A stretch of DNA of 64,000 bases. It comes from an uncultured Pseudomonadales bacterium. GTDB lineage: Bacteria; Patescibacteriota; Microgenomatia; UBA1400; PJMF01. Below are positions 1 through 64,000 of the stretch, one piece after another. Positions within the stretch are counted from its first letter, which is position 1; every line of letters starts with the position of its first letter. The position numbers and the translations under genes were made by a program. The notes beneath the pieces were generated by a model. It was given only the letters and a program-made list of their open reading frames with translations, ran no database searches and was not told the origin of the DNA. Location of the stretch: contig CAYWDM010000006.1 in the NCBI GenBank assembly GCA_964457085.1, positions 4,302 through 68,301 of the forward strand, written 5' to 3'.

Positions 1-932
1 TTAGCTTCACGGTCTGACAAAGCTCCCAACACTTCCTCGATATTTTCGCGAAGCATTTGGCGACTAGTCGAATCGTATGGTGAAACTTGCTTGTCATCTG
101 CAATGAAGTCACCCAAAATACTATCGTCTTCTCCATCACCCACTGGTGTCTCCAAAGAAGTGGTATTCTGTGAAATCTTCAAAATCTCACGCACTTTCTC
201 TGGCTCCATGTGCATTTTCTTACCAATTTCCTCAGGTGTTGGCTCGCGGCCAAGATCCTGCATTAACCGACGCGAGGTTCTCATCAACTTATTGATGGTC
301 TCAACCATGTGCACTGGAATACGAATAGTACGTGCTTGATCAGCGATTGAGCGAGTAATGGCTTGACGAATCCACCAAGTAGCATAGGTAGAAAACTTAA
401 AGCCCTTGGTCCAGTCGTATTTCTCAACTGCACGAATCAAACCCTTATTGCCTTCTTGAATCAAATCCAAGAAAGTCATACCGCGACCAATATATTTCTT
501 GGCAATAGAAACCACCAACCGCAAGTTAGCGTCGATGAGTTTCTTTTTGGCCTCAGGATCAAGCGCCTCAACCTCTTGTGCCAAACGAATCTCTTGCTCA
601 CGATCGAGTAATGGAATTCTACCAATCTCTTTGAGGTACATTCGGACTGGATCTGAAACGCCCAAGTTACCCAAACTAGCTAAAACGTCTAATTCTTGTT
701 GGAGAACGTCGTCGCCTTCATCCTGTTTTTCTTCTGATACTGACTCAAAGATATCAACCTCAGCTTTCATCAACCTGTCAAAAACATCATCGAGTTCATC
801 GATATGATTTTCGGGTTCGACAAACACCTCAAGAATCTCATCTTGAGTAGTAAAACCTTGTTTAACAGCACGTTTGTAGAGTTGCTCGATTTGCTCGAGT
901 AATACCTTGTTGGAAGCAGCTTTTGGGGACAT
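1..932 (-). CDS. rpoD: RNA polymerase primary sigma-70 factor, C-terminus truncated by the window edge
   Basis: Minus-strand translation from ATG at 932-930 gives [14 protein letters not shown]...[16 protein letters not shown]...[58 protein letters not shown]...EREKVREIL, with sigma-70 regions 1.2, 2, 3 and the start of 4. The frame runs off position 1, so it is absent from the ORF track. GGAGGG RBS upstream. Confidence 0.85.
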
Positions 933-1199
933 AAATTCTTTCACCATCCCTCCGTAAACAATCGCTTCATGTGAAGCTGCGGTGGGGCCAGTTTAGATAG
1001 CCGACATTATAAAATAATCTCCCTCCAGATACTAGCGGCATTAGCTAAGCGGCCAATTTAACACAAAAATCTGTACGTTTCTGGAAAATATAGACCATTC
1101 TGATATACTATAGGATAGGTTTGAAGTGCAAGTGTAGGCTACGCGTCTGCACATACTCGCTTCAAGCAAACTTAACGTTTTGATGGAGACATAAATAAG

Positions 1200-1562
1200 A
1201 TGGACCAGACTAGTTTTGATTTACTGAGAGGCTTTTTAGGGTTTACGAACCCCCTAGGCGAAAATATTGACGATGCCTGTTATACCGCAGCAAACCTGCT
1301 GCAAAAGGTTGATCAAGTTGAAGACTTCATGAATCGCAATGTGCCTCACTTCATGGAAACCAAGAAAGATGTTCGGGCAATGGAGCGACTGGAGCAAATC
1401 GCCCAGCCACTTCGAGATGGTGCTGATGACAAAGACAGTCGGTATAAACTCGCCAATGCACTGTCCTGGTGCATGCAAGCATACGGCAATGCTGCCCAAT
1501 ATCCGAATGATCGACAAATGAGAAAAGGTGCAATGGAGGATGCAGTCCACATGATGCAATAA
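1200..1562 (+). CDS. hypothetical protein (120 aa)
   Basis: Complete ORF followed by a hairpin terminator; no recognisable domain. Confidence 0.4.
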   Translation: MDQTSFDLLRGFLGFTNPLGENIDDACYTAANLLQKVDQVEDFMNRNVPHFMETKKDVRAMERLEQIAQPLRDGADDKDSRYKLANALSWCMQAYGNAAQYPNDRQMRKGAMEDAVHMMQ

Positions 1563-1580
1563 TTTCTCCGTCACTTTGCA

Positions 1581-1607
1581 AACAACCCGGCTCAATGCTG
1601 GGTTGTT
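1581..1607 (+). terminator. intrinsic terminator hairpin between convergent genes
   Basis: AACAACCC-GGCTCAATGCT-GGGTTGTT stem-loop immediately after the 1200..1562 stop. Confidence 0.55.
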
Positions 1608-1636
1608 CTCGTTTAAAATCAATTTATATCAAAATA

Positions 1637-2419
1637 TTACCCTGTCACCACTGGCCAATCCCAAGTCTTAGTCAAGAAAGTTGGTTGTCGCTTGCCGACC
1701 ACCACCATATATTCAAACATAGCAGCTTTGCCGCCATCAACCGTCTTGATTGTCCAGCCATCCTCAAGTTGATAAATCTCATCGCTGCCAGCCACAATTT
1801 GAGCTTCAACACAGATTACCATACCTTCTTGTAACACTTCGCCCTTACCTTTTTTTCCATATGCAGGAATCTGTGGCTCATCATGCAGTGTGGCACCAAT
1901 TCCATGTCCCACAAACTCCTTAACCACATCAAAACCAGAGTCCCAAGCCGTACTGGCCATAGCATACCCGAGATCACCAACACGTCGACCAGCGATCGCA
2001 AGTTTGGCAGCAGATTGGATGGCTTTCCGAGCTGTTTTTACCAATTTTTCATCGGCCTCATTTAAAAAACCACCCACCGCCACGGTAAAACAGTGATCAG
2101 TGTTCAAACCTTGATAATTAAATCCAAAATCAACCTTGATTATGTCGCCATGCTGCAACGGAACCTCATCAGGAATGCCATGCAAAATCGTGTCATTAAC
2201 CGAGATACAGGTCGCATGTGTATAGAGATTGTTTTTAGAACCAACACCTACAAAATTGGGTTTGCCACCATTTTTAGCACAGAGTTCAAAAGCCAGCTCA
2301 TCGATTGCCAGTGGAGTCACGCCAATTCTGACACTTTCACGTAATTGACCCAAAATCTCAGTTGAGACATCAGCAATTCGCTGATATTTTGCCAAATCTG
2401 ATGGTGTACGCACAAACAT
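1637..2419 (-). CDS. map: methionine aminopeptidase type I
   Basis: MetAP-I hallmark segments GDIIKVDFG, FVGHGIG and HDEPQIP. Start set at MFVRTPSDL; the ORF track extends to 2446. Confidence 0.85.
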   Translation of the reverse strand: MFVRTPSDLAKYQRIADVSTEILGQLRESVRIGVTPLAIDELAFELCAKNGGKPNFVGVGSKNNLYTHATCISVNDTILHGIPDEVPLQHGDIIKVDFGFNYQGLNTDHCFTVAVGGFLNEADEKLVKTARKAIQSAAKLAIAGRRVGDLGYAMASTAWDSGFDVVKEFVGHGIGATLHDEPQIPAYGKKGKGEVLQEGMVICVEAQIVAGSDEIYQLEDGWTIKTVDGGKAAMFEYMVVVGKRQPTFLTKTWDWPVVTG

Positions 2420-2473
2420 AGCCGTATTGTACCGCGTAAATTGCAAAATCGCTCAAATTTACAGTGCTAGAAG

Positions 2474-3697
2474 CTACACTTGAAATTGACCATCAGCATA
2501 GATGACTTTTTCACTACCATCGGCCATGTATGCGGTCACCGTGCGATCGGTGGTTGAGATAATGTCGGTATGCTCTGGTGAGTCGTTATAGCCCAAACGC
2601 TTCCAATCAGCCTTTTTGAGCTTGGTGGGATCACCTTTGTAACAGTCCTGATAGGCCATGCCGATTGCTAAGTGGGTGTTACCAAATGGTCCACCAATAT
2701 TTTCATCAAACAATGTCTCGGCCATCACATGTGTGATGTGTGACATTCTCTTATCAGTCAAACTATACTCACCAATTTTGTCAGCATTCTTACTCTTTAA
2801 CATTTGCTGCAGCAATGAATTTCCCACTTCAGCAGAAGCATGAACCACTTTTCCTTTTCGTAGCTCTAACTCCACACCCTTGACCATGTTGCCATATCGA
2901 TATAAAGGTTGATTAAATTTAATCCAACCTTCCACACCACGCCAATCTGGTGAAGTGAAGATCTCGAAACTAGGAACGTTGCGACCGCCACCGCCTTTCC
3001 AAGTTCGATCAGCACCAATTTTGACTATCAAATCCATATCTGGTCCTTGAGCTTTTACATACTCAATTTTCATGGAATCCAGAGCTATCTTGATGTGATC
3101 TTGCAACTTACTCACTCGTTGCCACTCCGCCACTGGATTTTCATGATCCAAGAAACAGGCTTTAATGATTTGATCCCAATACTCCTTGAGCGACAAACCA
3201 ACCTCATCGGCTTTGGCTTGCATACCCCAAAGTGCAATGGTCCAAGTGAACTTATTAGCATTTTCCTTGGCAGTTAACCATTCACGGTAGGCTTTCTTAG
3301 AATCTCGTGACTTGAAAATCTTCTGAGGATCAACCTCACTCAGTTCCTTAGGATCTGGGTCAGCAATGATGCCAATTTGATGATCAATTAATTTTGCCCG
3401 TGCCTGCAAAAACTGCTTCGGAAAAAAAGTTAATTGCTGATCATTAGCTAAATTGAAAAACTGTTTATCAAAACCAGTGGGCAATAATCGCAACATCGGA
3501 ATACCACCAGCTAACAAAATCTCGGTTTGTAGTGCAAATGCTAGAGGCTTGGCCACGTCAGGCACTGCCAAATCAACCACCTCACCAGCTTTTAAACCAG
3601 TACCGGAATTCAATGCGAAATTGACCAATACTTGAGCATATTTTTTCAATAACTCAGCTGAGGGTTCAAAATCTGGGGTGATAGATGTTTGTTTCAT
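2474..3697 (-). CDS. aminopeptidase, M29 (AmpS/PepS) family
   Basis: 407 aa. Overall length and motifs (GIIADPDPKEL, WTIALWGMQ, GNTHLAIG) are consistent with thermophilic-type M29 aminopeptidases. Confidence 0.65.
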   Translation of the reverse strand: MKQTSITPDFEPSAELLKKYAQVLVNFALNSGTGLKAGEVVDLAVPDVAKPLAFALQTEILLAGGIPMLRLLPTGFDKQFFNLANDQQLTFFPKQFLQARAKLIDHQIGIIADPDPKELSEVDPQKIFKSRDSKKAYREWLTAKENANKFTWTIALWGMQAKADEVGLSLKEYWDQIIKACFLDHENPVAEWQRVSKLQDHIKIALDSMKIEYVKAQGPDMDLIVKIGADRTWKGGGGRNVPSFEIFTSPDWRGVEGWIKFNQPLYRYGNMVKGVELELRKGKVVHASAEVGNSLLQQMLKSKNADKIGEYSLTDKRMSHITHVMAETLFDENIGGPFGNTHLAIGMAYQDCYKGDPTKLKKADWKRLGYNDSPEHTDIISTTDRTVTAYMADGSEKVIYADGQFQV

Positions 3698-3771
3698 ATT
3701 GCTATCCTATAGGTGTAAGTGTAAATGCTCGTTATAATATACACTGTCATACAAATTACCAACCAACAATT

Positions 3772-4386
3772 ATGTCCTATACCGCATATCAACCCACCGA
3801 AGAATTAAAAATTACTGATGGTCTGTATCGTACTAAATTCGACGGCTTATTTTATGTCACTTATCCTAGATTTGCAGACAATCGAGGTGTTTTTTCTGAT
3901 TTTTTCAAGATTCCTAAATTAAATCCCCTCATTGGTTTGAATTTTACTGCCAAACAGGTTAATTTTTCCTATTCGTATACTGGGGTGATTCGTGGCATGC
4001 ATGCTGAAGGTTGGAATAAAATGGTCACCATTTTAAATGGTAAAGCACTATGTGTGGAAGCAGATATTCGTCCTGAGTCTCCAACATTTGGTCAGACCGA
4101 GTATTTTGAGATTGGTTTTGACCCAGAAAGCAAACAGGGAGCTGGCCTGATTGTCAAAAAAGGCATTGCCAATTCTATCTGTGCACTCGAGGGACCAGTG
4201 AGTTATTTGTACGTAGTTGATTCGTTGTACGAAGATAGAGATATCGCTGGCGATCAAGCAGTTTCCATCTATGATCCAGACCTAAATATCTCCTGGCCAT
4301 TCACTCCAGAACAGACAATTATTTCAGATCGAGACAAACAAGCAGTAACTTTGCGCGAAAAATTTCCCCAAAAGTTTCAAAAATAG
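3772..4386 (+). CDS. dTDP-sugar 3,5-epimerase (RmlC)-like cupin
   Basis: DNRGVFSDFF, IRGMHAE, SPTFG and DPDLNISWP match the RmlC/cupin pattern. Start moved to MSYTAYQ (ATG 3772). No other rhamnose genes nearby. Confidence 0.55.
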   Translation: MSYTAYQPTEELKITDGLYRTKFDGLFYVTYPRFADNRGVFSDFFKIPKLNPLIGLNFTAKQVNFSYSYTGVIRGMHAEGWNKMVTILNGKALCVEADIRPESPTFGQTEYFEIGFDPESKQGAGLIVKKGIANSICALEGPVSYLYVVDSLYEDRDIAGDQAVSIYDPDLNISWPFTPEQTIISDRDKQAVTLREKFPQKFQK

Positions 4387-4405
4387 CCATAGATAGAGAT
4401 AATTC

Positions 4406-4435
4406 TTGTTTTTTGCCTGGTTGATTTGGTATAAT
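4406..4435 (+). promoter_or_regulatory. sigma-70-like promoter with extended -10 (TTGTTT-18-TGGTATAAT)
   Basis: Sequence match 30 nt upstream of the 4465 ATG. Confidence 0.4.
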
Positions 4436-4464
4436 AGATACTTATTCTGTTTTGGTGCCAAAAA

Positions 4465-5160
4465 ATGCATTATCGGGAGTTACAAAAGCAGCAAATGGAT
4501 GAACTGGAAACTCACAAGTGTTCGAGTGATTTTCCTGCGTCTATTGTTGCCCCTGTCGAGGACTATGCAAACGACCAGCGCAAATACCTCACCATTGTCG
4601 CTCACCCAACCAAGAAATTAATCTCAAAAATCACCAATGAATTCGTGAGAGATTTAAAAAAAGCTGATCCCAGCCAATACTACTGCGAGCCTGATTCACT
4701 TCACTTCACCATTTTGAGTATCAAACTTTTTGAAGATGGTGGTAATTTTAGTCCTGAAATAATAGCTGAAATTATTAAAGTCACTAATGCAGTTTTTAGT
4801 TCGCATCATCCATTCATTTTCAAAATGCAGGGATCATTAGCTCTTCCAACTAGCATAGGAGTCCGCTGCTACAGTTCAATCAAATTGAGAAAGCTTGTTT
4901 GTGACCTAAAGTCTGCTCTGAATAAAATAGGTATTACTTCCGATAAGAAACTGTATTCAGAAAATGTCCTCTTTGGAAATATAACTCTCTGTAGATTCAA
5001 GCCTGAATATCATCCAACAGATGAATTATTTGCTGTAGTTGAAAAATACAGAAACTTCGAGTTCGGCAACATGAAACTACTAAAAACTAAACTGGTGCAC
5101 GCCAACGCAGTAGTTAGTCCAAACCATACTAAAGTATTTGTAGAATTTAGCCTCAGCTGA
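4465..5160 (+). CDS. 2H phosphoesterase (LigT-like) superfamily protein with degenerate second motif
   Basis: First H-x-T motif LHFTIL is present. The second motif reads GNITLCR, with Asn in place of His. Confidence 0.4.
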   Translation: MHYRELQKQQMDELETHKCSSDFPASIVAPVEDYANDQRKYLTIVAHPTKKLISKITNEFVRDLKKADPSQYYCEPDSLHFTILSIKLFEDGGNFSPEIIAEIIKVTNAVFSSHHPFIFKMQGSLALPTSIGVRCYSSIKLRKLVCDLKSALNKIGITSDKKLYSENVLFGNITLCRFKPEYHPTDELFAVVEKYRNFEFGNMKLLKTKLVHANAVVSPNHTKVFVEFSLS

Positions 5161-5186
5161 GTTATTTTGGATTATAATCCAAAAAA

Positions 5187-5777
5187 TTAAATTAGATTGC
5201 TCTCTTGATATTCCTCGTTTGAAGACATGTCGCTCTCAATCAAGTTACGCAAGTAGACTGAACGAGGCACTTTCTTGTGCTTGGAAATCCAATCAAGATA
5301 TCCCTGATGCTTGGGTGAAATAAAGAAGTTGAAACGAGTGTCTTGCTGTTCAGATGCAAAATTTACTAACATTGGTAGCTCATTCTCAAGATCCGCCTGA
5401 TCTTTATATCCATAAAGAGTGAAATTCTGATTCAACTCTAAGGTTGAAAGCAAGTGATATTTCAAGCCATTTTTTGACAAAGCCACCACTGGACGACCAG
5501 CTTCGAGTGCCAATGAAATCCAATAGCCCAAACTCAATCGCTGTTGAGATACCTCAACCACAAACACATCACATTTACGAATATCTTCGGTTATCTTCTT
5601 ATGAAACTTGAGTAATTCTTGTGAATCTTTCCAATCTTCAAAACGATTAGAATCCATGTCAAAAAGATATTCAGAAGTAATTTTATGACCAAGTTTTTCC
5701 AGACGCTCTTTAATGAACCAGAAAGGCTCTTTCATCTGGCCTTTACCTTGAATGGGGATTAATAGAAAAATCTTCAT
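5187..5777 (-). CDS. nucleoside 2-deoxyribosyltransferase-like protein (weak call)
   Basis: CDVFVVEVSQQRLSLGYWISLALEAGRPVVAL resembles the NDT/YtoQ-family core. Confidence 0.3.
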   Translation of the reverse strand: MKIFLLIPIQGKGQMKEPFWFIKERLEKLGHKITSEYLFDMDSNRFEDWKDSQELLKFHKKITEDIRKCDVFVVEVSQQRLSLGYWISLALEAGRPVVALSKNGLKYHLLSTLELNQNFTLYGYKDQADLENELPMLVNFASEQQDTRFNFFISPKHQGYLDWISKHKKVPRSVYLRNLIESDMSSNEEYQESNLI

Positions 5778-5868
5778 GGAAGGATTATATCATGTCAATC
5801 AATTCTAATTTACCTATCGCACTTTTTTTAAGTGTATAACGCCACTCAGTTGTGATCTGTAATATGCA

Positions 5869-8800
5869 CTACAGCAACTTCAAAAACTCCAAATCTCTAA
5901 TTTCTTGAACCACTTCTTTAATTAAATCTTCCAACTGTGCAACCTCATCGTCGAGTAATTCAAACTCTCGAGTAATAATTTTTCCGGATTGTTTATCAGC
6001 TTGCACAAACTCAAACCTGCCACCAACTACTTGATGAGTGAAAGTCTTATCATATTTTGCTAGTAACTTATAAAACAACAACTGTCGTTTATACGCACCT
6101 CTAATCGATTCAGGCAATACTAGCTCTCGCTCGGATAAATCACTGCTTTTGGTTAACCCACAAATTTGATTTACTGTTTTTGGTTGTCCCGTTTTGTAGT
6201 CAATTACCACTACTTTTTTCTGGTCACCTTGCCAACGATCTACACGATCAACTCGACCACTTAAACCAATATCTCCAAATCTCACCGGACGATATTTACT
6301 TCCTAGTTGTCGCTCTAAAAACACAATGTGTGGCAACACTGATGCCTGAGTTGGAAGATATGACTGCAAGATCTCTTTGCCTTGCTCTAGTCGACGCAAG
6401 TGAGCATCAGGCAATAACACTTCCGCAGCCAGTGCAGTCTCAAAATGTGTGATCGCTGTCTCAATTGCTGGTGGCTGACTTGTATCAAGCCCAGACTTAA
6501 AATACATCTCCAAAGTACTATGAATCGCAGTTCCAAACGCCATTGGCTCTGCTTTGGCTCTGGGAACTCTCAGCAAATGCTGCATCACGAATTCTTTGGG
6601 ATCTTTGAGATAGGTATTCAAGCCGGTGATTGATAACACATATGAGTCAACGAGGTGTTTAAAAAACTCACGCTGACGTTGTGTATACAGTTCGTCATAC
6701 GCTACTTCTGAAACTGATGGTGCTAATAGTCTTGTAGTGTATTCGCTACTATTTGCCATCAGTGAATCATCAACGATTGTCTGTAAGTGTTCACTCCCCA
6801 GTTCGGCCAGAAATTGACTGGCGATACGTTCATCGCTTCGACCAGCTTTGATTATTTTCTCTGGATGCGTTACCCACAGGGTTTTTTTACTCCGAGTGAT
6901 GGCAACATAAAACAATCTCCGCTCATCTTCGTTGGGATCTTTAGCTGCCAATTGGGTATGTGCCAGCAACTGTGCTGGCAGCTGCAGCTTTGCTCGCTTG
7001 ACAGTGTTCCCCCATTTTTTATCCACCAAACCAGTGACAAATACATGATCCCACTCCCGACCCTTGGCTTTGTGTGCTGTTGAAAGGCAAACCACATTCG
7101 GTCTCACCAGTTGCCCGTCAACCATCAGTCGCAAATCATGAGTTTTAAATGTTGCGATCACCTTCATCAAATCTGCCAATCGCATTCCATGATTATTTTG
7201 CACCATGGATTTAATCTCATCAAAAAGTGCATTGACCGCAAACAGCTGTTGCTGCTGATCAATTCTATTTTGCAATGCGGTCAAAAATCCAGACTCCGCA
7301 ATCACTCGACTGAACCATTCAGTGAACAATAGCTCACTATCAAGTGCACTCCATGCAGACATTTTTTTAAAGACTGCCATAACTTCATCGAATTTTGCTT
7401 GATCTGGGAGTAACTCGTCTTGCCATTCTTTTGATAGCTTTTCATATTGATCAAGTAAAGTCACAAAATTAATTTTTTTCCGACTCGATAGACGGGAAAG
7501 CTGCAATAAGGTGAGCACATCAAGCTGTAACCACGAAAACTGCAGAGCTTGAAAAATAGACTCGCCGGGTGTGTCACTGCGGAGCTCTAGAAGTGCAGTA
7601 AAAAAAGTCAATAATTGTGTGACTGCATCCGCGTCCAAAATATTTGTCCCCCCCTCAATTCCAAAGGGTATTTGCCACTTTTCCATTGCCATCGCAATAT
7701 CAAAACGGTCTGCATTGTTTCGATATAACACTGCAATACTCGCTGGAGCTGCCCCTGTATCGATAAGTTCGGCTATTTTTTTCGCCACGAACACTGCTTC
7801 TAATTGTTGAGTCGGAGCTTCTAGTGAACACAACTCTGTCATCGATTTATTAGAGCTAGTTAACTGAGGCGACAGTGAAAAAGCAGCAGTATCGAGTTGT
7901 AAATTGTTATGTGAAATCAAAGTTTGAGCCAAATTATAAAAAGACTGTGGACAACGATACCCCTGTTCAAGCGTAATTACCTTTGCCTGAGGAAATCGCT
8001 CCACAAAACCGAGCATGTTTTCCACTGAGGCACCCTGAAATCTAAAAATTGCCTGATTGGGATCACCAACCACAAAAACATTTGCCTGGTCACCCCAATA
8101 TTCACTCAGTTTTCTCAACAACTCATCTTGTGCGGAGTTGGTGTCTTGATACTCATCAACCAGAAAATACTGTAAGTTCTCCTGATATTCAATTAATAGT
8201 TCTTCATTTTCTTGTAAAGCTGTCACCACCATCGAAATCATGTCATCGAAGTCAAATCGCTTGGCAACTTGTAATTTTTGTTGGAAGTCACTAAAAAGCA
8301 ATGCAAGTTCGGCGTTTTTTTCAGCATTTCTCAGCGAATCAAATACCAACTTCTTTGTCGAAGCTCCTTTGACTCTTTTGGTGCCATTGGCAGTCATTTC
8401 TTGCCACTCTACAAACTGTTTTTGTGCAGTTTCGTATTCAATTGCAGTTAACTCTGTAAATTTTTCAACAGACACACCTTCTCGTTTTAAATCAGAAATG
8501 GCTCGAATTATGTCCTTGAGATAACAATAGGGATCACCAACAGGCCGCAACCGTTTGAGCGGTAAAGTAATAATGCTCTGTTGTAGTAGATCATATCGTT
8601 CTAGATCTGTAATAGCATCGCCACCCCGAGCTAATGGGAAAAACTCTCCGTGTGTGGCGATCACTTCACTACAAAAAGCATGGAAGGTACTGACTCTGAC
8701 TGCGTATGCGGTATTACCAATCAACTGCACCAACCGTTGACGCATGTTTTTGGCAGCTGAATCTGTAAACGTCAACGCCAATATTGAACTGGGATTGGTG

Positions 8801-8961
8801 TCAGTATTTTGCAAAATATAGGCAATTCTACCGACCAACACTTGAGTTTTTCCGGTTCCCGGACCTGCTACCACCAATACCGGTCCCTCAGTTGTTGACA
8901 CCGCAACTTGCTGTGCCTGATTGAGCTTTGAAAAAAACTGTTGAAATTCTGTGGTTTGCAT
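5869..8961 (-). CDS. UvrD/PcrA-family helicase fused to a C-terminal PD-(D/E)XK RecB-like nuclease domain
   Basis: Walker A VLVVAGPGTGKTQVL and UvrD helicase motifs. C-terminus has GRVDRVDRW...VVIDYKTG, a RecB/Cas4-like nuclease signature. 1030 aa. Confidence 0.8.
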   Translation of the reverse strand: MQTTEFQQFFSKLNQAQQVAVSTTEGPVLVVAGPGTGKTQVLVGRIAYILQNTDTNPSSILALTFTDSAAKNMRQRLVQLIGNTAYAVRVSTFHAFCSEVIATHGEFFPLARGGDAITDLERYDLLQQSIITLPLKRLRPVGDPYCYLKDIIRAISDLKREGVSVEKFTELTAIEYETAQKQFVEWQEMTANGTKRVKGASTKKLVFDSLRNAEKNAELALLFSDFQQKLQVAKRFDFDDMISMVVTALQENEELLIEYQENLQYFLVDEYQDTNSAQDELLRKLSEYWGDQANVFVVGDPNQAIFRFQGASVENMLGFVERFPQAKVITLEQGYRCPQSFYNLAQTLISHNNLQLDTAAFSLSPQLTSSNKSMTELCSLEAPTQQLEAVFVAKKIAELIDTGAAPASIAVLYRNNADRFDIAMAMEKWQIPFGIEGGTNILDADAVTQLLTFFTALLELRSDTPGESIFQALQFSWLQLDVLTLLQLSRLSSRKKINFVTLLDQYEKLSKEWQDELLPDQAKFDEVMAVFKKMSAWSALDSELLFTEWFSRVIAESGFLTALQNRIDQQQQLFAVNALFDEIKSMVQNNHGMRLADLMKVIATFKTHDLRLMVDGQLVRPNVVCLSTAHKAKGREWDHVFVTGLVDKKWGNTVKRAKLQLPAQLLAHTQLAAKDPNEDERRLFYVAITRSKKTLWVTHPEKIIKAGRSDERIASQFLAELGSEHLQTIVDDSLMANSSEYTTRLLAPSVSEVAYDELYTQRQREFFKHLVDSYVLSITGLNTYLKDPKEFVMQHLLRVPRAKAEPMAFGTAIHSTLEMYFKSGLDTSQPPAIETAITHFETALAAEVLLPDAHLRRLEQGKEILQSYLPTQASVLPHIVFLERQLGSKYRPVRFGDIGLSGRVDRVDRWQGDQKKVVVIDYKTGQPKTVNQICGLTKSSDLSERELVLPESIRGAYKRQLLFYKLLAKYDKTFTHQVVGGRFEFVQADKQSGKIITREFELLDDEVAQLEDLIKEVVQEIRDLEFLKLL

Positions 8962-8996
8962 TTTTTAAGTAAGTTGCATGCAACGCTGTGAAAAAA

Positions 8997-10052
8997 CTAG
9001 ATCAGGTCAAACCTCTGTAGTATCTCGATAACTTCTTGACTTGAATTAGTCATCACCAAACGTGCTCTAATATCACTCGCTTGTGGCATACCTTTTATAT
9101 ACCAAGCCAAATGCTTACGCATTGGCAGAAATGAATATTTAGCATCTGCTTGATAGGTCTGCTCATACAACTGAGCATGTTCCAATGCCACTGCTGCATT
9201 GGTGGGTGGTTTCTGTGTCCCAAATACCCAGGGGTTACCAAAACTCGCCCGGCCAATAAGCACTCCATCAACACCATATATGCTAACTTTGTCGAGTGCA
9301 TCCACTCGACTGTGAACATCTCCATTACCGATAACTTTGATGGAGGGATTGATTGCTTTTACAATTTGTACTGCTGTACCGATCGCCTCCCAGTTGGCCA
9401 AACCAGTGTATCCTTGTCTGAGCGTACGACCATGTACTGTAATTGCTGTTGGTTCAGCCTCAGATAACTCAGCCACCCATCTTTCAACCACAATCTCATC
9501 AAAACCGATTCTAGTTTTTACACTTATCGGTCGATACAGATGATCGGGAACTATACCAAGCAGCTCAGCTTGCGTCTCAATCAATTGTTTAATTTCAGTC
9601 GTTAAATTTTCACAGTTTTGCACTGTCTGACCTGTCATCCAATCGGCAACTCCTTGTTTGGCAGCACGAAGTATCTGCAAAGCCAACTCAGGAGTTTGAA
9701 TTAATGCTGCACCTGCACCAGAATGGGCTACATTCTTGGCAGGACAACCCATATTGATATCGATACCATCAAAACCCAACTGACAAAGTGCAATCGACAT
9801 CTGACGAAAAAACTCGGGAGTGGTGCCATAGATTTGAGCAACCAACGGTCGTTGATCAGTAGTGTAACGAAACTCCTTTATTAACTCGCGAGCACCACGA
9901 CAAAGTCCTTCCACACTACTAAACTCCGTAAACATTACATCCGGATGTCCGTATTTTTTAGTGATAGTGCGAAATGGTAAATCAGTCACCCCATCCATCG
10001 GCGATAACCCCACGAATGGCTGCGGCAGTGATTGCCAAAAACTAGCTTGCAT
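8997..10052 (-). CDS. dus: tRNA-dihydrouridine synthase
   Basis: LSPMDGVTDLPFR, IDINMGCP and a FMN-binding TIM-barrel pattern. Confidence 0.8.
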   Translation of the reverse strand: MQASFWQSLPQPFVGLSPMDGVTDLPFRTITKKYGHPDVMFTEFSSVEGLCRGARELIKEFRYTTDQRPLVAQIYGTTPEFFRQMSIALCQLGFDGIDINMGCPAKNVAHSGAGAALIQTPELALQILRAAKQGVADWMTGQTVQNCENLTTEIKQLIETQAELLGIVPDHLYRPISVKTRIGFDEIVVERWVAELSEAEPTAITVHGRTLRQGYTGLANWEAIGTAVQIVKAINPSIKVIGNGDVHSRVDALDKVSIYGVDGVLIGRASFGNPWVFGTQKPPTNAAVALEHAQLYEQTYQADAKYSFLPMRKHLAWYIKGMPQASDIRARLVMTNSSQEVIEILQRFDLI

Positions 10053-10078
10053 ACCCGGTATTATACTTTGAGCAATAA

Positions 10079-11880
10079 CTAAAAGCTCCCCGTTAGTGGT
10101 AGTCGACTCAATAACTCCTGCAACAGCAAACTTTCTGACTGAGATCGGTAGAAATTGACTGTTTTCTCTAAAAAACTACGATAGCGATCATCACCCTGCG
10201 TCGAAATGCTGGCTGAACTGAACAACAAGTACCTAATTCGTATCCAAGCTTCAGCATCTTGAGTGCCAAGCGAGCCAAGATGTTCTTGCCACCACTCCGC
10301 TAACTCCACCCAATTCCAAGCTAAACCCTGTTGATTCAGCCATGTAATTCCATCCTCCCCAACTACAAATTGACGGTCAAATTCGAGTTCCAAACCACCA
10401 AATATATTTTTACGTACTGTGTCGTCTTTAAAGTATTCGTACCAAACAACCTGCGGTGGTTGACTTTGATCTCGAGACAACACTCTCAATTGATATTTTC
10501 CCTGATTTCTTGAGGGTATCCACCATACTTGCCAATTAGTTGCAGAGTCATCTTCAGACTCTCCCCGCTCAGGACCGTCAACAACTTGCCAATCAGTGGC
10601 AAGCACACCGCTCTCATTAATCAATTCTGGTGATCCTCCATTCTCTATTGCTAGCAGCCAACCAGTGACAACCGAAGACTGTGCAGTTACGGGCTCTATT
10701 AACCGCAGTGAGATTGGTATCCTATTCGCTGCCAAATGCTGCCCCAGCAAACTAATCTGATACCAAGGATCTTTTATTTGGATATCTTGGGCACCTCCAA
10801 GCAAACCATCAGCTACAAAAAAATGGTTAGAGAGAGCTGCAATCACCGGTCGCCCTACAACCAACTCACTTGCAATTTTTGTAATCACAGATGACTGACC
10901 GACAATTGGCCACCAACTACTAAATTTGAGTGAATTAAAACCAGGATATTTTTGTGCGACTAGTTGTCTAGTTAGTCGTGCTGCAGCTAACCAATTTACC
11001 CATCCATCAGCAATATACCCATCAGGTTGTGCAGCTAACCACTGATTTAAACTCCCCGGATCAATCTCAACAGCATCAGTAAATTGAGTAAACCCATGTT
11101 TACGCAAAATCATCACCAAAGAGGTGAGTGCACAACCCCATCTTTCAATCGTTGGTTGATTTGACCACGACATTGCGTGGTCATAGATATCATTGGCCCA
11201 CCGACTGTCAGTCTGCATCAGTGCTTCTACCTCTGTTGCAGAGTTGTCGACTTCAGGCAATAACTCTACCCTCACGTTATCAAACCAAACCTCTGTTGGA
11301 GCAATTGCACCAGTACCCACCTTGAGAGCGATTGATCCTTGCCGACCATCAGCGAACCAGTCCATCACATCGGCCACCAGCCAGCCATCAACCCACAATT
11401 TCATTTTCTGTTCTTGCACTTCAACCACCAGATGATGCCAAGTCAGAGGTGTCATAAAAAACTGATGTCCAGAAACAAAACCTGTTTGACCCTCACGCAA
11501 TCGATACAGCTCAACCATATTTCCAACAAAATGAGCTTCATACCAATTTCTGGGATCCTGATAATTCCAGCCAAGATTGCGATCGGCACCACTAACCGGC
11601 ATCATATCGACTGAAAAACGATAATCACCCCAACCCTCATACCAAAACTCAGGTCTGGGAATCAACTCACTGACACTACTAGAACTCACTATTTTCCCCA
11701 CCAGAATGCCATCGGACACTGTCCAACTTGAGCTATTAGTCTTAGTAATCTGCCATTTTTCAATCTCACCGCTACTGAAATCATCTGCAAATACCATCGT
11801 TGCCTCTACTAAACTAACCGGAAAACAGAGTGCAATAACACCCAAAAACAAAGTGAGTATGATCACAAAAAAACATTTCA
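10079..11880 (-). CDS. secreted LamG/concanavalin-like lectin domain plus C39-like (papain-fold) cysteine peptidase domain protein
   Basis: Signal peptide MKCFFVIILTLFLGVIALCF (start moved to ATG 11880). VWFDNVRVELLP jelly-roll segment. NQPTIERWGCALTSLVMILRKHGF matches the Peptidase_C39_2 catalytic Cys region. Confidence 0.5.
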
Positions 11881-11931
11881 TAAACACTATATAAACACCA
11901 ATTCCTAACAAGAAACTGATACAATGACTAC

Positions 11932-12678
11932 ATGGATAAAACCAGAGGTGATAGCAATTTTTACGATCAATACCATCAAAAAAATCAGCCATTTAGTGGA
12001 GTAATTGGAGAAAATAATTTCACGTATTATTATTGGTTGAAGATTCTGGCCAAACATCTCCCAACACTTTCAGAAATTACTGTCCTTGATGTTGGCTGTG
12101 GAGTAGGCTCACTCAGTTTATACTGTGCAAGCAAAGGAGCGTATGTCACTGGTATTGACATTTCCAAGCGAGCCATTGCGATCGCAACCAATGCTGCATC
12201 AGCAAGCACATTTGCACACACCCCAACTTTCTATAGTCAAATACTCACAGAATCACTAGGTACCTTTGATTTAATTATCTGTAGCGAAGTAATTGAACAT
12301 GTTCCAGATGAAAAAATATTTCTGAAACAGCTTTTAGCAAATCTAAAACCAAATGGACTATTAATTCTCTCAACTCCGAACTCAGAAAATTGGTTGCGTA
12401 GATCTGGAAACTTAGCCAAATTTGATGATTCTGTCGGTCATGTCAGGTTATTTAACCCCAACAGTCTCAAAGCACTAATAGCTGCATACAATACCACGCT
12501 CATTGATTTTCAACTTACCGAAGGACCAATGCGGATGGTGCTGTTTAGCTCAATGCTCGGCCACCTGATCAGACTAATCAAAGGTCCACTAGTACCACTT
12601 TTCCATATGTTTGATCATAGTTTAACAACAATCTTTGGTTGGCACGACCAATTTGTAGTACTCAAAAAAAATGGATAA
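11932..12678 (+). CDS. class I SAM-dependent methyltransferase
   Basis: Motif I VLDVGCGVGSLS. Its stop overlaps the next gene's start (12671), which suggests translational coupling. Confidence 0.75.
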   Translation: MDKTRGDSNFYDQYHQKNQPFSGVIGENNFTYYYWLKILAKHLPTLSEITVLDVGCGVGSLSLYCASKGAYVTGIDISKRAIAIATNAASASTFAHTPTFYSQILTESLGTFDLIICSEVIEHVPDEKIFLKQLLANLKPNGLLILSTPNSENWLRRSGNLAKFDDSVGHVRLFNPNSLKALIAAYNTTLIDFQLTEGPMRMVLFSSMLGHLIRLIKGPLVPLFHMFDHSLTTIFGWHDQFVVLKKNG

Positions 12679-15600
12679 GCAGCTGCGTCTCTACAGATCA
12701 AAGTTAAGTAAAGGTCTAAAAAATAACTTTGGATTGGTGATCCTGTCGTTCTTTTTATGTATGGTGACGCTTGCAAACCTGCCCCAACCTAATCACTGGT
12801 TAGCAGGTTGGGACAACTTTAGTGTCAGCTTAGATCTACCTCTCAACTTTGCCCGAACCGTATTTGCCACATGGAGAGAATATCGTGGGTTTGGAGTTCC
12901 TAGTGATTCTGAAGTTGTGGACATCTTCCGCCAACTACCACTACTAATCTTAGGGCTACTGGTTCCAAGCTGGACACTCGAATGGATTTACTATTTTGGC
13001 ATGTATTGGCTTGGTGCCATCGGAGTTTTCTACCTCACCAAATCAGTGGTATCAAACTTGATCAAGCATACATTTGCCAACTTTGCACTACAGATGGCTG
13101 GACTCATTGGAGCCATCGCCTATGCTACGAATTTATACACCATAGATGTTTTCTACTTCCCAATCACACTCTATATTGTCAGACATGGATTTTTACCCTG
13201 GATTATCTGGTGTACGCATCAATTGCTGATCCAGGCACAACCGAGTCGCCGACTTTGGCTTTGGTTCACTATTTGTATACTTTTTGCCTCTCCAGGAGCA
13301 CTCACTGCCACCGTATTTTTTGTAACTGCGATGATTATTGGCTGCTTACTGATATTCCAAGGAACAGTAAAACGAAAGATGCAAGTGGGCCTGCTACTTA
13401 TTTCCCTACAACTATTCTGGTTACTACCATTTGGTAATTATTTTCTTCAAAAATCGAGTCAAATTACCCACGCAAATACCTTTGTACCAATCAACGAAAT
13501 GCTGCTCAACCAACCATTCGAACGATTTAGTCTTGACCGAATACTCACCTTTTCAGCAGACTTTACCTCTGGTGCACCATTTAAAGATGTAACACGCAAA
13601 CCAATCGTGGTACACCCTGGCTTGAGTTATGCACCTATCGGCGAGCAGCCACCGTTGGGGTACTGGTCACTTTGGGCACCAACCATAGTAGGTGTGCTCA
13701 TACTAGTATTCTGGCAACTCAAAAAAAGACAAGCAAACTATCTCTGGATTCCACTATTGATGGGAATTGGCGTTTTTCTACTTCGTAAAGAATATGGTTT
13801 CGCTGGCCAAGTATTTGATTGGTTAATTGACGCTGTGCCTATACTCAAAGTTATATTCCGATTCGGAGGTGCCAAACTAAATCCGCTGCTGATACTTGGA
13901 GCAAGCGTTCTCAGTGGTTTGGCAACAACAGGACTACTCATAGCTGCGAATAACTGTAAACAAAAAATACTAAAAGCCAGTCTTCAATTCGGTATTGTGA
14001 CCCTGTCACTTGCTGCCGTGGGCTGGATGGGCTGGTATCCACTGACCGGCTCACTGTATTTTCGAGTTATGAGTGTTGAATTCCCGACCGCCTACTTCCA
14101 AGCAGCCAAACAAATTAATGATGACTCCTCCTATGGCAGAGTATTACATCTCCCGTATGGACTACATAGTTACTGGCGTTCGCACACTTTTGGCTACTAT
14201 GGCTCAAGCTTTATGGCTTTTCTTCTGAAGAAACCACTCCAAGACAAAACCTTCAATCCTGGAAATCTCGACCACAACAGTTACGACACCTCTCTGATGC
14301 AGTTAATCTCAAACTCAAGCAAGCTGACCCCTGAGGCACTAAATAGCAGATCTGCAGAATTTGCTCAATTCCTGGCTCACACCAACACAACCTACATCCT
14401 TTGGGACCCAACTGTTGGCACTCAGATTCGCATTCAAGGGCTCATCACTTGGGAGCTCGTCCATACAGTTGACACCAATACTCTGATCCAATCATTGCTT
14501 GACTCTAATCGAGCAACCATTGTTGGAGAATATCCGCTACCTGGCTGGGCACAACCAACACTCGCAACCGAGTCATCAATCAAAATAGTCAAACTAAACA
14601 CAACCCAACCAGTTGTTACCAGTCAAACCACTGCAATAGTAATCGATCCAACCCAAACCAATCTACTGAGTCCTTCTTTTACTTCACTCAACACTACTTT
14701 ACTTCAAAGCAACCAGCTGCCAGCACGGTCTTACCCATGGTGGGGTCAAAACAATTCTCTTACCCACGATAGCCGTTTCTTGCAGCTCACCTACAATCAA
14801 TCTGACTTAACTGACAACATCTTGAGTCTAAAAGCTCCCGAAATTAAAACACACACCGGAAATGAATATGTAGGTGTCGACGTGCTCGCAGCGTATGTTG
14901 GTGAACAACTTGAAATTTACTTTCGACCCACACCATTACCATTCACCACCCAACTGAGCTCAACACCCACCCCAAGTTTCAGCATGCCAATCACCAAACA
15001 GGCATGGGAAAACACCACACTCAACACGAGTTTTAGTAACTACCTTAACAACTGGCATATACTTGGCAATCACCAAACAAATCAATATCGTTTAGCAATC
15101 AGTGATCAAGTGATTCCACTTCCCGCCAATCTAGCCAACCAACCCGAATATCTCACCTCTCTGTTATTACCAATTTCAGATTTGTCGCAATTGCCAATCA
15201 GCATCCTCATTGCAGACACGATTGCTGATGAACAACTACGACGTTTTTCAGGCAACTACTTTAGCCTCACCCCCGAAGTAAACTGTTGGAATGATACATT
15301 CACTGGCTTTAGTAGTACCTTTAAAACCTCACCAGACACCATTTCTGCAACCACAACTCATGGAACGCTGTGCTTTGGGGCCTCTATTGATCTAGAAGCA
15401 CCCACACAAGAAATCACCACCAGTAGTACTAAAACTTCAGATCAACGTCGTTACTTCGAACTTGAATTTTCACCAAAGTTTTTCAGTACTGCCGATACAG
15501 CGTCACACACTGAATTCCCACTGACTACACAGCAAGAATTACAATCACTCCACACATCACAACCGGTTATTTCCGAACTATTTGTCTGTCTAATGTCCAC

Positions 15601-16813
15601 ACCAACTGGTGACTGCCTTAACAAGCAGCGATTTCTTAAAGTTTCTGACTCTGACAAGGTACGAGTCACTTCACAGCGTCTGTTTTCTGAACCAAACCTG
15701 CACATCCTGATGACTCTACCAACATTCGGGTCTGAAACCCAACATGCTGAAATTTCTGAGATGGCATTAATCGGTTTTAGCCCTATAAAAAGTAGCTATG
15801 CGTCACTCAATCTTGAGGAATATCTCAATCCACCCTCTGCCACAATTTCTAATAACCAACTAGCCATCCCCTATTTCCTGTCGAGTAGTTCACTGTACAC
15901 AAACCCAAAAACACATGGCATTCAAGTTGAAAATCGAGGACTCTGTCAACTAAACCAAACAGACAGACGTAAAAATGGCATTCAACATATCTCAACCGCT
16001 GACACTGGCAAATTACAAATATATCTTGATAACTGTGCTACAAATGTGAGCTATTATTTACCGTATTTTCCAACCAATGCCTATTGGTGGTCAATTGACT
16101 ACAAACGAATTGCTGGCGGCCAACCACAATTTCTTGCCAACACCAACTTGCTCATTGCCGATGAACTGCTTGGTCTCAACCAAGGCTATCCATTTTCAGC
16201 CACAGCTCCCGCAACCGCGTCGATAACGATACCACCCCAAGGCAAATTTAAAACTAATCCATTTGAAATCTTCAGCATCACCCAATACACCGCAAACCAG
16301 TCAGCCTTTGAGCTGGATACTATCACCATTTTCCCCATTCCATTTAACTGGCAAAATAGCTACGTCGAGTCTGCCAACACCGCACTCGATTTTGCACCGC
16401 TCGCCATCACTGAGCTAAAACAACTACTCCCTTCACTTTGGTCAGTAAGACTCACTAAGCCAATCAACGAGAACCCATCCAACCAAGATTTTCTACTCAC
16501 ATTTAATCAAGGATACGATAGCCAATGGGTATTACTTCGCGGCGTACAAAAAGTCCCAGCTCACCACCTCAAAGTTAATGGTTGGGCCAACGGTTGGATT
16601 ATTACCACAGACATGATCCCAGCCGATGACACTTACTACCTCCTGTACCTACCAGAATTGCTCAGCCTGGCAGGCTGGATAGCAACTCTAATAGCAATCA
16701 CTAGCGTGATGTTTATTAATTTAAAACGGGTTGTCACTTCGCCAAACCTCACTCCACGAAAAGAGCGGCTCACCAAAATGGTAATCGCCGCTCTTCAAAA
16801 ATCTAATAAATAG
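12671..16813 (+). CDS. large polytopic membrane protein (1380 aa), GT-C/YfhO-like topology with Thr/Ser-rich extracytoplasmic C-terminal domain and C-terminal TM
   Basis: Twelve or more predicted N-terminal TM helices, a long low-complexity beta-rich C-terminal region, and a final TM (LSLAGWIATLIAITSVMFINL). Sits in a glycosylation cluster. Confidence 0.5.
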   Translation: MDKQLRLYRSKLSKGLKNNFGLVILSFFLCMVTLANLPQPNHWLAGWDNFSVSLDLPLNFARTVFATWREYRGFGVPSDSEVVDIFRQLPLLILGLLVPSWTLEWIYYFGMYWLGAIGVFYLTKSVVSNLIKHTFANFALQMAGLIGAIAYATNLYTIDVFYFPITLYIVRHGFLPWIIWCTHQLLIQAQPSRRLWLWFTICILFASPGALTATVFFVTAMIIGCLLIFQGTVKRKMQVGLLLISLQLFWLLPFGNYFLQKSSQITHANTFVPINEMLLNQPFERFSLDRILTFSADFTSGAPFKDVTRKPIVVHPGLSYAPIGEQPPLGYWSLWAPTIVGVLILVFWQLKKRQANYLWIPLLMGIGVFLLRKEYGFAGQVFDWLIDAVPILKVIFRFGGAKLNPLLILGASVLSGLATTGLLIAANNCKQKILKASLQFGIVTLSLAAVGWMGWYPLTGSLYFRVMSVEFPTAYFQAAKQINDDSSYGRVLHLPYGLHSYWRSHTFGYYGSSFMAFLLKKPLQDKTFNPGNLDHNSYDTSLMQLISNSSKLTPEALNSRSAEFAQFLAHTNTTYILWDPTVGTQIRIQGLITWELVHTVDTNTLIQSLLDSNRATIVGEYPLPGWAQPTLATESSIKIVKLNTTQPVVTSQTTAIVIDPTQTNLLSPSFTSLNTTLLQSNQLPARSYPWWGQNNSLTHDSRFLQLTYNQSDLTDNILSLKAPEIKTHTGNEYVGVDVLAAYVGEQLEIYFRPTPLPFTTQLSSTPTPSFSMPITKQAWENTTLNTSFSNYLNNWHILGNHQTNQYRLAISDQVIPLPANLANQPEYLTSLLLPISDLSQLPISILIADTIADEQLRRFSGNYFSLTPEVNCWNDTFTGFSSTFKTSPDTISATTTHGTLCFGASIDLEAPTQEITTSSTKTSDQRRYFELEFSPKFFSTADTASHTEFPLTTQQELQSLHTSQPVISELFVCLMSTPTGDCLNKQRFLKVSDSDKVRVTSQRLFSEPNLHILMTLPTFGSETQHAEISEMALIGFSPIKSSYASLNLEEYLNPPSATISNNQLAIPYFLSSSSLYTNPKTHGIQVENRGLCQLNQTDRRKNGIQHISTADTGKLQIYLDNCATNVSYYLPYFPTNAYWWSIDYKRIAGGQPQFLANTNLLIADELLGLNQGYPFSATAPATASITIPPQGKFKTNPFEIFSITQYTANQSAFELDTITIFPIPFNWQNSYVESANTALDFAPLAITELKQLLPSLWSVRLTKPINENPSNQDFLLTFNQGYDSQWVLLRGVQKVPAHHLKVNGWANGWIITTDMIPADDTYYLLYLPELLSLAGWIATLIAITSVMFINLKRVVTSPNLTPRKERLTKMVIAALQKSNK

Positions 16814-16817
16814 CTTG

Positions 16818-17717
16818 TTATGCCTTGCTCAAACTAGGTGTAGCCAAAAATAAGTTCTTTTGGCTTAACCAAGCGGCCTGTAGCTTACGCATATACCGGT
16901 AAATAGTCCAATTCAAGGTTGGTGAGGAAAAGTATCCTGCCAACAATTCTGCTACCCAGAATGCAATTTCATGTAGTTTTGGAGAGCGAATTGTCTCGGC
17001 TGCCCACCAGTGCACAGCCCAAGTTTTCATCATTTGACGTCTGTGACTGCGAATTGAACCACAATCGTTGTGCCATCTAACTCTAGTCAAGACATCAGGT
17101 AAATTAGCTAACTTGCCAACCATACCTAGTTGATACCACATGTGCACATCATCAGCTGGCCAGAAAAATTGATTATATCCATCTGTCTTCTTCCAGGCAC
17201 TAATGCGATACATCACGGTCGGATCTGAGTATGGGCTGAACATGAACCACTGAGCCCGAATTTGTTCATCAGTTTGTGGGAAACGAATCTTATCAAAATC
17301 AGGGTTTTCGTTAGTAAACATGTCTATCTGACCGCCAACTACAACATGGTCTGTATTGGCTTGTAAAAATGCCACCTGTTTTGAGATACGATCAGGAGTC
17401 ATGATGTCGTCTTGGTTAATACGAGCAATGAATTCACCTTTTGCACGTCTAATTCCATAGTTTAAACATCGAGTCATGCCTTTGTTTTTTACAAAACCGT
17501 ACGAGTGTACGTTCTTGTATTTTCTGGCATAGCGGAGACATTTCTCTTTACTTTTATCAGTACTGCCATCATCAACTAAAATGATCTCGATATTTGGATA
17601 GGTACTCTTCAAAACTGATTGAATAGCTTCATCCAAGTACTGAGTACCGTTGTAAACTGGTATCAAGACTGATACCAATGGAGTGACGCTTTTTGTGTGG
17701 TTTGTTTTCATAAGCAT
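16818..17717 (-). CDS. glycosyltransferase family 2
   Basis: VSVLIPVYNGTQYLDEAIQSVL...IEIILVDDGSTD GT2 signature. Confidence 0.8.
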   Translation of the reverse strand: MLMKTNHTKSVTPLVSVLIPVYNGTQYLDEAIQSVLKSTYPNIEIILVDDGSTDKSKEKCLRYARKYKNVHSYGFVKNKGMTRCLNYGIRRAKGEFIARINQDDIMTPDRISKQVAFLQANTDHVVVGGQIDMFTNENPDFDKIRFPQTDEQIRAQWFMFSPYSDPTVMYRISAWKKTDGYNQFFWPADDVHMWYQLGMVGKLANLPDVLTRVRWHNDCGSIRSHRRQMMKTWAVHWWAAETIRSPKLHEIAFWVAELLAGYFSSPTLNWTIYRYMRKLQAAWLSQKNLFLATPSLSKA

Positions 17718-17890
17718 TTGTAGTTACGACTTGTCGTAGCTACTTTTTTTGACTTAACTTGGCAACCAATTCATATATTTTTTAAGTATTAATCTGTTGC
17801 CAAAACTCCAGCTTTCGCTGGAGTCATCAAGTCACTCAAAGCTCAAATTTTGCTGATCATCTCAGTCTATTTTTAAGCTTTCAGTGTCTT

Positions 17891-17918
17891 GCCCGACCCC
17901 CTGTGAGGAGGGTCGGGC
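17891..17918. other. GC-rich stem-loop (GCCCGACC/GGTCGGGC) at the left boundary of the GC-rich island
   Basis: 8-bp perfect GC stem immediately downstream of the 17936 stop. No clean U-tract. Confidence 0.4.
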
Positions 17919-17935
17919 AGACATACGTGCAGGAA

Positions 17936-18772
17936 TTACTTGATGAGAGTCACGGGTTCAAACGTGTAGTCGGTGTCGTTTGGAACGAACACCAAACCGG
18001 TAGTGAGGTGAATGGTCTTGAGGTTTTTACCCTCAGCCAGGAACATTCCCCAGCGTCCCATGGTCGATCCGTCGTAAAACGGCTCAACAGAGATACTGGA
18101 GTTGTCCACTCTGCTATCATTCAACTCCGCCATGATAAACGCTCCGCCATCCTTGATGGTCAGGTCGAGTCCCTTGCAGGACTCGAGATTGGCGTTGTAC
18201 CAGGTTCCACCCTCGGTGACGACTTTGCATTGCCCGGCGCCGTTACGTTCAACGGCAAAAATCCAGACAACAACATTGTCGGTGACCTCATACAGCGAGG
18301 TCTGCTTGCCCATGCCCTTGCGGGCTTTGCTGTACTGATTGATATAATCTCTCAGCCAGTCGAAGGCGTCGCCTTGCATCTTCAGCGTCGGCACAGTTGG
18401 GGCATCCGTAACGAACGGGCCAGCTCCGGGAACCGGAGTGGCTTTGGTGCGTTCGTATTTCAGCATTTCGAAAACCTGCGGTGAAACACCGAGGTCGTTC
18501 GGAGTAGCTGTGGGATTACCGACTTGTGGCTGAGGTTGGCTGGTCGGCAGTTTTGGCATCGAGATGCCATTACTTTTGACAAACCACACGGCGAGAGCAA
18601 TGAATGCCACACAGGCGAAAATTCCGAGACCGATCCAAAGAGGGGTCCAGTTCCGGCGCTTTTTGGGGGCACGGAAAGTGGGTTCTTCAGAAGCGGGTTC
18701 AGATTCGAAAGCGGCGGGCACGTCAACATCGGGGAGTACTTCAGGTTCAGGGGTAGAGCTCGAGGTAGGCAT
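17936..18772 (-). CDS. membrane-anchored, Pro-rich secreted protein of unknown function on a GC-rich island
   Basis: 278 aa. N-terminal PEP-rich region, then TM LWIGLGIFACVAFIALAVWFV. GC3-rich codon usage unlike its neighbours. Strong SD (AGAAGGAGA) upstream. Confidence 0.55.
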   Translation of the reverse strand: MPTSSSTPEPEVLPDVDVPAAFESEPASEEPTFRAPKKRRNWTPLWIGLGIFACVAFIALAVWFVKSNGISMPKLPTSQPQPQVGNPTATPNDLGVSPQVFEMLKYERTKATPVPGAGPFVTDAPTVPTLKMQGDAFDWLRDYINQYSKARKGMGKQTSLYEVTDNVVVWIFAVERNGAGQCKVVTEGGTWYNANLESCKGLDLTIKDGGAFIMAELNDSRVDNSSISVEPFYDGSTMGRWGMFLAEGKNLKTIHLTTGLVFVPNDTDYTFEPVTLIK

Positions 18773-19311
18773 AATATTTTCTCCTTCTGGGAAAGTTGAT
18801 TATTTACCATGAGCCCTACCAGAGCTCACGGTAAATTGTTTGGATTAGGCCGTGAGCACTCCTACGGCCAACAGTGGGTTTTAGGCCATTGCTGGCCGAA
18901 AAACCTTGCCCTAGCGGGCAGAGGGGAGGCTCACGCTTACCACCAAAAAATGATGATAACGGTGAGCCTCCAATCAAACTGTTGGACGATTCTTCAGTAA
19001 TTCAATTACGTATGTCTTTTAAAGTGCATCCCTTACGGGATACGTGCTGTCGAAAACGGTCGCACAGTAAATCGCATATAGTGATTTGCGTGCAACTTGT
19101 CATCTCCAGCTTGATCAAAACCCTGCCCTGATTTCGATCAAGCTATAGATGAATGAGTGAAAAAGTTTCGTGCTTATTAGGCTTCACTCGATGTATTTAT
19201 TTGTTAACAGTATCAATGTAGCACAAAACAGTACTGATGTCAACACTATAGGACTCTATACCTGGTTGAAATACAGATTTTGGTGAAAAATAAAGAATAA
19301 CTGAGGAGAAT

Positions 19312-20712
19312 TTACTTACGACTGACCTGATAGCTATCGAGGTGCTTAATGAAAATTGCTGGAGGATCTTCTTGTAAAAATTGCTGAAATTCTTGATAAA
19401 TTGCCTTGCGTTCTTCTTGATCAATCGTTTGTCTGCCTTTTTCAAGTAAGCTGTCGATTCGAGTATTTTTGTAGCGTGTAAAGTTTGTAGGCTGACCTGA
19501 ATGCCAAAGAAAATATTGATCGGGATCACTGGGTGATTGATGGCCAATCAGCAACATCTGAAAGCTACTGGTATCTGGAAAATTTGAGATTTTCAAACTA
19601 ACCTTGATTTCTAAATTGGGACACAGTGCTTTATCAGTATCTTTATTGCTCTTGCAAGCCTCAACTGCTTGTCTACCCAGTTCCTCCCATTCTCGCTGGT
19701 ATTGTTCGGCTTCAGTCACAAAAAGTGTGGTTGTAGTTAGCTCAAGAGTTAATGGTGTTTGTGGAATACCATCGAGTAGTCTCTCGATTGCACGTGGGAC
19801 ATCTTTTCGATAGACCTTGCCACCATCTAAAAATGCCCAGGATTTTGAATCGATTGGGCCAACCGCTCTCGACACACTGTCAGGAATATCAATTGCGTAG
19901 GCTAAAGCTTGACGAACATTTTTTGGAAACAGCGGACTCTCAGTGTTGAAGAAAACTGCTAAATATCTATTTGTGGCAATTTCTCTGGTAACTTGAACTG
20001 ATTTCCAATCAACTAAGTCTCGAGGAGATGAAAGGTCAGGCAAGATGTCTATCTGACCTTTTTTGAGAGCTAGAATTGCCTCATTTTCTGTTAAATAGAA
20101 TCGATAAATAAATCTTTTGTTTGGCCCATCAACTGTCAACTCGGTAATTTTATTGCCAACTTGTACATAATCAACAATGTGATATTCGCCAATGCCTATC
20201 AGTGTGGGCCGAGTAAAAAACAACCAATACTTCTCCACCCCTTGTCTAAACAGTGGCTCAGAGACCACTCCCGGAAATGGTGAAAAAAGATCTGGTAATT
20301 TAAAAACAACGTCTCCTGGCGTATGTACAGTTTCGACATCGGAAAAATTATAATTGATATCCTGTGGCACTAAATCTTTACCATCCTGCCAGTTAATCTT
20401 CTTTTTTAATAAGAAACGATATCGTTTACCTTCATCTTCAACCACCCACCGCTCTGCCAATAACGGTTTAACTGATCCATCTGGTCCCACTTGGGTCAAA
20501 CCAACTGATAATTGCTCTTTAATACTCTGTGGCAACGAATTGAGGGTATACTCGCCAATAATGCCCACGTATTCTCTGGGTTTACTGACTAATACTCGTA
20601 GTAAAACGGGCACTAGGAACGCAAACAACACCACCGCAAATAGAAAGGATGTTAGAAACCACAGCCCATGCTTCTTGATGTAAGCCATCAAGTACCAATA
20701 GAACTTACGCAT
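19312..20712 (-). CDS. ABC transporter substrate-binding protein, family 5 (peptide/nickel)-like, N-terminal membrane anchor
   Basis: 466 aa with a TM anchor and segments typical of SBP_bac_5 (NENEAILALKKGQIDIL). No cognate permease or ATPase nearby. Confidence 0.5.
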   Translation of the reverse strand: MRKFYWYLMAYIKKHGLWFLTSFLFAVVLFAFLVPVLLRVLVSKPREYVGIIGEYTLNSLPQSIKEQLSVGLTQVGPDGSVKPLLAERWVVEDEGKRYRFLLKKKINWQDGKDLVPQDINYNFSDVETVHTPGDVVFKLPDLFSPFPGVVSEPLFRQGVEKYWLFFTRPTLIGIGEYHIVDYVQVGNKITELTVDGPNKRFIYRFYLTENEAILALKKGQIDILPDLSSPRDLVDWKSVQVTREIATNRYLAVFFNTESPLFPKNVRQALAYAIDIPDSVSRAVGPIDSKSWAFLDGGKVYRKDVPRAIERLLDGIPQTPLTLELTTTTLFVTEAEQYQREWEELGRQAVEACKSNKDTDKALCPNLEIKVSLKISNFPDTSSFQMLLIGHQSPSDPDQYFLWHSGQPTNFTRYKNTRIDSLLEKGRQTIDQEERKAIYQEFQQFLQEDPPAIFIKHLDSYQVSRK

Positions 20713-20716
20713 GTTT

Positions 20717-20932
20717 TTAGATTGCTACTACTGCCAACGAGACACCTGCGAAAAGAATCATAGAGACGATAGTTACCATAAACACCATTTTCTCAACACC
20801 TCTTCTCGTATGATAAGTCTCACCACCACCGCCCCAGGCAGCACCAAAACCATTGCCTTGAGCCTGCAATAAAATCGAGGCCACAATAATAACTGCTAAG
20901 ATAATTTGACAAATAAGTAGAGCTGTTTGCAT
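20717..20932 (-). CDS. secG: preprotein translocase subunit SecG
   Basis: 71 aa with two TM helices and the Gly-rich loop GNGFGAAWGGGGETYHTRRGVEK. Confidence 0.8.
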   Translation of the reverse strand: MQTALLICQIILAVIIVASILLQAQGNGFGAAWGGGGETYHTRRGVEKMVFMVTIVSMILFAGVSLAVVAI

Positions 20933-20954
20933 ATCAACACTTTCTGATTATCCT

Positions 20955-20975
20955 TGACGAAACTGTGTTCGTCAA
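20955..20975. other. intergenic stem-loop between rny and secG
   Basis: TTGACGAA-ACTGTG-TTCGTCAA 8-bp inverted repeat with no U-tract. Possible processing site or weak terminator. Confidence 0.3.
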
Positions 20976-20993
20976 AACCAGTATTAGTCTATA

Positions 20994-22610
20994 TTACTTG
21001 GCGACCTCTGTAGCACGGTTCTCACGAACTACTGTGACTTTAACACTACCGGGCACCACTACTTTCTCTTGAATCTCATCTCTGATTTTGACCGCTAATA
21101 TAGCAACATCATCGTCTTTGGACTTTTCTGGCTCAAGTAGTACACGGACCTCTCGTCCTGCCTGAACTGCATAGGCTTCACGCACTTCTGGATATGAAGT
21201 AGCAATTTTCTCGAGACTCGATAATCTCTCAATGTATTCTTCAAGATTTTCATAGCGAGCACCAGGTCGAGCTCCAGAGATAGCATCAGCAATATACACT
21301 GCCATTTGCTCAGGACCTGAAAATGATTCATCCTCATGATGCTGGGCGATACAGTCAATAACTGGCTGAGGCATGCCAAACTTCTTGGCAATTTTGACAC
21401 CGAGAGCGATGTGATTGTCGTCCTGCTCTTCAGATACTTTACCAATATCATGTAGCAGACAACCAAGTTTAACTATATTAACGTTGATACCAAGTTCGTG
21501 AGCGAGTTTAGTGCCGATCTTGGTCTCTTCAATTGTATGAGTAATCATGTTTTGGCCGTAGGAAAAACGGTATTTAAAGCGACCCAACATCTGGATCAAG
21601 CCAGAAGGGATGTTATACACACCCACGGTGTGACAGAGATTTTTACCGGCTTCAAAGGTAAGTTTTTCGATTTCACCTTTAACCTTATCAACCACCTCTT
21701 CAATACGAGCGGGTTGAATACGACCATCTTTAATCAACCGTTCTAGTGAAACACGGGCGATTTCTCGGCGAACAGGATCAAAACAAGAAAGCTTAACCTC
21801 TGTTGGCGAGGCATCAAGATCGATATCAACTCCAGTGGCACGTTCAAATGAATGGATGTTGCGACCATTTTTACCAATGATTTTGCCTTTAATCTCTTCG
21901 CTTGGAATGTCGACAACTGAAACAGTGTACTCAGCAACGTGATCAGTAGCACCATGTTGCATGGCGTCCATTAAGATCTCGCGAACTTTATCATCTGCCT
22001 CTTGTTTGGTTTCTTCTTGAATTTGACGAATCATTTGTGCTGATTCAGAACGAATTTTTTTCTCGAGACCTTCAAGTAAAATTTGACGTGCTTCATTGCG
22101 GGTCAATCCTGAAACTCCTTCGAGTTTCTCCATGACCTGATTGCGTGCCTCTTCTACACCAAGCTTGAGTTTGTCGAGTTCAGCCTTTTCGCGCTGAACC
22201 TGATCCTCTTTACTAGAAATTTGACCTAAACGTTCATCTAATTTGTCAAGTTTTACCTCTAAGAAACGCTGCTGTTCACCAAGTTGTTGCTCGATTTGAC
22301 GTGCTTTGCGCTCTGCATCGGTGCGAATCATCAAGGCTTCATCCTTAGCCTCAACGATGATTTCTCGAGCTCTTGCTTGGGCTTCACGAGCTGCAACCTC
22401 AGCATCTTGTCTGATTTTCAACAGTTCAGCTGTTGGTTTAGCTGGCTGTTGTGGGACAACGACTACGGGTTTAACAACAATTGGTTGTGGTTTAACAGGT
22501 GTTTGACCAGGCTTAGCAATCACTGGCTTATGAGCAACTGGCTTTACTGACTGACTTTTTTGCTTGCCCTGTGCTGCAAATAGTCCTGATAAATTACTAA
22601 AAAATGACAT
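20994..22610 (-). CDS. rny: ribonuclease Y
   Basis: Coiled-coil region, KH domain (GKIIGKNGRNIHSFERATGVDIDLD) and HD domain (HTIEETKIGTKLAHE...LLHDIGK). The N-terminus is Pro/Lys-rich and has no TM. Confidence 0.85.
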   Translation of the reverse strand: MSFFSNLSGLFAAQGKQKSQSVKPVAHKPVIAKPGQTPVKPQPIVVKPVVVVPQQPAKPTAELLKIRQDAEVAAREAQARAREIIVEAKDEALMIRTDAERKARQIEQQLGEQQRFLEVKLDKLDERLGQISSKEDQVQREKAELDKLKLGVEEARNQVMEKLEGVSGLTRNEARQILLEGLEKKIRSESAQMIRQIQEETKQEADDKVREILMDAMQHGATDHVAEYTVSVVDIPSEEIKGKIIGKNGRNIHSFERATGVDIDLDASPTEVKLSCFDPVRREIARVSLERLIKDGRIQPARIEEVVDKVKGEIEKLTFEAGKNLCHTVGVYNIPSGLIQMLGRFKYRFSYGQNMITHTIEETKIGTKLAHELGINVNIVKLGCLLHDIGKVSEEQDDNHIALGVKIAKKFGMPQPVIDCIAQHHEDESFSGPEQMAVYIADAISGARPGARYENLEEYIERLSSLEKIATSYPEVREAYAVQAGREVRVLLEPEKSKDDDVAILAVKIRDEIQEKVVVPGSVKVTVVRENRATEVAK

Positions 22611-22885
22611 ACGTCCTCCAAATTATTTTTCTGTGGACGCTAATCGTGGAGATAATGCAAAATAGTGGCTGTTGCCACTTTGGAAACAGGTTACTTCAGA
22701 TACCCCTTAGGTGGTGATATGTGTATTGCCTGTGATTGCATGGGTTAATTACTAGAATTGTCCAATATTCTAAGATCTATCTCGACGTTGTAGCGTCAAT
22801 TGCTGATTATACGTCAGACATTGCTCACAGTCAATGATTTTTACAAGTAAGGTAAAGAGTAAAAAAGATTGATAGAAGAACAAAA

Positions 22886-22919
22886 AAGCTGCTAATTTTA
22901 ATAAAAAAATCAGCAGCTT
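22886..22919 (-). terminator. recA intrinsic terminator
   Basis: AAGCTGCT...AGCAGCTT stem followed by a U-run on the minus strand, just 3' of the recA stop. Confidence 0.6.
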
Positions 22920-22957
22920 TTAAAATCTTTCGTACCTAAATTTAATTCAGACTCTGG

Positions 22958-24046
22958 CTAATGAACAGCATTTTTTGCGGCTTTGATGTCCTTAATATCC
23001 TCAGCTTCTTGAATTTTTTTCCAGATCTCACGTTCAATCTCTTTAATAATTTCTGGATTCTCAAGCAATTTCTCTTTGGTGGACTCTCTGCCTTGAGCCA
23101 ATACTTCACCTTTATATTTGTAGAAACTGCCACTCTTTTCGATAATGCCTTTTTCTGTACCAATATCTACTACATCACCGACTCGGGAAATACCATTGGC
23201 ATCCATGTCAAATTCTGCAATCTTAAATGGAGGAGCAACCTTATTTTTCTTGACTTTAACACGATGACGACTACCCACCACTTCATCTCCTTCTTGAATG
23301 TTGCCAATGCGACGGATATCAAGACGAAGTGTGGCATAAAACTTCAAAGCATTACCACCAGTAGTGGTTTCTGGACTTCCAAACATAACTCCCAACTTCA
23401 TACGCAGTTGGTTGGTGAAGATAATCAAGGTTTTGGTTTTACTGAGTGCGGCAGTAAGCTTACGCATAGCTTGTGACATTAATCGAGCCTGAGCACCCAT
23501 TTGTGAATCACCCATGTCGCCTTCAATCTCAGCCTTTGGAACTAATGCGGCCACTGAATCAACAACTACGATGTCTACGCCACCAGACCTAATCAGAGTC
23601 TCAGCTATCTCGAGTGCCTGTTCACCATAATCTGGTTGTGAAATCAACAAATTATCTAGGTTAACACCGATTTTTTGGGCACGAACTGGATCAAGTGCAT
23701 GTTCGACATCAATGATTGCTGCCACACCACCAGTGTGCTGGACCTCAGCGATAGCATGCAAACAAAGTGTAGTTTTACCAGATGCTTCAGGACCATATAT
23801 TTCAACGATTCTACCTCTGGGAAAACCACCAACACCAAGTGCCATATTAAGTGCCAATGAACCAGTGGAAACCACTGGAATCTTCGGCATATCTCGAAGT
23901 GACTCGCCCATACGCATGATTGAGCCTTTGCCGAATTGTTTCTCGATCTGCTGCATCGCAACAGATACAGCTTCATTGCGTGAATCTTGCATATCTCCAG
24001 AAGTGTTTTTGGATTCTTTTTCTGGTTTTGAACTAGTTTTAGGCAT
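22958..24046 (-). CDS. recA: recombinase RecA
   Basis: [16 protein letters not shown] Walker A, L1/L2 loops and [13 protein letters not shown]. Full length, 362 aa. Confidence 0.95.
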
Positions 24047-24252
24047 ATTGTCTCCTTTTTTTGCAGTTGTGACTACTTTTTGTATACCCTCACCAAAATG
24101 AAAAGTAAACCCGAAGAAGGTGAAGGTGATGTTGCAACAATTGTCAATCTAGCAAATCTAACCGACAAATACCTAGCAAAATACTAAAATCAGGATACAA
24201 TTACGCTGTGGTTTTTGGTGTTTTGGATTGCCAAACCATCAGATAGAAACAC

Positions 24253-24326
24253 CGGGGAGTAGTTCAGATGGCTAGAACGCGCGCATGGGGTGCGCGAGGT
24301 CGCAGGTTCGAGTCCTGTCTCCCCGA
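24253..24326 (+). tRNA. tRNA-Pro (anticodon GGG)
   Basis: Manual fold: acceptor CGGGGAG/CTCCCCG, D-arm GTTC/GAAC, anticodon stem CGCGC/GCGCG with loop AUGGGGU, T-arm GCAGG-TTCGAGT-CCTGT, discriminator A. Canonical G18G19 and T-loop. Confidence 0.85.
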
Positions 24327-24335
24327 CAAATAAAG

Positions 24336-24358
24336 AAACGGCTTTTGCCGTTTTTTTT
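24336..24358 (+). terminator. intrinsic terminator after tRNA-Pro
   Basis: AAACGGC-TTTT-GCCGTTT followed by T8. Confidence 0.7.
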
Positions 24359-24490
24359 ATTTGCCGAGAGATAGTTTGATGAAAACCTCTTTGGTTCCGC
24401 CGGAGAGTACAGAGTACCCTCCTAGTGCCCAATCAAGCGAAATCAATTTGCAACAAAATCATGAGCGTGATGAGGCTAATCCTGTCTCCC

Positions 24491-25024
24491 CTATTTTCCC
24501 TCAAAGTAATAACGATCAATCTTCCAATCTCTGTAAAATTCAGCAGTGCATTTTCCATCATCTGCAGAAGTGAGGATTATTGAATCAACCTCAAGTTTTT
24601 GAGGAATAATTATTTCTTTTGAAAGCGTTTCTCTGGTATTAAATGGAAGGTCGTGTTTATATATCAAGCTAACGTGTGGTTTAAATACAAAAGACAAATG
24701 AAGCTTATTATCCATTAACTCATAAATTCTCTTTAATTCAGGATGTGGCATGACATTTATGAACAATGTTTTTGAATTTTTCTCTTCAAACCCAATTACA
24801 CTCAGCTCAACTGAAAAAGATTTTGTCGTAGTTACAATCTCTGAAACAATTTCCTGAACAACTGTATCTGGTAGTGTGGTCAACGCATAAAAAGTCAGGT
24901 GAGGTAAGAAAATGCTTCCATCTTGAAATCTCTCGCTGAGAGATTTGATGATATCTGAAATCATTGCTTCACTAGCCGGACTAAATGCAAATGACCAATC
25001 ACCAGAAATTATTTTTTGACTCAT
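24491..25024 (-). CDS. 2H phosphoesterase (LigT-like 2'-5' RNA ligase / cyclic phosphodiesterase) family protein
   Basis: Two canonical motifs, PHLTFYAL and PHVSLIY, at the spacing expected for the LigT fold. Confidence 0.6.
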   Translation of the reverse strand: MSQKIISGDWSFAFSPASEAMISDIIKSLSERFQDGSIFLPHLTFYALTTLPDTVVQEIVSEIVTTTKSFSVELSVIGFEEKNSKTLFINVMPHPELKRIYELMDNKLHLSFVFKPHVSLIYKHDLPFNTRETLSKEIIIPQKLEVDSIILTSADDGKCTAEFYRDWKIDRYYFEGK

Positions 25025-25034
25025 ACTCGACTCC

Positions 25035-25739
25035 TTATTGCTTCAACGTAAAAAACTCACTCGTCCATGTACTGTTATCCAGAAAATGTTTAAAAGTAGT
25101 CCCCTGCCAGGGCAGTAACTTAAATTGACTACGATGTGCCGATAACGCCAAGAATTTCAACCAAACCTGCCACCACCCCAATTTTAACTGAATCTGAGCT
25201 GCTAATGGCTGAATTATGGCCTTTTTTGCCATATGTCGAGCTGTTGGGAACCCATACCATGGGGCAACCGTTAAAAACCAAAGATTCTGAGGTTTTTTGA
25301 CACATGCGATAACTGCTTCAGTCAGTGCAATATGGTCTGGATGTCCATAGATTCCGTCTGGTTCAAGACAAAAAATATCTGTTGGCTGATATTCCGAAAG
25401 CTCATCTGCAACCATTTTCTTGAGTTTTGAAAGCCTCTTCTCCAAGCCACCGTCTGGAAAATTCCAGATTGACCATGACTTGACGCGCAGAATCTGCAGT
25501 GCTGTGATTAGCTCACGCTTCCGAACATCAGCCAGATCATCTGTTTCAACTAAACCATGTCGTAGGGTACTGCCTTCCCCAACTGTGCACGTCACCACTC
25601 TCAGCGATATCCCTCGATGTGTGCACCCAGAAATCAAACCACTTGCAAAAACTGCTTCATCATCTGGGTGAGGCATAATAACCAGCACTCGACTGCCAGT
25701 ACCAAGACCCAATTCAGAAACAGATCGAATAATCTCCAT
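25035..25739 (-). CDS. PIG-L/LmbE family N-acetylglucosaminyl deacetylase
   Basis: VLVIMPHPDDEA and GHPDH motifs. Confidence 0.8.
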   Translation of the reverse strand: MEIIRSVSELGLGTGSRVLVIMPHPDDEAVFASGLISGCTHRGISLRVVTCTVGEGSTLRHGLVETDDLADVRKRELITALQILRVKSWSIWNFPDGGLEKRLSKLKKMVADELSEYQPTDIFCLEPDGIYGHPDHIALTEAVIACVKKPQNLWFLTVAPWYGFPTARHMAKKAIIQPLAAQIQLKLGWWQVWLKFLALSAHRSQFKLLPWQGTTFKHFLDNSTWTSEFFTLKQ

Positions 25740-25742
25740 AAT

Positions 25743-26123
25743 TTATTTCAGACCAATGAGTTGTACCAAATTGCCATCAAGATCATAAAAAGTAACAAAA
25801 TATTTATCAAAGGTTGGTGCTTTAAATGGTGCTGCTAGAAACTTCACTTTCTTAGCCAGTAAAAAATCATACGCTTCCTGTACCGAGTCAACATTGATGT
25901 TAAACATATGACGATGTGGGTCAGGATTTTGGCCATGAACTTCGGAATGTTGTCCAACCCAAAGCCAGGAATCACCTTCAGGAAATGCAAATAAAACACC
26001 GGTATCTTGAGGATGTGATATCTCTTCGACCACTTTTAAATCAAAGGTTTGTTGATACCAATTCGCCAAGCGACGAAAATCATCTGACCAAATAATTACA
26101 GTGGAGATTTTTTGGAACTGCAT
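25743..26123 (-). CDS. VOC (glyoxalase/bleomycin-resistance) family protein
   Basis: 126 aa with the beta-alpha-beta-beta-beta pattern and a His/Glu metal-ligand arrangement (HSEVH...NLVQL). Confidence 0.55.
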   Translation of the reverse strand: MQFQKISTVIIWSDDFRRLANWYQQTFDLKVVEEISHPQDTGVLFAFPEGDSWLWVGQHSEVHGQNPDPHRHMFNINVDSVQEAYDFLLAKKVKFLAAPFKAPTFDKYFVTFYDLDGNLVQLIGLK

Positions 26124-26162
26124 ATATTTTTATAATACCATTGTAAAATCAATCCACTTGTT

Positions 26163-26873
26163 ATGAATATTGAAGAATTACTACATAAAATCTACTCTCA
26201 TAAAAAATTTGAGCATTACTTTCCAATTTCAATTAATTTTCATCAAGGAAGTTACCTAAGAAAACTCATCAACCAGCTCAAGCCAAAAACTATTATTGAA
26301 CTTGGTTGCGGACATGGTGTGAGCACTCTTTGGATTCAGAGTGCAAGTCATACTCCAAAGCAACATCACACCGTGGATCCAACAGTACAAAGCAAGCAAT
26401 TAGCTGGACATGCATATTTTAAGACAAACCATCAGATCATCACAAATCTAACATCGCAACAGTATTTGGCAATGCTCGATAAAAAGAAACACTCCGCAGA
26501 CTTTATATTTATGGATGCAGACGAAAGATTTGATGGCTGTATGACTGACTGTTATTTTGCATTTAGGGTACTTGAGCAGAATGGGCATTTGGTGATTCGC
26601 AATTTATGGAATCCATCAGTAAGAAACGTATGTAAGTTTTTAATTATGAATCTTCCTGTCCGACCAATTGGACTTCCTACTTGGTACACAAGGCTAATTG
26701 CACATTCCCCCGCACCAGTGCTGGGAACTTTGTTATATTTTTCAACTAAAATGTACAGTGCTGAGTTCTTAATACTCAAAAAAATTGCCACTGATCAGCG
26801 AAACTGGAATCATTTTATTAAGTTTTATCTAACCATATTCACAGTTTTTAATTTTGAGTTGCTCTATACTTAG
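26163..26873 (+). CDS. class I SAM-dependent O-methyltransferase (family 3-like)
   Basis: IIELGCGHGVSTLWI motif I and FIFMDAD. Confidence 0.65.
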   Translation: MNIEELLHKIYSHKKFEHYFPISINFHQGSYLRKLINQLKPKTIIELGCGHGVSTLWIQSASHTPKQHHTVDPTVQSKQLAGHAYFKTNHQIITNLTSQQYLAMLDKKKHSADFIFMDADERFDGCMTDCYFAFRVLEQNGHLVIRNLWNPSVRNVCKFLIMNLPVRPIGLPTWYTRLIAHSPAPVLGTLLYFSTKMYSAEFLILKKIATDQRNWNHFIKFYLTIFTVFNFELLYT

Positions 26874-26876
26874 GTT

Positions 26877-27353
26877 ATGCTCAAACCGTCACAATTGGCA
26901 CCACTCGATATCGAGGTTTTAGATGAGGCAGATCAGCCAATCACGCTAAGCTCCCAACTAGGCAACTGGGTTGTCGTCTATTTCTACCCTAAAGATGATA
27001 CTCCAGGCTGTACTGTTGAAGCCTGCAGTCTACGTGACAATCATGTTGTCTTAAAACGAATGGGTGTGAATGTTATTGGTATTAGTCGAGACAATAGCAA
27101 AAGTCATCAAAAATTCACCGAAAAATATCAGCTACAATTCTCGCTTTGGTCTGATCCTGAACACAAACTTCTTGAGGCATTTGGTGCCTGGGGTGAGAAA
27201 AAATTCATGGGAAAGTTATTTATGGGCATTAATCGTTCAACGTTCATCATTAACCCAGATGGCTTCATCGTAAAAACGTTTGAAAAAGTTACACCAAAAA
27301 ATCACGGGGGTGAAATTGTAGAATTCTTAAAAACCCAGATTGCAGAAGGTTAA
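26877..27353 (+). CDS. bcp: thiol peroxidase Bcp (peroxiredoxin, AhpC/TSA family)
   Basis: VVVYFYPKDDTPGCTVEAC peroxidatic-Cys motif. 158 aa. Confidence 0.85.
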   Translation: MLKPSQLAPLDIEVLDEADQPITLSSQLGNWVVVYFYPKDDTPGCTVEACSLRDNHVVLKRMGVNVIGISRDNSKSHQKFTEKYQLQFSLWSDPEHKLLEAFGAWGEKKFMGKLFMGINRSTFIINPDGFIVKTFEKVTPKNHGGEIVEFLKTQIAEG

Positions 27354-28036
27354 TCAACATCGAGTGGCAAACGTTTTTCTAACCACTTTGCGACTTTTTC
27401 ATACTGGGTAAGTGGTGGTCGCTCAAACATTAGTACTTCAGACAAAATATCTTTGATCTGCTTCTTAGTGACGTCCCCGAGAACTAAGGAAATTCTGCCT
27501 GGGAAACGCATCGTTTCGATCACAACTTGCGGTTGGCCCATTTTATCCTCGAACCAAAATCTGCCAAATTCCTGCCAATAATACATCTCAGTATCAATCT
27601 TAATTCCATACGTGGTAATCAAGTGATTAATCTCAATTGGGGGTACCACTGATTGGACGTACACCAAAAAGACAGCCGAGATCACCACCGCAATTGGCAA
27701 ATACTGGCCAGCAAAAAATAGAATTAAGCTGATTAACAAGGCAATGATTAAAATTGTAGTGAAATATCGTTGATGTCTTTTCTTGAATGGACGGGTTAAT
27801 GCCCTCCACTCAATCACTTGCATCTCTGGAACAGGTCGATACATGCCTGGTGCAATTTTTGATTCCTGCAAGCTCGTATTTGGCATCACTGGTCTCAAAC
27901 CGGTTCGTTCGGTATCGACATCTCTAATTTGTTCTTCTAGGCCGCCAACTTGGTCGTCGCCAATTGGTCGAGTCTTCTTGAGATATTCAGTTGAAGTAAG
28001 GTTGACATTGTCTGCGTGAGTGGATTGCATTACCAT
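27350..28036 (-). CDS. hypothetical membrane protein
   Basis: Two central TM helices; no recognisable domain. Confidence 0.4.
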   Translation of the reverse strand: MVMQSTHADNVNLTSTEYLKKTRPIGDDQVGGLEEQIRDVDTERTGLRPVMPNTSLQESKIAPGMYRPVPEMQVIEWRALTRPFKKRHQRYFTTILIIALLISLILFFAGQYLPIAVVISAVFLVYVQSVVPPIEINHLITTYGIKIDTEMYYWQEFGRFWFEDKMGQPQVVIETMRFPGRISLVLGDVTKKQIKDILSEVLMFERPPLTQYEKVAKWLEKRLPLDVD

Positions 28037-28155
28037 CTATCATACACAAAAAATGCTCCCGATCAAAGCCAAGCGATGATACAATATCCCTCGTTAACAA
28101 CTGAACAGTTTACAAACCGTCAGTGTCGACGATAATTAGCTCGTTTACATTGAAA

Positions 28156-28240
28156 TGGAAGGATCGCATAGCGGTTTATTGCACAGGTCTTGAAAACCTG
28201 CGGCCTCACGGCCATCGCGGGTTCGAATCCCGCTCCTTCC
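28156..28240 (+). tRNA. tRNA-Ser (anticodon UGA)
   Basis: Acceptor GGAAGGA/TCCTTCC, anticodon stem CAGGT/ACCTG with loop CUUGAAA, long variable arm GCGGCCTCACGGCC, T-arm GCGGG-TTCGAAT-CCCGC, discriminator G. Confidence 0.85.
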
Positions 28241-28242
28241 GC

Positions 28243-28541
28243 ATCAGTCAGCATCCTTGCTAGTAAGCAAGGATTGATGAATGACGTGGAGGTGTGGTGA
28301 ATGAGAAATCGCTGGGTTCGTGACGGAGAGTGCAAAGCACCCTCCTAATGCATGCGAGCAAAGCGAGTCGTAAATCCCGCTCCTTCCGCATTGTTCGAAA
28401 ATCTCGGCTTGCCGAGTATTTGCGGACAACATGAAGTGGGATGAGAAGCAAGGTGCCTCGCCAAGCGAAAACAAAATCAATTGTAATCATGAGCCTGGAA
28501 AGGTGAATCCCGCCTACTACATCGACTGAAATCTCGGCTTG
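28243..28541 (+). repeat. two tandem degenerate repeat units downstream of tRNA-Ser(UGA), each ending in a copy of the tRNA 3' end (putative integration scars)
   Basis: AATCCCGCTCCTTCCGCA occurs at 28225-28242 (the tRNA) and again at 28373-28390. A degenerate third copy GAATCCCGCCTACTACA lies near 28506-28522. AAATCTCGGCTTGC occurs at 28399-28412 and 28526-28539. A perfect hairpin ATCCTTGCT-AGTA-AGCAAGGAT sits at 28252-28273. Confidence 0.6.
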
Positions 28542-28559
28542 CTAAACTACTCCAATTCC

Positions 28560-29384
28560 ATGCATCAACTTGCAAAAATCCTCCTCCAACTTCACAACTG
28601 GTTTTTAGCTCGACCACAATTTAAGTCAATAAATCTACACTTACTAAAGCTCAACCTGCGATCACTCGGAGTTCTCAACAGCGACACGGCAACAGTAACT
28701 GGTGAACCATATTGGCTAAGTAAACTTGCACAATCCGGACAAATTAACACCATTATTGATGTTGGTGCTAATGATGCGGCGTATGGAGCCACCGAATTAC
28801 CTAATGCACAGATATTTGCCTTCGAGCCACACCCAGCCAGTTATCAGAGATTAAAACAGCATGCACCTGCAAACGTCACTCCTGTCCACGCGGCAGTCGG
28901 AGATAGTGATGGCAAAACCACATTATGGGATTTTGCAGATAGTGCACCCAAAAAATCAGATCAACCAACTTCTCAACTCGCCTCACTATATAAAGAAGTA
29001 ATCACTAACCTACATGGACAACCAGCAAAAAAATACACAGTGCCACTGGTGAGTCTAGATGTTTTTGCCAAACAGCAACACATCAAACATATTGACCTCC
29101 TGAAAATCGATGCAGAAGGTCACGAACTAGTAGTACTGCGCGGTGCTAAAAAATTACTAGAAAATCAACAAATCAGCATCATTCAATTTGAATTCAATGA
29201 AATGATGGCGTATAGCCACACACATTTTTTTGATTTTGTGCAGCTGTTGCCAGATTTCACATTTTATCGATTATTGCCAACTGGCCTCTTGCCACTTGGG
29301 GCATATCGCCCACTCACCCACGAGATTTTTGGATTTCAAAATGTAGTTGCAATTAGTGGTCGCTTCCGGCTCAAAATAGAGTAA
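28560..29384 (+). CDS. FkbM-family methyltransferase
   Basis: IDVGANDAAYG, FAFEPHP and IDLLKIDAEGHELVVLRGA (Methyltransf_21 pattern). The ORF track starts at 28539; the start is moved to MHQLAKILL. Confidence 0.75.
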   Translation: MHQLAKILLQLHNWFLARPQFKSINLHLLKLNLRSLGVLNSDTATVTGEPYWLSKLAQSGQINTIIDVGANDAAYGATELPNAQIFAFEPHPASYQRLKQHAPANVTPVHAAVGDSDGKTTLWDFADSAPKKSDQPTSQLASLYKEVITNLHGQPAKKYTVPLVSLDVFAKQQHIKHIDLLKIDAEGHELVVLRGAKKLLENQQISIIQFEFNEMMAYSHTHFFDFVQLLPDFTFYRLLPTGLLPLGAYRPLTHEIFGFQNVVAISGRFRLKIE

Positions 29385-29399
29385 AATCGGCTGCTAGAT

Positions 29400-30248
29400 A
29401 TGGCAGAGCAACAGATAACCAGCTTTCCCCAATCAATTACTGCACATCCCGTAGAGGTATACCGGGAGATTGTGCATCCTCAAATTAGTCGCGTTACAGG
29501 ATCTCGAATTTATACACCAGGACCAATCACAAGTGGCTGGGCATTCAATCTCACTAGGGAGATGGCAGACGTTATCGCACTTAATCGAGAGTTTGCAACA
29601 AAATTTGTAGGCAATGTACTACTTAATAAGCAAAGACCAGTCATCGCACAACTACCAAATCTCACCATTCCACTTGACCAAACTCACATCACCCTACCTC
29701 ATGCACTTGGAGCTTGTGATTTTCCTCGGAATGGTAGTAGTGAAACTAAACGATGGGGCGAATTTAATTATTACGTTGTCTGGATGATGACGATGATGGG
29801 ACTTGAACCTGGTTTGGCAGGTGCCTTTTCTATAGCACTTGAAAAAGATGTTGATGTAAATATCGTCAATGATCGACATGGCATCAGAACCACACGAGTA
29901 GCTGAAGTGCAAAAAGTCTTCCATAACGCGGTGCGTTTTATGTCAGAACATAGAAAAGCAACTAGTCCTGCCACCGCCATCATTGCTCTACCTGAACCAG
30001 CACAAGATCACCATGAAGTCTCGGTTGGCACTGAGTTCGAAGCTCAAAGTGCTACAGCGTTTGGAATTCCATTAGCACAATTTGCAGTCAATGCGCAAAA
30101 TGTGATTGAGGCGAAAAGCGATCCTGATCCAGTCTGGGACGGACCAGTCGCTAGTTGGATGCTTTCTCAACTAGCTAATGCACCAGCTCAGGCTGAGTCA
30201 GATCAACTGGTCGATGTGGTGGCATATCGTCAAATGCAACCATGGTAA
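29400..30248 (+). CDS. hypothetical protein (282 aa)
   Basis: No recognisable motif. Lies between FkbM methyltransferase and LCP genes. Confidence 0.35.
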   Translation: MAEQQITSFPQSITAHPVEVYREIVHPQISRVTGSRIYTPGPITSGWAFNLTREMADVIALNREFATKFVGNVLLNKQRPVIAQLPNLTIPLDQTHITLPHALGACDFPRNGSSETKRWGEFNYYVVWMMTMMGLEPGLAGAFSIALEKDVDVNIVNDRHGIRTTRVAEVQKVFHNAVRFMSEHRKATSPATAIIALPEPAQDHHEVSVGTEFEAQSATAFGIPLAQFAVNAQNVIEAKSDPDPVWDGPVASWMLSQLANAPAQAESDQLVDVVAYRQMQPW

Positions 30249-30258
30249 ACTAAACTCT

Positions 30259-31419
30259 ATGTCCAGGCGAATTATTATTGCTGTAGTTGTCGGTCTCATT
30301 TTGGCCATTACTGCGATTATAACGATCATCTTAACTGTACCTCAAATAAAAAATTGGCTTGAACAAAGCGTCCTTTTTATCTCAAGCACACCAAAAATTC
30401 CAGAAGTTAACTTGCCTGAACCAACCCCAACTCCTGATCCATTGGCACCGATCACCGTTGCTTTACTTGGCTATGGTGGTGGCGGACATGAAGGTGGCAA
30501 ACTGACTGACTCAATCATTGTCGCCAAAATTCAGCCAAAAGATTCGATAGTTACCCTAATAAGTATCCCAAGAGACCTGTGGATAGATTTGCCGATTTCA
30601 CAAGATCAACTGAAGCCCTTTAAGATCAATGCAGCCTATGCGATCGGTAGCGACACCAAACAGTATCTATCTCGACCTACTGAGTTTCAGGGTCAACATG
30701 GTGGTGGTAATTTGGCCAAGAAATCCCTTGAACAAGTTGTGGGACTGCCAATTAATTATTACATTGCGGTTAGTTTTTCAAATTTTCAATCAAGTGTGGC
30801 AGCCCTTGGTGGAGTTGACGTAGAGGTACCATTTAGTTTTAGTGATGAGTTTTACCCAGTTGAGGGCAAAGAAAAAGAAGCCTGCGGTCGTACTGATGAA
30901 GATATCGCCGCACTAACTGCCACCATGTCTGGTTATAAACTTGAGCAGCAATTCCCCTGCCGGTACGAGACCATAACGTACGCAAAAGGTCAACAGCATA
31001 TGGACGCTGAGACCGCATTAAAATTTGTGAGATCTAGGCACTCTGGTTCAAATGGTTCTGATTTTGGACGCAGTCTCAGACAACAAGCATTTATAAAAGC
31101 GGCAAAACAAAAAATCCTGTCATTTAGCTTCATTCCCAAATTGCTACCGTTTGTTGAAAAAAATCTCAAAGGCATCGCAACTGATATTGATATTGAGTTA
31201 ATTTCAAAGTTACTCACCACCTATCAAAACCCTGGAGATTTTAAAATGCAATCGATTTCATTGTCAGACCAAAATGTGCTTAAAGCTGGTAGAAGTAGTG
31301 ATGGACAGTATATTTTATTGCCAAAAGATGAAGCTCAAAGTTGGCAAAGTGTGATCGAATTTATTGAAAAAAGTGAAATTCAACTAGCAACTAGTTCATC
31401 AGGTATACTAACACCATGA
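30259..31419 (+). CDS. LytR-CpsA-Psr (LCP) family cell-envelope glycopolymer transferase
   Basis: TM anchor, then ITVALLGYGGGGHEGGKLTDSIIVAKIQPKDSIVTLISIPRDLWIDLP, the LCP core. Start set at ATG 30259 (MSRRIII). Confidence 0.8.
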   Translation: MSRRIIIAVVVGLILAITAIITIILTVPQIKNWLEQSVLFISSTPKIPEVNLPEPTPTPDPLAPITVALLGYGGGGHEGGKLTDSIIVAKIQPKDSIVTLISIPRDLWIDLPISQDQLKPFKINAAYAIGSDTKQYLSRPTEFQGQHGGGNLAKKSLEQVVGLPINYYIAVSFSNFQSSVAALGGVDVEVPFSFSDEFYPVEGKEKEACGRTDEDIAALTATMSGYKLEQQFPCRYETITYAKGQQHMDAETALKFVRSRHSGSNGSDFGRSLRQQAFIKAAKQKILSFSFIPKLLPFVEKNLKGIATDIDIELISKLLTTYQNPGDFKMQSISLSDQNVLKAGRSSDGQYILLPKDEAQSWQSVIEFIEKSEIQLATSSSGILTP

Positions 31420-32081
31420 AATCGACGACTGCTACCGACGAGCAGAACTGCATCGAGCAGTTCTTCAGTAACTACAAAGCATATCGTTACAAACGAAACT
31501 TTATACTCATTAAACCTGATGAGGTTTTTGACCAAATTTATTACATTAAATCTGGTTTCATTAAACAAACCACTTTTTCCAAAATTGGTGAGGAATTCAC
31601 AGTTAATATATATAAACCAGGATCTTTCTTTGCCATTTCGTTAGCGATGCACAATAAGGTGAGCAACTACACTTTTGAAACCATGACAGAAGCTGAGTTG
31701 ATCAAAGCCCCAGTAAGCGAAATTTTAAAATTAATCAACTCAGAACCAACACTTGCCAGAGACCTGCTGTTTAGAATCACCTCTGGTTTAAATAGTATGG
31801 TTGGCAGAATGGAAAGCTTGGTGTTTGGATCGGCACAACAAAAAGTGGCCGCTGCGGTATTGCAAAATGCCCGCAGGTTTGGCAAAAAAACTGGCCAGAG
31901 TATTGTGATTTCATTGCCACTAACTCACCAACAGTTAGCCTCGCTCACTGGTTTGACACGAGAGACAGTTAGTCTTGAAATGGCAAAGTTTAAAAAAGCT
32001 GCAGTACTCGATTACAAAGGGAAAACAATTACCATCTTCAATTACAACACATTGAGAGACCTTTCACCTGGAAGCATTTAG
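31416..32081 (+). CDS. Crp/Fnr-family transcriptional regulator
   Basis: cNMP-binding beta-roll plus C-terminal HTH QQLASLTGLTRETVSLEMAKFKK. Confidence 0.75.
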   Translation: MKSTTATDEQNCIEQFFSNYKAYRYKRNFILIKPDEVFDQIYYIKSGFIKQTTFSKIGEEFTVNIYKPGSFFAISLAMHNKVSNYTFETMTEAELIKAPVSEILKLINSEPTLARDLLFRITSGLNSMVGRMESLVFGSAQQKVAAAVLQNARRFGKKTGQSIVISLPLTHQQLASLTGLTRETVSLEMAKFKKAAVLDYKGKTITIFNYNTLRDLSPGSI

Positions 32082-32112
32082 TCTATTACAACAATGTTGT
32101 TCTAGTTAACTA

Positions 32113-32139
32113 AAAAAGCCGCATTTCTGCGGCTTTTTG
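32113..32139 (+). terminator. bidirectional intrinsic terminator
   Basis: AGCCGCA-TTTC-TGCGGCT flanked by an A-run and a T-run. Confidence 0.7.
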
Positions 32140-32159
32140 TGATTTTCAATTAATGTCTA

Positions 32160-32504
32160 TTATTTTCGTGCAGCTGCGAATACGACTGCTGAGCTGAGTG
32201 TTAACAACATTCCTGCAAATAACAGTACTTGTGAATCAACACCAGTATCAACAACCTTATGCATTGGAACAACTCTGCCATCGCGGTACACTACTGCACG
32301 ATCAATGACGGCTTTTTGGTTCTGTTCTTGAGTACCTTTTGCACGACAGTTGACTGCTTGGCCATATGAGCCAACTTCACAAACCACTTCCAGTTCTTGT
32401 TTCTGATTTTGCTCAACTGTGGTAGCTGCTGACACAACACTAGTGAATCGAGTAAAGACGATTCCTGCGAGTATTACAGCCAAAAAAAGTTTCATTGTTT
32501 TCAT
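32160..32504 (-). CDS. small secreted protein with C-terminal TM plus basic tail
   Basis: Signal peptide, Cys pair, and C-terminus VDTGVDSQVLLFAGMLLTLSSAVVFAAARK. Confidence 0.4.
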   Translation of the reverse strand: MKTMKLFLAVILAGIVFTRFTSVVSAATTVEQNQKQELEVVCEVGSYGQAVNCRAKGTQEQNQKAVIDRAVVYRDGRVVPMHKVVDTGVDSQVLLFAGMLLTLSSAVVFAAARK

Positions 32505-32737
32505 TGTTTCCTTACTCTCGGTTTTGTTTTATTCTGATACGTTTTTATATACTTATCAGCTTGGAGAGGCATTTTAAAGCAAGTCACGTCTTTTGTCAAT
32601 AGTTATTAGGACTAATAAATTAGCGGGACAGTGTCATTTACATCACACGATACTCGATCAAGTAGAAAAATTACAAATCATGCAATTGAAAATTATGGGA
32701 TCACTTTTTATACCATAGAAGCTCAGTGAACAAATCT

Positions 32738-33976
32738 TTAATAGTTCACATGGAGATAATAGGTGGAGACAGGCTCGTCTTTATGCTCAACTTTGACGTA
32801 TCTTAAGTAGCCACCACCACATTTGATACTACCCCGGTACATTGCACCAGCCTTTACTGCCTTAACTGAAACGTTTGAACCAGTTTTGCTCAACATATCT
32901 ATCCCAGTATGAGGTTGACCACCATAAGCCCTTTTTACTCGTGCGTAATAAGACATACCATATCCCTGCGTAATTCTAGCTGGGTCGTTAAGGGGCCATT
33001 CCCAGCCACCTCCGAAGCCAAAACTACCATCTGGATCATTATTCCAAACAATATCTGCACCTCGTAAATAATCTGCTGGATTATGATTTACCCCATTTTT
33101 TACTACTTCGAAGTGAAGGTGGGTGCCAGTAGAACAAGCTGATGGTCCCACGATAATTGAGGCAATCTGGTCGCCAGCACCTACATCCTTCACCTTGGAC
33201 TCGTCACCCTTTCCAGCCAAGATGGACTGAATAGCCTCAAGTTCGCTGAGAGTCTTGGCAAGTTCTTTTTGGAACCTAGCTTCGTTATTTTGTGTTTCAG
33301 TCAATAAAAACTGTTGTTCTTTTTTTTGTCTTTGTTGCTGTGATTGTTGCTTAACTAGCTTAGCTTTTTTTTCAGCTAGCTGTTGTTGCTTCTTTTCTTT
33401 GAGTTGTTTTTGTTCGTCAAAAACCAAACGTCTCGATTCAGTCATCTGCATCGTTTGTGCAGTTTGATGTTGAGTAATTGAAAAATACTTTAATCGTTCC
33501 ACCAGATCTGTGAAACTATCGGAGAGCACAAATGAAAACTCAGATACTTGACGACTATGTTTGTACTGAGCTCTAATACGCTCGATTAAGACACTAGTCA
33601 TTCGATCAAGCGACATACTGAGCCCATTAATGACATCAGTGAGCTGATTAACCTCATCCTCCAAGCTTTGAATTTCCTCGAGAGTTTGATCAATCTGAAG
33701 TTGTTGCAACTTAATTTGACCATTTAGGATACTGATAATATTCTTTAAAGAGTTAGCACTTGATTGAGCCTCTCTAATACTTTCCTCCCAACAGGATTGT
33801 TTTTTCTTGTTGCAGTCCAAATTATCGGTAGATGATTGGGTACTTTTGTTACAGGTAATTTCCTCGCAGTTCATGACCGCAAGTGTTTTTGTAGGCGATA
33901 CAATCTGAGCACCGAAAAAGACTAGAGAGATAACCCCTGTTAAAAGCCAACGATTGAAGCGAAAAATTACCATCAT
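32738..33976 (-). CDS. EnvC-like murein hydrolase activator / M23 peptidase with N-terminal coiled coil
   Basis: Signal/TM, long Q/K/E coiled coil, then M23 motifs in the order STGTHLHFE, HTGIDM, YYLHV (permuted relative to LytM). Immediately upstream of ftsX and ftsE. Confidence 0.7.
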   Translation of the reverse strand: MMVIFRFNRWLLTGVISLVFFGAQIVSPTKTLAVMNCEEITCNKSTQSSTDNLDCNKKKQSCWEESIREAQSSANSLKNIISILNGQIKLQQLQIDQTLEEIQSLEDEVNQLTDVINGLSMSLDRMTSVLIERIRAQYKHSRQVSEFSFVLSDSFTDLVERLKYFSITQHQTAQTMQMTESRRLVFDEQKQLKEKKQQQLAEKKAKLVKQQSQQQRQKKEQQFLLTETQNNEARFQKELAKTLSELEAIQSILAGKGDESKVKDVGAGDQIASIIVGPSACSTGTHLHFEVVKNGVNHNPADYLRGADIVWNNDPDGSFGFGGGWEWPLNDPARITQGYGMSYYARVKRAYGGQPHTGIDMLSKTGSNVSVKAVKAGAMYRGSIKCGGGYLRYVKVEHKDEPVSTYYLHVNY

Positions 33977-33979
33977 GTG

Positions 33980-34849
33980 TTACCTACGGATCATTCGTCT
34001 AACCGCAACTAAACTTGCAAAAAATCCGAGCAGCCAACCAACGACAACGCCAACACCTGCCTGACTCGCCAAAAACCTCCAGTCAATTGGCAGAGAAATG
34101 ACATCCCCTAAAAAGCCTTTAAGCCAGGGAGTGAGATATAACAGAACACCGTACATCAATCCAAATCCAATTAATGATCCAAAAACGCCATAAATAATAC
34201 CCTCGTTCACAAAGGGGGAAATGATATACCAATTGGTAGCTCCAATAATCTTCATAATATTTATGGCATTTTTCTTTGAAACCACCTTCATGCCAATCAA
34301 TATGACTATGGTTAAAAATGAGGTTAATGCCAAAATTCCAACTACAAAAACACCGACTAATCTCAACGAATTAGTCCAGCGTGACAGAGACGACACTACA
34401 TCATCTTGGAAAACTACTTCCTCGATAGAATTTATTGATTCCAGATCCTTTTTTATTGAGGGCAGGGCATCAATCGACTTTGCAGAAACCTCTAAACTAG
34501 CTGGCAAAATGTCAGAAGTCACCAACTCAAGCAATAATGGGTTGTTCTGATTATCTTTTTGATACAAGCCAAGTGCGTCTTTTTTAGAGACCACAGTCAC
34601 CGTGTCTACATATTGTTTAGCTTTAATATCTGCCACCGCTAAATCGACATCATTGTCGGTTGATTGTAGTCTGAAAAAAGCAATCACTTGAGGTCTTGAT
34701 TCAAAAAACCTCAATATATTTTCAGCTCCAAGTAAGGTGATTGCAAAAGTATGTGCCACAAAAAAAGTAATAGAAATCAACATGATTGCCAACATGCTCT
34801 GATATGGCGATCGCCTTATGTTGACTAGACTTGAATTAATTGCACTCAT
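33980..34849 (-). CDS. ftsX: cell-division ABC transporter permease FtsX
   Basis: Four TM helices with a large periplasmic loop, between ftsE and the M23 gene. 4-nt start/stop overlap with ftsE. Confidence 0.75.
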   Translation of the reverse strand: MSAINSSLVNIRRSPYQSMLAIMLISITFFVAHTFAITLLGAENILRFFESRPQVIAFFRLQSTDNDVDLAVADIKAKQYVDTVTVVSKKDALGLYQKDNQNNPLLLELVTSDILPASLEVSAKSIDALPSIKKDLESINSIEEVVFQDDVVSSLSRWTNSLRLVGVFVVGILALTSFLTIVILIGMKVVSKKNAINIMKIIGATNWYIISPFVNEGIIYGVFGSLIGFGLMYGVLLYLTPWLKGFLGDVISLPIDWRFLASQAGVGVVVGWLLGFFASLVAVRRMIRR

Positions 34850-35829
34850 GACTTCGTTTCGCTTGTATGCTTACTTTTTTTGGTTATTTCTTCTGGTTTT
34901 GTTTTTTTTGATTTATGTGACTTGTCTGCTGCAAGCTTTTTATTTTCTGTTGCCGAGTGACTTGATTTGTGATGGTGTATCGAGATTTCCACAGCATCAT
35001 CATCAAGATCTTCAACCTCAGTAACCAAATCATCGGACTGCTCATTTGGTAAATTCTCGACCTGAATCTGTGCAGCTTCTTCCTTGTCTGTGTCATCAGG
35101 GTTTGATGCTGCAGACTTGGCATTCTTATCAGTTAGCTGTAACTCAGTTACCTGACTGGCTGCTTTTGGATGACTATCATAGTCTAACTTACCCTTATGT
35201 AGACTTATACGACGCTCACTAGAAAGCAACGCCAATACCTCATTGTCATGCGTTGCGAGTAATAGGGTAGTGCCTAGTCGATTGATTTGACGTAGCAGTC
35301 TGGCAATACTCAAACTGGTTTCTGGGTCTAGATTTCCGGTTGGCTCATCTGCAAAAATTATCCCTGGACCAGTAGCTAAAGCTCTGGCAATACTCACCCG
35401 CTGTGCTTCACCGCCAGATAACTGACTGGGAAACAGCATAGCTTTTTCCGTCAGACCAACTAATTTCAGTAAATCAGTGACGCGTGATTCGGTCTCTGCC
35501 TGACTTTTGCCTACGATTGAAAGTGGCAATGCGATATTTTCCCAAACATTTAACTCTGGCAACAATTTGTAATCCTGAAAAACGACACCAATACGGCGAC
35601 GATGATGTGCAATTGCCCCGCCTCTGACTCGAGTCAGCGGCTCCCCATCGAATAGTATCTCTCCACTCGTGGGTTCGTACTCCTTGATCAATAGCCGCAT
35701 CAATGATGTCTTACCACTGCCTGACGGACCAGTGATTAATACCAATTCACCTTTATCAATCTGAAAACTGACCTCGCTCAGAGCCTCAGTCTCGCCAAAC
35801 TTTCTGGTAACATTAGTGAAAGTAATCAT
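34846..35829 (-). CDS. ftsE: cell-division ABC ATPase FtsE with C-terminal extension of about 100 aa
   Basis: Walker A GPSGSGKTS, ABC signature LSGGEAQRVSIARA, Walker B and H-loop. Tail rich in D/E/K/S/H. Confidence 0.8.
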   Translation of the reverse strand: MITFTNVTRKFGETEALSEVSFQIDKGELVLITGPSGSGKTSLMRLLIKEYEPTSGEILFDGEPLTRVRGGAIAHHRRRIGVVFQDYKLLPELNVWENIALPLSIVGKSQAETESRVTDLLKLVGLTEKAMLFPSQLSGGEAQRVSIARALATGPGIIFADEPTGNLDPETSLSIARLLRQINRLGTTLLLATHDNEVLALLSSERRISLHKGKLDYDSHPKAASQVTELQLTDKNAKSAASNPDDTDKEEAAQIQVENLPNEQSDDLVTEVEDLDDDAVEISIHHHKSSHSATENKKLAADKSHKSKKTKPEEITKKSKHTSETKS

Positions 35830-35882
35830 GCTCTATCATTAAAGCATTGCTCACTCTTCTGAGCAACCCGAAATGATACGAA

Positions 35883-36545
35883 TTACTCTTCGGTTGCGGG
35901 TACTTTAGCTTCTGGATTTACCACTTCAATTCTACCAACATCCATTAACCAACCTGCTTTTTGTGCCTTAAAGGTTTCTCCCCAAACTTTAACTTGCATA
36001 CCTGTAAATTTCGAGAGATCGGTGACCGATGATGTCAGCACCACGGTTTGATTGACGCCACCCTCACGTAGTAGTTTGTGTGAACCCTCACCACCAATAC
36101 CACCGTCTTCCAGATATCCCTCAGCACTATCTTTGAATGTCGAGGCGTCTTGCATACCAAAAACATCTCCTGCCTTGACTGCACCACTAGCAACTTGCTG
36201 AATAGGTGTCGGGTTGCTTGAACCACTAATTAAACTACCACCATTTTTTGATTTCAATCGAAAACCGCCGTATCCAGTAGCTGTACCAGCAATCAGAGCA
36301 ACAACAACTAATAAGATAATTGGCATTAACATCGGTTTTTTCATAGGAGACTTTACTGCTGTAAATACTTGAGCTTGAGATGACTGCTGTGGCATTTGTG
36401 CACTGTCAGCATCACTAACTGCATCACGATTCTCGCCGATTGAGTTTACTGAGTCAACTGGTGTTTGGCCATCTGACTGCTCTGCAACTTGAGCCTGGGG
36501 AACGGACTCAATTATCAATGAATCATCCAAGGTAATTTTCTGCAT
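35883..36545 (-). CDS. hypothetical membrane-anchored protein
   Basis: Acidic N-terminus, one TM (MLMPIILLVVVALIAGTA), Gly-rich C-terminal domain. Confidence 0.4.
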   Translation of the reverse strand: MQKITLDDSLIIESVPQAQVAEQSDGQTPVDSVNSIGENRDAVSDADSAQMPQQSSQAQVFTAVKSPMKKPMLMPIILLVVVALIAGTATGYGGFRLKSKNGGSLISGSSNPTPIQQVASGAVKAGDVFGMQDASTFKDSAEGYLEDGGIGGEGSHKLLREGGVNQTVVLTSSVTDLSKFTGMQVKVWGETFKAQKAGWLMDVGRIEVVNPEAKVPATEE

Positions 36546-36599
36546 GTGTCTATGATACTACGACTTGAAAGCAGAAATCTAATGCTCAAATAACCTGTA

Positions 36600-37715
36600 T
36601 TAGAGTTTTTTTGTCAATTTAAGTCTAATTTCAGCCATGATGAAAGCATCCAAATCACCATCGAGTACTCCAGTGGTATCAGAGGTCTCGACTTGGGTTC
36701 GAGTGTCTTTCACCAATTGATAGGGATGTAATACATAATTGCGTATCTGAGTGCCCCAACTGGCATGTTGATAGGTACCTTTTTCTTTGGCTAAAACCGC
36801 TTCTTGTTTTTCTTCTTCAAGAATTGCTAATTTTGCCCGCAAAATTTGGTAAGCTTGTTCTTTATTTTGTGTCTGACTACGCTCTCCCCTGCATTTCACC
36901 ACAATTCCAGTTGGAATGTGTGTCAGCTCCACTGCAGTGTTAACTTTGTTCACATTCTGACCGCCTGCTCCACCAGCTCTAGTAAAATGCCAACTTAAAT
37001 CGGCGTCTTTCACTTCTAATACTGCCTGATCCTCAAGCAGGGGCAAGACTTCAACTAGTGCAAATGAGGTTTGTCGCAAGCTGTCAGCGTTAAAGGGGCT
37101 CAGTCGCACTAAGCGATGGGTACCCGATTCACCGCGGAGATAACCATACGCATATGGTGCTTTCACTTCATAACTAGCCTCTTTAATTCCAGCGTCTTCA
37201 CCTCGAGATTCAGAGAGCAACTCGAATTTCCAACCCTTGCGCTCAAAATACCTAACAAACATTCGTCGCAACATATCTGCCCAGTCCATTGCTTCAGTTC
37301 CACCCTGACCAGAGTGAATTGAGAAGATCACTCCTGAGCGATCGTAGGGACCAGAGAGATATCTCTTTAACTGTAGTGAGTCTGCAATTGTTTGCAGTGA
37401 CTTGAGGCATTGATGATATTCAACTAGATCCGTCTCTTGAGCGGTTTCATCCGTAGAATTCAGCGACAAGAGTTCTTGCCATGACTTAACATCTTCGATC
37501 AGTTGGGTAAGGGTTTTTATTTCAGCAATGTCTCCCTCAATACTTGCAGCCTGGGTCACAATCTGCTGTGCATCGGCTCGACTCCAAAAACCTTCTAAAT
37601 TAAGCTGTGATTGTAATTGAGAAAGCTTGTCTTGTAATTCAACTGGTTTACTATCAGCCACCAACTGTGTTGCTTTTTCGAGTAATTCAGTGATTGTTTC
37701 GCTAGTCCAATGCAT
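36600..37715 (-). CDS. prfB: peptide chain release factor 2
   Basis: SPF tripeptide (RLSPFNAD) and GGQ motif ([12 protein letters not shown]). Single continuous ORF with no programmed frameshift. Confidence 0.85.
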
Positions 37716-37751
37716 GGTGCTATTGTACGCTATGATCTATTTTTTTGACTT

Positions 37752-40616
37752 CTATAGATCGAGTGATATGTCCTGCGTGAGCTGCCATTGTTTTACAGCG
37801 GTTGGTGTTTGTAAAATATAGGTTGAGTCTGGTAACCCTGACTGACGCTGGATAATCATCCTCTTTTTTGTTAGATCTATTGGAACAGTATTTTTAGCAT
37901 CTACTGCAGGCAAAACTACCAAAGAAACTAATGCTGTCTTCTCCTGACCCTGTGGTACTGGAAAAACGAAGCCAATTTGATTAAAAACCTCACCAGCCTC
38001 AGTGGTAATGAGTTGCTCGTGCCAAGTTGACAATTTTTTACCCTCAATCTCGATCGACTGAACACCAACGTCTTTAGAAACATATAGTCGCTGGTAATTT
38101 ACATATCCCATGCCATTTACGGCTTCCTCGCTACTCACGTTCTCCGCAGACATATTGTTGTTTTTAATACGGATCTGAACCAATAGCTGCTCTGGTTTGA
38201 CATCGGCAAGAACTGAGCGTTGAATCGACCGATTGGCTTTGTTGATGCCAACATTTGACTCAATCAGCATCAAATACAGTGGCTGTTCTTGTTGATTATT
38301 TATAACAGTCGTATCCAACCCCAAACTGGCGTTCAAGATAGCAGATTGTCTGCCACTCCAACCGAGATCATCAATTATCTGTTGTTGTTGACCCTCAACT
38401 TGATACACCTGAATTTCTCTTCGTTTCAACCCTGAAAACAGAATCTGAATTAGTGAAAGTTGCTGTTTCCGATTCAGATTTAGTGCTGCGAGTTTTACTT
38501 GATTAGTTAGGGTTTGTAGGAAATGCTGTTTTTGAACACTACCAGGGAAGAAATGCTGTCGATCAGCTCGAGCCACGTCTGCCAAATTAGCTGCAGTAAC
38601 TTGAATTTTGTAATCAGGTAAATACACTGGTCCAATTACTTTTAAAATCTCTTCCATCAACGACATATTTATAGCGATAACACCATCGAGTCCACGCTTA
38701 TTACCAAAAGCAAAATACTGCAGAATCGTCTGAGCACTAGTTGGAAAATCTGGTTGCCAGTTTGCATCCGGCAATCTCATGCCTTTACCAGAGCTCAAAA
38801 ACTCATCAACACCCGCCGGAGCATTTACAAAACCTTTAAATTGCCCATCTGGTTCATAAATATCCCCAATTGCATAAGTCGGTAGAGTTTGACCACTAAA
38901 ATCAACCATGGCATAGGAACCCATAAACCCACCAGTAGCTCGTAGTTCTTGAGTGTTTTGGAGCAATACCAACAGTTTTCGCTCACCGCCAAACCAATAT
39001 GACGCCAGCTGGCTGAGTTGTGACCAATTATTTTTGACCTCACTCGTAACTGCACAAAAATCTTTGATCTCTGAAGAAAAAAATAAACCTGAGTGTTGTC
39101 CACAAAGTTCCTGATCGATTTCGCCAACTTGTGTGAGTATTTGCGTTAGCGATGACGACAACTGTTGGTATGTATCATGCTGAGGTTTATCAGGTTCCGC
39201 TGCTAGTTTTGTAACACTGTCATACGCAAATCCACCATCAGCTACGAGTAAAAAACCAGATTTAAGTGATCGAATTAACGACACTTTTTGGAATGTGAGT
39301 ATATTGGCAACTTTTGATGCAACTAATCCAGTCTTAACATGTCGCTGTAGTTCTCGGGAATTAAAGGTGGCAAAATCACCCTTGATCTGACTACCTGCCA
39401 GTAACATAACTCCAAGTGAAATGGCCAACACTCCAAAATATGTCGCAAGTATTCCAGCCAGTAATAATGCTAAATGATGATATGACCAACGTATATGTGA
39501 TAGTCGCTTTTTAAAACGTTGTACTAGTGGTTCGCTAGCAAGCTCTTGATACCAGTTTGCATAATTAACAGAGATACCGCCCCAAGTGTATTGCTTGGCT
39601 AGTTCAATGCCATGCAAAATTCGTTCCTGTAATTCTACTTTCGATAATTGCGAGAGCAGTCGCAGTGTTTTTTCTAACTCATCTGCATTGGCAACAATTA
39701 CTACATTGGCTGCAAAAGGTGCTAGATGAAAATAATCCTGTTTTAATTGATTATCAGCAACTGCAACTACTAATTTACCTGCAGCCAAACACTCCCAAAC
39801 AGATAGGTAGCCACTGGCTATCACTATATCCGCAGTTTGCAGCCATTTTCGCTGAGCTGACCAGCCCATCACTTCACCAACCAAGTCCGCTTGGTCTCTA
39901 AGTTCGCCATCACCATAAAATTGCCATCGAATATCGTGCCTAGCTCTTGCAGCTGACAAAACTGCAATGAATCCAGTATCTGGGGCCAGTCTTCCTGCAT
40001 ACGCAACCGTCAGCCTAGAATTTGGCATCGCTGCAACCTGTGACAATTGCTGCTGATTAACTGCTCCATAAGTGATGGCATCACCAATAACCTGGTAGTA
40101 TTTAGAAATAAATTCACCAACTAGTAACAACCGATCCGCACAAATTGCTGAAAATTGTTTCAAAAACTTCAGCTTAGTTGGGATTGGATATTTACCCTCC
40201 CAACCATGCATGGTCAACACTATTCGAGAAAAAGGTAGTAACAAACGAATTGGTAACAACCAAATCATCACATCGTGAACATGAATGATAGAAGCTTGAG
40301 AAAATGTCGATAGTTTTGCCAATAATTTGAACCAAACTACCAATAATCCGACGATGGGAATTCGAGGAAAAACAACCGTGGTAACTTGGACGATGTGATG
40401 TTTGAGCGTAATCTCTTGGGTTTGATCTTCCTTGCCAGCTGAAAAAACCTCCACGGAATACCCTTGTTCCAGCAAATCAGTTACTGTCTCCAACACATGG
40501 GTCTCTACTCCGCCAATTGCAGGTAGAAAACTTGGGGTCACCACCACAATTCTTTGAGCTGTTCGATCTGCATCTCCAGTTGTTTTTTTGTCTTGAGCGA
40601 AACTCATTGAGCTCAT
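37752..40616 (-). CDS. fusion of GT4 glycosyltransferase (N-terminal) and DUF4012-like extracytoplasmic domain
   Basis: RIVVVTPSFLPAIGGVETHV GT-B start. Central TM helices. QNTQELRATGGFMGSYAMVDFSG resembles the DUF4012 core. Confidence 0.55.
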   Translation of the reverse strand: MSSMSFAQDKKTTGDADRTAQRIVVVTPSFLPAIGGVETHVLETVTDLLEQGYSVEVFSAGKEDQTQEITLKHHIVQVTTVVFPRIPIVGLLVVWFKLLAKLSTFSQASIIHVHDVMIWLLPIRLLLPFSRIVLTMHGWEGKYPIPTKLKFLKQFSAICADRLLLVGEFISKYYQVIGDAITYGAVNQQQLSQVAAMPNSRLTVAYAGRLAPDTGFIAVLSAARARHDIRWQFYGDGELRDQADLVGEVMGWSAQRKWLQTADIVIASGYLSVWECLAAGKLVVAVADNQLKQDYFHLAPFAANVVIVANADELEKTLRLLSQLSKVELQERILHGIELAKQYTWGGISVNYANWYQELASEPLVQRFKKRLSHIRWSYHHLALLLAGILATYFGVLAISLGVMLLAGSQIKGDFATFNSRELQRHVKTGLVASKVANILTFQKVSLIRSLKSGFLLVADGGFAYDSVTKLAAEPDKPQHDTYQQLSSSLTQILTQVGEIDQELCGQHSGLFFSSEIKDFCAVTSEVKNNWSQLSQLASYWFGGERKLLVLLQNTQELRATGGFMGSYAMVDFSGQTLPTYAIGDIYEPDGQFKGFVNAPAGVDEFLSSGKGMRLPDANWQPDFPTSAQTILQYFAFGNKRGLDGVIAINMSLMEEILKVIGPVYLPDYKIQVTAANLADVARADRQHFFPGSVQKQHFLQTLTNQVKLAALNLNRKQQLSLIQILFSGLKRREIQVYQVEGQQQQIIDDLGWSGRQSAILNASLGLDTTVINNQQEQPLYLMLIESNVGINKANRSIQRSVLADVKPEQLLVQIRIKNNNMSAENVSSEEAVNGMGYVNYQRLYVSKDVGVQSIEIEGKKLSTWHEQLITTEAGEVFNQIGFVFPVPQGQEKTALVSLVVLPAVDAKNTVPIDLTKKRMIIQRQSGLPDSTYILQTPTAVKQWQLTQDISLDL

Positions 40617-40631
40617 TATATAATCGATTAA

Positions 40632-41597
40632 ATGCGAATTTCTCTGGTAATTACTGTCTTGAATGAAGCTGGGACTATTGAATTACTTGCCCAGTCACTA
40701 GCAAACCAAACTCACTTGCCAACTGAAGTAGTTGTGGTTGATGGCGGTTCAACTGATGACACCATTGGCAAGTTAATAGCAATTCAAAAAAAATACCCCA
40801 AATTAAAATTAAAAATTCTCACCAAAAAAGGCAATCGAAGCGTTGGCAGAAATGCCGCCATTGATCAAGCTGTCTCAGAATTAATTGCCATTACCGACGC
40901 AGGCTGCATTCCAAAACACGATTGGCTAGAAAAACTAGCAGCCACCTATCGTGACTCCAAAGCTCCAGTTATTGCCGGCTATTACCGCGGCATCCCACTC
41001 TCCAACTTTGGCGAGGCTGTAATTCCTTATGCACTAGTCATGCCAGATAAAGTAAACCCTAAGACTTTTTTGCCAGCAACCAGGTCAATGTTGTTAGAAA
41101 AAAATGTTTGGAAAAAACTAGGTGGTTTCGACGAATCACTATCACACAATGAAGATTATGCTTTTGCAAGAAAAATTGCCTCCGCCAAAATTTCAATATA
41201 TTTTTGTCAACAAGCTCTAGTCTTTTGGCAACCTCGTGAAACTTGGCGGCAATTCTGGAAAATGATTTATCGCTTCGCAGTAGGCGATGTTGAGTCACAA
41301 AGTTGGCGACCAAAAGTTGCTTTAATTTTTATTAGATATGGATTGTTTATTGCGTTGGCAATCTGGCTATCTAGACAACAACCATTCTCATTTATCACTG
41401 GATATCTCGGACTCAGTTGTCTGCTGCTCGGATACATACTGTGGGCAATCAAAAAAAATTACCGGTATGTCCAAAATGGTTGGTACTATTTACCGCTACT
41501 GCAAATTATCTCTGACTTTGCCGTAATGTCAGGAACTTTGGTGGGATTCGTGCATTTAGCGAACAGCCGAATTACTCAGATTTTTTCAAAATCGTAA
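40632..41597 (+). CDS. glycosyltransferase family 2 with C-terminal TM helices
   Basis: ISLVITVLNEAGTIELLAQSL...VVVVDGGSTDDT. Confidence 0.75.
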   Translation: MRISLVITVLNEAGTIELLAQSLANQTHLPTEVVVVDGGSTDDTIGKLIAIQKKYPKLKLKILTKKGNRSVGRNAAIDQAVSELIAITDAGCIPKHDWLEKLAATYRDSKAPVIAGYYRGIPLSNFGEAVIPYALVMPDKVNPKTFLPATRSMLLEKNVWKKLGGFDESLSHNEDYAFARKIASAKISIYFCQQALVFWQPRETWRQFWKMIYRFAVGDVESQSWRPKVALIFIRYGLFIALAIWLSRQQPFSFITGYLGLSCLLLGYILWAIKKNYRYVQNGWYYLPLLQIISDFAVMSGTLVGFVHLANSRITQIFSKS

Positions 41598-42582
41598 TTT
41601 GATAGAGCTGTAGTGCGACTGCCCCTAAATCAAATTTATATCGTTCACTTCCTCTCAGAAAGTCATAGACTGCAATACCTTGTTCAATCGCATGTTGTAA
41701 GTGATGTGCCTTGAGACCAAACCCTACTCCTAGTGCTGCATACTGCGGATCATAGCCTGAGTTATAGAGCAAAATTGAGTGCTGATCTTTCAAAAAATAA
41801 GCGATTGCTGCCACCCTCTCACCCTCGTAGATGCAAAAAGCAAAACGCCACTGCCAACCATTTTCATAATCAGCGACTGATAAATCTGTAAAAAATGCTG
41901 CCATTTGCTCCGACATAAATTGTTGCTTCAGAGGATCAGAAAGTTTATGTAGTCGCAAAAAATCTGCAACTATTTCTGGTGTTGCAGATAAATCCCACTC
42001 ATACGTTGGGCTCACCTGCTCAAGTCGTTTCAGTTTTCGCTTCAATTCATCACGGTGTTTTTTCTTTTGCGACTGCACATATTCTTCCCAGGTAGTTGGC
42101 AACTTAATGTAAGGTGATTCAGCTTGCGGAGTGATTTGTACTACATCATTTGTTTGATTTGTAGCCTCTGATGCAAAAAATCTGTAACTGGCACTGTCTG
42201 ATCGAACATAATCTAATTGAATTTTATTTACACCATTGGAAAACAACCAGTTAAGTAGTGAATTCCAAATATCAGTTACTACCACATCACCTACAACACC
42301 AAATAATCGTAAATCCCCATAATCCGTGACTTCTTCATTCCCAAGAACTGGAGGCATGCCAATGAAAAAAACTTCAGTACCAATTCTTTGCAGTCCGATT
42401 GTTGCCAGCAGCACACCAGCATCAAAAACACCTAGATGTAGAACTTCACCACCAGCTCCAAAATGTGACAGGAACACTCTTTGATAGGCAAAGTTATTAA
42501 ATGGAAAAATATCAGTAGAACTCATGAACTCAGCAGTAGCTACTGCGAGCTCTTCAACTGTCAAATTCTTCACTTCCAACAT
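41572..42582 (-). CDS. FemAB/CelD-like GNAT acyltransferase
   Basis: Size and C-terminal GNAT-like core (AIAYFLKDQHSILLYNSGYDPQYAALGVG) resemble BioF2/CelD-like acetyltransferases. Confidence 0.45.
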   Translation of the reverse strand: MLEVKNLTVEELAVATAEFMSSTDIFPFNNFAYQRVFLSHFGAGGEVLHLGVFDAGVLLATIGLQRIGTEVFFIGMPPVLGNEEVTDYGDLRLFGVVGDVVVTDIWNSLLNWLFSNGVNKIQLDYVRSDSASYRFFASEATNQTNDVVQITPQAESPYIKLPTTWEEYVQSQKKKHRDELKRKLKRLEQVSPTYEWDLSATPEIVADFLRLHKLSDPLKQQFMSEQMAAFFTDLSVADYENGWQWRFAFCIYEGERVAAIAYFLKDQHSILLYNSGYDPQYAALGVGFGLKAHHLQHAIEQGIAVYDFLRGSERYKFDLGAVALQLYQITILKKSE

Positions 42583-43338
42583 TTACGCCTCTCCAAATAA
42601 CAACATCAACAACATTATAAGCACACCCGCTACGAATGCTGCAATTTGAAAAATACCTTTTCGGCTTGGCTGCTCTTTGTGCAATTCGGGAATTAAATCA
42701 GAACCAGCAATATAAATAAAGGTTCCCGCAGCAAACGGTATTAGATACTGTTCTAAATGAATGGATTGAGCCCCAAATAATGCCACCACACCAACTCCAC
42801 CCAGTGCAGTCAACGCAGTCAAAAAGTTTAGAAACAAAGCCCGAGCTCTTGAGATACCACTATGCACAATCACTGCAAAATCACCTATTTCTTGAGGAAT
42901 TTCATGCAAGAACACCGCCACAGTAGTAGCAATACCAACCTCAGTGCTCACTAAGAAACTTGCCGCAATAATTAACCCATCAATAAAATTATGCACTGCG
43001 TCCGCAAACAGATTCATCCAAGCAAAGTGATGTACATGATGACTAGTAATTGGTAAATGACAATGTTGCCAATGGATGACTTTTTCCAATAACAGTGAAA
43101 AAGTGATACCGCCCAAAATTAACAAGGAACTTTGCAATTCAAAGCCATGTGTCTCAACTAACTCAGGCAGTAAATGAATGAAGACATCACCTAGTAATGA
43201 TCCAGCTGCAAAACTAATAAAATATAAAATCAGAGATTTAAATTTTGCATCTGAAATCTTCAGGCTCACCATGCCAATCAATGACACTAAACTAATAGCT
43301 ATTACCGAGAGACTTGCTTGAATTAATTGTATTTCCAT
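42583..43338 (-). CDS. zupT: ZIP-family metal (zinc) transporter
   Basis: HEIPQEIGDFAVIVHSG and eight TM helices. Confidence 0.75.
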   Translation of the reverse strand: MEIQLIQASLSVIAISLVSLIGMVSLKISDAKFKSLILYFISFAAGSLLGDVFIHLLPELVETHGFELQSSLLILGGITFSLLLEKVIHWQHCHLPITSHHVHHFAWMNLFADAVHNFIDGLIIAASFLVSTEVGIATTVAVFLHEIPQEIGDFAVIVHSGISRARALFLNFLTALTALGGVGVVALFGAQSIHLEQYLIPFAAGTFIYIAGSDLIPELHKEQPSRKGIFQIAAFVAGVLIMLLMLLFGEA

Positions 43339-43390
43339 AATACCGAGATTCTACTGCATCTTCTCAGCAAATGCAACAAAGTTGCTATTG

Positions 43391-45256
43391 CTATTTTATT
43401 ACAGTTGGTTTTTCAACCACATCAAACGTTGTAGCACTTACCGAAGCTTGTGGTTGATAGACTGTGAAACCAACACTGCCATCGTCATATTTTGCTTCAA
43501 AGACTTTTTGTAATAAACCGGTTCGCTGACATCGATTATGAAGTGTGAAGAAAATATAATAATCGTATGGCTCTTTTGCTAATTCCGAAGAAGCACATAA
43601 ATCGCTTACAAAATGTCGCTGACCAATCCAGAAATCTTTGGCATTCAAAAAATATTTACCAGGTTTTTTAATTGGCAATGTACGCAAATCTTCCTGTGCA
43701 AAAAGATAAGGATAAAAGAACACACCCTCAACGTGCTCCTCAATAATCTTTGAGTCATGGGCATTGGCGTTAATCCATTTTACTAGCTCTTCTCCAGCAC
43801 GACTGCGGTTAAACGGTCGTTCAAAGGGCGTTTGGGCCACATATCCAAACCAGAAACTGAGCAGGTTTGGTGCTGACAACAGTAAAATAGTGCTAACAAT
43901 CACTACCGGAGAAAATAAAAACTGTTGCCAATTTGTAGATACTTTAATTTGAGTAAACAAAGATTTGATTGTCACAAACCAACCAAGTGCTGATGCAAGT
44001 TGTAACCATGGCACCATGATTACTGCCCGCTGTAGATTTGGAAAATCATCTTGAGTTAGGGCCGATGGAATGGCAGCAATAAACAAGAAACCCAAACTCA
44101 AAGCCACTAAAGGTCGCAGATTCTGCTGACTGGTCTCAAGTGATTTAGCCGATTTAGACATCGAAAAATCCATACCCAAAACTAAAAATGCCATAGCTAA
44201 CACCACTCCCAAGTACTCAAAAACCGTAACTGAGACTCCATTTGGAACCGCATATCTAATTGGTGGACCGTTCTGAAAAAGTAAAACCGATGGTGACAAT
44301 AACCCTACATATTGTCGCCAAAATGCCGAGAAATTTTCCGTAACTTTGTTGTATCTAAACCGAGTGATTAGTGGTGGGATCCCAGCTTGTCCTGACTGAG
44401 CGATATGTGAGGTCAACGCTCCCTTGACTGTATCGCTACCAAGAATTGCCGTCTCCTGATACCTGCCTTGTGCATACGGAGTCTGCAATAACACGCCAAA
44501 AGGAAAAATGAGATAGGTTGCAATTACAGCTACAATTCCAATCGTCAGTTGACGTGACCAATCCCCTCGATGATGCCACCAGGTGTATGCCGCAATTAAT
44601 ACTAAAAATGGTGGAATCAACAACCTAGAAGTGAAATAGGTCACATAACAAATAATTGTGAGTGTATAAATTGCTACTAATCCAAAAATAAACTGACGCA
44701 AATCTGCTGTTCGCTGAAGCTTACTCTGAGCTGCATTCCAAAAAACAGTTGTGGCCACCAACACTAACAAAGCCAGTACCATCGAATCCACGATCACACT
44801 TGAAGAAGCTCGTGACATCACAATGCTCCATGGAGATACCGCCCAAAGTACTGCAGCAATGAGCACCAATAATTTATTGCGAGTTTGTCGATATAACCAC
44901 CACAATGCCAAACCTGCAGCGATCAAACCAGTGACAATAATGCCTGCACGATATGATGTTACTTGCGATCCAAAAAATGCAATAAATGGCACCAGCACAT
45001 ACGAATGAATTGCTGAAACATGATCCCCCCACATATCTACAGTGAGTGGCCATTTCTCTCCATAAATATTGCTGCCAGATTTCAACAATAACCATCCATT
45101 GTAGGCAAACCAGGCCTCATCTTGATGCATTCCAGCTGGAAAATCAGCCAAACGCCAAAACCGACCAGCAATTGCTAATACGGCAATTGCCAGACCTGAA
45201 AGCCACCATCCAAATGAGGTTTTTAGTTGTTTCAAAAGATGATTGAATATGTGCAC
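43391..45256 (-). CDS. GT-C family glycosyltransferase (ArnT/PMT, GT39/83-like)
   Basis: Polytopic, with a first-loop DE motif (GMHQDEAWFAYNGW) typical of ArnT/PMT enzymes. Confidence 0.65.
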   Translation of the reverse strand: MHIFNHLLKQLKTSFGWWLSGLAIAVLAIAGRFWRLADFPAGMHQDEAWFAYNGWLLLKSGSNIYGEKWPLTVDMWGDHVSAIHSYVLVPFIAFFGSQVTSYRAGIIVTGLIAAGLALWWLYRQTRNKLLVLIAAVLWAVSPWSIVMSRASSSVIVDSMVLALLVLVATTVFWNAAQSKLQRTADLRQFIFGLVAIYTLTIICYVTYFTSRLLIPPFLVLIAAYTWWHHRGDWSRQLTIGIVAVIATYLIFPFGVLLQTPYAQGRYQETAILGSDTVKGALTSHIAQSGQAGIPPLITRFRYNKVTENFSAFWRQYVGLLSPSVLLFQNGPPIRYAVPNGVSVTVFEYLGVVLAMAFLVLGMDFSMSKSAKSLETSQQNLRPLVALSLGFLFIAAIPSALTQDDFPNLQRAVIMVPWLQLASALGWFVTIKSLFTQIKVSTNWQQFLFSPVVIVSTILLLSAPNLLSFWFGYVAQTPFERPFNRSRAGEELVKWINANAHDSKIIEEHVEGVFFYPYLFAQEDLRTLPIKKPGKYFLNAKDFWIGQRHFVSDLCASSELAKEPYDYYIFFTLHNRCQRTGLLQKVFEAKYDDGSVGFTVYQPQASVSATTFDVVEKPTVIK

Positions 45257-45291
45257 TCAAGCATTTTATCATCAGGCCAGACTCACCACAG

Positions 45292-46659
45292 TCACAATTT
45301 AAACTGCAGTAAAATTGTTTGATCTCTTTTAGGCCCGGTCGTAATTATAGAAATCGGCACACCAATGCTCTGACTCATGAATTTCAAAAACTTACGAGCC
45401 GCTGCCGGCAATTCTTTGAGATTTCTTGCGGCTGCCAATTTACTAGCATCCCAAGATGGCATCTCAATATATGTTGGAGCCACTGTATTTAAAAATTCCT
45501 GATCTGGTCGATACTCAACATTTTTACCCGCAACAGTATAGCCGGTACAAATTTTGATTGGAAAATCAGAATAACTGATGTCCATGTGGGTTAAAACTAA
45601 ACTATTTAGTCGACCAACTTTACAAAAAAATTTAAGTGCCGGAATATCCAAATAGGCAATGTCGCGTGGTCTCTTAGTTGTAGCACCATACTCATGTGCA
45701 TCCTCTCGAATTCGATCCGCAAGTTCACCGGTCATGATACTGGGTAACTGTCGCACCCCCACACTAGACATATAGGTGGCCTTGATTACGCCAGCTTTGA
45801 ACTTAATTTTATCTGGATCAATGACACCTTCTGTAGCAGAAAAAATTCCGTCAAACGTGGTATCAGAAGCAGTGATGTCTGGATATACACCCCACCGATA
45901 ATCCAAACCAATTGCTTGAGATTTCTCAAATACAAAACCGCATTTTTTATCTTGCCATTTTTCACTTAACCAATCATGTAAATCATAAGTTACCGCTGCT
46001 AGTTTTAATCCTTGGGCTTTCAATCTGCGTAAAAATTCTGCTTCTGAGCCGACAGCGAGCGTAGCTCCATTTAAGCTTGGTACCAGTACAGATGACATGT
46101 CGTGTCCAAGTCCTTTAATGAGTGCACTGTACATTTGATAATGCTGTTTAATTTTTTGGTCATTAAATACAACAATATCTTTCATCCTCAGTGGATGTCG
46201 CAGTAACACATCCGAATATGCAGGGGAAATACCACGGCCAGTAGCACCTTTTCCACCTGTTTGCCATTGCTTCAGCACATTTTCATACGCTCGGTGGGTG
46301 TCGAGTGATAATAACGCATAACGATCAATCTTCACTTTTGCACGATCCTTTGTTGACTTCACCGCTTTAATATTCACCAACTCTTCAAGCAGATCTCCAG
46401 GATGCAGTACCATCTCCTTGCCTAGAACAATCACTGCTCCTTTAATAAATGCACCAGAGGGAAGTTGATGTAAGGCAATACGGTGACCATCGGCAAACTC
46501 AACCGTATGTCCTGCATTTGCCCCGCCATTATCTCGGTAAACAATTACTTCACCTTTCTGACTCAGTTGATGCACCAACATATCAACAATTCTGCCTTTA
46601 CCTTCATCACCAAATGCACCTCCACAGCATGCAAATGTTTTTGGGCGAAAACTAGTCAT
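45292..46659 (-). CDS. purA: adenylosuccinate synthetase
   Basis: GDEGKGRIVD, GGANAGHTV, GATGRGI and EYGATTKRPRDIAYLD motifs. Confidence 0.85.
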   Translation of the reverse strand: MTSFRPKTFACCGGAFGDEGKGRIVDMLVHQLSQKGEVIVYRDNGGANAGHTVEFADGHRIALHQLPSGAFIKGAVIVLGKEMVLHPGDLLEELVNIKAVKSTKDRAKVKIDRYALLSLDTHRAYENVLKQWQTGGKGATGRGISPAYSDVLLRHPLRMKDIVVFNDQKIKQHYQMYSALIKGLGHDMSSVLVPSLNGATLAVGSEAEFLRRLKAQGLKLAAVTYDLHDWLSEKWQDKKCGFVFEKSQAIGLDYRWGVYPDITASDTTFDGIFSATEGVIDPDKIKFKAGVIKATYMSSVGVRQLPSIMTGELADRIREDAHEYGATTKRPRDIAYLDIPALKFFCKVGRLNSLVLTHMDISYSDFPIKICTGYTVAGKNVEYRPDQEFLNTVAPTYIEMPSWDASKLAAARNLKELPAAARKFLKFMSQSIGVPISIITTGPKRDQTILLQFKL

Positions 46660-48052
46660 TATTTCCTTTCGATTTCAGATAACTACGGATATTTCGATGC
46701 ACGGTGGCTGCAATTTCAGCTGATAAACCCAAATAATTTGTTGGGGATAGCTGTAATAATTGCTGTTTTATCTCATCTGAAATCTGTAACTGGGCAACAA
46801 ACTGATTTAGAATTTTTTTCGTGACTTTTTTTCCTTGTGTTTGCTCTTGCAGTTTTTGATATCCCAGCACATCACCATGCATGCGTAAAATAACCTGATA
46901 TGCTTCAGCAACTACCTCCCAGTGATCATTTAATTCTTGATTTACTTTTATGGTATCAACTGATATTTTCTGCAACCCTTTTATGAGTGAAGTGTAAGCT
47001 AAAACGCACTGTCCAATGGCAACTCCAAAATTGCGTTTTACAGTGCTATCTGAAAGGTCTCGTTGCAATCGAGAAATCGGCAATTTTTGAATAAAATGGA
47101 TCAGCATACTATTCGCCATTCCCAAATTGCCCTCGCTATTTTCAAAATCTATGGGATTAACCTTGTGCGGCATTGTCGATGATCCAACTTGGCCAGTTGC
47201 TAGTTTTTGAACCAAATATCCGTCACTAATGTAACGCCATGCATCCTGATTAAGGTCAAGTAAAATTCCATTTATCCGAATCAAACTACTAAATAATTGA
47301 CTGTAACTTTCTGGAGATAAAATCTGCGTTGCAATCACAGATGGTGCCAAACCTAATGAAGCAACAAATTCTTTGCTTATTTTTAGCCAATCAACATCTG
47401 GAAAAATGGTGAGGTGAGCATTAAAATTTCCAACTGCACCAGAAACCTTTCCTTCGATTTGTAACTGATCAAGTACTAATAATTCTTGAAGTAGACGCTG
47501 TGCAAAAACCGCGAATTCTTTACCAATGGTTGTAGGAACTGCTACCTGACCATGTGTCCGTGCCAGCATTGGCGTGTCTGCATAGTCATTGATAATTTTG
47601 CCGAGCGTTTTGAGAAGTAACTGAAGCATCGGAATAACAAGTTGTTCTTTTGCTTCCATCAACATTTGAGAATATGCAAGTGAATTAACATCCTCACTCG
47701 TTAAAGCGATATGAACATATGCTGCTAGTGGTGAATTTATTTTTTGCAGCTTTGCTGTTAAAAAATACTCAACTGCTTTAACATCGTGTCTAGTAATGAG
47801 TTCTATTTTTTTAACTTCTTCCGCATCAGTAGTACTGAAGTCATGCTGCAGTTGGAGTAAAAAGATTTCTTCATCTGAGGTAATTTTAGGAATCAATCGG
47901 TGTTTCGATAAAAAGAAAAGATACTGAATTTCAATTTTGACTCTATGGGTAATTAATGCAAACTCAGAAAAAATATTCGAAACTTCTGTTAGCTGTGTGT
48001 GATAGCGTCCATCCAAAGGAGATATTGCAGTTAGACGTGAGTCCGTTGCCAT
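46652..48052 (-). CDS. purB: adenylosuccinate lyase
   Basis: SPLDGRY N-terminal signature and fumarate-lyase fold. Start set at MATDSRL; the ORF track extends to 48130. Overlaps the purA start. Confidence 0.8.
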   Translation of the reverse strand: MATDSRLTAISPLDGRYHTQLTEVSNIFSEFALITHRVKIEIQYLFFLSKHRLIPKITSDEEIFLLQLQHDFSTTDAEEVKKIELITRHDVKAVEYFLTAKLQKINSPLAAYVHIALTSEDVNSLAYSQMLMEAKEQLVIPMLQLLLKTLGKIINDYADTPMLARTHGQVAVPTTIGKEFAVFAQRLLQELLVLDQLQIEGKVSGAVGNFNAHLTIFPDVDWLKISKEFVASLGLAPSVIATQILSPESYSQLFSSLIRINGILLDLNQDAWRYISDGYLVQKLATGQVGSSTMPHKVNPIDFENSEGNLGMANSMLIHFIQKLPISRLQRDLSDSTVKRNFGVAIGQCVLAYTSLIKGLQKISVDTIKVNQELNDHWEVVAEAYQVILRMHGDVLGYQKLQEQTQGKKVTKKILNQFVAQLQISDEIKQQLLQLSPTNYLGLSAEIAATVHRNIRSYLKSKGNND

Positions 48053-48137
48053 TAATCCAATTGTACAGCAATTTAGCCATTTGCAGAGAGAAAATTTGGA
48101 ACTGTTTAATTCTATTTCGTGTTTCTGCAACCAGCAT

Positions 48138-48848
48138 CTATCTCGGGTCTGTCATCCACACTGCAGTTTTTTTTAAAAAAAGATATTTTAAAAATGTAAC
48201 CAAATATGAGTTAGCACCCGCAAAAAAACCAAATCTGAATCTTCTTCCTGCAGCCAACACAGGTGTGTTGCTCAAAAAGATAATTTTCCCAATTTTACTT
48301 ACTTTGAATGATAGGTCGATATCTTCGATTGCATTTAAATCAGCACTGAATCCACCTGATTTTTTATAAGCCTCGTTGAAAATTGCAAAATTGAACCCGC
48401 TAAGCCAATAATGTCCAAAAATCACTCGATAAATTCTCATCCCTAAGGGCTGCAATACATTGACGATTTTGTTTGTGTTGGCAGTACAATCGTCAATTCT
48501 ACAGGTGCCAGTCACAGCAACGCCAATATTTTCAGTAAGTGCATTTGAAAGTGTTTCGACCCAATTTGAGGGAAGAATTGTGTCAGCATCAGTTGACAAT
48601 ATAATTTCGTCAGTTGAGTATTCAAAACCAGCTTTTCGTGCTGCTCCCCGTCCTTTTCGTTTCTCATAAAGAACCGTTATGTGTAAATTCTTTGAAAAAC
48701 TTCTAGCTTCTTTTACAGTGTCATCTGTAGAATTGTTGTCAACAACGATGATCCTAAAATTTTTGCCAGTCTGTTGTGCAACAAGGCTATTTAGACAATT
48801 ACCAATATTTTTCTCTTCATTGTAAGCAGGGATTACAATCGAAATCAT
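48138..48848 (-). CDS. glycosyltransferase family 2
   Basis: MISIVIPAYNEEKNIGNCLNSLVAQ...IIVVDNNSTDDT. Confidence 0.8.
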   Translation of the reverse strand: MISIVIPAYNEEKNIGNCLNSLVAQQTGKNFRIIVVDNNSTDDTVKEARSFSKNLHITVLYEKRKGRGAARKAGFEYSTDEIILSTDADTILPSNWVETLSNALTENIGVAVTGTCRIDDCTANTNKIVNVLQPLGMRIYRVIFGHYWLSGFNFAIFNEAYKKSGGFSADLNAIEDIDLSFKVSKIGKIIFLSNTPVLAAGRRFRFGFFAGANSYLVTFLKYLFLKKTAVWMTDPR

Positions 48849-48896
48849 AGATTAAAAATTGCTGTTTATTTACAAAGTTCTATTCTATACTTTGGT

Positions 48897-49961
48897 ATGG
48901 CTGAAAAAAAGATCACTGTTGATGTGTCACATGAAGTTTTTAAAGATAGGAAATCAAAAGACTTTTTTGATCGTCAATTCCCACTAAAAAGTGCTGAAGA
49001 AACACAAATTAAACTCAGGACAGAACTTGTGGAACAAGTATTTGCTTGGAATGAATCCCTGAATGTTGACTCTGATTTCGTACCCCCCAGTGATTTCACA
49101 GTTACTTGGATAGGAGTAAATAATTGGGATGAATTAAAAAATCAAAGTACTTGCCAAAATTGTAGTGCAGAAGTCAAATATGGAGAATCAAATTGTCAAT
49201 CATGCCTAACAGCAAAGCCACATTTTATTCTCACCATCAAAGAAACAGAGTCCACAAGACAATTGTTGAACAGTCCGATCGTAAATCAAAGCTCCATCCC
49301 AACAATTCTGCCTGAGGGATGTGCATACGATATTATTGGAGTTTCAAATCAAACAGAATTAAATAAATTTAGAAATTGTGTGTATTGTGGAGCTCCAGTT
49401 TTGTTTACTTTTCCTGCCTGCACTCACTGTGGAATGAGTAAACCATATGTGCGTCTCACAAATACTGATGATCAAAACTCATCAGCACCAACATGGAAAG
49501 TTGGTGACCTTAAAACAACTGTTAGCCAGGGCGATATGCCGGGATATTTTGAAGATGGAGAGGTTTCCGTCTCATCTGGATGCACGGCTGGAATATGCAA
49601 GGCCACCAAAGTTACTGTATCAGAAAATGCTTCAATCGTGGCTGCTAATGCCATAGAAGTTACCTTAAAAACGAACTCAAAAGCGCATGAAATAGCTGCG
49701 AGATATGTAACCATTCACGCGAATAGCACAGTTCATTCAGTGACAGTATATGACAGTGGCACCTTAATTCTAGACGAAAGCTCAAATATCGATGAATTAT
49801 TTTTAGGTGAAGGTGTGAAAATTGAAGTCAGAGGGATGCCAGAGTTAAGACTACTCCAAAAAATACTCAATGTCTTCCGAACCAGAAAAAAAGGTGTTAG
49901 AAGTGATGTTGCATGTGCACTGCCAAGAGGCATGGAAAAAAGATTGCAAGCAGGACAGTGA
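48897..49961 (+). CDS. hypothetical protein with two zinc-ribbon motifs and a repetitive beta-rich C-terminal region
   Basis: CQNCSAEVKYGESNCQSC and CVYCGAPVLFTFPACTHCG. C-terminal V/T/S-rich repeats may form a bactofilin-like beta-helix. Confidence 0.4.
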   Translation: MAEKKITVDVSHEVFKDRKSKDFFDRQFPLKSAEETQIKLRTELVEQVFAWNESLNVDSDFVPPSDFTVTWIGVNNWDELKNQSTCQNCSAEVKYGESNCQSCLTAKPHFILTIKETESTRQLLNSPIVNQSSIPTILPEGCAYDIIGVSNQTELNKFRNCVYCGAPVLFTFPACTHCGMSKPYVRLTNTDDQNSSAPTWKVGDLKTTVSQGDMPGYFEDGEVSVSSGCTAGICKATKVTVSENASIVAANAIEVTLKTNSKAHEIAARYVTIHANSTVHSVTVYDSGTLILDESSNIDELFLGEGVKIEVRGMPELRLLQKILNVFRTRKKGVRSDVACALPRGMEKRLQAGQ

Positions 49962-49987
49962 TTGTTATTCTCTCAGAGAGACCCAAT

Positions 49988-50956
49988 TTAAATCGAAAAT
50001 AGAATTCTTAGGATCATGGTGTGAGATAAATATATCTGATACGAGTTTTTTCCAAGAGATAGTAAAAACTGAGCGATATTTTTCGCAAACCTTTTTTCCT
50101 GAATAAACAAGTACAGTGCGAAGTAAAACAATGTGGCATACAACATAGTATCTACATGTGTGAATCGTAGTGCAGTAATTGGATTGATTCCATTCAACAT
50201 ATCGTTTCTTGCTCTATAAATTACAACCACCAAAAAAAACAGACAAAGAAGTTTTGTGACTAGAATACATTTTTTCCTAGATTGTATCCAGTGAATTATT
50301 CTTGAAGCATGCATGCCGAGAATAAAATAAAAAATCCAAGTGATACACCAAAAATATTGTTGTTGATCAGTAAACAAATATTTTGAAATAAGACTCGGTG
50401 GTGCAGTAGTGCTGTACAACATATATAGAAATATCTGAAAAATAAATGCTACTAGCAAACTAATCCAGGGAAATTTTTTAACTATCGAACTCACTATAGG
50501 AAACAATATATATAACTGAAAAATCATTGGCACAAAATACAAATGATAATCAGCCTTGCCCAGTAATAACTGTAGTAAAAATGATTTAGTTTTGAGTGGA
50601 TCTTGCCAATGTGGGTTAAATAAAAATATGAGATAACTTACAGCACTAATCAAAATGTATGCTGGCAGCAATTTTTTTGCCTGACTCCACCAAAATTCAA
50701 AATAATGAAGTTTTTTTTGTTGGTATTTTTCCCAAAAACCATACCCTGACAAAATTACAAATAGTGGTACTGAAAACCTGCCTATTTGGTCAATAATCAA
50801 TAATAGTTGCCAACTTGAAGTTTGCAAATCAAAACCATTGGGAATATTTGTCAGAACATGAGCTGTGACCACCGCGACAATGGCAATCCCGCGAAGCAAA
50901 GCATTTGTTTCAAGCACATAACTTGAGTGCGGCTCAACTTCATGCTGTTTTTTCAT
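49988..50956 (-). CDS. acyltransferase family 3 (membrane O-acyltransferase)
   Basis: LRGIAIVAVVTAHV, SVPLFVILSGYG and ten TM helices. Confidence 0.7.
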   Translation of the reverse strand: MKKQHEVEPHSSYVLETNALLRGIAIVAVVTAHVLTNIPNGFDLQTSSWQLLLIIDQIGRFSVPLFVILSGYGFWEKYQQKKLHYFEFWWSQAKKLLPAYILISAVSYLIFLFNPHWQDPLKTKSFLLQLLLGKADYHLYFVPMIFQLYILFPIVSSIVKKFPWISLLVAFIFQIFLYMLYSTTAPPSLISKYLFTDQQQYFWCITWIFYFILGMHASRIIHWIQSRKKCILVTKLLCLFFLVVVIYRARNDMLNGINPITALRFTHVDTMLYATLFYFALYLFIQEKRFAKNIAQFLLSLGKNSYQIYLSHTMILRILFSI

Positions 50957-50970
50957 AAGTGGCTAAAAAA

Positions 50971-51249
50971 TTAGACGGTTTTTCGCTTCTCAAGTTCTGC
51001 TAAAACCATATCCAGTGTAACACCGCGTGCTGCCAACATCACTAAAGTGTGAAACAACAAATCAGCAGTTTCAGAAACTAATCGTCGTTTGTTACTATTT
51101 TTAGCAGCAATCACCACTTCAACAGCTTCTTCACCAACTTTTTGAATAATTCGGTCGTCATTATCTCTGAAGAGCGAAGCAACATATGAATTATCTGGCA
51201 TGTTCTCTTTACGAGCAATGATTATTTTGTAGAGTGCTTGTAATGTCAT
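50971..51249 (-). CDS. hisE: phosphoribosyl-ATP pyrophosphatase
   Basis: 92 aa, [13 protein letters not shown]...[17 protein letters not shown]. Confidence 0.85.
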
Positions 51250-51575
51250 ATCTTCCGTTCAATTAATTTGGTATAAAAACAACTACGAGAGCCAGTGTGA
51301 CAAACTGCCACTCCCTGCAATTCAACTGTGACTAATACAGTATCGGCATCACAGTCTTGATACAACGAGAGAACTTTTAGCTGATTACCCGACTGTTCAC
51401 CCTTTAGCCAAAGTTTTTTTCGACTTCGACTCCAGAAATAAACAAAGCCAGTTTGCTGTGTTTTTTCGAGTGCCTGAGCGTTCATATATCCCAGCATCAA
51501 AACTTCACCAGTAGTTCCATCTTGAATAATGGCTGGCACCAATCCTGAATTTTTATTGAAATCAATTTTTTTCAT
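51246..51575 (-). CDS. hisI: phosphoribosyl-AMP cyclohydrolase
   Basis: GLVPAIIQD...[16 protein letters not shown]...CDADTVL...CHTG. Confidence 0.85.
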
Positions 51576-52332
51576 AGACGTTTCTATTTGGGATTTTTTT
51601 TAATTGCATATATTTTTTTAAATCAGAAATCGTCAACTCACCAAAGTGGAATAGTGAAGCAGCTAATGCACCGTCAGCGACTCCTTCTTCAAATACATCG
51701 GCAAAGTCTGTAATGCTTCCAGCACCTCCAGAAGCAATCACCGGGACAGTGACACTTTGAGAAATAATTCTAGTCAGCTCTAAATCAAATCCCTTCTTGG
51801 TGCCGTCAGCATCCATGCTAGTCAACAAAATCTCACCAGCTCCAAGTCCGACTCCTTCTTTTGCCCAGGATAGAGCGTTAAGCCCTGTTGCAGCAGTACC
51901 ACCATTAATCACTACCTCCCAACCAGTTTTATTTTTTTTAACATCGATCGCCAATACGATACATTGACTACCAAATACCCTTGCAGCTTCGGTAATGAGA
52001 CTGGGTTTTTTAACTGCTGCAGTATTGAGTGAAACCTTATCAGCACCAGCCAATAATACGGTTCTAATATCTTCAATTGAACTAATACCACCTCCGACTG
52101 TAAATGGAATAAAAATAGTTTCAGCAACTTTTTTAACCATCTCGATTATTGTTTTACGTCGATCATTAGTAGCGGTAATGTCTAGGAATACCAACTCGTC
52201 AGCACCTTGGTCATTGTAGAATTTTGCCAATTGCACCGGATCACCAGCATCCTGCAAATTCACAAAATTAACCCCTTTAACCACTCGGCCGTTAGCAATA
52301 TCAAGACAGGGAATAATTCGTTTAGTTAACAT
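51562..52332 (-). CDS. hisF: imidazole glycerol phosphate synthase cyclase subunit
   Basis: [15 protein letters not shown]...[10 protein letters not shown]. Confidence 0.9.
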
Positions 52333-53044
52333 TGTTGACCTCCTGAATTGAGATTTTGCCTTCTAATACTGCTTTGCCAATAATTACTCCTGCTACTTTG
52401 AGAACTGAGAGTGCAATGACATCTGCTTTTGAGGACACTCCACCAGCAACAATGAGTGGCACTGAAAGTAACGACTGTAACTTTTTAACCTCTTCAAAAT
52501 TGGGTTGAGTTAGTGTGCCGTCTCTACTCACATCAGTATAAATAAATGTTTTCACTCCCCATTTTTCTAGCTGTATAGCAGTTTCAAGTAAATCTTGATC
52601 ACTGTTTTCCAACCAACCACGTTTGGCTAATTTGCCATTTTTACTGTCGAGCGAAACAATAATCCTGTCACCGTATTTGTCTAGCATTTGTTTTATCAGT
52701 GATTCGTTCTCTAAAGCCACCGTGCCAATAATTACTTTTGTGTCTCCAATTTTTAAAAGCTTCTCGACACTAGCAAGAGACTGAATGCCGCCACCAACTT
52801 GAACAGGAATGGTAACCGCGGTAATGATTTTTTTTATGATGACTAGATTGATTGATCGACCAACTTTGGCACCATCAAGATCCACGATGTGTAGTGCTCT
52901 AGCTCCTGCAGTTTGCAAGCGTAGAGCCATTGCCACAGGATCTTGGCCATAGATTGTTTCCAAAGCATAATCACCTTGTTGTAAGCGGACACAATTGCCA
53001 GCTCTAATATCAATAGCGGGAATAACTAGCATAATAGCCTCCAA
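52322..53044 (-). CDS. hisA: ProFAR isomerase
   Basis: [15 protein letters not shown]...LHIVDLDGA. Confidence 0.85.
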
Positions 53045-53625
53045 AAGTTTTCTAATACCTGGAGACCTGCCTCACCACTTTTCTCTGGGTGAAACTGTAC
53101 TCCATAGATATTTTTTGACTCAATCACACTGCAAAAGTCTTGACCATAATTAGTTACGCCAGTAACGTTTTTGGTGTCAATCGGATTGCAGTAATATGAG
53201 TGTACAAAGTAAAAATACGAATTATTTGTAATACCCTGCAACAACTGCGAATTTAATGCATTGACTTGGTTCCAGCCGACTTGGGGCACCTTTAAATTAG
53301 TTTTCAATTTTTGAACCTCACCATTAATCAAATCGAGACAATTGACACCACCTTCTTCACTAAATGAAAAAAATAATTGCATCCCCAAACAAATTCCTAG
53401 TAATGGTTTACCACTAGCAACTTGCTCAGTTATCACAACATCAAGATTTCGCTGTCGCAGATTTTTCATACCTGCACCTGCGGCACCCACTCCTGGCAAA
53501 ATTAAACCTGTTGCCTGCTGAATATCGCCAGTTTGATTCGATATTTTGAAAGGAATGCTGAGTCGAGAAAGTGCATTTGCCACACTCGCCAAATTTCCCA
53601 ATCCATAATCAATAATTACTATCAT
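53026..53625 (-). CDS. hisH: imidazole glycerol phosphate synthase glutaminase subunit
   Basis: IVIIDYGLGNLASV, GICLGMQ catalytic Cys, HPEKS. Confidence 0.9.
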   Translation of the reverse strand: MIVIIDYGLGNLASVANALSRLSIPFKISNQTGDIQQATGLILPGVGAAGAGMKNLRQRNLDVVITEQVASGKPLLGICLGMQLFFSFSEEGGVNCLDLINGEVQKLKTNLKVPQVGWNQVNALNSQLLQGITNNSYFYFVHSYYCNPIDTKNVTGVTNYGQDFCSVIESKNIYGVQFHPEKSGEAGLQVLENFWRLLC

Positions 53626-54215
53626 AATGAACCCTTCGTCGATGGTATTTGTGTCAGTGCTCTCTGGTCATATTCACAAGCAGCTCGAATTGCTCGAGCC
53701 ATTGCTTTGAATATGCCTTCGATTTTGTGGTGATCATTGCGACCATTTTCAACCTTAATGAAAACATTGGCTTTGGCGTTTTGGGCAAAACCATCCCAAA
53801 AGTCGTAAACCAGCTCAGTGCTAAGATCTCCAACCTTGTCACGGTTAAAGTCACAATCGAGAGCGAAGGCATACCGTCCAGAAAAATCTATGGCTACCGT
53901 CACTAGTACCTCATCCATTGGCAATACAAAGAATCCATAACGATTAATGCCACGCTTCTCTCCAAGTGACTGCGCGAATGCCTGGCCTAAAACAATACCG
54001 ATATCTTCTACTGTGTGGTGCTCATCAATAAAAATATCTCCCTGAGCTACCAGTGCTAGATCAAATAAGCCGTGTTTGGCAAATAATTCCAGCATGTGTG
54101 ATAAAAAACCTACTGGCACAGTGATTTGTCGCTGTCCGGTTCCATCAACACTAAGTGATAACTCAATTTGAGTTTCAGTGGTAATGCGGGTAATTACGGC
54201 GGAACGTTTTTTCAT
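53622..54215 (-). CDS. hisB: imidazoleglycerol-phosphate dehydratase (monofunctional)
   Basis: RITTETQIELSL...DEHHTVEDIGI...AMARAIR. Confidence 0.9.
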   Translation of the reverse strand: MKKRSAVITRITTETQIELSLSVDGTGQRQITVPVGFLSHMLELFAKHGLFDLALVAQGDIFIDEHHTVEDIGIVLGQAFAQSLGEKRGINRYGFFVLPMDEVLVTVAIDFSGRYAFALDCDFNRDKVGDLSTELVYDFWDGFAQNAKANVFIKVENGRNDHHKIEGIFKAMARAIRAACEYDQRALTQIPSTKGSL

Positions 54216-56053
54216 AACAGGAGTCTTTCGATTTCGTTGGTGCCTGCAACTTCAAACTCAGCTGCACTACCAGTGCCGACAAAGATACATGGCATCTGAG
54301 CTGACTTCGCAGCCAATACATCATTAATACTGTCGCCAACATAGATTGGCCGATTACTATCAAGCAGTGCAGCAGCTTGTAATAATGGATCTGGAAATGG
54401 TTTTTCTCGCAAAGTGTCCTCTTTACCAACTACAAATTTTTCTTGAATTAGTGCCGGTGATATCTTTAGATTTCTCAGTGCAAACAATGCCTCAAACTTT
54501 GGTCTCCCCGTAGCAACTCCAACCTTGTATTTATTAGCAATCTTTTTCAGGACTGCTAAATCTATCAACAGTATTTCATTAGCAATCAGTCCCGATTGCT
54601 CACTAATTGGAGCTAGTCGTTGATATATCTCAAAAAATAACTCAGAGCCTAAATAAAAACTCTGAAAAATATCTTTTATTTTTTGGTACTCTGAACTATT
54701 TTTTATTTGATCACTAAGAGCTGTGATTTTTTTCTTAAATTGAGTACGATAGATTTTTTTTGAGAGTAATTGTATGAGTGCAAACGACAGATCCCAATCA
54801 TTATTGAATCCTGGAATCAACTTCATGGACTCAACATCTTCGGCGGCTATAACTGTGTGCAAACCATAATTATTTTGTAGCACGTACTCAACCGTTAATT
54901 TGATTGCCTGGCGATATGACTGCGAGACATCTATCAGTACACCATCCATATCAAAAATAACGCTATCTAACTTTGGTTTAGAATATTCCCTGAGTGCTGC
55001 CAACAACTTGTCATTCTGGCGACGAGTGCCGATACTGATGCGAATTGCACTGTAAGCTGTGTAGTAGCGAACCACAATTTTTCGCTTCTCCAGAATTTCC
55101 TGTAACTGCGAGAGTCGATCCATCACAATAAACAGCGAGTTTGCTGCTGATGGATACACCGTAAAGCAGGACAATTTTTCAAGTTCATTATTTAAACGAG
55201 TTCGCTCTGCAACAATTGTCGCCAGCATTTTTTCTCTCCAAGTGGTATCAGAGAGAGCAGCGATTCCTGCCTCATTTGCAGCCAAGTTAACATTGTATGG
55301 TGGTTTAATCTTAAACAGCTGCTGCACAAAAAACTCATTCATCACCCCATATCCCAATCGCAAACCTGCCAATCCCGCCCATTTACTCAGAGTTCGTAGC
55401 ACGATTAAGTTGGGATACTGCTCCAGTAGTGAGATTACACTCTTACCAGAAAACTCAAAATAGGCTTCGTCCACAATGACCAGCTTACCGGTTTTTAATA
55501 ACGTAATGATTTCTTCCTCGCCACTGACAGTCCCGGTAGGATTATTTGGCGAACAAATTACGATTGCCTTGGTACGAGCTGTGACTGCTTTTCTAATCCC
55601 TATCAGATCCAATGAAAAATCAGCATTTCTGGCAACCGCAACTACCACACCACGATTCAACTGTACCGACACACAGTACATGCCAAATGTTGGCGGACAG
55701 TTGATTACTTCGTCGCCATTATTCAGGATCAATCGGAATAGTAAATCCAACAGTTCGTCTGACCCTGAACCAACCATGATATTTTTAACAGCGGCACCAG
55801 TATATTCAGCCAGTGCAAAGCGTAACTGCATATATTCAGGATCAGGATAAAAATTATATTTTGGTTGTCCTCGTAGTGCTTTCTGCACTAATGGTGAGTA
55901 GCCAAATTGATTTTCACCCGCGTCAAGTTTAATAACATCTTCAGAATTTTGACCAAACTTCTCTGCCAAATCCCACAGCGATGCTACCGGCAGATAGGCC
56001 GACATCGCTGCGATATCCTTTCGGATCATATTTTGTATAGTATTTTTTTTCAT
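54212..56053 (-). CDS. hisC: histidinol-phosphate aminotransferase fused to a C-terminal HAD-family phosphatase
   Basis: N-terminal aminotransferase class I/II with PLP-Lys region LRTLSKWAGLAGLRLGY. C-terminal HAD motifs FDMDGVLID (I), VATGRP (II) and VGDSINDVLAAK (IV). Start set at MKKNTIQ. Confidence 0.8.
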   Translation of the reverse strand: MKKNTIQNMIRKDIAAMSAYLPVASLWDLAEKFGQNSEDVIKLDAGENQFGYSPLVQKALRGQPKYNFYPDPEYMQLRFALAEYTGAAVKNIMVGSGSDELLDLLFRLILNNGDEVINCPPTFGMYCVSVQLNRGVVVAVARNADFSLDLIGIRKAVTARTKAIVICSPNNPTGTVSGEEEIITLLKTGKLVIVDEAYFEFSGKSVISLLEQYPNLIVLRTLSKWAGLAGLRLGYGVMNEFFVQQLFKIKPPYNVNLAANEAGIAALSDTTWREKMLATIVAERTRLNNELEKLSCFTVYPSAANSLFIVMDRLSQLQEILEKRKIVVRYYTAYSAIRISIGTRRQNDKLLAALREYSKPKLDSVIFDMDGVLIDVSQSYRQAIKLTVEYVLQNNYGLHTVIAAEDVESMKLIPGFNNDWDLSFALIQLLSKKIYRTQFKKKITALSDQIKNSSEYQKIKDIFQSFYLGSELFFEIYQRLAPISEQSGLIANEILLIDLAVLKKIANKYKVGVATGRPKFEALFALRNLKISPALIQEKFVVGKEDTLREKPFPDPLLQAAALLDSNRPIYVGDSINDVLAAKSAQMPCIFVGTGSAAEFEVAGTNEIERLLL

Positions 56054-56060
56054 ATTTTTT

Positions 56061-57353
56061 TTAATTTCTAAATCGAATCTCGCAGGCAACTTTGTGAGCG
56101 GGTAGCTCCTCTATCTCAGCTAAGGTTTCGATGGTTTTTCGTAAATTATTTAGTCCTGTTTTGCTACAGCGCTGTACCTGCATCCATTTGCCATAACAAT
56201 CAACTCCTAGAGGTGGGTACATCTTAGCCATGCCCCCAGTTGGTAGTACGTGGTTGGCACCTGTTGCATAATCCCCTGCTGATTTGGCTGTCCAATTTCC
56301 TAAGAAAATTGAACCTGCATTTACAATCTCACTGACCACTGCTTCAGGATCTTTAGTCATGATCTCTAAGTGCTCAGGAGCGTATTCATTGGTAAAAGCA
56401 ATTGCTTCTTCCAGTGAATCAACTACAGCTACTAAACCAAACTTAACTAATGATTCAGTTAGACGCTCGGCAGTTGCCAACAGTGGCACTTGTTTCTCGA
56501 TTTCAGCAATTGTTTGCTCAGCAATCTCCAGCGAAGTAGTGACTAAAACACATGCTGAATCATTACCGTGTTCACCATCTGCCAAGAGATCGGCAGCAAT
56601 GAACGCTGGGTTAGCAGTCTCATCAGCGATTACAAATACTTCAGAAGGACCAGCTGGCATATCGATACTAATTGATTCAAGTGCCAGCATCTTTGCAGCA
56701 GTTACCGCAGCACCACCAGCACCAAAGATCTTAGAGACTTTTGGTACAGATTCTGTGCCATAGGTCATAGCTGCGATTGCCAGTGGTCCACCCAGTTTAA
56801 AAATCTCGGTCAATCCAATCATGTCAGCAGCCACCAATGTTGGTGCTGGAATCTGACCAGTGCCTCGTGCCGGTGAACAGAGCACAATCTGTGTACAACC
56901 AGCAATCTGTGCTGGAATCGCACTCATCAATACTGATGAAGGATAAATAGCTTTGCCACCAGGAATATATAATCCAACTTTCTCGATTGCTCGCCACTCA
57001 CGCCAAACTGCCACTCCAACTTCTGGTCGCACTACAGTATCCAGTTTGGTGGGTAACTGTGCGGAGTGCACGGCAGTAATATTGCGAATCATTTGACGAA
57101 TTGACTCAATAAAGTCTTGATTAACTTCTCGGTAAGCCTGATTAATCTCCTCAGAAGTAACTTTAATTGAAGTGAAATTCTGACCTGCAAAACGCTTGGC
57201 AGCATCAGCATATAGTGCTCTGTCGCCATCCTGTTTCACCGACTCCATGATTTGTTTCACTTGAGGCATGATTTGAGAATCATCGCCTGCACTGCGAGCC
57301 ATAATTCTTTGATAATCACTGGCCGATAAATCTTTAAGTTTAATAACTTGCAT
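56061..57353 (-). CDS. hisD: histidinol dehydrogenase
   Basis: Conserved HisD segments (CSPARGTGQ, GEHGNDS, DYATGANHVLPTGG). Confidence 0.9.
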   Translation of the reverse strand: MQVIKLKDLSASDYQRIMARSAGDDSQIMPQVKQIMESVKQDGDRALYADAAKRFAGQNFTSIKVTSEEINQAYREVNQDFIESIRQMIRNITAVHSAQLPTKLDTVVRPEVGVAVWREWRAIEKVGLYIPGGKAIYPSSVLMSAIPAQIAGCTQIVLCSPARGTGQIPAPTLVAADMIGLTEIFKLGGPLAIAAMTYGTESVPKVSKIFGAGGAAVTAAKMLALESISIDMPAGPSEVFVIADETANPAFIAADLLADGEHGNDSACVLVTTSLEIAEQTIAEIEKQVPLLATAERLTESLVKFGLVAVVDSLEEAIAFTNEYAPEHLEIMTKDPEAVVSEIVNAGSIFLGNWTAKSAGDYATGANHVLPTGGMAKMYPPLGVDCYGKWMQVQRCSKTGLNNLRKTIETLAEIEELPAHKVACEIRFRN

Positions 57354-57362
57354 ATAATTCCT

Positions 57363-58244
57363 TTACAAAATAATTTTTTCGATTGGTAAGACAATAATTC
57401 CAGTGGCACCAGCAGCTTTGAGTTTTTCAATGGTTTCCCAAAACACATCCTCTTTAATTACAGTTTGGATCGAGACCCAACCGTCCTGAGCTAGTGGTGA
57501 AACTGTCGGCGATTTAAGTCCGGGAGTAATTTTCTGCAAATTTGACAAAATATCTTCTGGAGCATTCATCATCACGTATTTATAGGTTTTGGCTGAAAGT
57601 ACGGCTTTGAAACGAACCAACAATCTTTTTATTAATCGCAGTTTGGCTGCATCCACCATGCTGGTGCCATTGGCAATACAAACCGCTTCACAGTCATAGA
57701 TTTTTGCCAGTTGTCGCAAATCATTAAGTGCCATAGTGCTGCCAGTAGCAGTGAGGTCAGCGATGGCGTCAGCAACTCCCAACATCGGTGCTATCTCCAC
57801 CGAACCGCTAATCTTGATTGTCTCCACCGACATGCCACTTTTCTTAAAAAAATTCTTGGTTGAGTTCGGGTAGGAAGTGGCAATCGTTTTTCCGTCTAAA
57901 TCTACTAATTCAACGACAGGCGATTCTTTGGGGACCGCCAATGTCAGAGCACAAAATCCATACCGCAGATTTAAAAGTTTCTTGACGTTTTTTGGTCGTT
58001 CTTCGTACAGTAAATTTTGACCCACAATACCCATATCCACACTACCAGAAGCTACATAATCGGGAATATCGTCGTCACGCATGTAGATAATTTCTAAAGG
58101 AAAATTGCGACAAGTAGAAAACAACTTAGATTTATAACTGGCAAATTCCAGTCCAGCACTTCGCAAAAAACTAATGGTTTCGTCAGTCAGACGACCACTT
58201 TTTTGAATAGCTAATTTTAGATTTTTTTGATTCATGTTTTGCAT
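57363..58244 (-). CDS. hisG: ATP phosphoribosyltransferase, long form with regulatory domain
   Basis: LKLAIQKSGRL...DIPDYVASGSVDMGIVG. About 290 aa, so it includes the C-terminal regulatory domain. Start at ATG 58244 or 58235; the ORF track uses TTG at 58256. Confidence 0.85.
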   Translation of the reverse strand: MQNMNQKNLKLAIQKSGRLTDETISFLRSAGLEFASYKSKLFSTCRNFPLEIIYMRDDDIPDYVASGSVDMGIVGQNLLYEERPKNVKKLLNLRYGFCALTLAVPKESPVVELVDLDGKTIATSYPNSTKNFFKKSGMSVETIKISGSVEIAPMLGVADAIADLTATGSTMALNDLRQLAKIYDCEAVCIANGTSMVDAAKLRLIKRLLVRFKAVLSAKTYKYVMMNAPEDILSNLQKITPGLKSPTVSPLAQDGWVSIQTVIKEDVFWETIEKLKAAGATGIIVLPIEKIIL

Positions 58245-58259
58245 AATTACTTTCAATTT

Positions 58260-58332
58260 GGGTGGCTGAGGGGAGTTGCACCCCCGGCCTTCTCCTCCAC
58301 AAGGAGATGCTCTACGGTTGAGCTACAGCCAC
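58260..58332 (-). tRNA. tRNA-His (anticodon GUG)-like gene with G-1 and C73, non-canonical D- and T-loops
   Basis: Manual fold of minus-strand GGTGGCTGTAGCTCAACCGTAGAGCATCTCCTTGTGGAGGAGAAGGCCGGGGGTGCAACTCCCCTCAGCCACC. Eight-bp acceptor including the His-specific G-1:C73 pair, anticodon loop UUGUGGA. D-loop AACCGUA lacks GG; T-loop is UGCAACU (G at position 55). Confidence 0.6.
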
Positions 58333-58354
58333 CATCTTTTAAACGAGTGGTTAA

Positions 58355-58422
58355 TAAAAAACCTCCCGTTCATTTCTCACCAACACCAGCAAAACCAGTG
58401 GTTGGTAAAAAAGGAACGAGAG
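58355..58422 (-). terminator. second leader hairpin: 10-bp stem (CCUCUCGUUC/GAACGGGAGG) with an internal nested hairpin, followed by U6
   Basis: Seen in the minus-strand transcript between the T-box-like terminator and the tRNA-His-like gene. Confidence 0.4.
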
Positions 58423-58426
58423 GCAA

Positions 58427-58610
58427 TAAAAAAGGACCTCCCGCGGTCCCATCCTTCATTCTCTGAGGTATTTCTCCTCAAAGCTCTCAGGCCGGCTCCG
58501 CACGTGCGACATCGGCTGTTGTATTTAACGGTTCAACTTCCGTAAGACATTTTGGCCTTCAGCTCATGGATCGTGACTCCACTCAAACGCTTTATTGGTA
58601 TTAACTTGTA
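58427..58610 (-). promoter_or_regulatory. candidate T-box riboswitch leader (His-specific) with terminator
   Basis: Minus-strand RNA has AAGGA-UGGGACCGCGG (58440-58450), matching the T-box core UGGNACCGCGG, with N=G complementary to the tRNA-His discriminator C73. Terminator GGACC-GCGGGA-GGUCC plus U6 at 58427-58448. CAC codon within GUCGCACGUGCG at 58503-58505. Confidence 0.45.
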
Positions 58611-58616
58611 TGCGAG

Positions 58617-58645
58617 TATTTTAATTGAGGAAGTAACAAATGTCA
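58617..58645 (-). promoter_or_regulatory. sigma-70 promoter of the his leader (TTGACA-17-TAAAAT)
   Basis: -35 at 58640-58645 and -10 at 58617-58622 on the minus strand, with 17-nt spacing. Confidence 0.6.
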
Positions 58646-58666
58646 ACATGTTAACGCGTTAACATG
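58645..58666. promoter_or_regulatory. perfect 22-bp palindrome ACATGTTAACGCGTTAACATGT abutting the -35 (candidate operator)
   Basis: Perfect inverted repeat between the yerC-like gene stop and the his promoter. Confidence 0.5.
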
Positions 58667-58701
58667 TATTTATAGAGGAATATTGATGAATTAATGTAAT
58701 A

Positions 58702-59004
58702 TTATGTGCGCTTCGAATCACCGTACAGTCTCTGCAAAATAATCGAATAGCCATGCCATGATTCTTTATACAGCCACTGAGCCACCCGAGTTACAGTGGT
58801 GGTGCTTGTACCGACTTTCTCTGCAATCTCTAAGTAAGAAAGTTTAGTTGACCACAATAGTTTAGCGATGTGAAAGCGACGAGAAAACTCTTCAATTTCT
58901 GCTGGAGTCAACAAATCACGAAGAAAGCCAGTGACTTCTTTCGGGCCACACAGTGTGGAGATGGCGGCGATGAGTTCTTTGTCAGATTTAGTGGGATAAG
59001 ACAT
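58702..59004 (-). CDS. yerC: YerC/YecD (TrpR-related) family DNA-binding protein
   Basis: 100 aa with LSYLEIAEKVGTSTTTVTRV HTH and overall TrpR_YerC pattern. Confidence 0.6.
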   Translation of the reverse strand: MSYPTKSDKELIAAISTLCGPKEVTGFLRDLLTPAEIEEFSRRFHIAKLLWSTKLSYLEIAEKVGTSTTTVTRVAQWLYKESWHGYSIILQRLYGDSKRT

Positions 59005-59020
59005 AGGTGTAGTTTAGCAC

Positions 59021-59506
59021 TCAGATAAAATCTGAATTAATTTTTTTTATGAAAGTAAAAAATGTTTTTAAAATTGCTATTTCTGGATCACTGGGATTTT
59101 TATTCGCTGTGACTATGGTGCTCACCTCAGTTTCACTAATCCAACGATAGGAATCAATTTCACTTTCCTGAATTTTAATATCATCTAATGGTGTGGTCGG
59201 AGTAGCTAAGTAAATATTCTCGATCACCGTTTTGCCATTATAAACATATGTAAAAGAGTCAAACAAATTACCAACCAAAATTTCAAGATTAAGTTCTTCT
59301 CTAATCTCTCTGACCAAACCAGCTTGATCAGTTTCACCTGATTCAATGTGTCCACCGGGCAATTCATAGACTCCGGGAAGAAATGAGGACTGCAATGATC
59401 GTTTGGTCATCAAACACTGATGTGTGTTAGCAACTTTTCGGTAGATCAAGGCACAAGCAGTAGGGATCATTTCCATATATATCCAGTTACTTACTAAACG
59501 CCACAT
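59021..59506 (-). CDS. NUDIX hydrolase
   Basis: Nudix box GGHIESGETDQAGLVREIREELNLEI. Confidence 0.8.
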   Translation of the reverse strand: MWRLVSNWIYMEMIPTACALIYRKVANTHQCLMTKRSLQSSFLPGVYELPGGHIESGETDQAGLVREIREELNLEILVGNLFDSFTYVYNGKTVIENIYLATPTTPLDDIKIQESEIDSYRWISETEVSTIVTANKNPSDPEIAILKTFFTFIKKINSDFI

Positions 59507-60299
59507 CCAGAATCATCATCACCACGAATCCTAACATGGCACCAATTGTAGAGAAATCACTCTCACCTTCTGTTTGTGATTCTGGAATGATTTGTTCTAT
59601 CGTGACGTAGATCATGGCACCTGCTGCAAATGCCAACGCATAGGGCAAAATCTCTCGCATATTGATGACCAGCAAGGCACCACAAACTGCAGCTATTGGT
59701 TCCACAATAGCGGAAGCTTGACCATACATAAAGCTCTGCCATTTACTTTTGCCTTCTCGACGAAATGGTGTTGAGACAGCAAACCCTTCTGGAAAGTTTT
59801 GGATACCAATGCCGATGGCTAAAGCGATAGCTCCAGCCAAGGTCGCACCTGGTATGCCTGCACCCACAGCTCCAAAAGCCACACCAACTGCCAAACCTTC
59901 TGGAATATTATGTAGCGTAATTGAAGTAAACAGCAAAATAGTCTTATGCCAACTAGTAGGAATTCCTTCTTTTTTTGCCAGAGGCATACCTAAGTGCAAG
60001 TGTGGCACTAGCTTATCTAGCAACCAAAGAAAAGCTCCACCCATAATAAAACCAATTGCCGGCGAAATCCAAGCTTGCTGACCTAACTCATGGCTGAGGC
60101 TGATTGCAGGTTGCAGTAGTGACCAAAAACTAGCGGCCAACATGATCCCTGCAGTAAATCCCAACAAGGCATTAAAAATCTTTTTATTTCCTGAGGGCAA
60201 AATAAAAATGCCGGCTGCACCCAAAGCCGTTAGACCCCAGGTAAAGATAGTGGCCAGCAAGGCCTGAAGAACTGGATTGAGTGTGGAGAAAAAATGCAT
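59487..60299 (-). CDS. ZIP-family metal transporter (second copy)
   Basis: HNIPEGLAVGVAFGAVGAG and eight TM helices. Confidence 0.7.
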   Translation of the reverse strand: MHFFSTLNPVLQALLATIFTWGLTALGAAGIFILPSGNKKIFNALLGFTAGIMLAASFWSLLQPAISLSHELGQQAWISPAIGFIMGGAFLWLLDKLVPHLHLGMPLAKKEGIPTSWHKTILLFTSITLHNIPEGLAVGVAFGAVGAGIPGATLAGAIALAIGIGIQNFPEGFAVSTPFRREGKSKWQSFMYGQASAIVEPIAAVCGALLVINMREILPYALAFAAGAMIYVTIEQIIPESQTEGESDFSTIGAMLGFVVMMILDVAFSK

Positions 60300-60376
60300 T
60301 GTAGCTTTGATTGTAAGCTCAGCAGCCAGGATTGTGATTGGGAAATGAGTACACCAACGAACAGTTTCTAGATGTG

Positions 60377-61234
60377 CTACTCCGCAATCTTTTTCCTCAG
60401 CATTAGGTAGACGCGACCGTGATCGCGTGAAAAAGATGCTATCAGCTCATAGCCATCTTTTTCCCAATTAAAAATGTGATGCTGGGTATTTATGACAAAT
60501 TTTTGTTCGTTTTGATACAGGTCTTGGTACTTTTTTTCTAAAATGGCAAATTCATCTACATCATCGGTACCGTCTTTATTCTGATCACCGCTATCTGCGA
60601 CAGTGAAGTATTTGGTGAACTCCAGTTCACCACCTTTTTGATTCAATAATCCAAATGACTTCTCCTGTTCAGTTAGTAGTGGGTCGGTGGTAAATAGTTC
60701 AGGATAGTCAGCGAAATAACTATTGATCATTTCGTCGTCATAAGTTGGTAGATGCACCTGCACGTATCCTGTATCCATCGAACCGTAGTGAGTTGCAGAG
60801 ACACGATACCTACCGATGGTGCCCTTGACTGTTTCGGGATTGCTGAATTCCTCGATAACTTCTTTTTCGAAGAGATCTTGATAATATTTGAGAAACTCGA
60901 CTTGAGTGGCTTCAGATTCAAAAACCACATTGAAGTAGGCAAAATTAGTGTCGTCGAACATCGACAGATCTTTGGGATTAGTATTGACGAAGATTTTATT
61001 GGAGCTGACTTTCTTAAGTTTATACAATGGGACATCTTTGATTGGATAGCCGTCTAAGAGGAAAGTGTTTTGCTGAGTTTTGGCAGTTGGGTCGGTTTTA
61101 TTGGCTTGACCGGAGGTTTTTTGATCTGTATTTTTTTGGGTAGTCTTGCCCATGCCCAGTCGTGATCCTAGAAAAACTAAGGCGATGAGTATTAAGAAAG
61201 CGATAGCTATTAGTAAGGGTTTTTTATTTTTCAT
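60377..61234 (-). CDS. hypothetical secreted protein or lipoprotein
   Basis: N-terminal signal anchor, Thr/Lys-rich linker, no known domain. Confidence 0.4.
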   Translation of the reverse strand: MKNKKPLLIAIAFLILIALVFLGSRLGMGKTTQKNTDQKTSGQANKTDPTAKTQQNTFLLDGYPIKDVPLYKLKKVSSNKIFVNTNPKDLSMFDDTNFAYFNVVFESEATQVEFLKYYQDLFEKEVIEEFSNPETVKGTIGRYRVSATHYGSMDTGYVQVHLPTYDDEMINSYFADYPELFTTDPLLTEQEKSFGLLNQKGGELEFTKYFTVADSGDQNKDGTDDVDEFAILEKKYQDLYQNEQKFVINTQHHIFNWEKDGYELIASFSRDHGRVYLMLRKKIAE

Positions 61235-61343
61235 GGTGGTGATTAGTTAGTTTCTGGATCAGGTAAATCCAAATCAGATCATTATGAAGCTACTCCAGAT
61301 ATAGTAGAAATTATACCCTCAGTCAGTGCAAAATTGCTCACAA

Positions 61344-61562
61344 CTACTCATACCTCAATGCATCAAGTGCACTAATCTTAGTGGCGCGACTTGCGGGATA
61401 AATACCAGTCAAAACACCAACCAATAATGATAATACAAAAATAAAGGTCACAAAGCTCATTGGCAAATATGCCACATCAATAAATCCAAATCCATGGTGA
61501 CACATTTTTTCGGAGTTATCTAGAGGAAATTCTCCATTTTTACAGATCGATTTGAAAACCAA
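61344..61562 (-). pseudogene. remnant of an FtsX/MacB-family ABC permease (C-terminal fragment only)
   Basis: Encodes only ...FVLSLLVGVLTGIYPASRATKISALDALRYE, the characteristic C-terminal TM4 and tail of FtsX-like permeases. No upstream coding continuation. Confidence 0.55.
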
Positions 61563-61599
61563 ACTTAATATCTCATGTAACCATTTCAGTATATTTTTT

Positions 61600-61870
61600 G
61601 CTTTTCATATGTGGAAGTGGTGGCCACTTTGCGGCATTAGGCGTGAGCTTCGCTCTCGCCGGCGGGGTCAAATAACTCCCAACCCCAATCAACTCATAAA
61701 AAAATCCCGCCTACAGCGGGTTTTCTTGTACTTGCGGAAGTGGTGGGGTTCACCTTTCCACGCTCATACACAATAAATTAAATTTTCGTATTCGCTTGGC
61801 GAGGTACCTTGCTTTCTCACCCACTCTCATAAGTACAAAAAAGCCCGCCTACAGCGGGTTTTCTTGTACT
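61600..61870 (-). repeat. two tandem repeat units downstream of tRNA-Ser(GGA), each ending in a copy of the tRNA 3' end plus a terminator hairpin
   Basis: CCCGCCTACAGCGGGTTTTCTTGTACTTGCGGAAGTGGTGGGGTTC at 61706-61751 duplicates 61846-61889. A degenerate third copy GTGGAAGTGGTGGCC lies near 61603-61620. Confidence 0.6.
61838..61870 (-). terminator. intrinsic terminator after tRNA-Ser(GGA)
   Basis: CCCGCUGUAGGCGGG followed by U6 on the minus strand. Confidence 0.7.
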
Positions 61871-61872
61871 TG

Positions 61873-61957
61873 CGGAAGTGGTGGGGTTCGAACCCACGAA
61901 GCCCTTTCGAGCTCACGCTTTCCAGGCGTGTGCAATAGACCACTATGCGACACTTCC
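61873..61957 (-). tRNA. tRNA-Ser (anticodon GGA)
   Basis: Acceptor GGAAGTG/CACTTCC, anticodon stem CACGC/GCGTG with loop CUGGAAA, long variable arm, T-arm GTGGG-TTCGAAC-CCCAC, discriminator G. Confidence 0.85.
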
Positions 61958-62110
61958 AATCCAGATACTAACTCATCCACAAACGTCAGCATTGTATCAA
62001 GACAGCCTGCTGGGCACAATTGATGATTATTTATACTAAATCGGTATCTTGAGAGCTAGGAGCGTCTGTTGTCTGAGACTTACCACTGCTTATATCTGCT
62101 GAATTTGTCA

Positions 62111-63256
62111 CTAATGCCCCGCTGTCTTCGGTGTCTCAGACATCTCCGACCTAGAGACTGATTCAGATTCCAACTCAACTTCTTCTTTCGACAGGTCCTG
62201 ATTTAATTTTGGATTGTGCTTAGCCTGTTGTTTCAAAACCTCTGCATCTGGCATACCATACGCTTCGGCCGCGGCACTAGTTGCAGCCTGAGCTTCTGCA
62301 GAATACGTTGCGAAGGCGGACTCTTCATCTGCCTCAGCCATTGCAAGCATTTGATCCTCACTCACTGCCTCTACTGAACTAACATCAAAAACGGGAGCTG
62401 AACCTGTTCCAGTAGCATCCTGATGTCCATAAGTTGGTACTGCAATCGTTTCAGCAACTGCTGCAGCAGTCTCTCGTTGGCGATTGATCTGAACCGTTTC
62501 CTGCATCAGTCGAGCTATCTCTTCGTTTCGCTGAGTTCTAATAGTGTTGCGAACCGCAAGCACAGCTTGAACCACCAGGACTACTGCCACAATCACCCCT
62601 AGTGCAACTATTGCCAATTTTGGATTAGCTAGTACAGCTGTATAAAATTGAACTGCAAATTTCACCACTTCATTGGGGTATTTAAGAAACAGTTCTTGTT
62701 CAGCGGTGGTTTTGTCGAGTTCATCTGCAGCTGCAAGCACTGTATCACTGTCATATTCTGCCACCATGTTGCGTTCTGATCTGGGTTTCATTTTCTCAAA
62801 GACAACTGGCCGCTTTTGAGCATTAACCACAAACACCCAACCTTTACTCGGAAATCCAAGCACCCGCTCATTCTCGGTATTTTGTAAAATTATTTCTGGC
62901 TTACCTGCTTGCTCCAGTTTTTGAGTGTATTCAGCCAAGTGAGCCTGATCAATATAGACTGCGGTGTGCACCACTTGGCCACTCTCCAAATCAACGAAGT
63001 GTGGATACACAAAGTTGCCTGACAAATAGTAGTAAGTCTGTTTCTGGCCTCGTTTATCAACAGATTCTGCACTAGAAATCAGTGGCGGTGGGAATGGTTG
63101 GTTGAGTTGTAGTCCTTCAATTTGAGCAAATAGACCGTTGTTTTGTGCTAAGACCAATGCTGGCTTGAGAACAATAATCACCAAAAAAAACACCCCGATC
63201 ATCGTCAACACCTGACGCCAGTATTTGAGATAGATGTTACCTAGCACAACGCTCAA
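62111..63256 (-). CDS. hypothetical membrane protein (two TM, Ala/Glu-rich C-terminus)
   Basis: Complete ORF; no recognisable domain. Confidence 0.4.
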   Translation of the reverse strand: MSVVLGNIYLKYWRQVLTMIGVFFLVIIVLKPALVLAQNNGLFAQIEGLQLNQPFPPPLISSAESVDKRGQKQTYYYLSGNFVYPHFVDLESGQVVHTAVYIDQAHLAEYTQKLEQAGKPEIILQNTENERVLGFPSKGWVFVVNAQKRPVVFEKMKPRSERNMVAEYDSDTVLAAADELDKTTAEQELFLKYPNEVVKFAVQFYTAVLANPKLAIVALGVIVAVVLVVQAVLAVRNTIRTQRNEEIARLMQETVQINRQRETAAAVAETIAVPTYGHQDATGTGSAPVFDVSSVEAVSEDQMLAMAEADEESAFATYSAEAQAATSAAAEAYGMPDAEVLKQQAKHNPKLNQDLSKEEVELESESVSRSEMSETPKTAGH

Positions 63257-64000
63257 CGCCTTTAAATAGTGATTCCAAGCTACTCATCCAGCGATATTGA
63301 ATCGGGAAAATTTCCTTCATCCTACAGGGCTCTTCTAGATACATAGCCACCGCTTCCGCAAATGCTTCAGAGCAATCTTTTCTGCCAAGGGCACTAACTG
63401 GTTGCTCTTTACCAAAAACATACAACACTCCAACGGAGCTATTCTGCCTTCTACAACCCACAGCCTCACTATATCCAGGAACCACCGCACCTGAAAATCC
63501 ATGTTGCATTGCCCAGACTTTAGCTGCCTCGTGTCTAGCACTGTGAGCAATGGTATTAATAGATGATCCCGAATTACATAGGAATCGCACGAAACCAGAC
63601 TTAGTAGTGGTATCTAATTGACAAGCATTTGCAAGTGACGCTGCAGAAAGATTAAAAATACTAGCCTGTGTAGAACAATCAATTACCAGGTTATTGATGC
63701 CTGAAATTAGATCTACGGCATCATTTAAGCCAGCCAAATACAACCCTGCTTTTTGGACATTACAGCCAACAACACTTACTTTTTGACCATTAAAGAGTTG
63801 CTGCCAACCGCCATTCACACAAATGAACTTTTGCTGTTCACTATTAGTACAGTAACTCCCAGCAGTATTACATGAACTTGAAGTGGAACAGGTGGGAATT
63901 GAGTCAATAGTACAGGCACCATCTTTGCACACTGTCGATGAACTACAATTCTCAGTTTTCCACGACATGCCGTCACTGCTACAAATCTTGCGATTATTTT
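63237..64000 (-). CDS. Cys-rich secreted hypothetical protein (N-terminus may extend beyond the window)
   Basis: No in-frame stop upstream of the listed Met before the window end. Many Cys residues. Confidence 0.35.
   Translation of the reverse strand, partial: NNRKICSSDGMSWKTENCSSSTVCKDGACTIDSIPTCSTSSSCNTAGSYCTNSEQQKFICVNGGWQQLFNGQKVSVVGCNVQKAGLYLAGLNDAVDLISGINNLVIDCSTQASIFNLSAASLANACQLDTTTKSGFVRFLCNSGSSINTIAHSARHEAAKVWAMQHGFSGAVVPGYSEAVGCRRQNSSVGVLYVFGKEQPVSALGRKDCSEAFAEAVAMYLEEPCRMKEIFPIQYRWMSSLESLFKGVERCAR

What the first reader, a model, noticed from the sequence alone, without database searches (positions are those of the whole stretch)
58260..58332. tRNA-His(GUG)-like gene embedded in the his operon leader, 15 nt from hisG, with non-canonical D/T loops
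The sequence folds into a cloverleaf with the His identity elements: G-1 paired to C73, and anticodon GUG in UUGUGGA. It is on the same strand as the nine-gene his operon, immediately 5' of it and downstream of the T-box-like element. The tRNA and the operon that makes its amino acid would therefore be co-transcribed and co-regulated. The other three tRNAs in this window have canonical G18G19 and a TTCGA T-loop. This one has the D-loop AACCGUA (no GG) and the T-loop UGCAACU (G at position 55). It could be a fully functional but odd tRNA-His, a low-activity paralog, or a tRNA-like regulatory mimic that reports His charging to the upstream T-box.
Basis: seen in the sequence. Interest (0 to 1): 0.8.

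Follow-up and report, generated by a model that had tools for sequence, protein, structure and literature searches.

The report
tRNA-His gene inside his-operon leader
A real histidine tRNA gene lies between a histidine-sensing RNA switch and the first histidine-biosynthesis gene of an uncultured ultra-small (CPR-type) bacterium, so the cell probably makes this tRNA and the enzymes for its amino acid from one regulated transcript; its odd loops are typical of tRNA-His in this group, not a defect.

Summary
A 73-nt tRNA-His(GUG) with encoded G-1 and C73 lies on the minus strand at 58333..58261 (ARAGORN; Rfam tRNA 62.8 bits, the best of the four tRNAs in the window). It sits 22 nt after the terminator of a His-specific T-box and 16 nt before the hisG ATG, at the head of a complete nine-gene his operon.

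G19:C56, U54 and A58 are kept. Only positions 18 (C) and 55 (G) depart from the norm.

Relatives changed the reading. In CPR/Microgenomates-type MAGs and metagenome contigs, at least 16 distinct his leaders besides this one have a tRNA-His in the same slot. It follows either a T-box or a His leader-peptide attenuator. A metagenome scan found 75 tRNA-His genes with non-G18; all complete copies carry A18/G19/G55/C56. About 60 of them are stand-alone, several closing an ordinary Leu-Pro-Gly-Arg-His tRNA cluster. Stems covary, and positions 16 and 59 covary without exception.

So this is most likely a working, lineage-typical tRNA-His co-transcribed with hisG, not a mimic. Whether it is the genome's only tRNA-His could not be tested. 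Published counts give one tRNA-His gene in most complete Patescibacteria genomes.

The parts
58646..58667 (.). Perfect 22-bp palindrome ACATGTTAACGCGTTAACATGT abutting the -35 hexamer. Candidate operator, possibly for the adjacent TrpR-like protein (59004..58702). Context only; not proven to be part of the system.
   Evidence: Read. Rfam gives a spurious two-strand hit at 58648-58665 that reflects the palindrome. Similar ATGTTAAC/GTTAACAT repeats occur in promoters of related loci. The neighbouring gene carries PF01371 Trp_repressor.
58618..58646 (-). Sigma-70-type promoter TTGACA-17-TAAAAT for the leader, the tRNA and the his operon.
   Evidence: 11 of 12 matches. It is the only promoter-like site on this strand in 57900..59100.
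58409..58596 (-). His-specific T-box leader (aptamer through antiterminator).
   Evidence: Rfam RF00230, 44.3 bits, E 3.8e-8, below the gathering score of 93 because stem I is nearly absent. It is conserved in 14 aligned leaders.
58563..58584 (-). Ultrashort stem I: hairpin GUGGA-GUCACGA-UCCAU, with the specifier codon CAC (58575..58573) in the terminal loop.
   Evidence: The stem covaries across 14 leaders (GC/AU, UA/CG, GU/CG/GC/UA) while the loop GUCACGA is invariant.
58437..58456 (-). T-box core AAGGAUGGGACCGCGGGAGG. The bulge UGGG is complementary to the tRNA 3' end C73-C-C-A.
   Evidence: invariant in 14 leaders. The only such motif in the window.
58428..58450 (-). Small hairpin GGGACC/GGUCC followed by U6. 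It is terminator-like or pause-like and is built from the acceptor-binding bulge itself. It lies upstream of the antiterminator 3' strand.
   Evidence: Terminator scan. Folding gives -10.8 kcal/mol. It covaries in L007 and L009 and is absent in L003.
58356..58423 (-). Main intrinsic terminator. A long hairpin whose 5' strand CCUCUCGUUCC (58423..58413) is also the antiterminator 3' strand. It ends in U6.
   Evidence: Folding gives -36.4 kcal/mol, z -7.8. The strands CCUCUCGUUCC and GAACGGGAGG-U(n) are conserved in relatives.
58334..58355 (-). 22-nt spacer between the terminator U-tract and G-1 of the tRNA, that is, the tRNA 5' leader. No promoter-like site.
   Evidence: In relatives this spacer is 0-20 nt in most cases.
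58261..58333 (-). tRNA-His(GUG): G-1 at 58333, acceptor stem 58332..58326 with 58268..58262, anticodon 58300..58298, discriminator C73 at 58261. D-loop A14 A15 C16 C18 G19 U20 A21. T-loop U54 G55 C56 A57 A58 C59 U60.
   Evidence: Covariation in 40 distinct relatives is shown.
58245..58260 (-). tRNA 3' trailer, which is also the hisG 5' UTR (CAAAUUGAAAGUAAUU). It carries a weak SD-like GAAAG. CCA is not encoded.
57363..58244 (-). hisG, long form, 293 aa.
   Evidence: Pfam HisG plus HisG_C. The exact protein is found on two Logan contigs. The start was chosen by N-terminal alignment with relatives.
50971..57353 (-). hisD, hisC-HAD phosphatase fusion, hisB, hisH, hisA, hisF, hisI and hisE.
   Evidence: Pfam. 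ORF coordinates.

Best explanation
This is a genuine tRNA-His gene of a CPR/Microgenomates-type bacterium, sitting in the leader of the his operon.

Proposed mechanism:
1. Transcription starts at the promoter at 58646..58618 and runs into a His-specific T-box.
2. When uncharged tRNA-His pairs with the specifier CAC and the UGGG bulge, the antiterminator forms and RNA polymerase reads through the terminator at 58423..58356.
3. The read-through transcript carries the tRNA and then hisG-hisE.
4. RNase P cuts 5' of G-1, a 3' endonuclease cuts after C73, and CCA is added. This releases a tRNA-His and leaves hisG with a 16-nt 5' UTR.

The tRNA and the pathway that makes its amino acid are therefore induced together. 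The T-box controls the synthesis of its own ligand.

The non-canonical elbow (C18, G55) is one variant of a remodelled elbow that is typical of tRNA-His in this clade. That elbow keeps the outer G19:C56 pair, so it does not indicate decay or mimicry.

What is shown: the gene, its identity elements, its position, conservation of the arrangement, and the clade-wide elbow type with covariation. What is inferred: co-transcription (from geometry), the processing steps, aminoacylation, the feedback logic, and the idea that this is the only tRNA-His gene (my estimate about 0.6).
For: The tRNA is real.
- It is called by ARAGORN and by Rfam at 62.8 bits, and the cloverleaf is the minimum-energy fold.
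- G-1:C73, GUG, U33, U8, A14, A21, G19, C56, U54 and A58 are all present.

The T-box matches it.
- The T-box has specifier CAC and bulge UGGG, matching this tRNA, and a strong terminator.
- No promoter-like site lies between the terminator and the tRNA.

The arrangement is conserved.
- Among 14 hisG loci sampled without reference to tRNA (the window plus 13 from the protein-based genome scan), 6 carry the tRNA in the leader.
- The metagenome scan added 11 more: 8 behind a T-box and 3 behind a His leader peptide.
- On a rough HisG neighbour-joining tree the trait is scattered, with tRNA-less leaders nested among tRNA-bearing ones. This suggests an old arrangement with repeated losses.

The elbow type is lineage-typical.
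- All complete copies among the 75 metagenome hits with non-G18 have A18/G19/G55/C56.
- About 60 hits have no hisG downstream, and several close a Leu(taa)-Pro(tgg)-Gly(tcc)-Arg(tct)-His cluster.
- The leader copies in L051 and L070 are identical to the stand-alone copies in L064 and L089.

Selection acts on the fold.
- 93.9% of cells form standard pairs, 11 pairs show changes on both sides, and 0 of 500 shuffles reach these values.
- 16:59 is A:U in 22, C:C in 17 and U:A in 1 sequence, with no exception.

Copy number.
- Published counts give one tRNA-His gene in 56 of the 61 complete Patescibacteria genomes in the part of the table I read, including 11 of 12 Microgenomatia (PMC13011429 Table S2).
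Against: - There are no expression, processing or charging data.
- Whole genomes could not be scanned, so a second tRNA-His is not excluded.
- Placing a sole tRNA-His behind a T-box terminator, and perhaps a repressor operator, looks risky. It would require leaky termination.
- Leaders without the tRNA exist (L005, L006, L007, L009, L008, L013-L015), so those genomes keep tRNA-His elsewhere and the tRNA is dispensable for operon control.
- Some leader copies look damaged. L010 has G33 and an A4.C69 mismatch, and L003 has a U.U in the anticodon stem. This fits redundancy in some genomes.
- The exact C18/G55 combination was seen only in this window and its two Logan copies.
- The 5' half of the tRNA in the metagenome set was fixed by my search pattern, so invariance there says nothing.
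Confidence: 0.78

Rival explanations
1. It is a redundant paralog. The organism has another tRNA-His gene that does most of the decoding. The leader copy persists mainly as an RNase P/RNase Z processing module that cuts the T-box leader away from the his mRNA and sets its 5' end, or simply by hitch-hiking.
For: - The leader tRNA has been lost repeatedly within the HisG tree. T-box leaders lacking it abut hisG directly (L005, L007).
- L010 and L003 carry blemishes: G33, A4.C69 and a U.U mismatch.
- In L039 and L070 the ATG is only 3 nt after C73, so processing would define the mRNA 5' end.
- 5 of the 61 complete Patescibacteria genomes I read have two tRNA-His genes.
- Processing of T-box leaders is known to stabilise read-through mRNA in Bacillus subtilis thrS (my own knowledge, not checked here).
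Against: - Most leader copies have perfect stems, and some are identical to stand-alone copies of other genomes. That is not the pattern of relaxed selection.
- The base rate of a single tRNA-His gene is about 90%.
- A module needed only for processing would not have to keep the GUG anticodon, U33, G37 and G-1:C73, yet all are kept.
Confidence: 0.14
2. It is a tRNA-like regulatory mimic or decoy. It interacts with the upstream T-box, or titrates HisRS, to report histidine charging, and it is not used in translation.
For: - It lies next to a T-box whose specifier and bulge match it.
- The T-box lacks the elbow-docking part of stem I, and the tRNA has an altered elbow.
Against: - It lies downstream of the terminator, so it is not yet made when its own transcript's T-box decides.
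- The same slot is filled behind leader-peptide attenuators that have no T-box (L010, L011, L033, L043, L048).
- T-box leaders function without it in relatives.
- The same elbow type is found on stand-alone tRNA-His genes in ordinary tRNA clusters.
- A canonical-elbow tRNA-His (L012) sits behind the same ultrashort-stem-I T-box.
Confidence: 0.03
3. It is a dead relic: a tRNA pseudogene that happens to lie in the leader and yields no stable or functional RNA.
For: G18 and U55, two nearly universal positions, are replaced. No expression data exist.
Against: - It has the highest Rfam tRNA score in the window, and all stems are perfect.
- The slot is conserved across HisG proteins only 53-76% identical to this one.
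- Compensatory changes maintain the stems in relatives.
Confidence: 0.03

Closest known systems
His-specific T-box leaders of the his operon in Lactobacillales (for example Lactococcus lactis), as summarised in PMC9413887
   Same: A T-box that reads uncharged tRNA-His controls read-through into histidine-biosynthesis genes.
   Different: I know of no tRNA gene in those leaders (my own knowledge; PMC9413887 does not mention one). Those are standard T-boxes, whereas this one has stem I reduced to a specifier hairpin and scores below Rfam's gathering threshold. Here hisG is the long form.
Actinobacterial ileS T-boxes with ultrashort stem I (Sherwood, Grundy & Henkin 2015, as reviewed in PMC7583486)
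   Same: Stem I is truncated so that the specifier sits in a short hairpin, and the elbow-binding interdigitated T-loop motif is missing.
   Different: Those are Ile-specific and act on translation. The review states that transcriptional T-boxes generally need the long stem I. This one is His-specific and is followed by a strong intrinsic terminator, with an extra small hairpin plus U-tract before it.
tRNA-mRNA co-transcripts such as the E. coli thrU-tyrU-glyT-thrT-tufB operon (my own knowledge)
   Same: tRNA genes lie upstream of a protein-coding gene on one transcript and are cut out by tRNA-processing nucleases.
   Different: There the tRNAs are unrelated to the product and no amino-acid-specific attenuator precedes them. 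Here the tRNA is the cognate of both the pathway's product and the riboswitch's ligand.
Enterobacterial his attenuation and hisR, the tRNA-His gene in the argX-hisR-leuT-proM cluster (my own knowledge)
   Same: The level of charged tRNA-His sets his-operon expression. The stand-alone CPR copies sit in a similar Leu-Pro-Gly-Arg-His cluster. Several relatives use a His leader peptide.
   Different: In enterobacteria the tRNA gene is unlinked to the his operon and is not under its attenuator.
tRNAs with non-canonical elbows: tRNA-Pyl, many animal mitochondrial tRNAs, and the staphylococcal cell-wall tRNA-Gly species (my own knowledge; elbow rules from PMC4810234)
   Same: They depart from the G18G19 / T54-Psi55-C56 consensus.
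   Different: Here the outer G19:C56 pair is retained. The changes are internal (18, 55, and in relatives 54:58 and 60). The tRNA appears to be the ordinary elongator tRNA-His of a bacterial clade whose other tRNAs are canonical.

Membership tests
tRNA (Rfam RF00005) | Cloverleaf secondary structure scoring above the family threshold. | tested here: met
   62.8 bits against a gathering score of 29. ARAGORN calls it. The cloverleaf is the minimum-energy fold. Covariation in relatives: 11 pairs with changes on both sides, 0 of 500 shuffles as high.
tRNA (Rfam RF00005) | Conserved tertiary-core nucleotides: U8, A14, G18, G19, A21, U33, U54, U55, C56 and A58. | tested here: inconclusive
   U8, A14, G19, A21, U33, U54, C56 and A58 are present. 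G18 is replaced by C and U55 by G. Position numbering rests on alignment with L012.
Bacterial tRNA-His identity set | Extra G-1 paired with discriminator C73. | tested here: met
   G at 58333 and C at 58261. G-1:C73 holds in 39 of 40 relatives and is G:U in L047. G-1 was part of the search pattern, so its invariance in the metagenome set carries no weight.
Bacterial tRNA-His identity set | Anticodon GUG. | tested here: met
   58300..58298. Invariant in relatives, and not part of the search pattern.
Bacterial tRNA-His identity set | Aminoacylation by HisRS. | not testable with these tools
   Needs an in vitro charging assay or tRNA-seq with charge detection.
T-box riboswitch (Rfam RF00230) | Score at or above the family gathering threshold. 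| tested here: not met
   44.3 bits against 93. E is 3.8e-8 in a 1.4-kb search. About 69 of 75 stem I positions are missing.
T-box riboswitch (Rfam RF00230) | Conserved T-box sequence forming an antiterminator whose bulge UGGN pairs with the tRNA NCCA end. | tested here: met
   AAGGAUGGGACCGCGGGAGG is invariant in 14 leaders. N is G, complementary to C73.
T-box riboswitch (Rfam RF00230) | Specifier codon matching the anticodon of the regulated amino acid's tRNA. | tested here: met
   CAC sits in the invariant loop GUCACGA, on a stem that covaries.
T-box riboswitch (Rfam RF00230) | Long stem I with a distal elbow-docking platform (interdigitated T-loops). | tested here: not met
   Stem I is a 5-bp hairpin. 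This resembles the actinobacterial ultrashort class (PMC7583486).
T-box riboswitch (Rfam RF00230) | Mutually exclusive terminator and antiterminator. | tested here: met
   CCUCUCGUUCC (58423..58413) pairs either with GCGGGAGG of the T-box core or with GAACGGGAGG of the terminator (-36.4 kcal/mol). Actual switching was not tested.
tRNA-like mimic or pseudo-tRNA | Loss of features needed for decoding (anticodon loop, identity elements, intact stems) while shape is retained. | tested here: not met
   All stems are perfect, the anticodon loop is a 7-nt UUGUGGA, and G-1:C73 is present.

The most novel reading that the evidence does not exclude
The leader copy is the organism's only tRNA-His gene. 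A T-box (or, in sister lineages, a His leader peptide) would then directly autoregulate the supply of the very tRNA it senses, together with histidine synthesis. In the same clade, tRNA-His has rebuilt the inside of its elbow (non-G18, G55, often A54:U58, with 16:59 covarying). This would coincide with a transcriptional T-box that has dropped the elbow-docking stem I and gained a second, bulge-sequestering hairpin with a U-tract as an extra checkpoint.
Probability: 0.4. Interest if true: 0.8.

Novelty: new variant of a known kind. Interest (0 to 1): 0.62.

Why it matters
Three things would matter to specialists.

1. **An essential tRNA gene behind a switch that senses it.** The gene sits behind an amino-acid-responsive attenuator that senses the same tRNA. 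I found no such regulatory circuit described in eight full-text searches. With a leader peptide the loop is homeostatic: low His-tRNA gives more tRNA. With a T-box the loop is positive: uncharged tRNA gives more tRNA. The same slot in sister genomes holds both designs, which offers a natural comparison.

2. **A bacterial elongator tRNA that breaks near-universal rules.** A whole clade appears to decode His with a tRNA lacking G18 and U55, and often U54:A58, while its other tRNAs stay canonical. This bears on which elbow contacts the ribosome, RNase P, TruB and TrmA really need. It also affects annotation: ARAGORN missed 9 complete copies.

3. **An exception among T-boxes.** A transcriptional T-box with an ultrashort stem I contradicts the current generalisation that only translational T-boxes can do without the elbow-docking platform.

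If a second ordinary tRNA-His turns up, the finding shrinks to an interesting but modest co-transcription and processing arrangement.

Tried and rejected
- **Exact-protein look-up, shorter HisG start.** The 290-aa version (ATG 58235) found nothing. The 293-aa version (ATG 58244) and HisD found only two short Logan metagenome contigs, so no genome could be retrieved.
- **Rfam 'evalue' search of 13 loci.** Replaced by a gathering-threshold search of 9 loci.
- **Second T-box in the window.** The core motif gave only the his leader plus one chance-level hit.
- **Promoter between terminator and tRNA.** None was reported by the scan. By eye, the longer spacers of L016, L037 and L051 contain only weak candidates, which I did not pursue.
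Rejected as a general rule: 37 of 40 sequences are A18:G55. Only the window (C:G) and L003 (A:U) could pair.
- **Pseudo-tRNA or mimic readings.** Rejected for the reasons given under the rival explanations.
- **his operon inserted next to a tRNA cluster.** Considered and rejected. Leader-type loci have no other tRNAs nearby, and the attenuator lies upstream of the tRNA, not downstream.
- **Literature.** Eight searches found nothing on a tRNA gene in a his or T-box leader, nor on CPR tRNA-His elbows. The library lacks most subscription-journal papers, so this is weak evidence of novelty.

Full report
**1. What is at the coordinates**

The feature is on the minus strand. ARAGORN reports tRNA-His(gtg) at 58260..58332. 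Rfam's tRNA model matches 58332..58261 at 62.8 bits (gathering score 29, E 3.1e-11), the best of the four tRNAs in the window. The 73-nt RNA from G-1 (58333) to C73 (58261) folds into the cloverleaf as its minimum-energy structure (-34.1 kcal/mol, z -2.85).

Read from the sequence, the tRNA is:
G-1 | GUGGCUG | UA | GCUC | AACCGUA | GAGC | A | UCUCC | UUGUGGA | GGAGA | AGGCC | GGGGG | UGCAACU | CCCCU | CAGCCAC | C73.

All stems are perfectly paired. The His identity elements G-1:C73 and GUG are present. CCA is not encoded (C73 is followed by CAAA).

**2. Surroundings**

In transcript order the elements are:
- a 22-bp perfect palindrome (58667..58646);
- a strong sigma-70-type promoter, TTGACA-17-TAAAAT (58646..58618);
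- a T-box (Rfam RF00230, 58596..58409, 44.3 bits, E 3.8e-8, below the gathering score of 93);
- a long terminator hairpin ending in U6 (58423..58356; -36.4 kcal/mol, z -7.8);
- a 22-nt spacer;
- the tRNA;
- a 16-nt trailer;
- hisG (ATG 58244).

The rest of the operon follows: hisD, a hisC-HAD phosphatase fusion, hisB, hisH, hisA, hisF, hisI and hisE. All were confirmed with Pfam.

The T-box scores low because stem I is reduced to a 5-bp hairpin, GUGGA-GUCACGA-UCCAU. This hairpin presents the His codon CAC in its terminal loop. The T-box core AAGGAUGGGACCGCGGGAGG carries the bulge UGGG, complementary to C73-CCA. No promoter-like site lies between the terminator and the tRNA. Co-transcription of leader, tRNA and hisG is inferred from this geometry, not shown.

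**3. Relatives**

The exact HisG and HisD proteins occur only on two short Logan metagenome contigs that carry the identical leader.

A protein-based scan of one genome per species found 13 HisG relatives at 60-76% identity. Six record titles name CPR groups (Paceibacterota, Woesebacteria, Gottesmanbacteria, Roizmanbacteria). Six say 'uncultured Gammaproteobacteria' (TPA bins) and one only 'bacterium'. I did not check the taxonomy independently. Many metagenome hits come from 0.1-um groundwater filter fractions, which fits ultra-small bacteria (contig names).

The leaders of these 13 loci fall into these classes:

| Leader type | Loci |
|---|---|
| T-box plus tRNA-His | L003, L004, L012 |
| T-box, no tRNA | L005, L006, L007, L009 |
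| His leader-peptide attenuator plus tRNA-His | L010, L011 (peptide MSQLAHHHHTT) |
| His leader peptide, no tRNA | L008, L013, L014, L015 |

Counting the window, 6 of 14 loci sampled without reference to tRNA have a tRNA-His in the leader.

**4. The odd elbow is a clade trait**

I scanned JGI metagenomes for the 5' half of this tRNA with a 7-nt D-loop and any base but G at position 18. The scan gave 75 loci and 60 distinct sequences.
- Every hit has A18 and G19. All complete copies have G55 and C56.
- The T-loop is mostly A54-G55-C56-R57-U58-Y59-A60. GGCGGCA, CGCAACA and AGCRACA variants also occur.
- Eleven hits lie 3-50 nt upstream of hisG. Eight follow a T-box and three follow a His leader peptide.
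- The other roughly 60 hits have no his gene nearby.
- Several of these close a Leu(taa)-Pro(tgg)-Gly(tcc)-Arg(tct)-His cluster. In L057 the other tRNAs score 60-73 bits in Rfam (one long-arm tRNA-Leu 53.2) and the tRNA-His scores 53.7.
- The leader copies in L051 and L070 are identical in sequence to the stand-alone copies in L064 and L089.

This elbow type is therefore the ordinary tRNA-His of many related genomes.

I aligned 40 distinct sequences: the window, L003, L012 and 37 metagenome sequences. On this alignment:
- The cloverleaf forms standard pairs in 93.9% of cells. Eleven pairs show changes on both sides, and 0 of 500 shuffles reach the observed values.
- All five anticodon-stem pairs, D-stem pair 12:24 (alignment columns) and T-stem pairs 50:64 and 52:62 show compensatory changes.
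- G19:C56 holds in 40 of 40 sequences, but G19 was fixed by the search pattern in 37 of them.
- 16:59 covaries without exception: A:U in 22, C:C in 17, U:A in 1. Both states occur within groups that share the same anticodon stem, so more than one event is likely.
- 18:55 is A:G in 37 sequences, C:G in the window, A:U in L003 and G:U in the canonical L012.

Caveat: the acceptor 5' strand and the D-arm were fixed by my search pattern. Their invariance carries no information.

The review PMC4810234 describes the elbow as follows. [quoted passage not shown] G18 intercalates and makes a single hydrogen bond to Psi55. The window tRNA keeps that outer surface, and also U54 and A58. Only the interior positions 18 and 55 are changed.

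**5. Interpretation**

The evidence favours a working tRNA-His.
- The stems and identity elements are intact.
- The slot is conserved across HisG proteins only 53-76% identical to this one, and behind two mechanistically unrelated attenuators.
- The same elbow class occurs on stand-alone genes.

On a rough neighbour-joining HisG tree, tRNA-less leaders (L005, L006) are nested among tRNA-bearing ones, and T-box and leader-peptide types are interleaved. This suggests an old arrangement with repeated loss and attenuator replacement.

The 'mimic' idea fails for three reasons.
- The tRNA lies after the terminator.
- It is dispensable in some T-box leaders.
- It also occurs where no T-box exists.

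Whether this is the genome's only tRNA-His could not be tested. Table S2 of PMC13011429 gives tRNAscan-SE counts for complete Patescibacteria genomes. In the part I read, 56 of 61 genomes have one tRNA-His gene, including 11 of 12 Microgenomatia. That gives a high prior for a single copy.

Three observations pull the other way:
- the leader tRNA has been lost repeatedly;
- L010 (G33, A4.C69) and L003 (U.U in the anticodon stem) carry blemishes;
- placing a sole tRNA behind a terminator looks risky.

I put the sole-copy reading at about 0.6.

**6. Mechanism**

The following steps are inferred.
- Uncharged tRNA-His binds the specifier CAC and the UGGG bulge.
- The antiterminator (core with CCUCUCGU, 58423..58416) then forms instead of the terminator.
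- Read-through yields a leader-tRNA-his precursor.
- RNase P, a 3' endonuclease and the CCA-adding enzyme release the tRNA.
- hisG keeps a 16-nt 5' UTR with a weak SD-like GAAAG.

In L039 and L070 the ATG is 3 nt after C73. Processing there would leave an almost leaderless hisG mRNA.

With a leader-peptide attenuator the loop is homeostatic for charged tRNA-His. With a T-box the loop is positive for uncharged tRNA, so it needs basal read-through.

**7. Comparison with known systems**

His T-boxes in front of his operons are known in Lactobacillales (PMC9413887). Ultrashort stem I is known for translational ileS T-boxes of Actinobacteria. The review PMC7583486 states that transcriptional T-boxes generally need the long stem I.

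tRNA-mRNA co-transcripts (the tufB operon) and the role of hisR in his attenuation are textbook knowledge, which I cite from memory.

I found no description of a tRNA gene inside a his or T-box leader, nor of this CPR tRNA-His elbow, in eight full-text searches. The library is incomplete.

**8. Verdict**

Each component is of a known kind. The combination and the clade-wide elbow appear to be new. I rate interest at 0.62. It would be higher if whole-genome scans show this to be the only tRNA-His.

Noticed in passing
window 58563-58596 and 58428-58450 (minus strand); L003-L012, L016, L037, L039, L047, L051, L061: The T-box is followed by a strong intrinsic terminator, yet its stem I is only a 5-bp specifier hairpin. 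That architecture has been described for translational actinobacterial ileS T-boxes. It also has a conserved small hairpin, GGGACC/GGUCC plus U6, that sequesters the acceptor-binding bulge and lies before the antiterminator 3' strand. This could be a pause site or a first termination checkpoint. The hairpin covaries in L007 and L009 and is absent in L003.
   Followed up: partly
window 58646-58667 and 58702-59004: A perfect 22-bp palindrome, ACATGTTAACGCGTTAACATGT, abuts the -35 of the his promoter. Next to it lies a TrpR-family (PF01371, YerC/YecD-like) gene. Similar ATGTTAAC/GTTAACAT repeats and a TrpR-like gene accompany the his promoter in L003, L008, L010, L013-L015 and L043. This suggests a protein repressor acting as a second layer of his control.
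   Followed up: partly
L008, L010, L011, L013, L014, L015, L033, L043, L048 (150-400 nt upstream of hisG): Orthologous his operons in sister lineages use short His-rich leader peptides plus terminators instead of a T-box. Examples: MSQLAHHHHTT, MIGLVSQLHHHSQTS, ...EVSHHYSAKVG. The two attenuator classes have replaced each other at the same locus within one clade.
   Followed up: partly
L009 1-268: This T-box leader lacks the long second terminator. Its antiterminator 3' strand, CUCUCGUUCC, is complementary to the hisG Shine-Dalgarno AGGAGAG about 60 nt downstream. It may be a translational version of the same T-box.
   Followed up: no
L039 and L070, junction of tRNA and hisG: The hisG ATG starts 3 nt after the tRNA discriminator. 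In L070 the tRNA also starts directly after the terminator U-tract. tRNA processing would leave an essentially leaderless hisG mRNA.
   Followed up: no
L016-L090 (metagenome hits); L004, L073: ARAGORN failed to complete copies of the A18/G55 tRNA-His, although Rfam scores the three I checked (L004, L016, L073) at 49-51 bits. Routine annotation may report tRNA-His as missing in some CPR genomes.
   Followed up: partly
L010 2906-2979: The leader tRNA-His of this MAG has G33 instead of U33 and an A4.C69 mismatch, with an otherwise canonical elbow. It may be a decaying copy or an assembly error.
   Followed up: no
window 54212-56089 (minus strand): hisC (aminotransferase) is fused to a HAD-family hydrolase, presumably the histidinol-phosphate phosphatase. 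The start codon is uncertain: 597 aa as called on the Logan contig, 625 aa for the longest ORF.
   Followed up: no
window 50971-58244; L003-L015: A complete nine-gene histidine pathway occurs in genomes whose closest named relatives are CPR/Microgenomates MAGs, a group usually described as poor in amino-acid biosynthesis. Six of the 13 related records are titled 'uncultured Gammaproteobacteria' and one only 'bacterium', which conflicts with the CPR titles of the other six.
   Followed up: no
L006, L016, L051 (T-box leaders): Insertions of 80-120 nt lie inside the antiterminator loop or between terminator and tRNA. Some carry their own hairpins. Their nature was not examined.
   Followed up: no

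Follow-up and report, generated by a model that had tools for sequence, protein, structure and literature searches.

A candidate histidine-specific T-box with an ultrashort Stem I upstream of a tRNA-His gene and the his operon in a probable CPR/Patescibacteria genome

The closest described counterparts of the leader analysed here are the T-boxes of Bacillus subtilis tyrS and glyQS and of the Lactococcus lactis his operon, in which the anticodon of one tRNA is read by a specifier and its free 3′ end by a UGGN bulge, a K-turn lies at the base of Stem I, a IIA/B pseudoknot with F-box and a Stem III follow, and an antiterminator and an intrinsic terminator are mutually exclusive. According to reviews, transcriptional T-boxes generally require a long Stem I platform (PMC7583486), ultrashort forms of Stem I are assigned to translational switches (PMC7583486, PMC11297988), and the hallmark of the translational T-box is a specifier placed in the terminal loop of an ultrashort Stem I (PMC7583486; PMC3896937 citing Vitreschak 2008). 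The actinobacterial ileS T-box (Sherwood, Grundy and Henkin 2015 and the M. tuberculosis ileS structure, both as summarised in PMC7583486 and PMC11297988) has this architecture, relies on Stem II and IIA/B, carries insertions atop A2 and sequesters the Shine-Dalgarno sequence (SD). Two further systems are relevant to his genes, namely the ribosome-mediated his attenuator (RF00514 type; Firmicute variants in PMC9413887), which has the same biological role as our leader, and the HisR (YerC) regulon (Ashniev et al. 2022, PMC9413887), in which a gene for a ∼100-aa protein of the YerC/YecD family stands beside his genes, the operators are 20-bp palindromes (cacTTTA-N6-TAAAgtg) and in vitro DNA binding by Ruminococcus gnavus HisR is stimulated by histidine. 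In Firmicutes HisR and T-boxes serve separate operons or replace one another (PMC9413887), whereas both appear to act on a single operon here.

Our leader lies in a stretch of 64,000 nucleotides (the window). It shares with the B. subtilis and L. lactis elements a UGGN bulge flanked by A1 and A2, a competing terminator, a matching specifier, the K-turn and Stems II, IIA/B and III, and with the L. lactis element its position before a his operon. It differs from them in that Stem I comprises just 5 bp and holds the codon in its terminal loop, so that the long Stem I with its specifier-loop bulge and S-turn and the distal AG-bulge/loop platform for the tRNA elbow (IDTM) are absent, in an additional variable stem that separates IIA/B from Stem III, in an antiterminator that holds a bulge-sequestering hairpin and a U-run, in a transcription unit that includes a tRNA gene, in its probable CPR host and in a score below the Rfam gathering threshold (features in Table 1). 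The preliminary description of this locus had called it a His-specific T-box leader before the his operon; the downstream genes were identified by Pfam and NCBIfam as hisG-D-C-B-H-A-F, and comparison with related leaders supports the assignment as a histidine-specific T-box-type element. The structure of the T-box is shown by this comparison, and from it we infer tRNA sensing and termination. The full two-layer account, in which a HisR repressor and a reduced T-box together gate a tRNA-His-hisGDCBHAF unit, is in our view likely to be correct. The hisG loci closest to that of the window belong to CPR MAGs (Paceibacterota, Woese-, Gottesman- and Roizmanbacteria) and not to Firmicutes, and the host is probably a member of the CPR/Patescibacteria by sequence kinship. 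The literature that we searched, with incomplete coverage, holds no description of a T-box in CPR/Patescibacteria or of a T-box 5′ of a tRNA gene. The locus would extend T-box and HisR regulation to this group, some members of which appear to retain a full and tightly regulated his pathway.

Table 1. Features of the leader and its flanking genes in the window
Feature	Coordinates	Strand	Basis or detail
hisR-like regulator gene, 100 aa, YerC/YecD TrpR-related family	58702..59004	minus	Pfam, NCBIfam
22-bp perfect palindrome ACATGTTAACGCGTTAACATGT, candidate HisR operator	58646..58667		100% complementary, 0 spacer
Sigma-70-type promoter	58618..58646	minus	TTGACA, 17-nt spacer, TAAAAT; TSS inferred near 58611
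K-turn base (AAAGCGUUUGA ... GAGCU) with ultrashort Stem I	58556..58593	minus	Rfam alignment, covariation
Specifier CAC (His), followed by invariant G	58573..58575	minus	Stem I terminal loop
Stem II hairpin AAGGC/GUCUU, conserved A-rich loop	58544..58559	minus	compensatory changes, 5/5 pairs
Stem IIA ACGG/CCGU, F-box CCGUUA, IIB pseudoknot GUUG with CAAC	58518..58543	minus	covariation
Extra variable stem between IIA/B and Stem III	58491..58516	minus	insertion relative to Rfam model
Stem III CUUUGAGG/CCUCAGAG	58461..58483	minus	compensatory changes, 8/8 pairs
Antiterminator: A1 AAGGA/UCCUU, bulge UGGGACC, A2 GCGGGAGG/CCUCUCGU	58411..58456	minus	Rfam T-box alignment
Hairpin 1 GGGACC/GGUCCU + U6	58428..58450	minus	−10.2 kcal/mol
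Predicted terminator 2: CCUCUCGUUCC ... GGAACGGGAGG, long hairpin + U6	58356..58423	minus	inverted repeat, energy
tRNA-His, anticodon GUG at 58298-58300	58260..58333	minus	ARAGORN; Rfam tRNA 62.8 bits
his operon hisG, hisD, hisC-HAD fusion, hisB, hisH, hisA, hisF	51562..58244	minus	Pfam, NCBIfam

The Rfam T-box model RF00230 matches the leader at 58596-58409 with significance (E 1.7e-6 for the whole 64-kb window on both strands, 1.8e-8 locally), but the 44.3 bits of this match fall short of the gathering threshold of 93 bits. The model is aligned over its full length and Stem I alone is collapsed, 6 nt standing in place of 75 model positions, which accounts for the low score. All 20 related loci examined likewise score below this threshold, and the long-Stem-I His T-boxes L043, L091 and L107 of the metagenome set, meant as a positive control, also remain under it. 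Scoring below the threshold, the element escapes standard annotation. The covariance model R1, for which 33 related leaders were used, gives a single match of 189 bits in the window, a high self-score that is expected since the window leader is one of the 33, and across the window and 587 kb of related loci it found no T-boxes beyond the known His leaders.

Stem I (GUGGA/UCCAU, 58566-58582) closes the terminal loop GUCACGA, and in all relatives it has 5 bp and a terminal loop of 7-9 nt. The loop sequence GUCACG is invariant in 33/33 aligned leaders. Retrieval of 120 of the relatives relied on an antiterminator pattern of 17 nt, so that UGGG is given in this group; GUCACG and UGGG are both also present in 7/7 T-box leaders that were found through HisG homology alone. 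The CAC in this loop can pair with the anticodon, GUG, of the tRNA encoded downstream. The preliminary description had anticipated a Stem I presenting CAC, which was found in this ultrashort form, but had placed the specifier in a palindromic stretch further downstream. A CAC does occur there (58506-58504, inside the self-complementary CGCACGUGCG, ∼106 nt from the inferred TSS); this stem is variable, however, and the invariant GUCACG lies elsewhere. We rejected the CAC at 58504-58506 as specifier, as it forms the tip of a variable hairpin, which in relatives reads GUCAUUAUUAUGGAG or GUCAGCUUUGCGGAG or is extended by long insertions. If the leader were a class I T-box of the canonical Firmicute style, its Stem I would be long and the CAC near 58505 would lie in a specifier-loop bulge; this would agree with the full-length span of the RF00230 match and with the distance of this CAC from the TSS, which is usual for class I specifiers. 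Such an arrangement is nevertheless barely credible in view of the 75 Stem I positions deleted in the Rfam alignment, the lack of an AG-bulge/distal-loop platform and the conserved CAC at 58573-58575, and given that the model has no counterpart for the stretch near 58505, where relatives differ in both sequence and length.

The ultrashort Stem I and the helices that follow it were assessed in a plain MAFFT alignment of the 33 leaders. Paired cells amount to 86.6%, compared with 35-48% when the partners are slid, 302 cells are compensatory where the slid controls have 28-100, and both sides change in 34/53 pairs; 0/500 shuffles reached the observed values for pairing and covariation. The C-stem and four of the five Stem I pairs change on both sides. 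The pairs of the pseudoknot covary as well (UUUUU/AAAAA in L001; GCC/GGC in L021 versus L028), as do 8/11 pairs at the base of the variable stem, the apex of which differs in sequence and length. No S-turn was identified in Stem II. RNAalifold independently gives Stem I, Stem II, IIA, the variable stem and Stem III. Together these data are strong comparative evidence that every helix 5′ of the antiterminator covaries. The strands of the antiterminator and terminator are invariant.

The T-box core AAGGA-UGGGACC-GCGG lies at 58456-58441, with the 7-nt bulge UGGGACC at 58445-58451. It had been recognised as AAGGA-UGGGACCGCGG in the preliminary description, and the AAGGA/UCCUU antiterminator pairing suggested there indeed flanks the UGGG bulge. 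The extended sequence AAGGA-UGGGACC-GCGGGAGG ... CCUCUCGU-UCCUU aligns with RF00230 model positions 180-219. The A1 and A2 cells are 99% and 95% paired among the 33 relatives, and as both helices are invariant covariation is silent on them. Two hairpins with U6, likewise described before, are present at 58450-58428 and 58423-58356, but the role of competing terminator, formerly given to the first, passes to the second, which shares a strand with the antiterminator: 3′ in the antiterminator, this strand is 5′ in the terminator. The terminator hairpin (58362-58423) has a calculated energy of −38.3 kcal/mol and is followed by U6 at 58356-58361, the antiterminator has −16.2 kcal/mol, and GAACGGGAGG-U5-7 is conserved among relatives. 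By these calculations the antiterminator is predicted to compete with the second hairpin, not with the first. The element as originally delimited (58427-58666) stops short of this predicted terminator.

If the leader were instead a class II translational T-box that hides a ribosome-binding site in the manner of actinobacterial ileS, its ultrashort Stem I, which carries the specifier in the terminal loop, would be typical, and helices that sequester the SD do occur in a sister lineage (L022 and L040 among its leaders). In the window, however, the sequestrator helix over the SD is absent, and a hairpin of −38 kcal/mol with U6 stands directly 3′ of the antiterminator. The first gene downstream is a tRNA, which is not translated, and hisG starts 112 nt past the U-run (58356 to 58244), the switching helix itself containing no SD. 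A translational switch is thus very unlikely here. The comparison with ileS is by description only; as summarised in the reviews cited above, that element has in common with ours the ultrashort Stem I, the reliance on Stem II and IIA/B and insertions atop A2, but it senses Ile in another phylum and sequesters the SD, where ours is expected to sense His and has a strong intrinsic terminator followed by a tRNA gene. The review rule on the platform (PMC7583486) counts against efficient co-transcriptional sensing by an ultrashort form. A large covarying family that joins an ultrashort Stem I to strong intrinsic terminators would challenge this working rule for T-boxes.

Transcriptional control by the reduced T-box may involve hairpin 1, which sequesters the T-box bulge in the apical region of the antiterminator. 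A hairpin with at least five U residues is kept in 85/92 relatives with an ultrashort Stem I, in two registers (GGGACC/GGUCC and GACCGC/GCGGUC), while none of the five leaders not classed as ultrashort has both features (one of the five, L076, is a false positive). Hairpin 1 is a candidate early terminator or pause signal, and programmed pauses are known to serve as checkpoints of the glyQS T-box (PMC13001445). Alternatively, hairpin 1 and its U6 could have no function of their own and simply be the apex of A2 with an incidental U-rich loop, since insertions at the top of A2 are frequent in translational T-boxes (PMC7583486), a GUCUU/AAGAC pairing lengthens A2 in some relatives, and the hairpin or its U-run is missing from L001, L023 and L068. 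We consider this possible but lean against it, given the retention of a stable, bulge-involving hairpin with a directly adjoining U-run in the ultrashort leaders, the two separate pairing registers that yield the same arrangement, and the lack of the combination in the remaining leaders. A conserved hairpin and U-tract over the T-box bulge might be the feature that compensates for the missing platform.

These elements suggest the following course of events. The 5-bp Stem I, borne on the K-turn, would present CAC in its terminal loop with no distal platform for the tRNA elbow, and uncharged tRNA-His would pair with CAC through its GUG anticodon and with UGGG through its free 3′ end. The bound tRNA would stabilise the antiterminator and allow RNA polymerase to pass the terminator at 58362-58423, whereas charged tRNA-His would be unable to pair in this way and transcription would stop. 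Hairpin 1 and U6 may form from the bulge before the 3′ half of the antiterminator exists, and would then probably serve as a checkpoint, by early pausing or termination, that gives a slow-binding, platform-less T-box time to capture its tRNA. Read-through would yield tRNA-His and then the his genes, and processing of the tRNA would also cut the leader from the mRNA.

As read-through transcribes the tRNA-His gene, synthesis of tRNA-His would itself be under T-box control. The gene lies between the terminator and hisG (57363-58244), 24 nt past the terminator U-run, and encodes G-1 and C73 but not CCA. It had been missed by the preliminary description, whose leader of ∼275 nt in fact ends at this gene, and which had taken the G of UGGG as the partner of C73; the downstream tRNA does have C73, but in mature bacterial tRNA-His C73 pairs with G-1, and TBDB for this reason leaves the discriminator out of its matching of His T-boxes (PMC7778990), so that the argument loses force. 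A tRNA-His gene is found 3′ of the terminator in 23/54 unique terminator-type leaders, often just 2 nt past the U-run, and in 28/99 leaders with at least 330 nt of downstream sequence, where other tRNA species number 0. The genes downstream vary in relatives (hisG, hisS, M20 and S51 peptidases and genes without assignment), and in 11 relatives an ATG starts 3 nt past C73.

The close relatives L006, L008, L009 and L011-L013 have a His-codon leader peptide and a terminator at the same position, and in L008 and L009 these attenuators are likewise followed by tRNA-His. The window leader contains no His-rich ORF or leader peptide and would differ from the ribosome-mediated attenuator by sensing through direct binding of tRNA. 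One could argue that the tRNA-His gene is an independent neighbour, constitutive or with a promoter of its own, whose adjacency to the T-box has no regulatory meaning, as tRNA genes are commonly found dispersed among operons, such a gene is absent from more than half of the related leaders, and a leaky terminator might supply enough tRNA. We judge this improbable: the spacing from the U-run is tight (2-24 nt in most loci), no promoter-like site was found between terminator and tRNA-His in the window, and any promoter there would drive hisG constitutively too. Moreover, tRNA-His and no other tRNA species occupies this place, also behind the attenuators of L008 and L009 and before unrelated genes.

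With tRNA-His taken as part of the regulated unit, we tentatively propose that in these CPR bacteria a T-box, or in relatives a leader-peptide attenuator, gates the gene of its own ligand, possibly the only tRNA-His, to give positive feedback on uncharged tRNA-His; that the hairpin and U-tract checkpoint enables co-transcriptional sensing without a platform; and that the tRNA punctuates the transcript, leaving the mRNA of many relatives leaderless. This combined proposal may be right, although we would not yet call it probable. Co-transcription of tRNA and mRNA is familiar from the E. coli thrU-tyrU-glyT-thrT-tufB operon and from tRNA punctuation in mitochondria. As in those cases, a tRNA here would stand upstream of a protein gene in one transcript and its processing would set the 5′ end of the mRNA; what sets the window apart is that its tRNA would also be sensed, as cognate ligand, by the riboswitch gating it, which would create a feedback loop. 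In the literature searched we found no description of a riboswitch whose regulated unit contains the gene of the tRNA it senses, and this topology recurs before many different genes and behind two kinds of histidine attenuator.

The second layer of control would act at initiation. TTGACA (58646-58641) and TAAAAT (58623-58618) match the consensus at 11/12 positions, which bears out the minus-strand promoter of the preliminary description, and no second promoter-like site was found on this strand between 57800 and 59200. The TSS near 58611 is inferred as 7 nt past the −10, and the −35/−10 arrangement is repeated in L001, L016 and L098. The perfect palindrome that had been noted next to the −35 is also present, with halves of 11 + 11 (ACATGTTAACG/CGTTAACATGT) and an overlap of one base, the first of the −35. 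The YerC/TrpR-like gene reported just upstream encodes a protein that matches Pfam Trp_repressor (E 9.4e-18) and passes the NCBIfam YerC/YecD model TIGR02531 (47.3 bits, cutoff 42.2), and its score of 32.8 against the TrpR equivalog model fails the cutoff of 67.25. By these profile scores the regulator is assigned to the YerC/YecD (HisR) family and is not TrpR proper.

The earlier suggestion that this regulator binds the palindrome gained support as a prediction. In 889 kb of related loci the motif ATGTTA-N6-TAACAT (≤1 mismatch) is almost confined to loci with the regulator gene, the sole exception being an AT-rich site in L107. Copies lie 5′ of the regulator gene itself in L001 and L098, resembling the probable autoregulatory sites of the HisR regulon, and over the −10 in the divergent-gene loci L011 and L013. 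Relatives keep the half-sites ATGTTA and TAACAT while the central 6 nt vary and lose complementarity (GCGTAT in L016, TCGTGT in L098), which is the pattern of a site for a dimeric protein. Compared with published lineage consensuses (cacTTTAnnnnnnTAAAgtg or TGTAnTArnnnnyTnTTACA), the window site catGTTA-acgcgt-TAACatg has the TTA-N6-TAA core and spacing in common and, like those of the HisR regulon, a length of 20-22 bp at a his promoter. It differs from the Firmicute consensus in its half-site (cATGTTA here, cacTTTA there), with agreement at 5/7 positions in each half (PMC9413887), and the host phylum is absent from those listed in that paper. The palindrome might instead be an RNA hairpin that ends the transcript of the upstream gene, or a site for another factor, as it lies only 34 nt past the stop codon of the regulator gene and is unlike the published HisR consensus. 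Read as RNA, however, it is not followed by a U-run, and the conserved half-sites around a variable centre, together with the copies over the −10 and 5′ of the regulator gene, make this alternative unlikely. The palindrome thus fits a predicted HisR-type operator, at which, by homology, a HisR-type repressor would bind and block initiation when free histidine is high. Finally, the palindrome adjoins the −35 from its upstream side and does not lie over the −10, a position from which activation instead of repression would also be possible.

The his leader of the window is functionally a T-box. Aligning it with the Rfam T-box model RF00230 gave an end-to-end match at 58596-58409 with a score of 44.3 bits and a significant E-value (1.8e-8 for the 651 nt searched, 1.7e-6 for the whole window), but below the gathering score of 93 bits, which nothing in the window reaches. 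The match keeps the K-turn base of Stem I, Stem II, Stem IIA with the F-box CCGUUA, Stem III and the T-box sequence AAGGA-UGGGACC-GCGGGA ... CUCGU-UCCUU; 6 nt stand in for 75 Stem I positions, and the stretch of ~30 nt that separates Stem IIA/B from Stem III aligns as an insertion. R1, a covariance model built from an alignment of 33 related leaders (A1), scores 189 bits at 58594-58411 (the window's own leader is part of this training set) and finds no other match in the window. The core features that define a T-box are all found, namely the K-turn, the specifier, the IIA/B pseudoknot, Stem III, the UGGN bulge and an antiterminator/terminator pair. Two features are lacking, a score at the Rfam gathering level and the long Stem I platform. 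The preliminary description had proposed a T-box leader at 58427-58666. Every feature it listed is found in the sequence and it was largely right in kind, but two structural assignments and the host were wrong, and its extent ends at 58427, short of the main terminator and of the tRNA gene. This gene, the most interesting aspect, is absent from that account. We consider it very probable that the leader is a His-specific T-box with an ultrashort Stem I that works by termination.

Features of the his leader and its surroundings, in window coordinates
Feature	Position	Strand	Remarks
ZIP-family metal transporter and NUDIX hydrolase genes	59021-60299	minus	directly upstream of the hisR-like gene
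Trp_repressor-family (hisR-like) gene	59004-58702	minus	100 aa
Perfect palindrome	58667-58646		22 bp; ACATGTTAACGCGTTAACATGT in minus-strand order
Promoter	TTGACA 58646-58641; TAAAAT 58623-58618	minus	17-nt spacer; 11/12 consensus positions matched
Conserved sequence at predicted transcript start	58600-58611	minus	ACAAGTTAAT
Specifier codon CAC	58575-58573	minus	~37 nt from inferred TSS
Hairpin 1	58450-58428	minus	hairpin plus U6; -10.2 kcal/mol
Terminator 2	58423-58362	minus	-38.3 kcal/mol; U6 at 58361-58356
tRNA-His(GUG) gene	58333-58260	minus	62.8 bits
hisG	from 58244	minus	then hisD, hisC-HAD fusion, hisB, hisH, hisA, hisF
hisC-HAD fusion	54212-56089	minus	C-terminal HAD-family hydrolase (TIGR01548-like)

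The structure is supported by comparison of the 33 compact, non-identical leaders in A1, which were aligned with MAFFT without structural input and in which pairing was scored under the structure derived from the window sequence. Standard pairs occupy 86.6% of the cells, versus 35-48% after displacing the 3' partners by 1-3 columns, and compensatory cells number 302 versus 28-100 in these displaced controls. Changes on both sides occur in 34 of the 53 pairs, and none of 500 shuffles reached the observed pairing values. The C-stem of the K-turn is compensated (AGC/GCU versus UCC/GGA), as are the 5-bp Stem I, Stem II, Stem IIA, the IIB pseudoknot, an extra variable stem and Stem III. RNAalifold independently predicts Stem I, II, IIA, the variable stem and Stem III from A1, with 23 of its 34 predicted pairs compensated. 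The antiterminator helices are 95-99% paired, yet give no covariation signal because they are invariant. For the metagenome set, the search pattern itself imposed the UGGG of the bulge; all seven leaders identified by HisG alone have it too.

The specifier CAC lies in the terminal loop of Stem I within GUCACG, a sequence invariant across A1; the tRNA whose gene lies 240 nt downstream has the complementary anticodon, GUG. The CAC at 58506-58504, which the preliminary description took for the specifier, sits at the tip of the variable stem, where relatives carry unrelated sequences or long insertions, and was rejected because this tip is not conserved. The 'ultrashort' architecture, in which a very short Stem I lacks a distal platform and presents the specifier in its terminal loop, has so far been described for translational actinobacterial T-boxes (PMC7583486; PMC11297988; PMC3896937, citing Vitreschak 2008). 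The window leader resembles these class II translational T-boxes in Stem I but differs from them in its expression platform.

In this platform the 3' strand of the antiterminator, CCUCUCGUUCC, pairs with GGAACGGGAGG to form terminator 2, a long hairpin (-38.3 kcal/mol, versus -16.2 kcal/mol for the antiterminator). This is the canonical T-box alternative and is conserved in relatives. Hairpin 1, the 'GC hairpin plus U6' of the preliminary description, is a distinct element located in the apical part of the antiterminator, with the T-box bulge GGGACC paired to GGUCCU. Among the matches listed, a stable hairpin ending at most 2 nt from a run of at least five U occurs in 85 of 92 unique ultrashort leaders, in one of two registers (GGGACC/GGUCC or GACCGC/GCGGUC); the five leaders outside the ultrashort class (one of which, L076, is a false positive) all lack it. 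Because of this distribution we regard hairpin 1 as a probable functional signal; as judged from sequence, the chances that it serves as a pause or early-termination checkpoint are about even. Hairpin 1 would be open only while the 3' end of the tRNA occupies the bulge, a role that fits the pause-checkpoint behaviour reported for glyQS (PMC13001445) and might be what allows a T-box that lacks the platform to satisfy the kinetic requirements of control at transcription. Translational control of the window leader is ruled out, as the next gene encodes a tRNA. A second lineage (L022, L030, L033, L034, L040, L044, L090, L099, L133 and others) carries the same ultrashort His T-box with hairpin 1 and U6 and, where terminator 2 would be, a helix UUCCUUGGG/CCUGAGGAG that sequesters the Shine-Dalgarno sequence; its contigs each hold several nearly identical copies, located ahead of hisG-hisE, M15 dipeptidase and SLOG/AstE-like genes.

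Scanning species-representative genomes with HisG yielded 13 loci (L001-L013; HisG identity 60-76%). Since five of these are MAGs of Paceibacterota, Woese-, Gottesman- and Roizmanbacteria, we infer that the window's host belongs to the CPR/Patescibacteria, which replaces the earlier host assignment. Seven of the others are TPA assemblies labelled 'uncultured Gammaproteobacteria', a label we take to be wrong, and one is an unclassified 'bacterium'. Seven loci (L001-L005, L007, L010) have a T-box leader of the window's kind. The other six (L006, L008, L009, L011-L013) have in its stead a short leader ORF with 2-4 His codons (for example MKTQNMSQLAHHHHTT* in L009) followed by terminator hairpins, ~100-250 nt ahead of hisG (position ~4001; 389 in L012); by sequence, these leaders of CPR MAGs resemble his attenuators of the ribosome-mediated type. 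When the 17-nt antiterminator core was used to search metagenomes, at least 120 loci matched. Among the matches listed and the earlier loci, 111 sites have a matching antiterminator 3' strand, leaving 105 leaders after duplicate removal; 92 of these carry, ~120-180 nt upstream of the T-box core, a short hairpin with the loop (A/G)UCACG. The literature searched, whose coverage is incomplete, yielded no description of T-boxes in CPR or of a T-box ahead of its cognate tRNA gene.

The tRNA-His of the window, with G-1 and C73 but not CCA encoded, starts 24 nt past the terminator U-run. No promoter-like site was found between the two, nor any on the minus strand within 57800-59200 besides TTGACA-17-TAAAAT. 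Among the matches listed, 99 unique leaders have 330 nt or more of downstream sequence; in 28 of these a tRNA follows within 600 nt, always tRNA-His(GUG), and tRNA-His follows 23 of 54 terminator-type leaders, often just 2 nt past the U-run. The same placement recurs after one long-Stem-I T-box (L043) and two leader-peptide attenuators (L008, L009). The genes beyond the tRNA vary: hisG, hisS (L105), M20 peptidases (L080, L125), an S51 peptidase (L074), an AstE/AspA-like hydrolase (L042), an isochorismatase-like gene (L021), a tRNA_SAD protein (L043) and several without a Pfam match. The simplest and a likely reading is that tRNA-His is co-transcribed under T-box control, with the histidine sensor gating its synthesis. 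In 11 of 26 analysable T-box-to-tRNA-His loci (including L028, L032, L049, L059, L064, L070, L075, L086, L095 and L126) the ATG of the next ORF lies exactly 3 nt past C73 (C73-C-N-T-ATG), so that tRNA 3' processing would release an essentially leaderless mRNA, resembling tRNA punctuation; the tRNA-to-hisG spacer of the window is 15 nt. L002 carries at 3911-3982, between T-box terminator and hisG, a degenerate tRNA-His-like sequence with an odd T-arm (49 bits with Rfam, no ARAGORN call).

Beyond his genes, the His T-box regulon of these metagenomic organisms (L036, L042, L074, L080, L125, L105, L043) includes M20, S51 and AstE/AspA-like peptidases, hisS and the tRNA_SAD (AlaX-like) protein, and in the Shine-Dalgarno-type lineage an M15 peptidase; the peptidases suggest histidine scavenging from peptides.

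With a score of 47.3 the regulator of the window exceeds the curated threshold for the YerC/YecD family (42.2), and it falls short of that for the TrpR equivalog; in Firmicutes, HisR is YerC (PMC9413887). Four loci, the closest ones in which this gene lies upstream of the T-box (window, L016, L098, L001), have ATGTTA-N6-TAACAT at the same position beside TTGACA, with conserved half-sites and a variable centre, as would be expected of a dimeric protein site and not of an RNA hairpin. Over 889 kb of loci, matches with at most one mismatch are confined to regulator-encoding loci, save one AT-rich match in L107. These matches are found at his promoters and, for L001 and L098, ahead of the regulator gene; T-box loci without a regulator have none at their promoters. 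The motif shares with the published HisR consensus cacTTTAnnnnnnTAAAgtg a 20-bp palindromic layout and a TTA-N6-TAA core, and we think it likely that the palindrome is a HisR-type operator. Binding of R. gnavus HisR is stimulated by histidine (PMC9413887), which we assume would also hold for the window regulator. HisR and T-boxes of Firmicutes are reported on different operons or as replacing each other (PMC9413887), whereas the window has a HisR-type site and a T-box on one operon. Several attenuator-type loci have a divergent HisR-like gene and the same motif over the promoter.

The HAD domain of the hisC fusion may supply the histidinol-phosphate phosphatase step. The hisR-like gene may be co-transcribed with the ZIP transporter and NUDIX genes, an order repeated in a Logan contig. 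Finally, the sequence at the predicted transcript start is conserved at the same position in L001, L016 and L098 and is similar to the operator half-site (GTTAA).

Follow-up and report, generated by a model that had tools for sequence, protein, structure and literature searches.

Three of the four tRNA genes that ARAGORN finds in the window, by which we mean the whole 64,000-nucleotide stretch of DNA analysed here, are followed by an insert and then by a displaced copy of the tRNA's own 3' end. These are the genes for tRNA-Pro, tRNA-Ser(UGA) and tRNA-Ser(GGA), and the insert is in each case the same short gene-less unit with defined ends, present as five units at the three loci. Related contigs carry six further unit copies (L148 and L149 have the same one), which gives a sample of about ten units from five or six genomes. 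None of these roughly ten units contains a gene or a gene fragment; their interiors measure about 45-120 nt, and their orientation is always that of the tRNA. We hold, with moderate confidence, that the units were left behind by repeated site-specific integration at the 3' parts of tRNA genes, and that the gene-less mini-units have themselves been propagated as non-autonomous elements.

Setting of the window

The window has a G+C content of 41%. A search of genome contigs with its RecA gave best identities of 76-81%, to two MAGs labelled Patescibacteria group bacterium. That the search returned just these two Patescibacteria relatives is due to RecA being too conserved, and the related contigs were reached via the proteins flanking the tRNAs. 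Patescibacteria have tiny genomes with few recognised mobile elements. Many ORFs of the window are without a Pfam match. Behind the fourth tRNA gene, tRNA-His, there is no unit, and hisG begins about 15 nt after the tRNA.

Table 1. Positions of the tRNA genes, units, displaced tRNA fragments and adjoining features, counted from the first nucleotide of the window
Feature	Position	Strand	Evidence or remark
tRNA-Pro(GGG), intact	24253-24327	+	ARAGORN; terminator 24336-24358
Unit P1, interior, 119 nt	24359-24477	+	type-2 head and type-1 tail
Displaced tRNA-Pro 3' fragment, AATCCTGTCTCCCC	24478-24491	+	3'-end copy of tRNA-Pro
tRNA-Ser(UGA), intact	28157-28242	+	ARAGORN; Rfam tRNA model
Unit A1, type-2-like	28243-28372	+	interior 28276-28372; covariance model R1 match 28325-28351
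Displaced tRNA-Ser(UGA) 3' end	28373-28391	+	19/19 identical to 28226-28244
Ancestral-type terminator, CTCGGCTTGCCGAG	28403-28416	+	after the displaced tRNA-Ser(UGA) 3' end
Unit A2, interior, type 1	28430-28505	+	orthologous to the single units of L152 and L153
Decayed oldest tRNA-Ser(UGA) 3' fragment, AATCCCGCCTACTACA	28506-28521	+	keeps the CCCGCC state of the relatives' tRNA
Decayed terminator copy, GAAATCTCGGCTTGC	28528-28542	+	distal to the oldest Ser(UGA) fragment
tRNA-His	58260-58332	-	ARAGORN
72-codon ORF, C-terminal end of an FtsX-type permease only	61344-61562	-	Pfam FtsX, E = 3.6e-3
Oldest displaced tRNA-Ser(GGA) 3' fragment, CCACCACTTCCACA, 14 nt	61610-61623	-	one mismatch to the tRNA; without terminator
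Unit B2, interior, type 2, 74 nt	61624-61697	-	hairpin 1 at 61640-61660, then TAATGC and GCAAAGTGG
Repeat R, copy 2 (displaced tRNA 3' part and terminator)	61699-61751	-	blastn; terminator; Logan unitig breakpoints
Unit B1, interior, type 1, 85 nt	61752-61836	-	contains GTGGGTGAGAAAGCAAGGTACCTCGCCAAGCGAA; tail TATGAGCGTGGAAAGGT
Repeat R, copy 1	61837-61889	-	starts at GAACCCC, the 3' half of the T-loop; includes the acceptor 3' strand, the terminator and its T-run
tRNA-Ser(GGA), intact	61872-61957	-	ARAGORN; Rfam tRNA, 57 bits

Units and displaced 3' ends behind the three tRNA genes

The array behind tRNA-Ser(GGA) contains two copies of a repeat, R, the first of which starts within the gene itself: its first 18 nt (61872-61889) belong to the tRNA, which ends ...GTGGGTTC GAACCCCACCACTTCCGCA and is followed by a terminator with a T-run. 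The copies are identical at 52 of 53 positions (98%), are spaced 138 nt apart with an uninterrupted 46-nt identical run (blastn), and each include a terminator (61858-61844 in copy 1 and 61720-61706 in copy 2). A sequence-only reading of this DNA had described a duplicated block of 46 nt about 140 nt away, of which the spacing holds, while the 46 nt turn out to be the identical run within a 53-nt repeat; the degenerate third copy that it reported corresponds to the terminator-less 14-nt fragment at the far end of the array. Two independent Logan unitigs (SRR12261225) stop exactly k-1 = 30 nt into the 46-nt run, from opposite sides. A de Bruijn graph behaves in this way where a genuine repeat has two different sequences on its left and two on its right, and the duplication is thus not an artefact of assembly. 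Identical repeats of 46 nt break short-read assemblies at these tRNAs.

Between the two copies of R lies B1, whose interior is matched by an HMM built from relatives only (E = 1.8e-8), and beyond copy 2 lies B2, which scores 82 bits with the covariance model R1 described below and has a hairpin (hairpin 1) that reads GGCG-A-GAGC GAA GCTC-A-CGCC. The truncated FtsX-type gene that adjoins this array covers positions 87-119 of the 120 of the Pfam profile. The gene block beyond the units is variable, occupying 43.4-61.6 kb in the window versus about 2.5 kb in L148; this lineage-specific block, of about 16-18 kb, includes a histidine operon, and a search for a shift in its composition found none.

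Behind tRNA-Ser(UGA), unit A1 starts with a hairpin (28252-28276) that is new and takes the place of the ancestral terminator. In L152 and L153 that terminator stands directly after the tRNA, and in the window it stands after the displaced fragment of A1, as would be expected if the insert had brought its own 3' end and flank. Hairpin 1 of A1 (28325-28345) reads GGAG-A-GTGC AAA GCAC-C-CTCC and is followed by TAATGC and GCAAAGCG. Further downstream, A2 is recovered by an nhmmer model built from relatives only (E = 1.3e-9), and blastn aligns it to the units of L152 and L153 at 77-80%. At both Ser loci the distal displaced tRNA fragments are the more decayed ones, namely those of A2 and B2.

The third locus, behind tRNA-Pro, has a single unit, P1, with its hairpin 1 at 24402-24422 (GGAG-A-GTAC AGA GTAC-C-CTCC, then TAGTGCC) and a type-1 tail that runs CAAGCGAAATCAATT...ATCATGAGCGTG. 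The earlier statement that every unit finishes with the 3' end of the tRNA at its locus is borne out at tRNA-Ser(UGA), by a match of 19 of 19 nt and a further decayed copy, and at tRNA-Pro, by AATCCTGTCTCCCC.

One family at three tRNA loci

When the whole window is compared with itself by blastn, the region of B1 (61739-61830, minus strand) aligns to that of A2 (28431-28518, plus strand) at 81% over 94 columns (E ~1e-13). The interiors at the two Ser loci are therefore alike, as had been claimed from the sequence, at a measured identity and length somewhat below the claimed 85% or so over about 100 nt, and the similarity extends far beyond the 18-20 nt that derive from the tRNA. The second unit type, also proposed to be common to both Ser loci, is weak by plain blastn, which finds just 28 nt at 79% (E = 0.22), and a sequence-only HMM built from the units of the Ser(GGA) locus misses A1 and P1. 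It is recovered by covariance model R1, which was built from B2 and its counterparts in two relatives only and includes the hairpin structure. In a search of both strands of the 64 kb with this model, the hairpin of A1 (28325-28351) ranks second (E = 1.4e-3) and P1 (24387-24440) ranks third (E = 0.027) with an alignment over the full model, and every other match in the window has E >= 1.

P1 lies outside both training sets, and its head matches the type-2 HMM (E = 1e-4) and its tail the type-1 HMM (E = 6e-3). Because P1 joins a type-2 head to a type-1 tail, and because the nhmmer and covariance-model searches match across types, the two unit types are to be taken as variants of one family, present at three tRNA loci. 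The sequence-only reading had instead envisaged two element families that visited both tRNA-Ser genes; its integration-type architecture stands, and its two families are replaced by one, at no fewer than three tRNA genes.

Relatives and the history of the swapped order

Among the related contigs, an arrangement of tRNA, insert and copy of the tRNA's own 3' end is found at five tRNA loci. At tRNA-Ser(GGA), L148/L149 and L150 have a single type-2 unit, 86% (L148) and 79% (L150) identical to B2; the units of L148 and L150 end in CCACCGCTTCCGC, the sequence of their own tRNA, where the window counterpart is CCACCACTTCC. At tRNA-Ser(UGA), L152 and L153 each have a single type-1 unit, A1 being absent from both. 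In L152 the last 18 nt of this unit reproduce the end of the local tRNA without a mismatch (AATCCCGCCCCTTCCGCA), and the L153 unit has lost its tail and has a decayed fragment. L152 also has a unit at tRNA-Pro, which ends in a perfect 16-nt copy of that tRNA's end (CCTGTCTCTCCGACAT). Empty sites, at which the tRNA has no unit, are seen in L151 at tRNA-Ser(GGA), in L154 at both tRNA-Ser(UGA) and tRNA-Pro, and in L155, L001 and L002 at tRNA-Pro.

On this comparison, the distal units A2 and B2 are to be read as old and shared, and the tRNA-proximal units A1 and B1 as additions in the lineage of the window. Such proximal additions explain the inverted order of the unit types at the two Ser loci, which had been noticed in the window itself and which is indeed there, the relatives carrying one type per locus.

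B1 shares derived states with A2 (AGTGGG, ATGAGC and AGGTGAA) as against the orthologues of A2, in a comparison of four type-1 sequences, and this grouping suggests that B1 is a copy of an A2-like unit of already small size. Yet B1 is flanked by repeats of the Ser(GGA) type, from which it would follow that an interior of about 85 nt moved without its flanks. Such a movement is not explained by the simple picture of an element that visited both genes.

Conservation, hairpin 1 and the ATGA[AG] motif

Third-codon identity between flanking genes of the window and those of the relatives is 0.36-0.46, near saturation, and the flanking proteins of these genomes are 50-70% identical. The unit interiors are 76-90% identical in aligned columns, values from a lenient alignment that should be regarded as upper estimates (77-86% by blastn).

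Hairpin 1 has a common plan in the type-2 units and P1, consisting of 4 bp, an unpaired A.C or A.A, a further 4 bp and a three-base loop, after which comes TA[AG]TG. Over five sequences, 39 of the 40 cells are paired, and in four pairs both partners have changed. Covariation scores 0.575 versus 0.249 for shuffles, with none of 500 reaching 0.575, and controls in which the pairing partner was slid gave 30-48% pairing. In L152, the unit at tRNA-Pro still has the outer stem with the A.A mismatch, and its loop measures 34 nt. The case for hairpin 1 being structurally constrained, with compensatory changes, is good but not conclusive, as it comes from few and related sequences. The type-1 units are without a maintained hairpin: the small hairpin CTCGCC-AAG-CGA, thought at first sight to be conserved, is broken in the orthologous L152 unit, which has CCCACCAAGCGAA. 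Folding of single units gives z-scores from +0.2 to -2.8.

The motif ATGA[AG] occurs 11 times on the tRNA strand of 705 nt of unit DNA, where 1.6 occurrences are expected, and is absent from the antisense strand; the copies are related by descent, and the Poisson value therefore overstates the significance.

Searches for known genes, RNAs and parental elements

In Rfam 15, the tRNA model alone reaches its gathering score, and the further matches to units at E <= 10 are far below gathering. No ORF of any size is consistent across the copies of the insert, and a conserved small ORF starting at ATGA was rejected, as frame-shifting indels separate A2, B1 and the units of L152 and L153. No integrase or recombinase was found by Pfam in about 50 ORFs scanned, which are nearly all the window ORFs of at least 150 aa. 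A search for promoter-like sites within the units, which lie downstream of intrinsic terminators, found none.

The phage and plasmid collections gave no blastn match to the units. For a parental element in IMG/VR, five pattern scans were made, of which four were without a match and one, which used a degenerate hairpin pattern, yielded six matches by chance, among which are two terminator-like hairpins. The suggestion that a full-length parental element might be met with in metagenomes likewise came to nothing in the one type-1 pattern scan made there, which gave 65 matches, all by chance.

Two further features were looked for. The first was an inverted repeat between the unit tail and the displaced fragment, as a recombinase core of the kind expected to flank the crossover at attR, or as an acceptor-like minihelix; such a pairing can be drawn for several units but is no better than with shuffled tails (Fisher p = 0.12-0.37). 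A compensatory change between tail and fragment, AAGTGG/CCACTT in the window versus AAGCGG/CCGCTT in L148, is anecdotal. The second was a copy of the 5' half of the T-arm within the units, which would point to an insertion that went into the T-loop of a displaced fragment; it is suggestive only in the L148 unit (TGGGTTTGAA) and A1 (ATCGCTGGGTTCG), and these cases, judged by a rough estimate, fail correction for about ten units.

As a comparison, 35 tRNAs in unrelated loci were inspected, and in 3 of the 35 a 13-nt stretch of the 3' end recurs no more than 400 nt away. One of these is a tandem tRNA-Gly; the other two are mini-inserts without genes that lie behind tRNA-Ser(GCU) in MAGs of Gammaproteobacteria (L029 and L040), the one in L029 having a 66-nt duplication with 47 nt of flank included. 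Homology of the L029 and L040 mini-inserts to the unit family was not significant. Small att-bounded inserts are thus not unique to this lineage, and the architecture is the less novel for it; by analogy, these two cases may hint that mini-elements are a general, overlooked class.

Proposed mechanism and alternatives

Starting from what is directly seen (the architecture of the units, their family relationship, their presence or absence in relatives, the covariation of the hairpin and the absence of genes), we infer a recombinase, the position of its crossover and the mobility of the mini-form. Integrative elements of a single family would enter tRNA genes in their 3' part, at a point between T-loop and acceptor 3' strand, and each event would place new DNA between the body of the tRNA and its original 3' end. 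The incoming DNA would bring a replacement 3' end and a terminator, so that the tRNA stays intact, and the old 3' end would be displaced downstream as a fragment. Later events would insert adjoining the tRNA, and for that reason the distal fragments would be older and more decayed. What is left of each insertion would be a terminator, 74-119 nt of family-specific DNA and a fragment, with no genes, the family-specific DNA being probably the att-arm DNA of the element.

The gain of B1, as a copy of an already small A2-like unit, suggests that mini-units propagate as non-autonomous elements. A recombinase encoded elsewhere would then propagate them, rather than each unit being an independent product of deletion. 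That all units are gene-less and of similar size, and that B1 repeats the internal structure of A2, favours this propagation of the small form. B1 also presents a difficulty. Its interior is derived from Ser(UGA), but the repeat copies on either side of it are of the Ser(GGA) type and agree with each other at 98%, terminator included. Had a circle left the Ser(UGA) locus, it should have brought with it a 3' end and terminator of the Ser(UGA) type, and simple conservative recombination at the T-loop therefore does not by itself account for B1. The flanks could have been homogenised afterwards by gene conversion, the interior could move by a target-duplicating mechanism, or template switching during replication could have contributed.

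A bolder proposal, which we put forward tentatively and ourselves rather doubt, is that of a living family of gene-less, att-only mini-elements of about 100 nt that are copied between Patescibacteria tRNA genes by a recombinase acting in trans. The structure-constrained hairpin with its conserved central mismatch would be the recognition element, and the target duplications would start in the T-loop and reach a variable point 13-53 nt further downstream.

We think it unlikely that the units are inert scars, that is, random deletion remnants of a multi-kilobase prophage or island integrated at the tRNA, never mobile when small and conserved only through recent acquisition. Scars of this kind would have the same att-type architecture as units propagated in their small form, and they would fit the lost tail and decayed fragment of the L153 unit, the decayed fragments of A2 and B2, the patchy presence among relatives and the similar mini-inserts in unrelated bacteria; small genomes, too, are expected to purge the genes of an element. 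However, random deletion would hardly leave some ten units that are all gene-less, with interiors within about 45-120 nt and no gene fragment among them. Since B1, a later gain, shares the internal structure of A2 and of the L152 unit, two independent deletions would have needed identical endpoints. The pairing of hairpin 1 has been kept by compensatory changes, and synonymous sites have diverged far more than the orthologous units, both of which argue against inert DNA.

The same covariation of hairpin 1, together with the conservation of the units between genomes whose flanking proteins are 50-70% identical, the constant orientation and the fold z-scores of the single units (+0.2 to -2.8), could be taken as signs of a structured non-coding RNA with a function for the host, transcribed with or after the tRNA, in which the tRNA-like 3' end serves processing or protein recognition. 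This we consider quite improbable, given that the units lie downstream of intrinsic terminators without a promoter-like site and match no Rfam family other than tRNA at gathering score. They are also missing from several relatives, truncated in L153 and variable in copy number and order, and those of type 1 lack a maintained hairpin. Finally, a host RNA leaves unexplained why each unit has the 3' end of its own local tRNA.

Alternatively, no dedicated element would be needed if the units had arisen by local duplication, template switching or ectopic gene conversion between tRNA loci, guided by microhomology in the T-loop (GGTTCGAAYCC) and CTTCCGCA. The Ser(GGA) locus, where both copies of R are local and near-identical and the interior is from the other locus, is what would result if the switch away from the local template came after the terminator and the return fell in the T-loop, and the 66-nt duplication of L029, with its 47 nt of flank, is of a similar kind. 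We nevertheless judge such an origin very unlikely, since it would require at least five separate events at three tRNA species with the same family, position and orientation; moreover, tRNA-Pro has little microhomology with the Ser loci, and the Ser(UGA) insert brought a new flank, with no duplication of the local one.

That the units are decayed tandem tRNA pseudogenes is hardly credible: the 138-nt period would suit a tRNA (86 nt) and a spacer, and A2 contains GCCTGGAAAGGTGA, which resembles the anticodon arm of Ser(GGA), but the interiors are no closer to the four tRNAs than shuffled sequences are (500 shuffles; a single test among 28 reaches p = 0.03, and the others show no significance), neither ARAGORN nor the Rfam tRNA model recognises anything inside the units, and units at different tRNAs resemble one another and not their own tRNAs.

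Should the explanation by repeated integration hold, with the units as its scars, several tRNA genes of this lineage would be recurrent entry points for foreign DNA, of which the lineage-specific histidine-operon block behind tRNA-Ser(GGA) would be one sign. Were the mini-units mobile in their own right, they would stand to tRNA-targeting integrative elements as MITEs do to transposons. They would also be a class missed by island-finding tools, which demand an integrase and a size of kilobases, and would offer a compact natural substrate with which to define what the recombinase needs in cis.

Comparison with known systems

A regenerated tRNA gene and a displaced 3' fragment mark the two ends of an island in the Islander definition. 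Like the units, tRNA islands and prophages of tyrosine integrases have an intact tRNA with a direct repeat of its 3' part downstream, a repeat that starts in the T-loop or T-stem, and empty sites in relatives; as at the Ser(UGA) locus, a new 3' end and flank come with the insert. Unlike them, the "island" of the units measures just about 105-165 bp, is gene-less and has no integrase that could be found, one unit family occurs at three tRNA species, and the interior seems to move without the flanking repeat.

In the tycheposons of Prochlorococcus, serial integration at one tRNA pushes older elements outward and leaves behind partial tRNAs and degenerate elements (bioRxiv 10.1101/2020.12.28.424599). 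The unit arrays are similar to such hot spots in that new arrivals adjoin the tRNA, partial tRNAs record old events and, at Ser(GGA), a variable block lies beyond. However, there is no tyrosine recombinase, replication module or cargo between the repeats of the units, and the units, which share homology among themselves, are smaller by two orders of magnitude. CIMEs, att-flanked derivatives of ICEs without recombination and transfer genes (PMC5704250), are comparable in being non-autonomous, bounded by att sites and found in tandem at the same site, and in the proposal that they are mobilised in trans. They differ in being kilobases long and carrying genes, and mobilisation in trans, proposed here for the units, has been shown experimentally for CIMEs.

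The cassette arrays of integrons, with their attC sites, offer an analogy only. They share with the units the entry of new members at the proximal end and a hairpin that is conserved in structure rather than in sequence, with a conserved unpaired position, whereas the units have no IntI, attI or ORF cassette, those of type 1 have no hairpin, and the repeats are derived from tRNA.

Taken together, the pattern of displaced 3' ends seems to be the usual scar of tRNA-targeting elements, and what seems unusual is the tiny size of the inserts, their conserved hairpin and their apparent copying between tRNAs. We would thus describe the units as a new sequence family and, possibly, as a small, mobile variant of a well-known kind of feature.

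A unit linking the two variants

The unit family, short gene-less inserts that each end in a displaced copy of the local tRNA 3' end, has a further member behind tRNA-Pro(GGG) in the window, which lay outside the finding of the sequence-only reading. This unit joins a type-2 head and the type-2 stem (hairpin 1) to a type-1 tail, and so connects the two variants of the family. A related Patescibacteria contig, L152, also carries a family member behind tRNA-Pro, where 16 nt of the tRNA end are copied perfectly and a stem, GGCA-A-GGG...CCC-A-TGCC, encloses a 34-nt loop and is followed by TAATCC. Directly after the window unit we also note a gene whose product is 2'-5' RNA ligase/cyclic phosphodiesterase-like; the related contig L155 has no such gene there, and PIG-L directly follows the tRNA terminator.

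Features in the window and in other contigs
Feature	Sequence	Position	Strand	Remarks
Unit downstream of tRNA-Pro(GGG)	window	24328-24491		ends in AATCCTGTCTCCCC
2'-5' RNA ligase/cyclic phosphodiesterase-like gene	window	24491-25024	minus	
Block of ~16-18 kb	window	about 43400-61600		tRNA-Ser(GGA) units on one side; 621-aa, ZIP, GNAT, GT2 and DUF4012 genes on the other
tRNA-His and flanking non-coding DNA	window	58256-58640	minus	
72-codon ORF	window	61344-61562	minus	C-terminal end only of FtsX-type permease (...GIYPASRATKISALDALRYE); directly after unit array
Family member behind tRNA-Pro	L152	13044-13165	minus	relative, SRR8925812
Insert behind tRNA-Ser(GCU)	L029	16496-16690		gene-less; Gammaproteobacteria MAG
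Insert behind tRNA-Ser(GCU)	L040	14806-15066		gene-less; Gammaproteobacteria MAG

Surroundings of the tRNA-Ser(GGA) units

At the edge of the unit array, the 72-codon FtsX-type ORF represents a truncated gene; Logan gene calling likewise gives a 72-aa product. Besides tRNA-His, the block beyond the units contains purA and purB, a histidine operon (hisG, D, C, B, H, A, F), and genes of the Trp-repressor-like and NUDIX types. It also has a second ZIP gene, a distant paralogue with 23% identity. In Patescibacteria, operons for amino-acid biosynthesis are unusual. The counterpart of this block in the related contig L148 spans about 2.5 kb and contains other genes; no shift in G+C was found across the block in the window. 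Within it, hisG lies ~15 nt downstream of tRNA-His. The ~250 nt preceding this tRNA are non-coding and contain two hairpins that resemble terminators, GGGACCGCGGGAGGTCC and GAACGGGAGG, each followed by a T-run. This stretch had no Rfam match and may be a leader or attenuator.

Assembly breaks at tRNA-Ser genes

Short-read unitigs break at or just past tRNA-Ser genes, at the end of L147 and the start of L081 (both from the window genome) and at the start of L155. The first two breaks are due to repeat R, the 53-nt block present in two copies at tRNA-Ser(GGA), and tRNA loci with such repeats are therefore likely to be under-assembled in metagenomes. For L155, our guess is that a repeat is likewise responsible.

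Comparison with inserts in Gammaproteobacteria

The inserts in the two unrelated Gammaproteobacteria measure about 170-250 nt and both end in AATCCCTCTCTCTCCGCCA, the tRNA 3' end; the duplication in L029 comprises 66 nt, 47 nt of which are downstream flank. Homology of these inserts to the window units was not detectable, and what they have in common with those units is their architecture.
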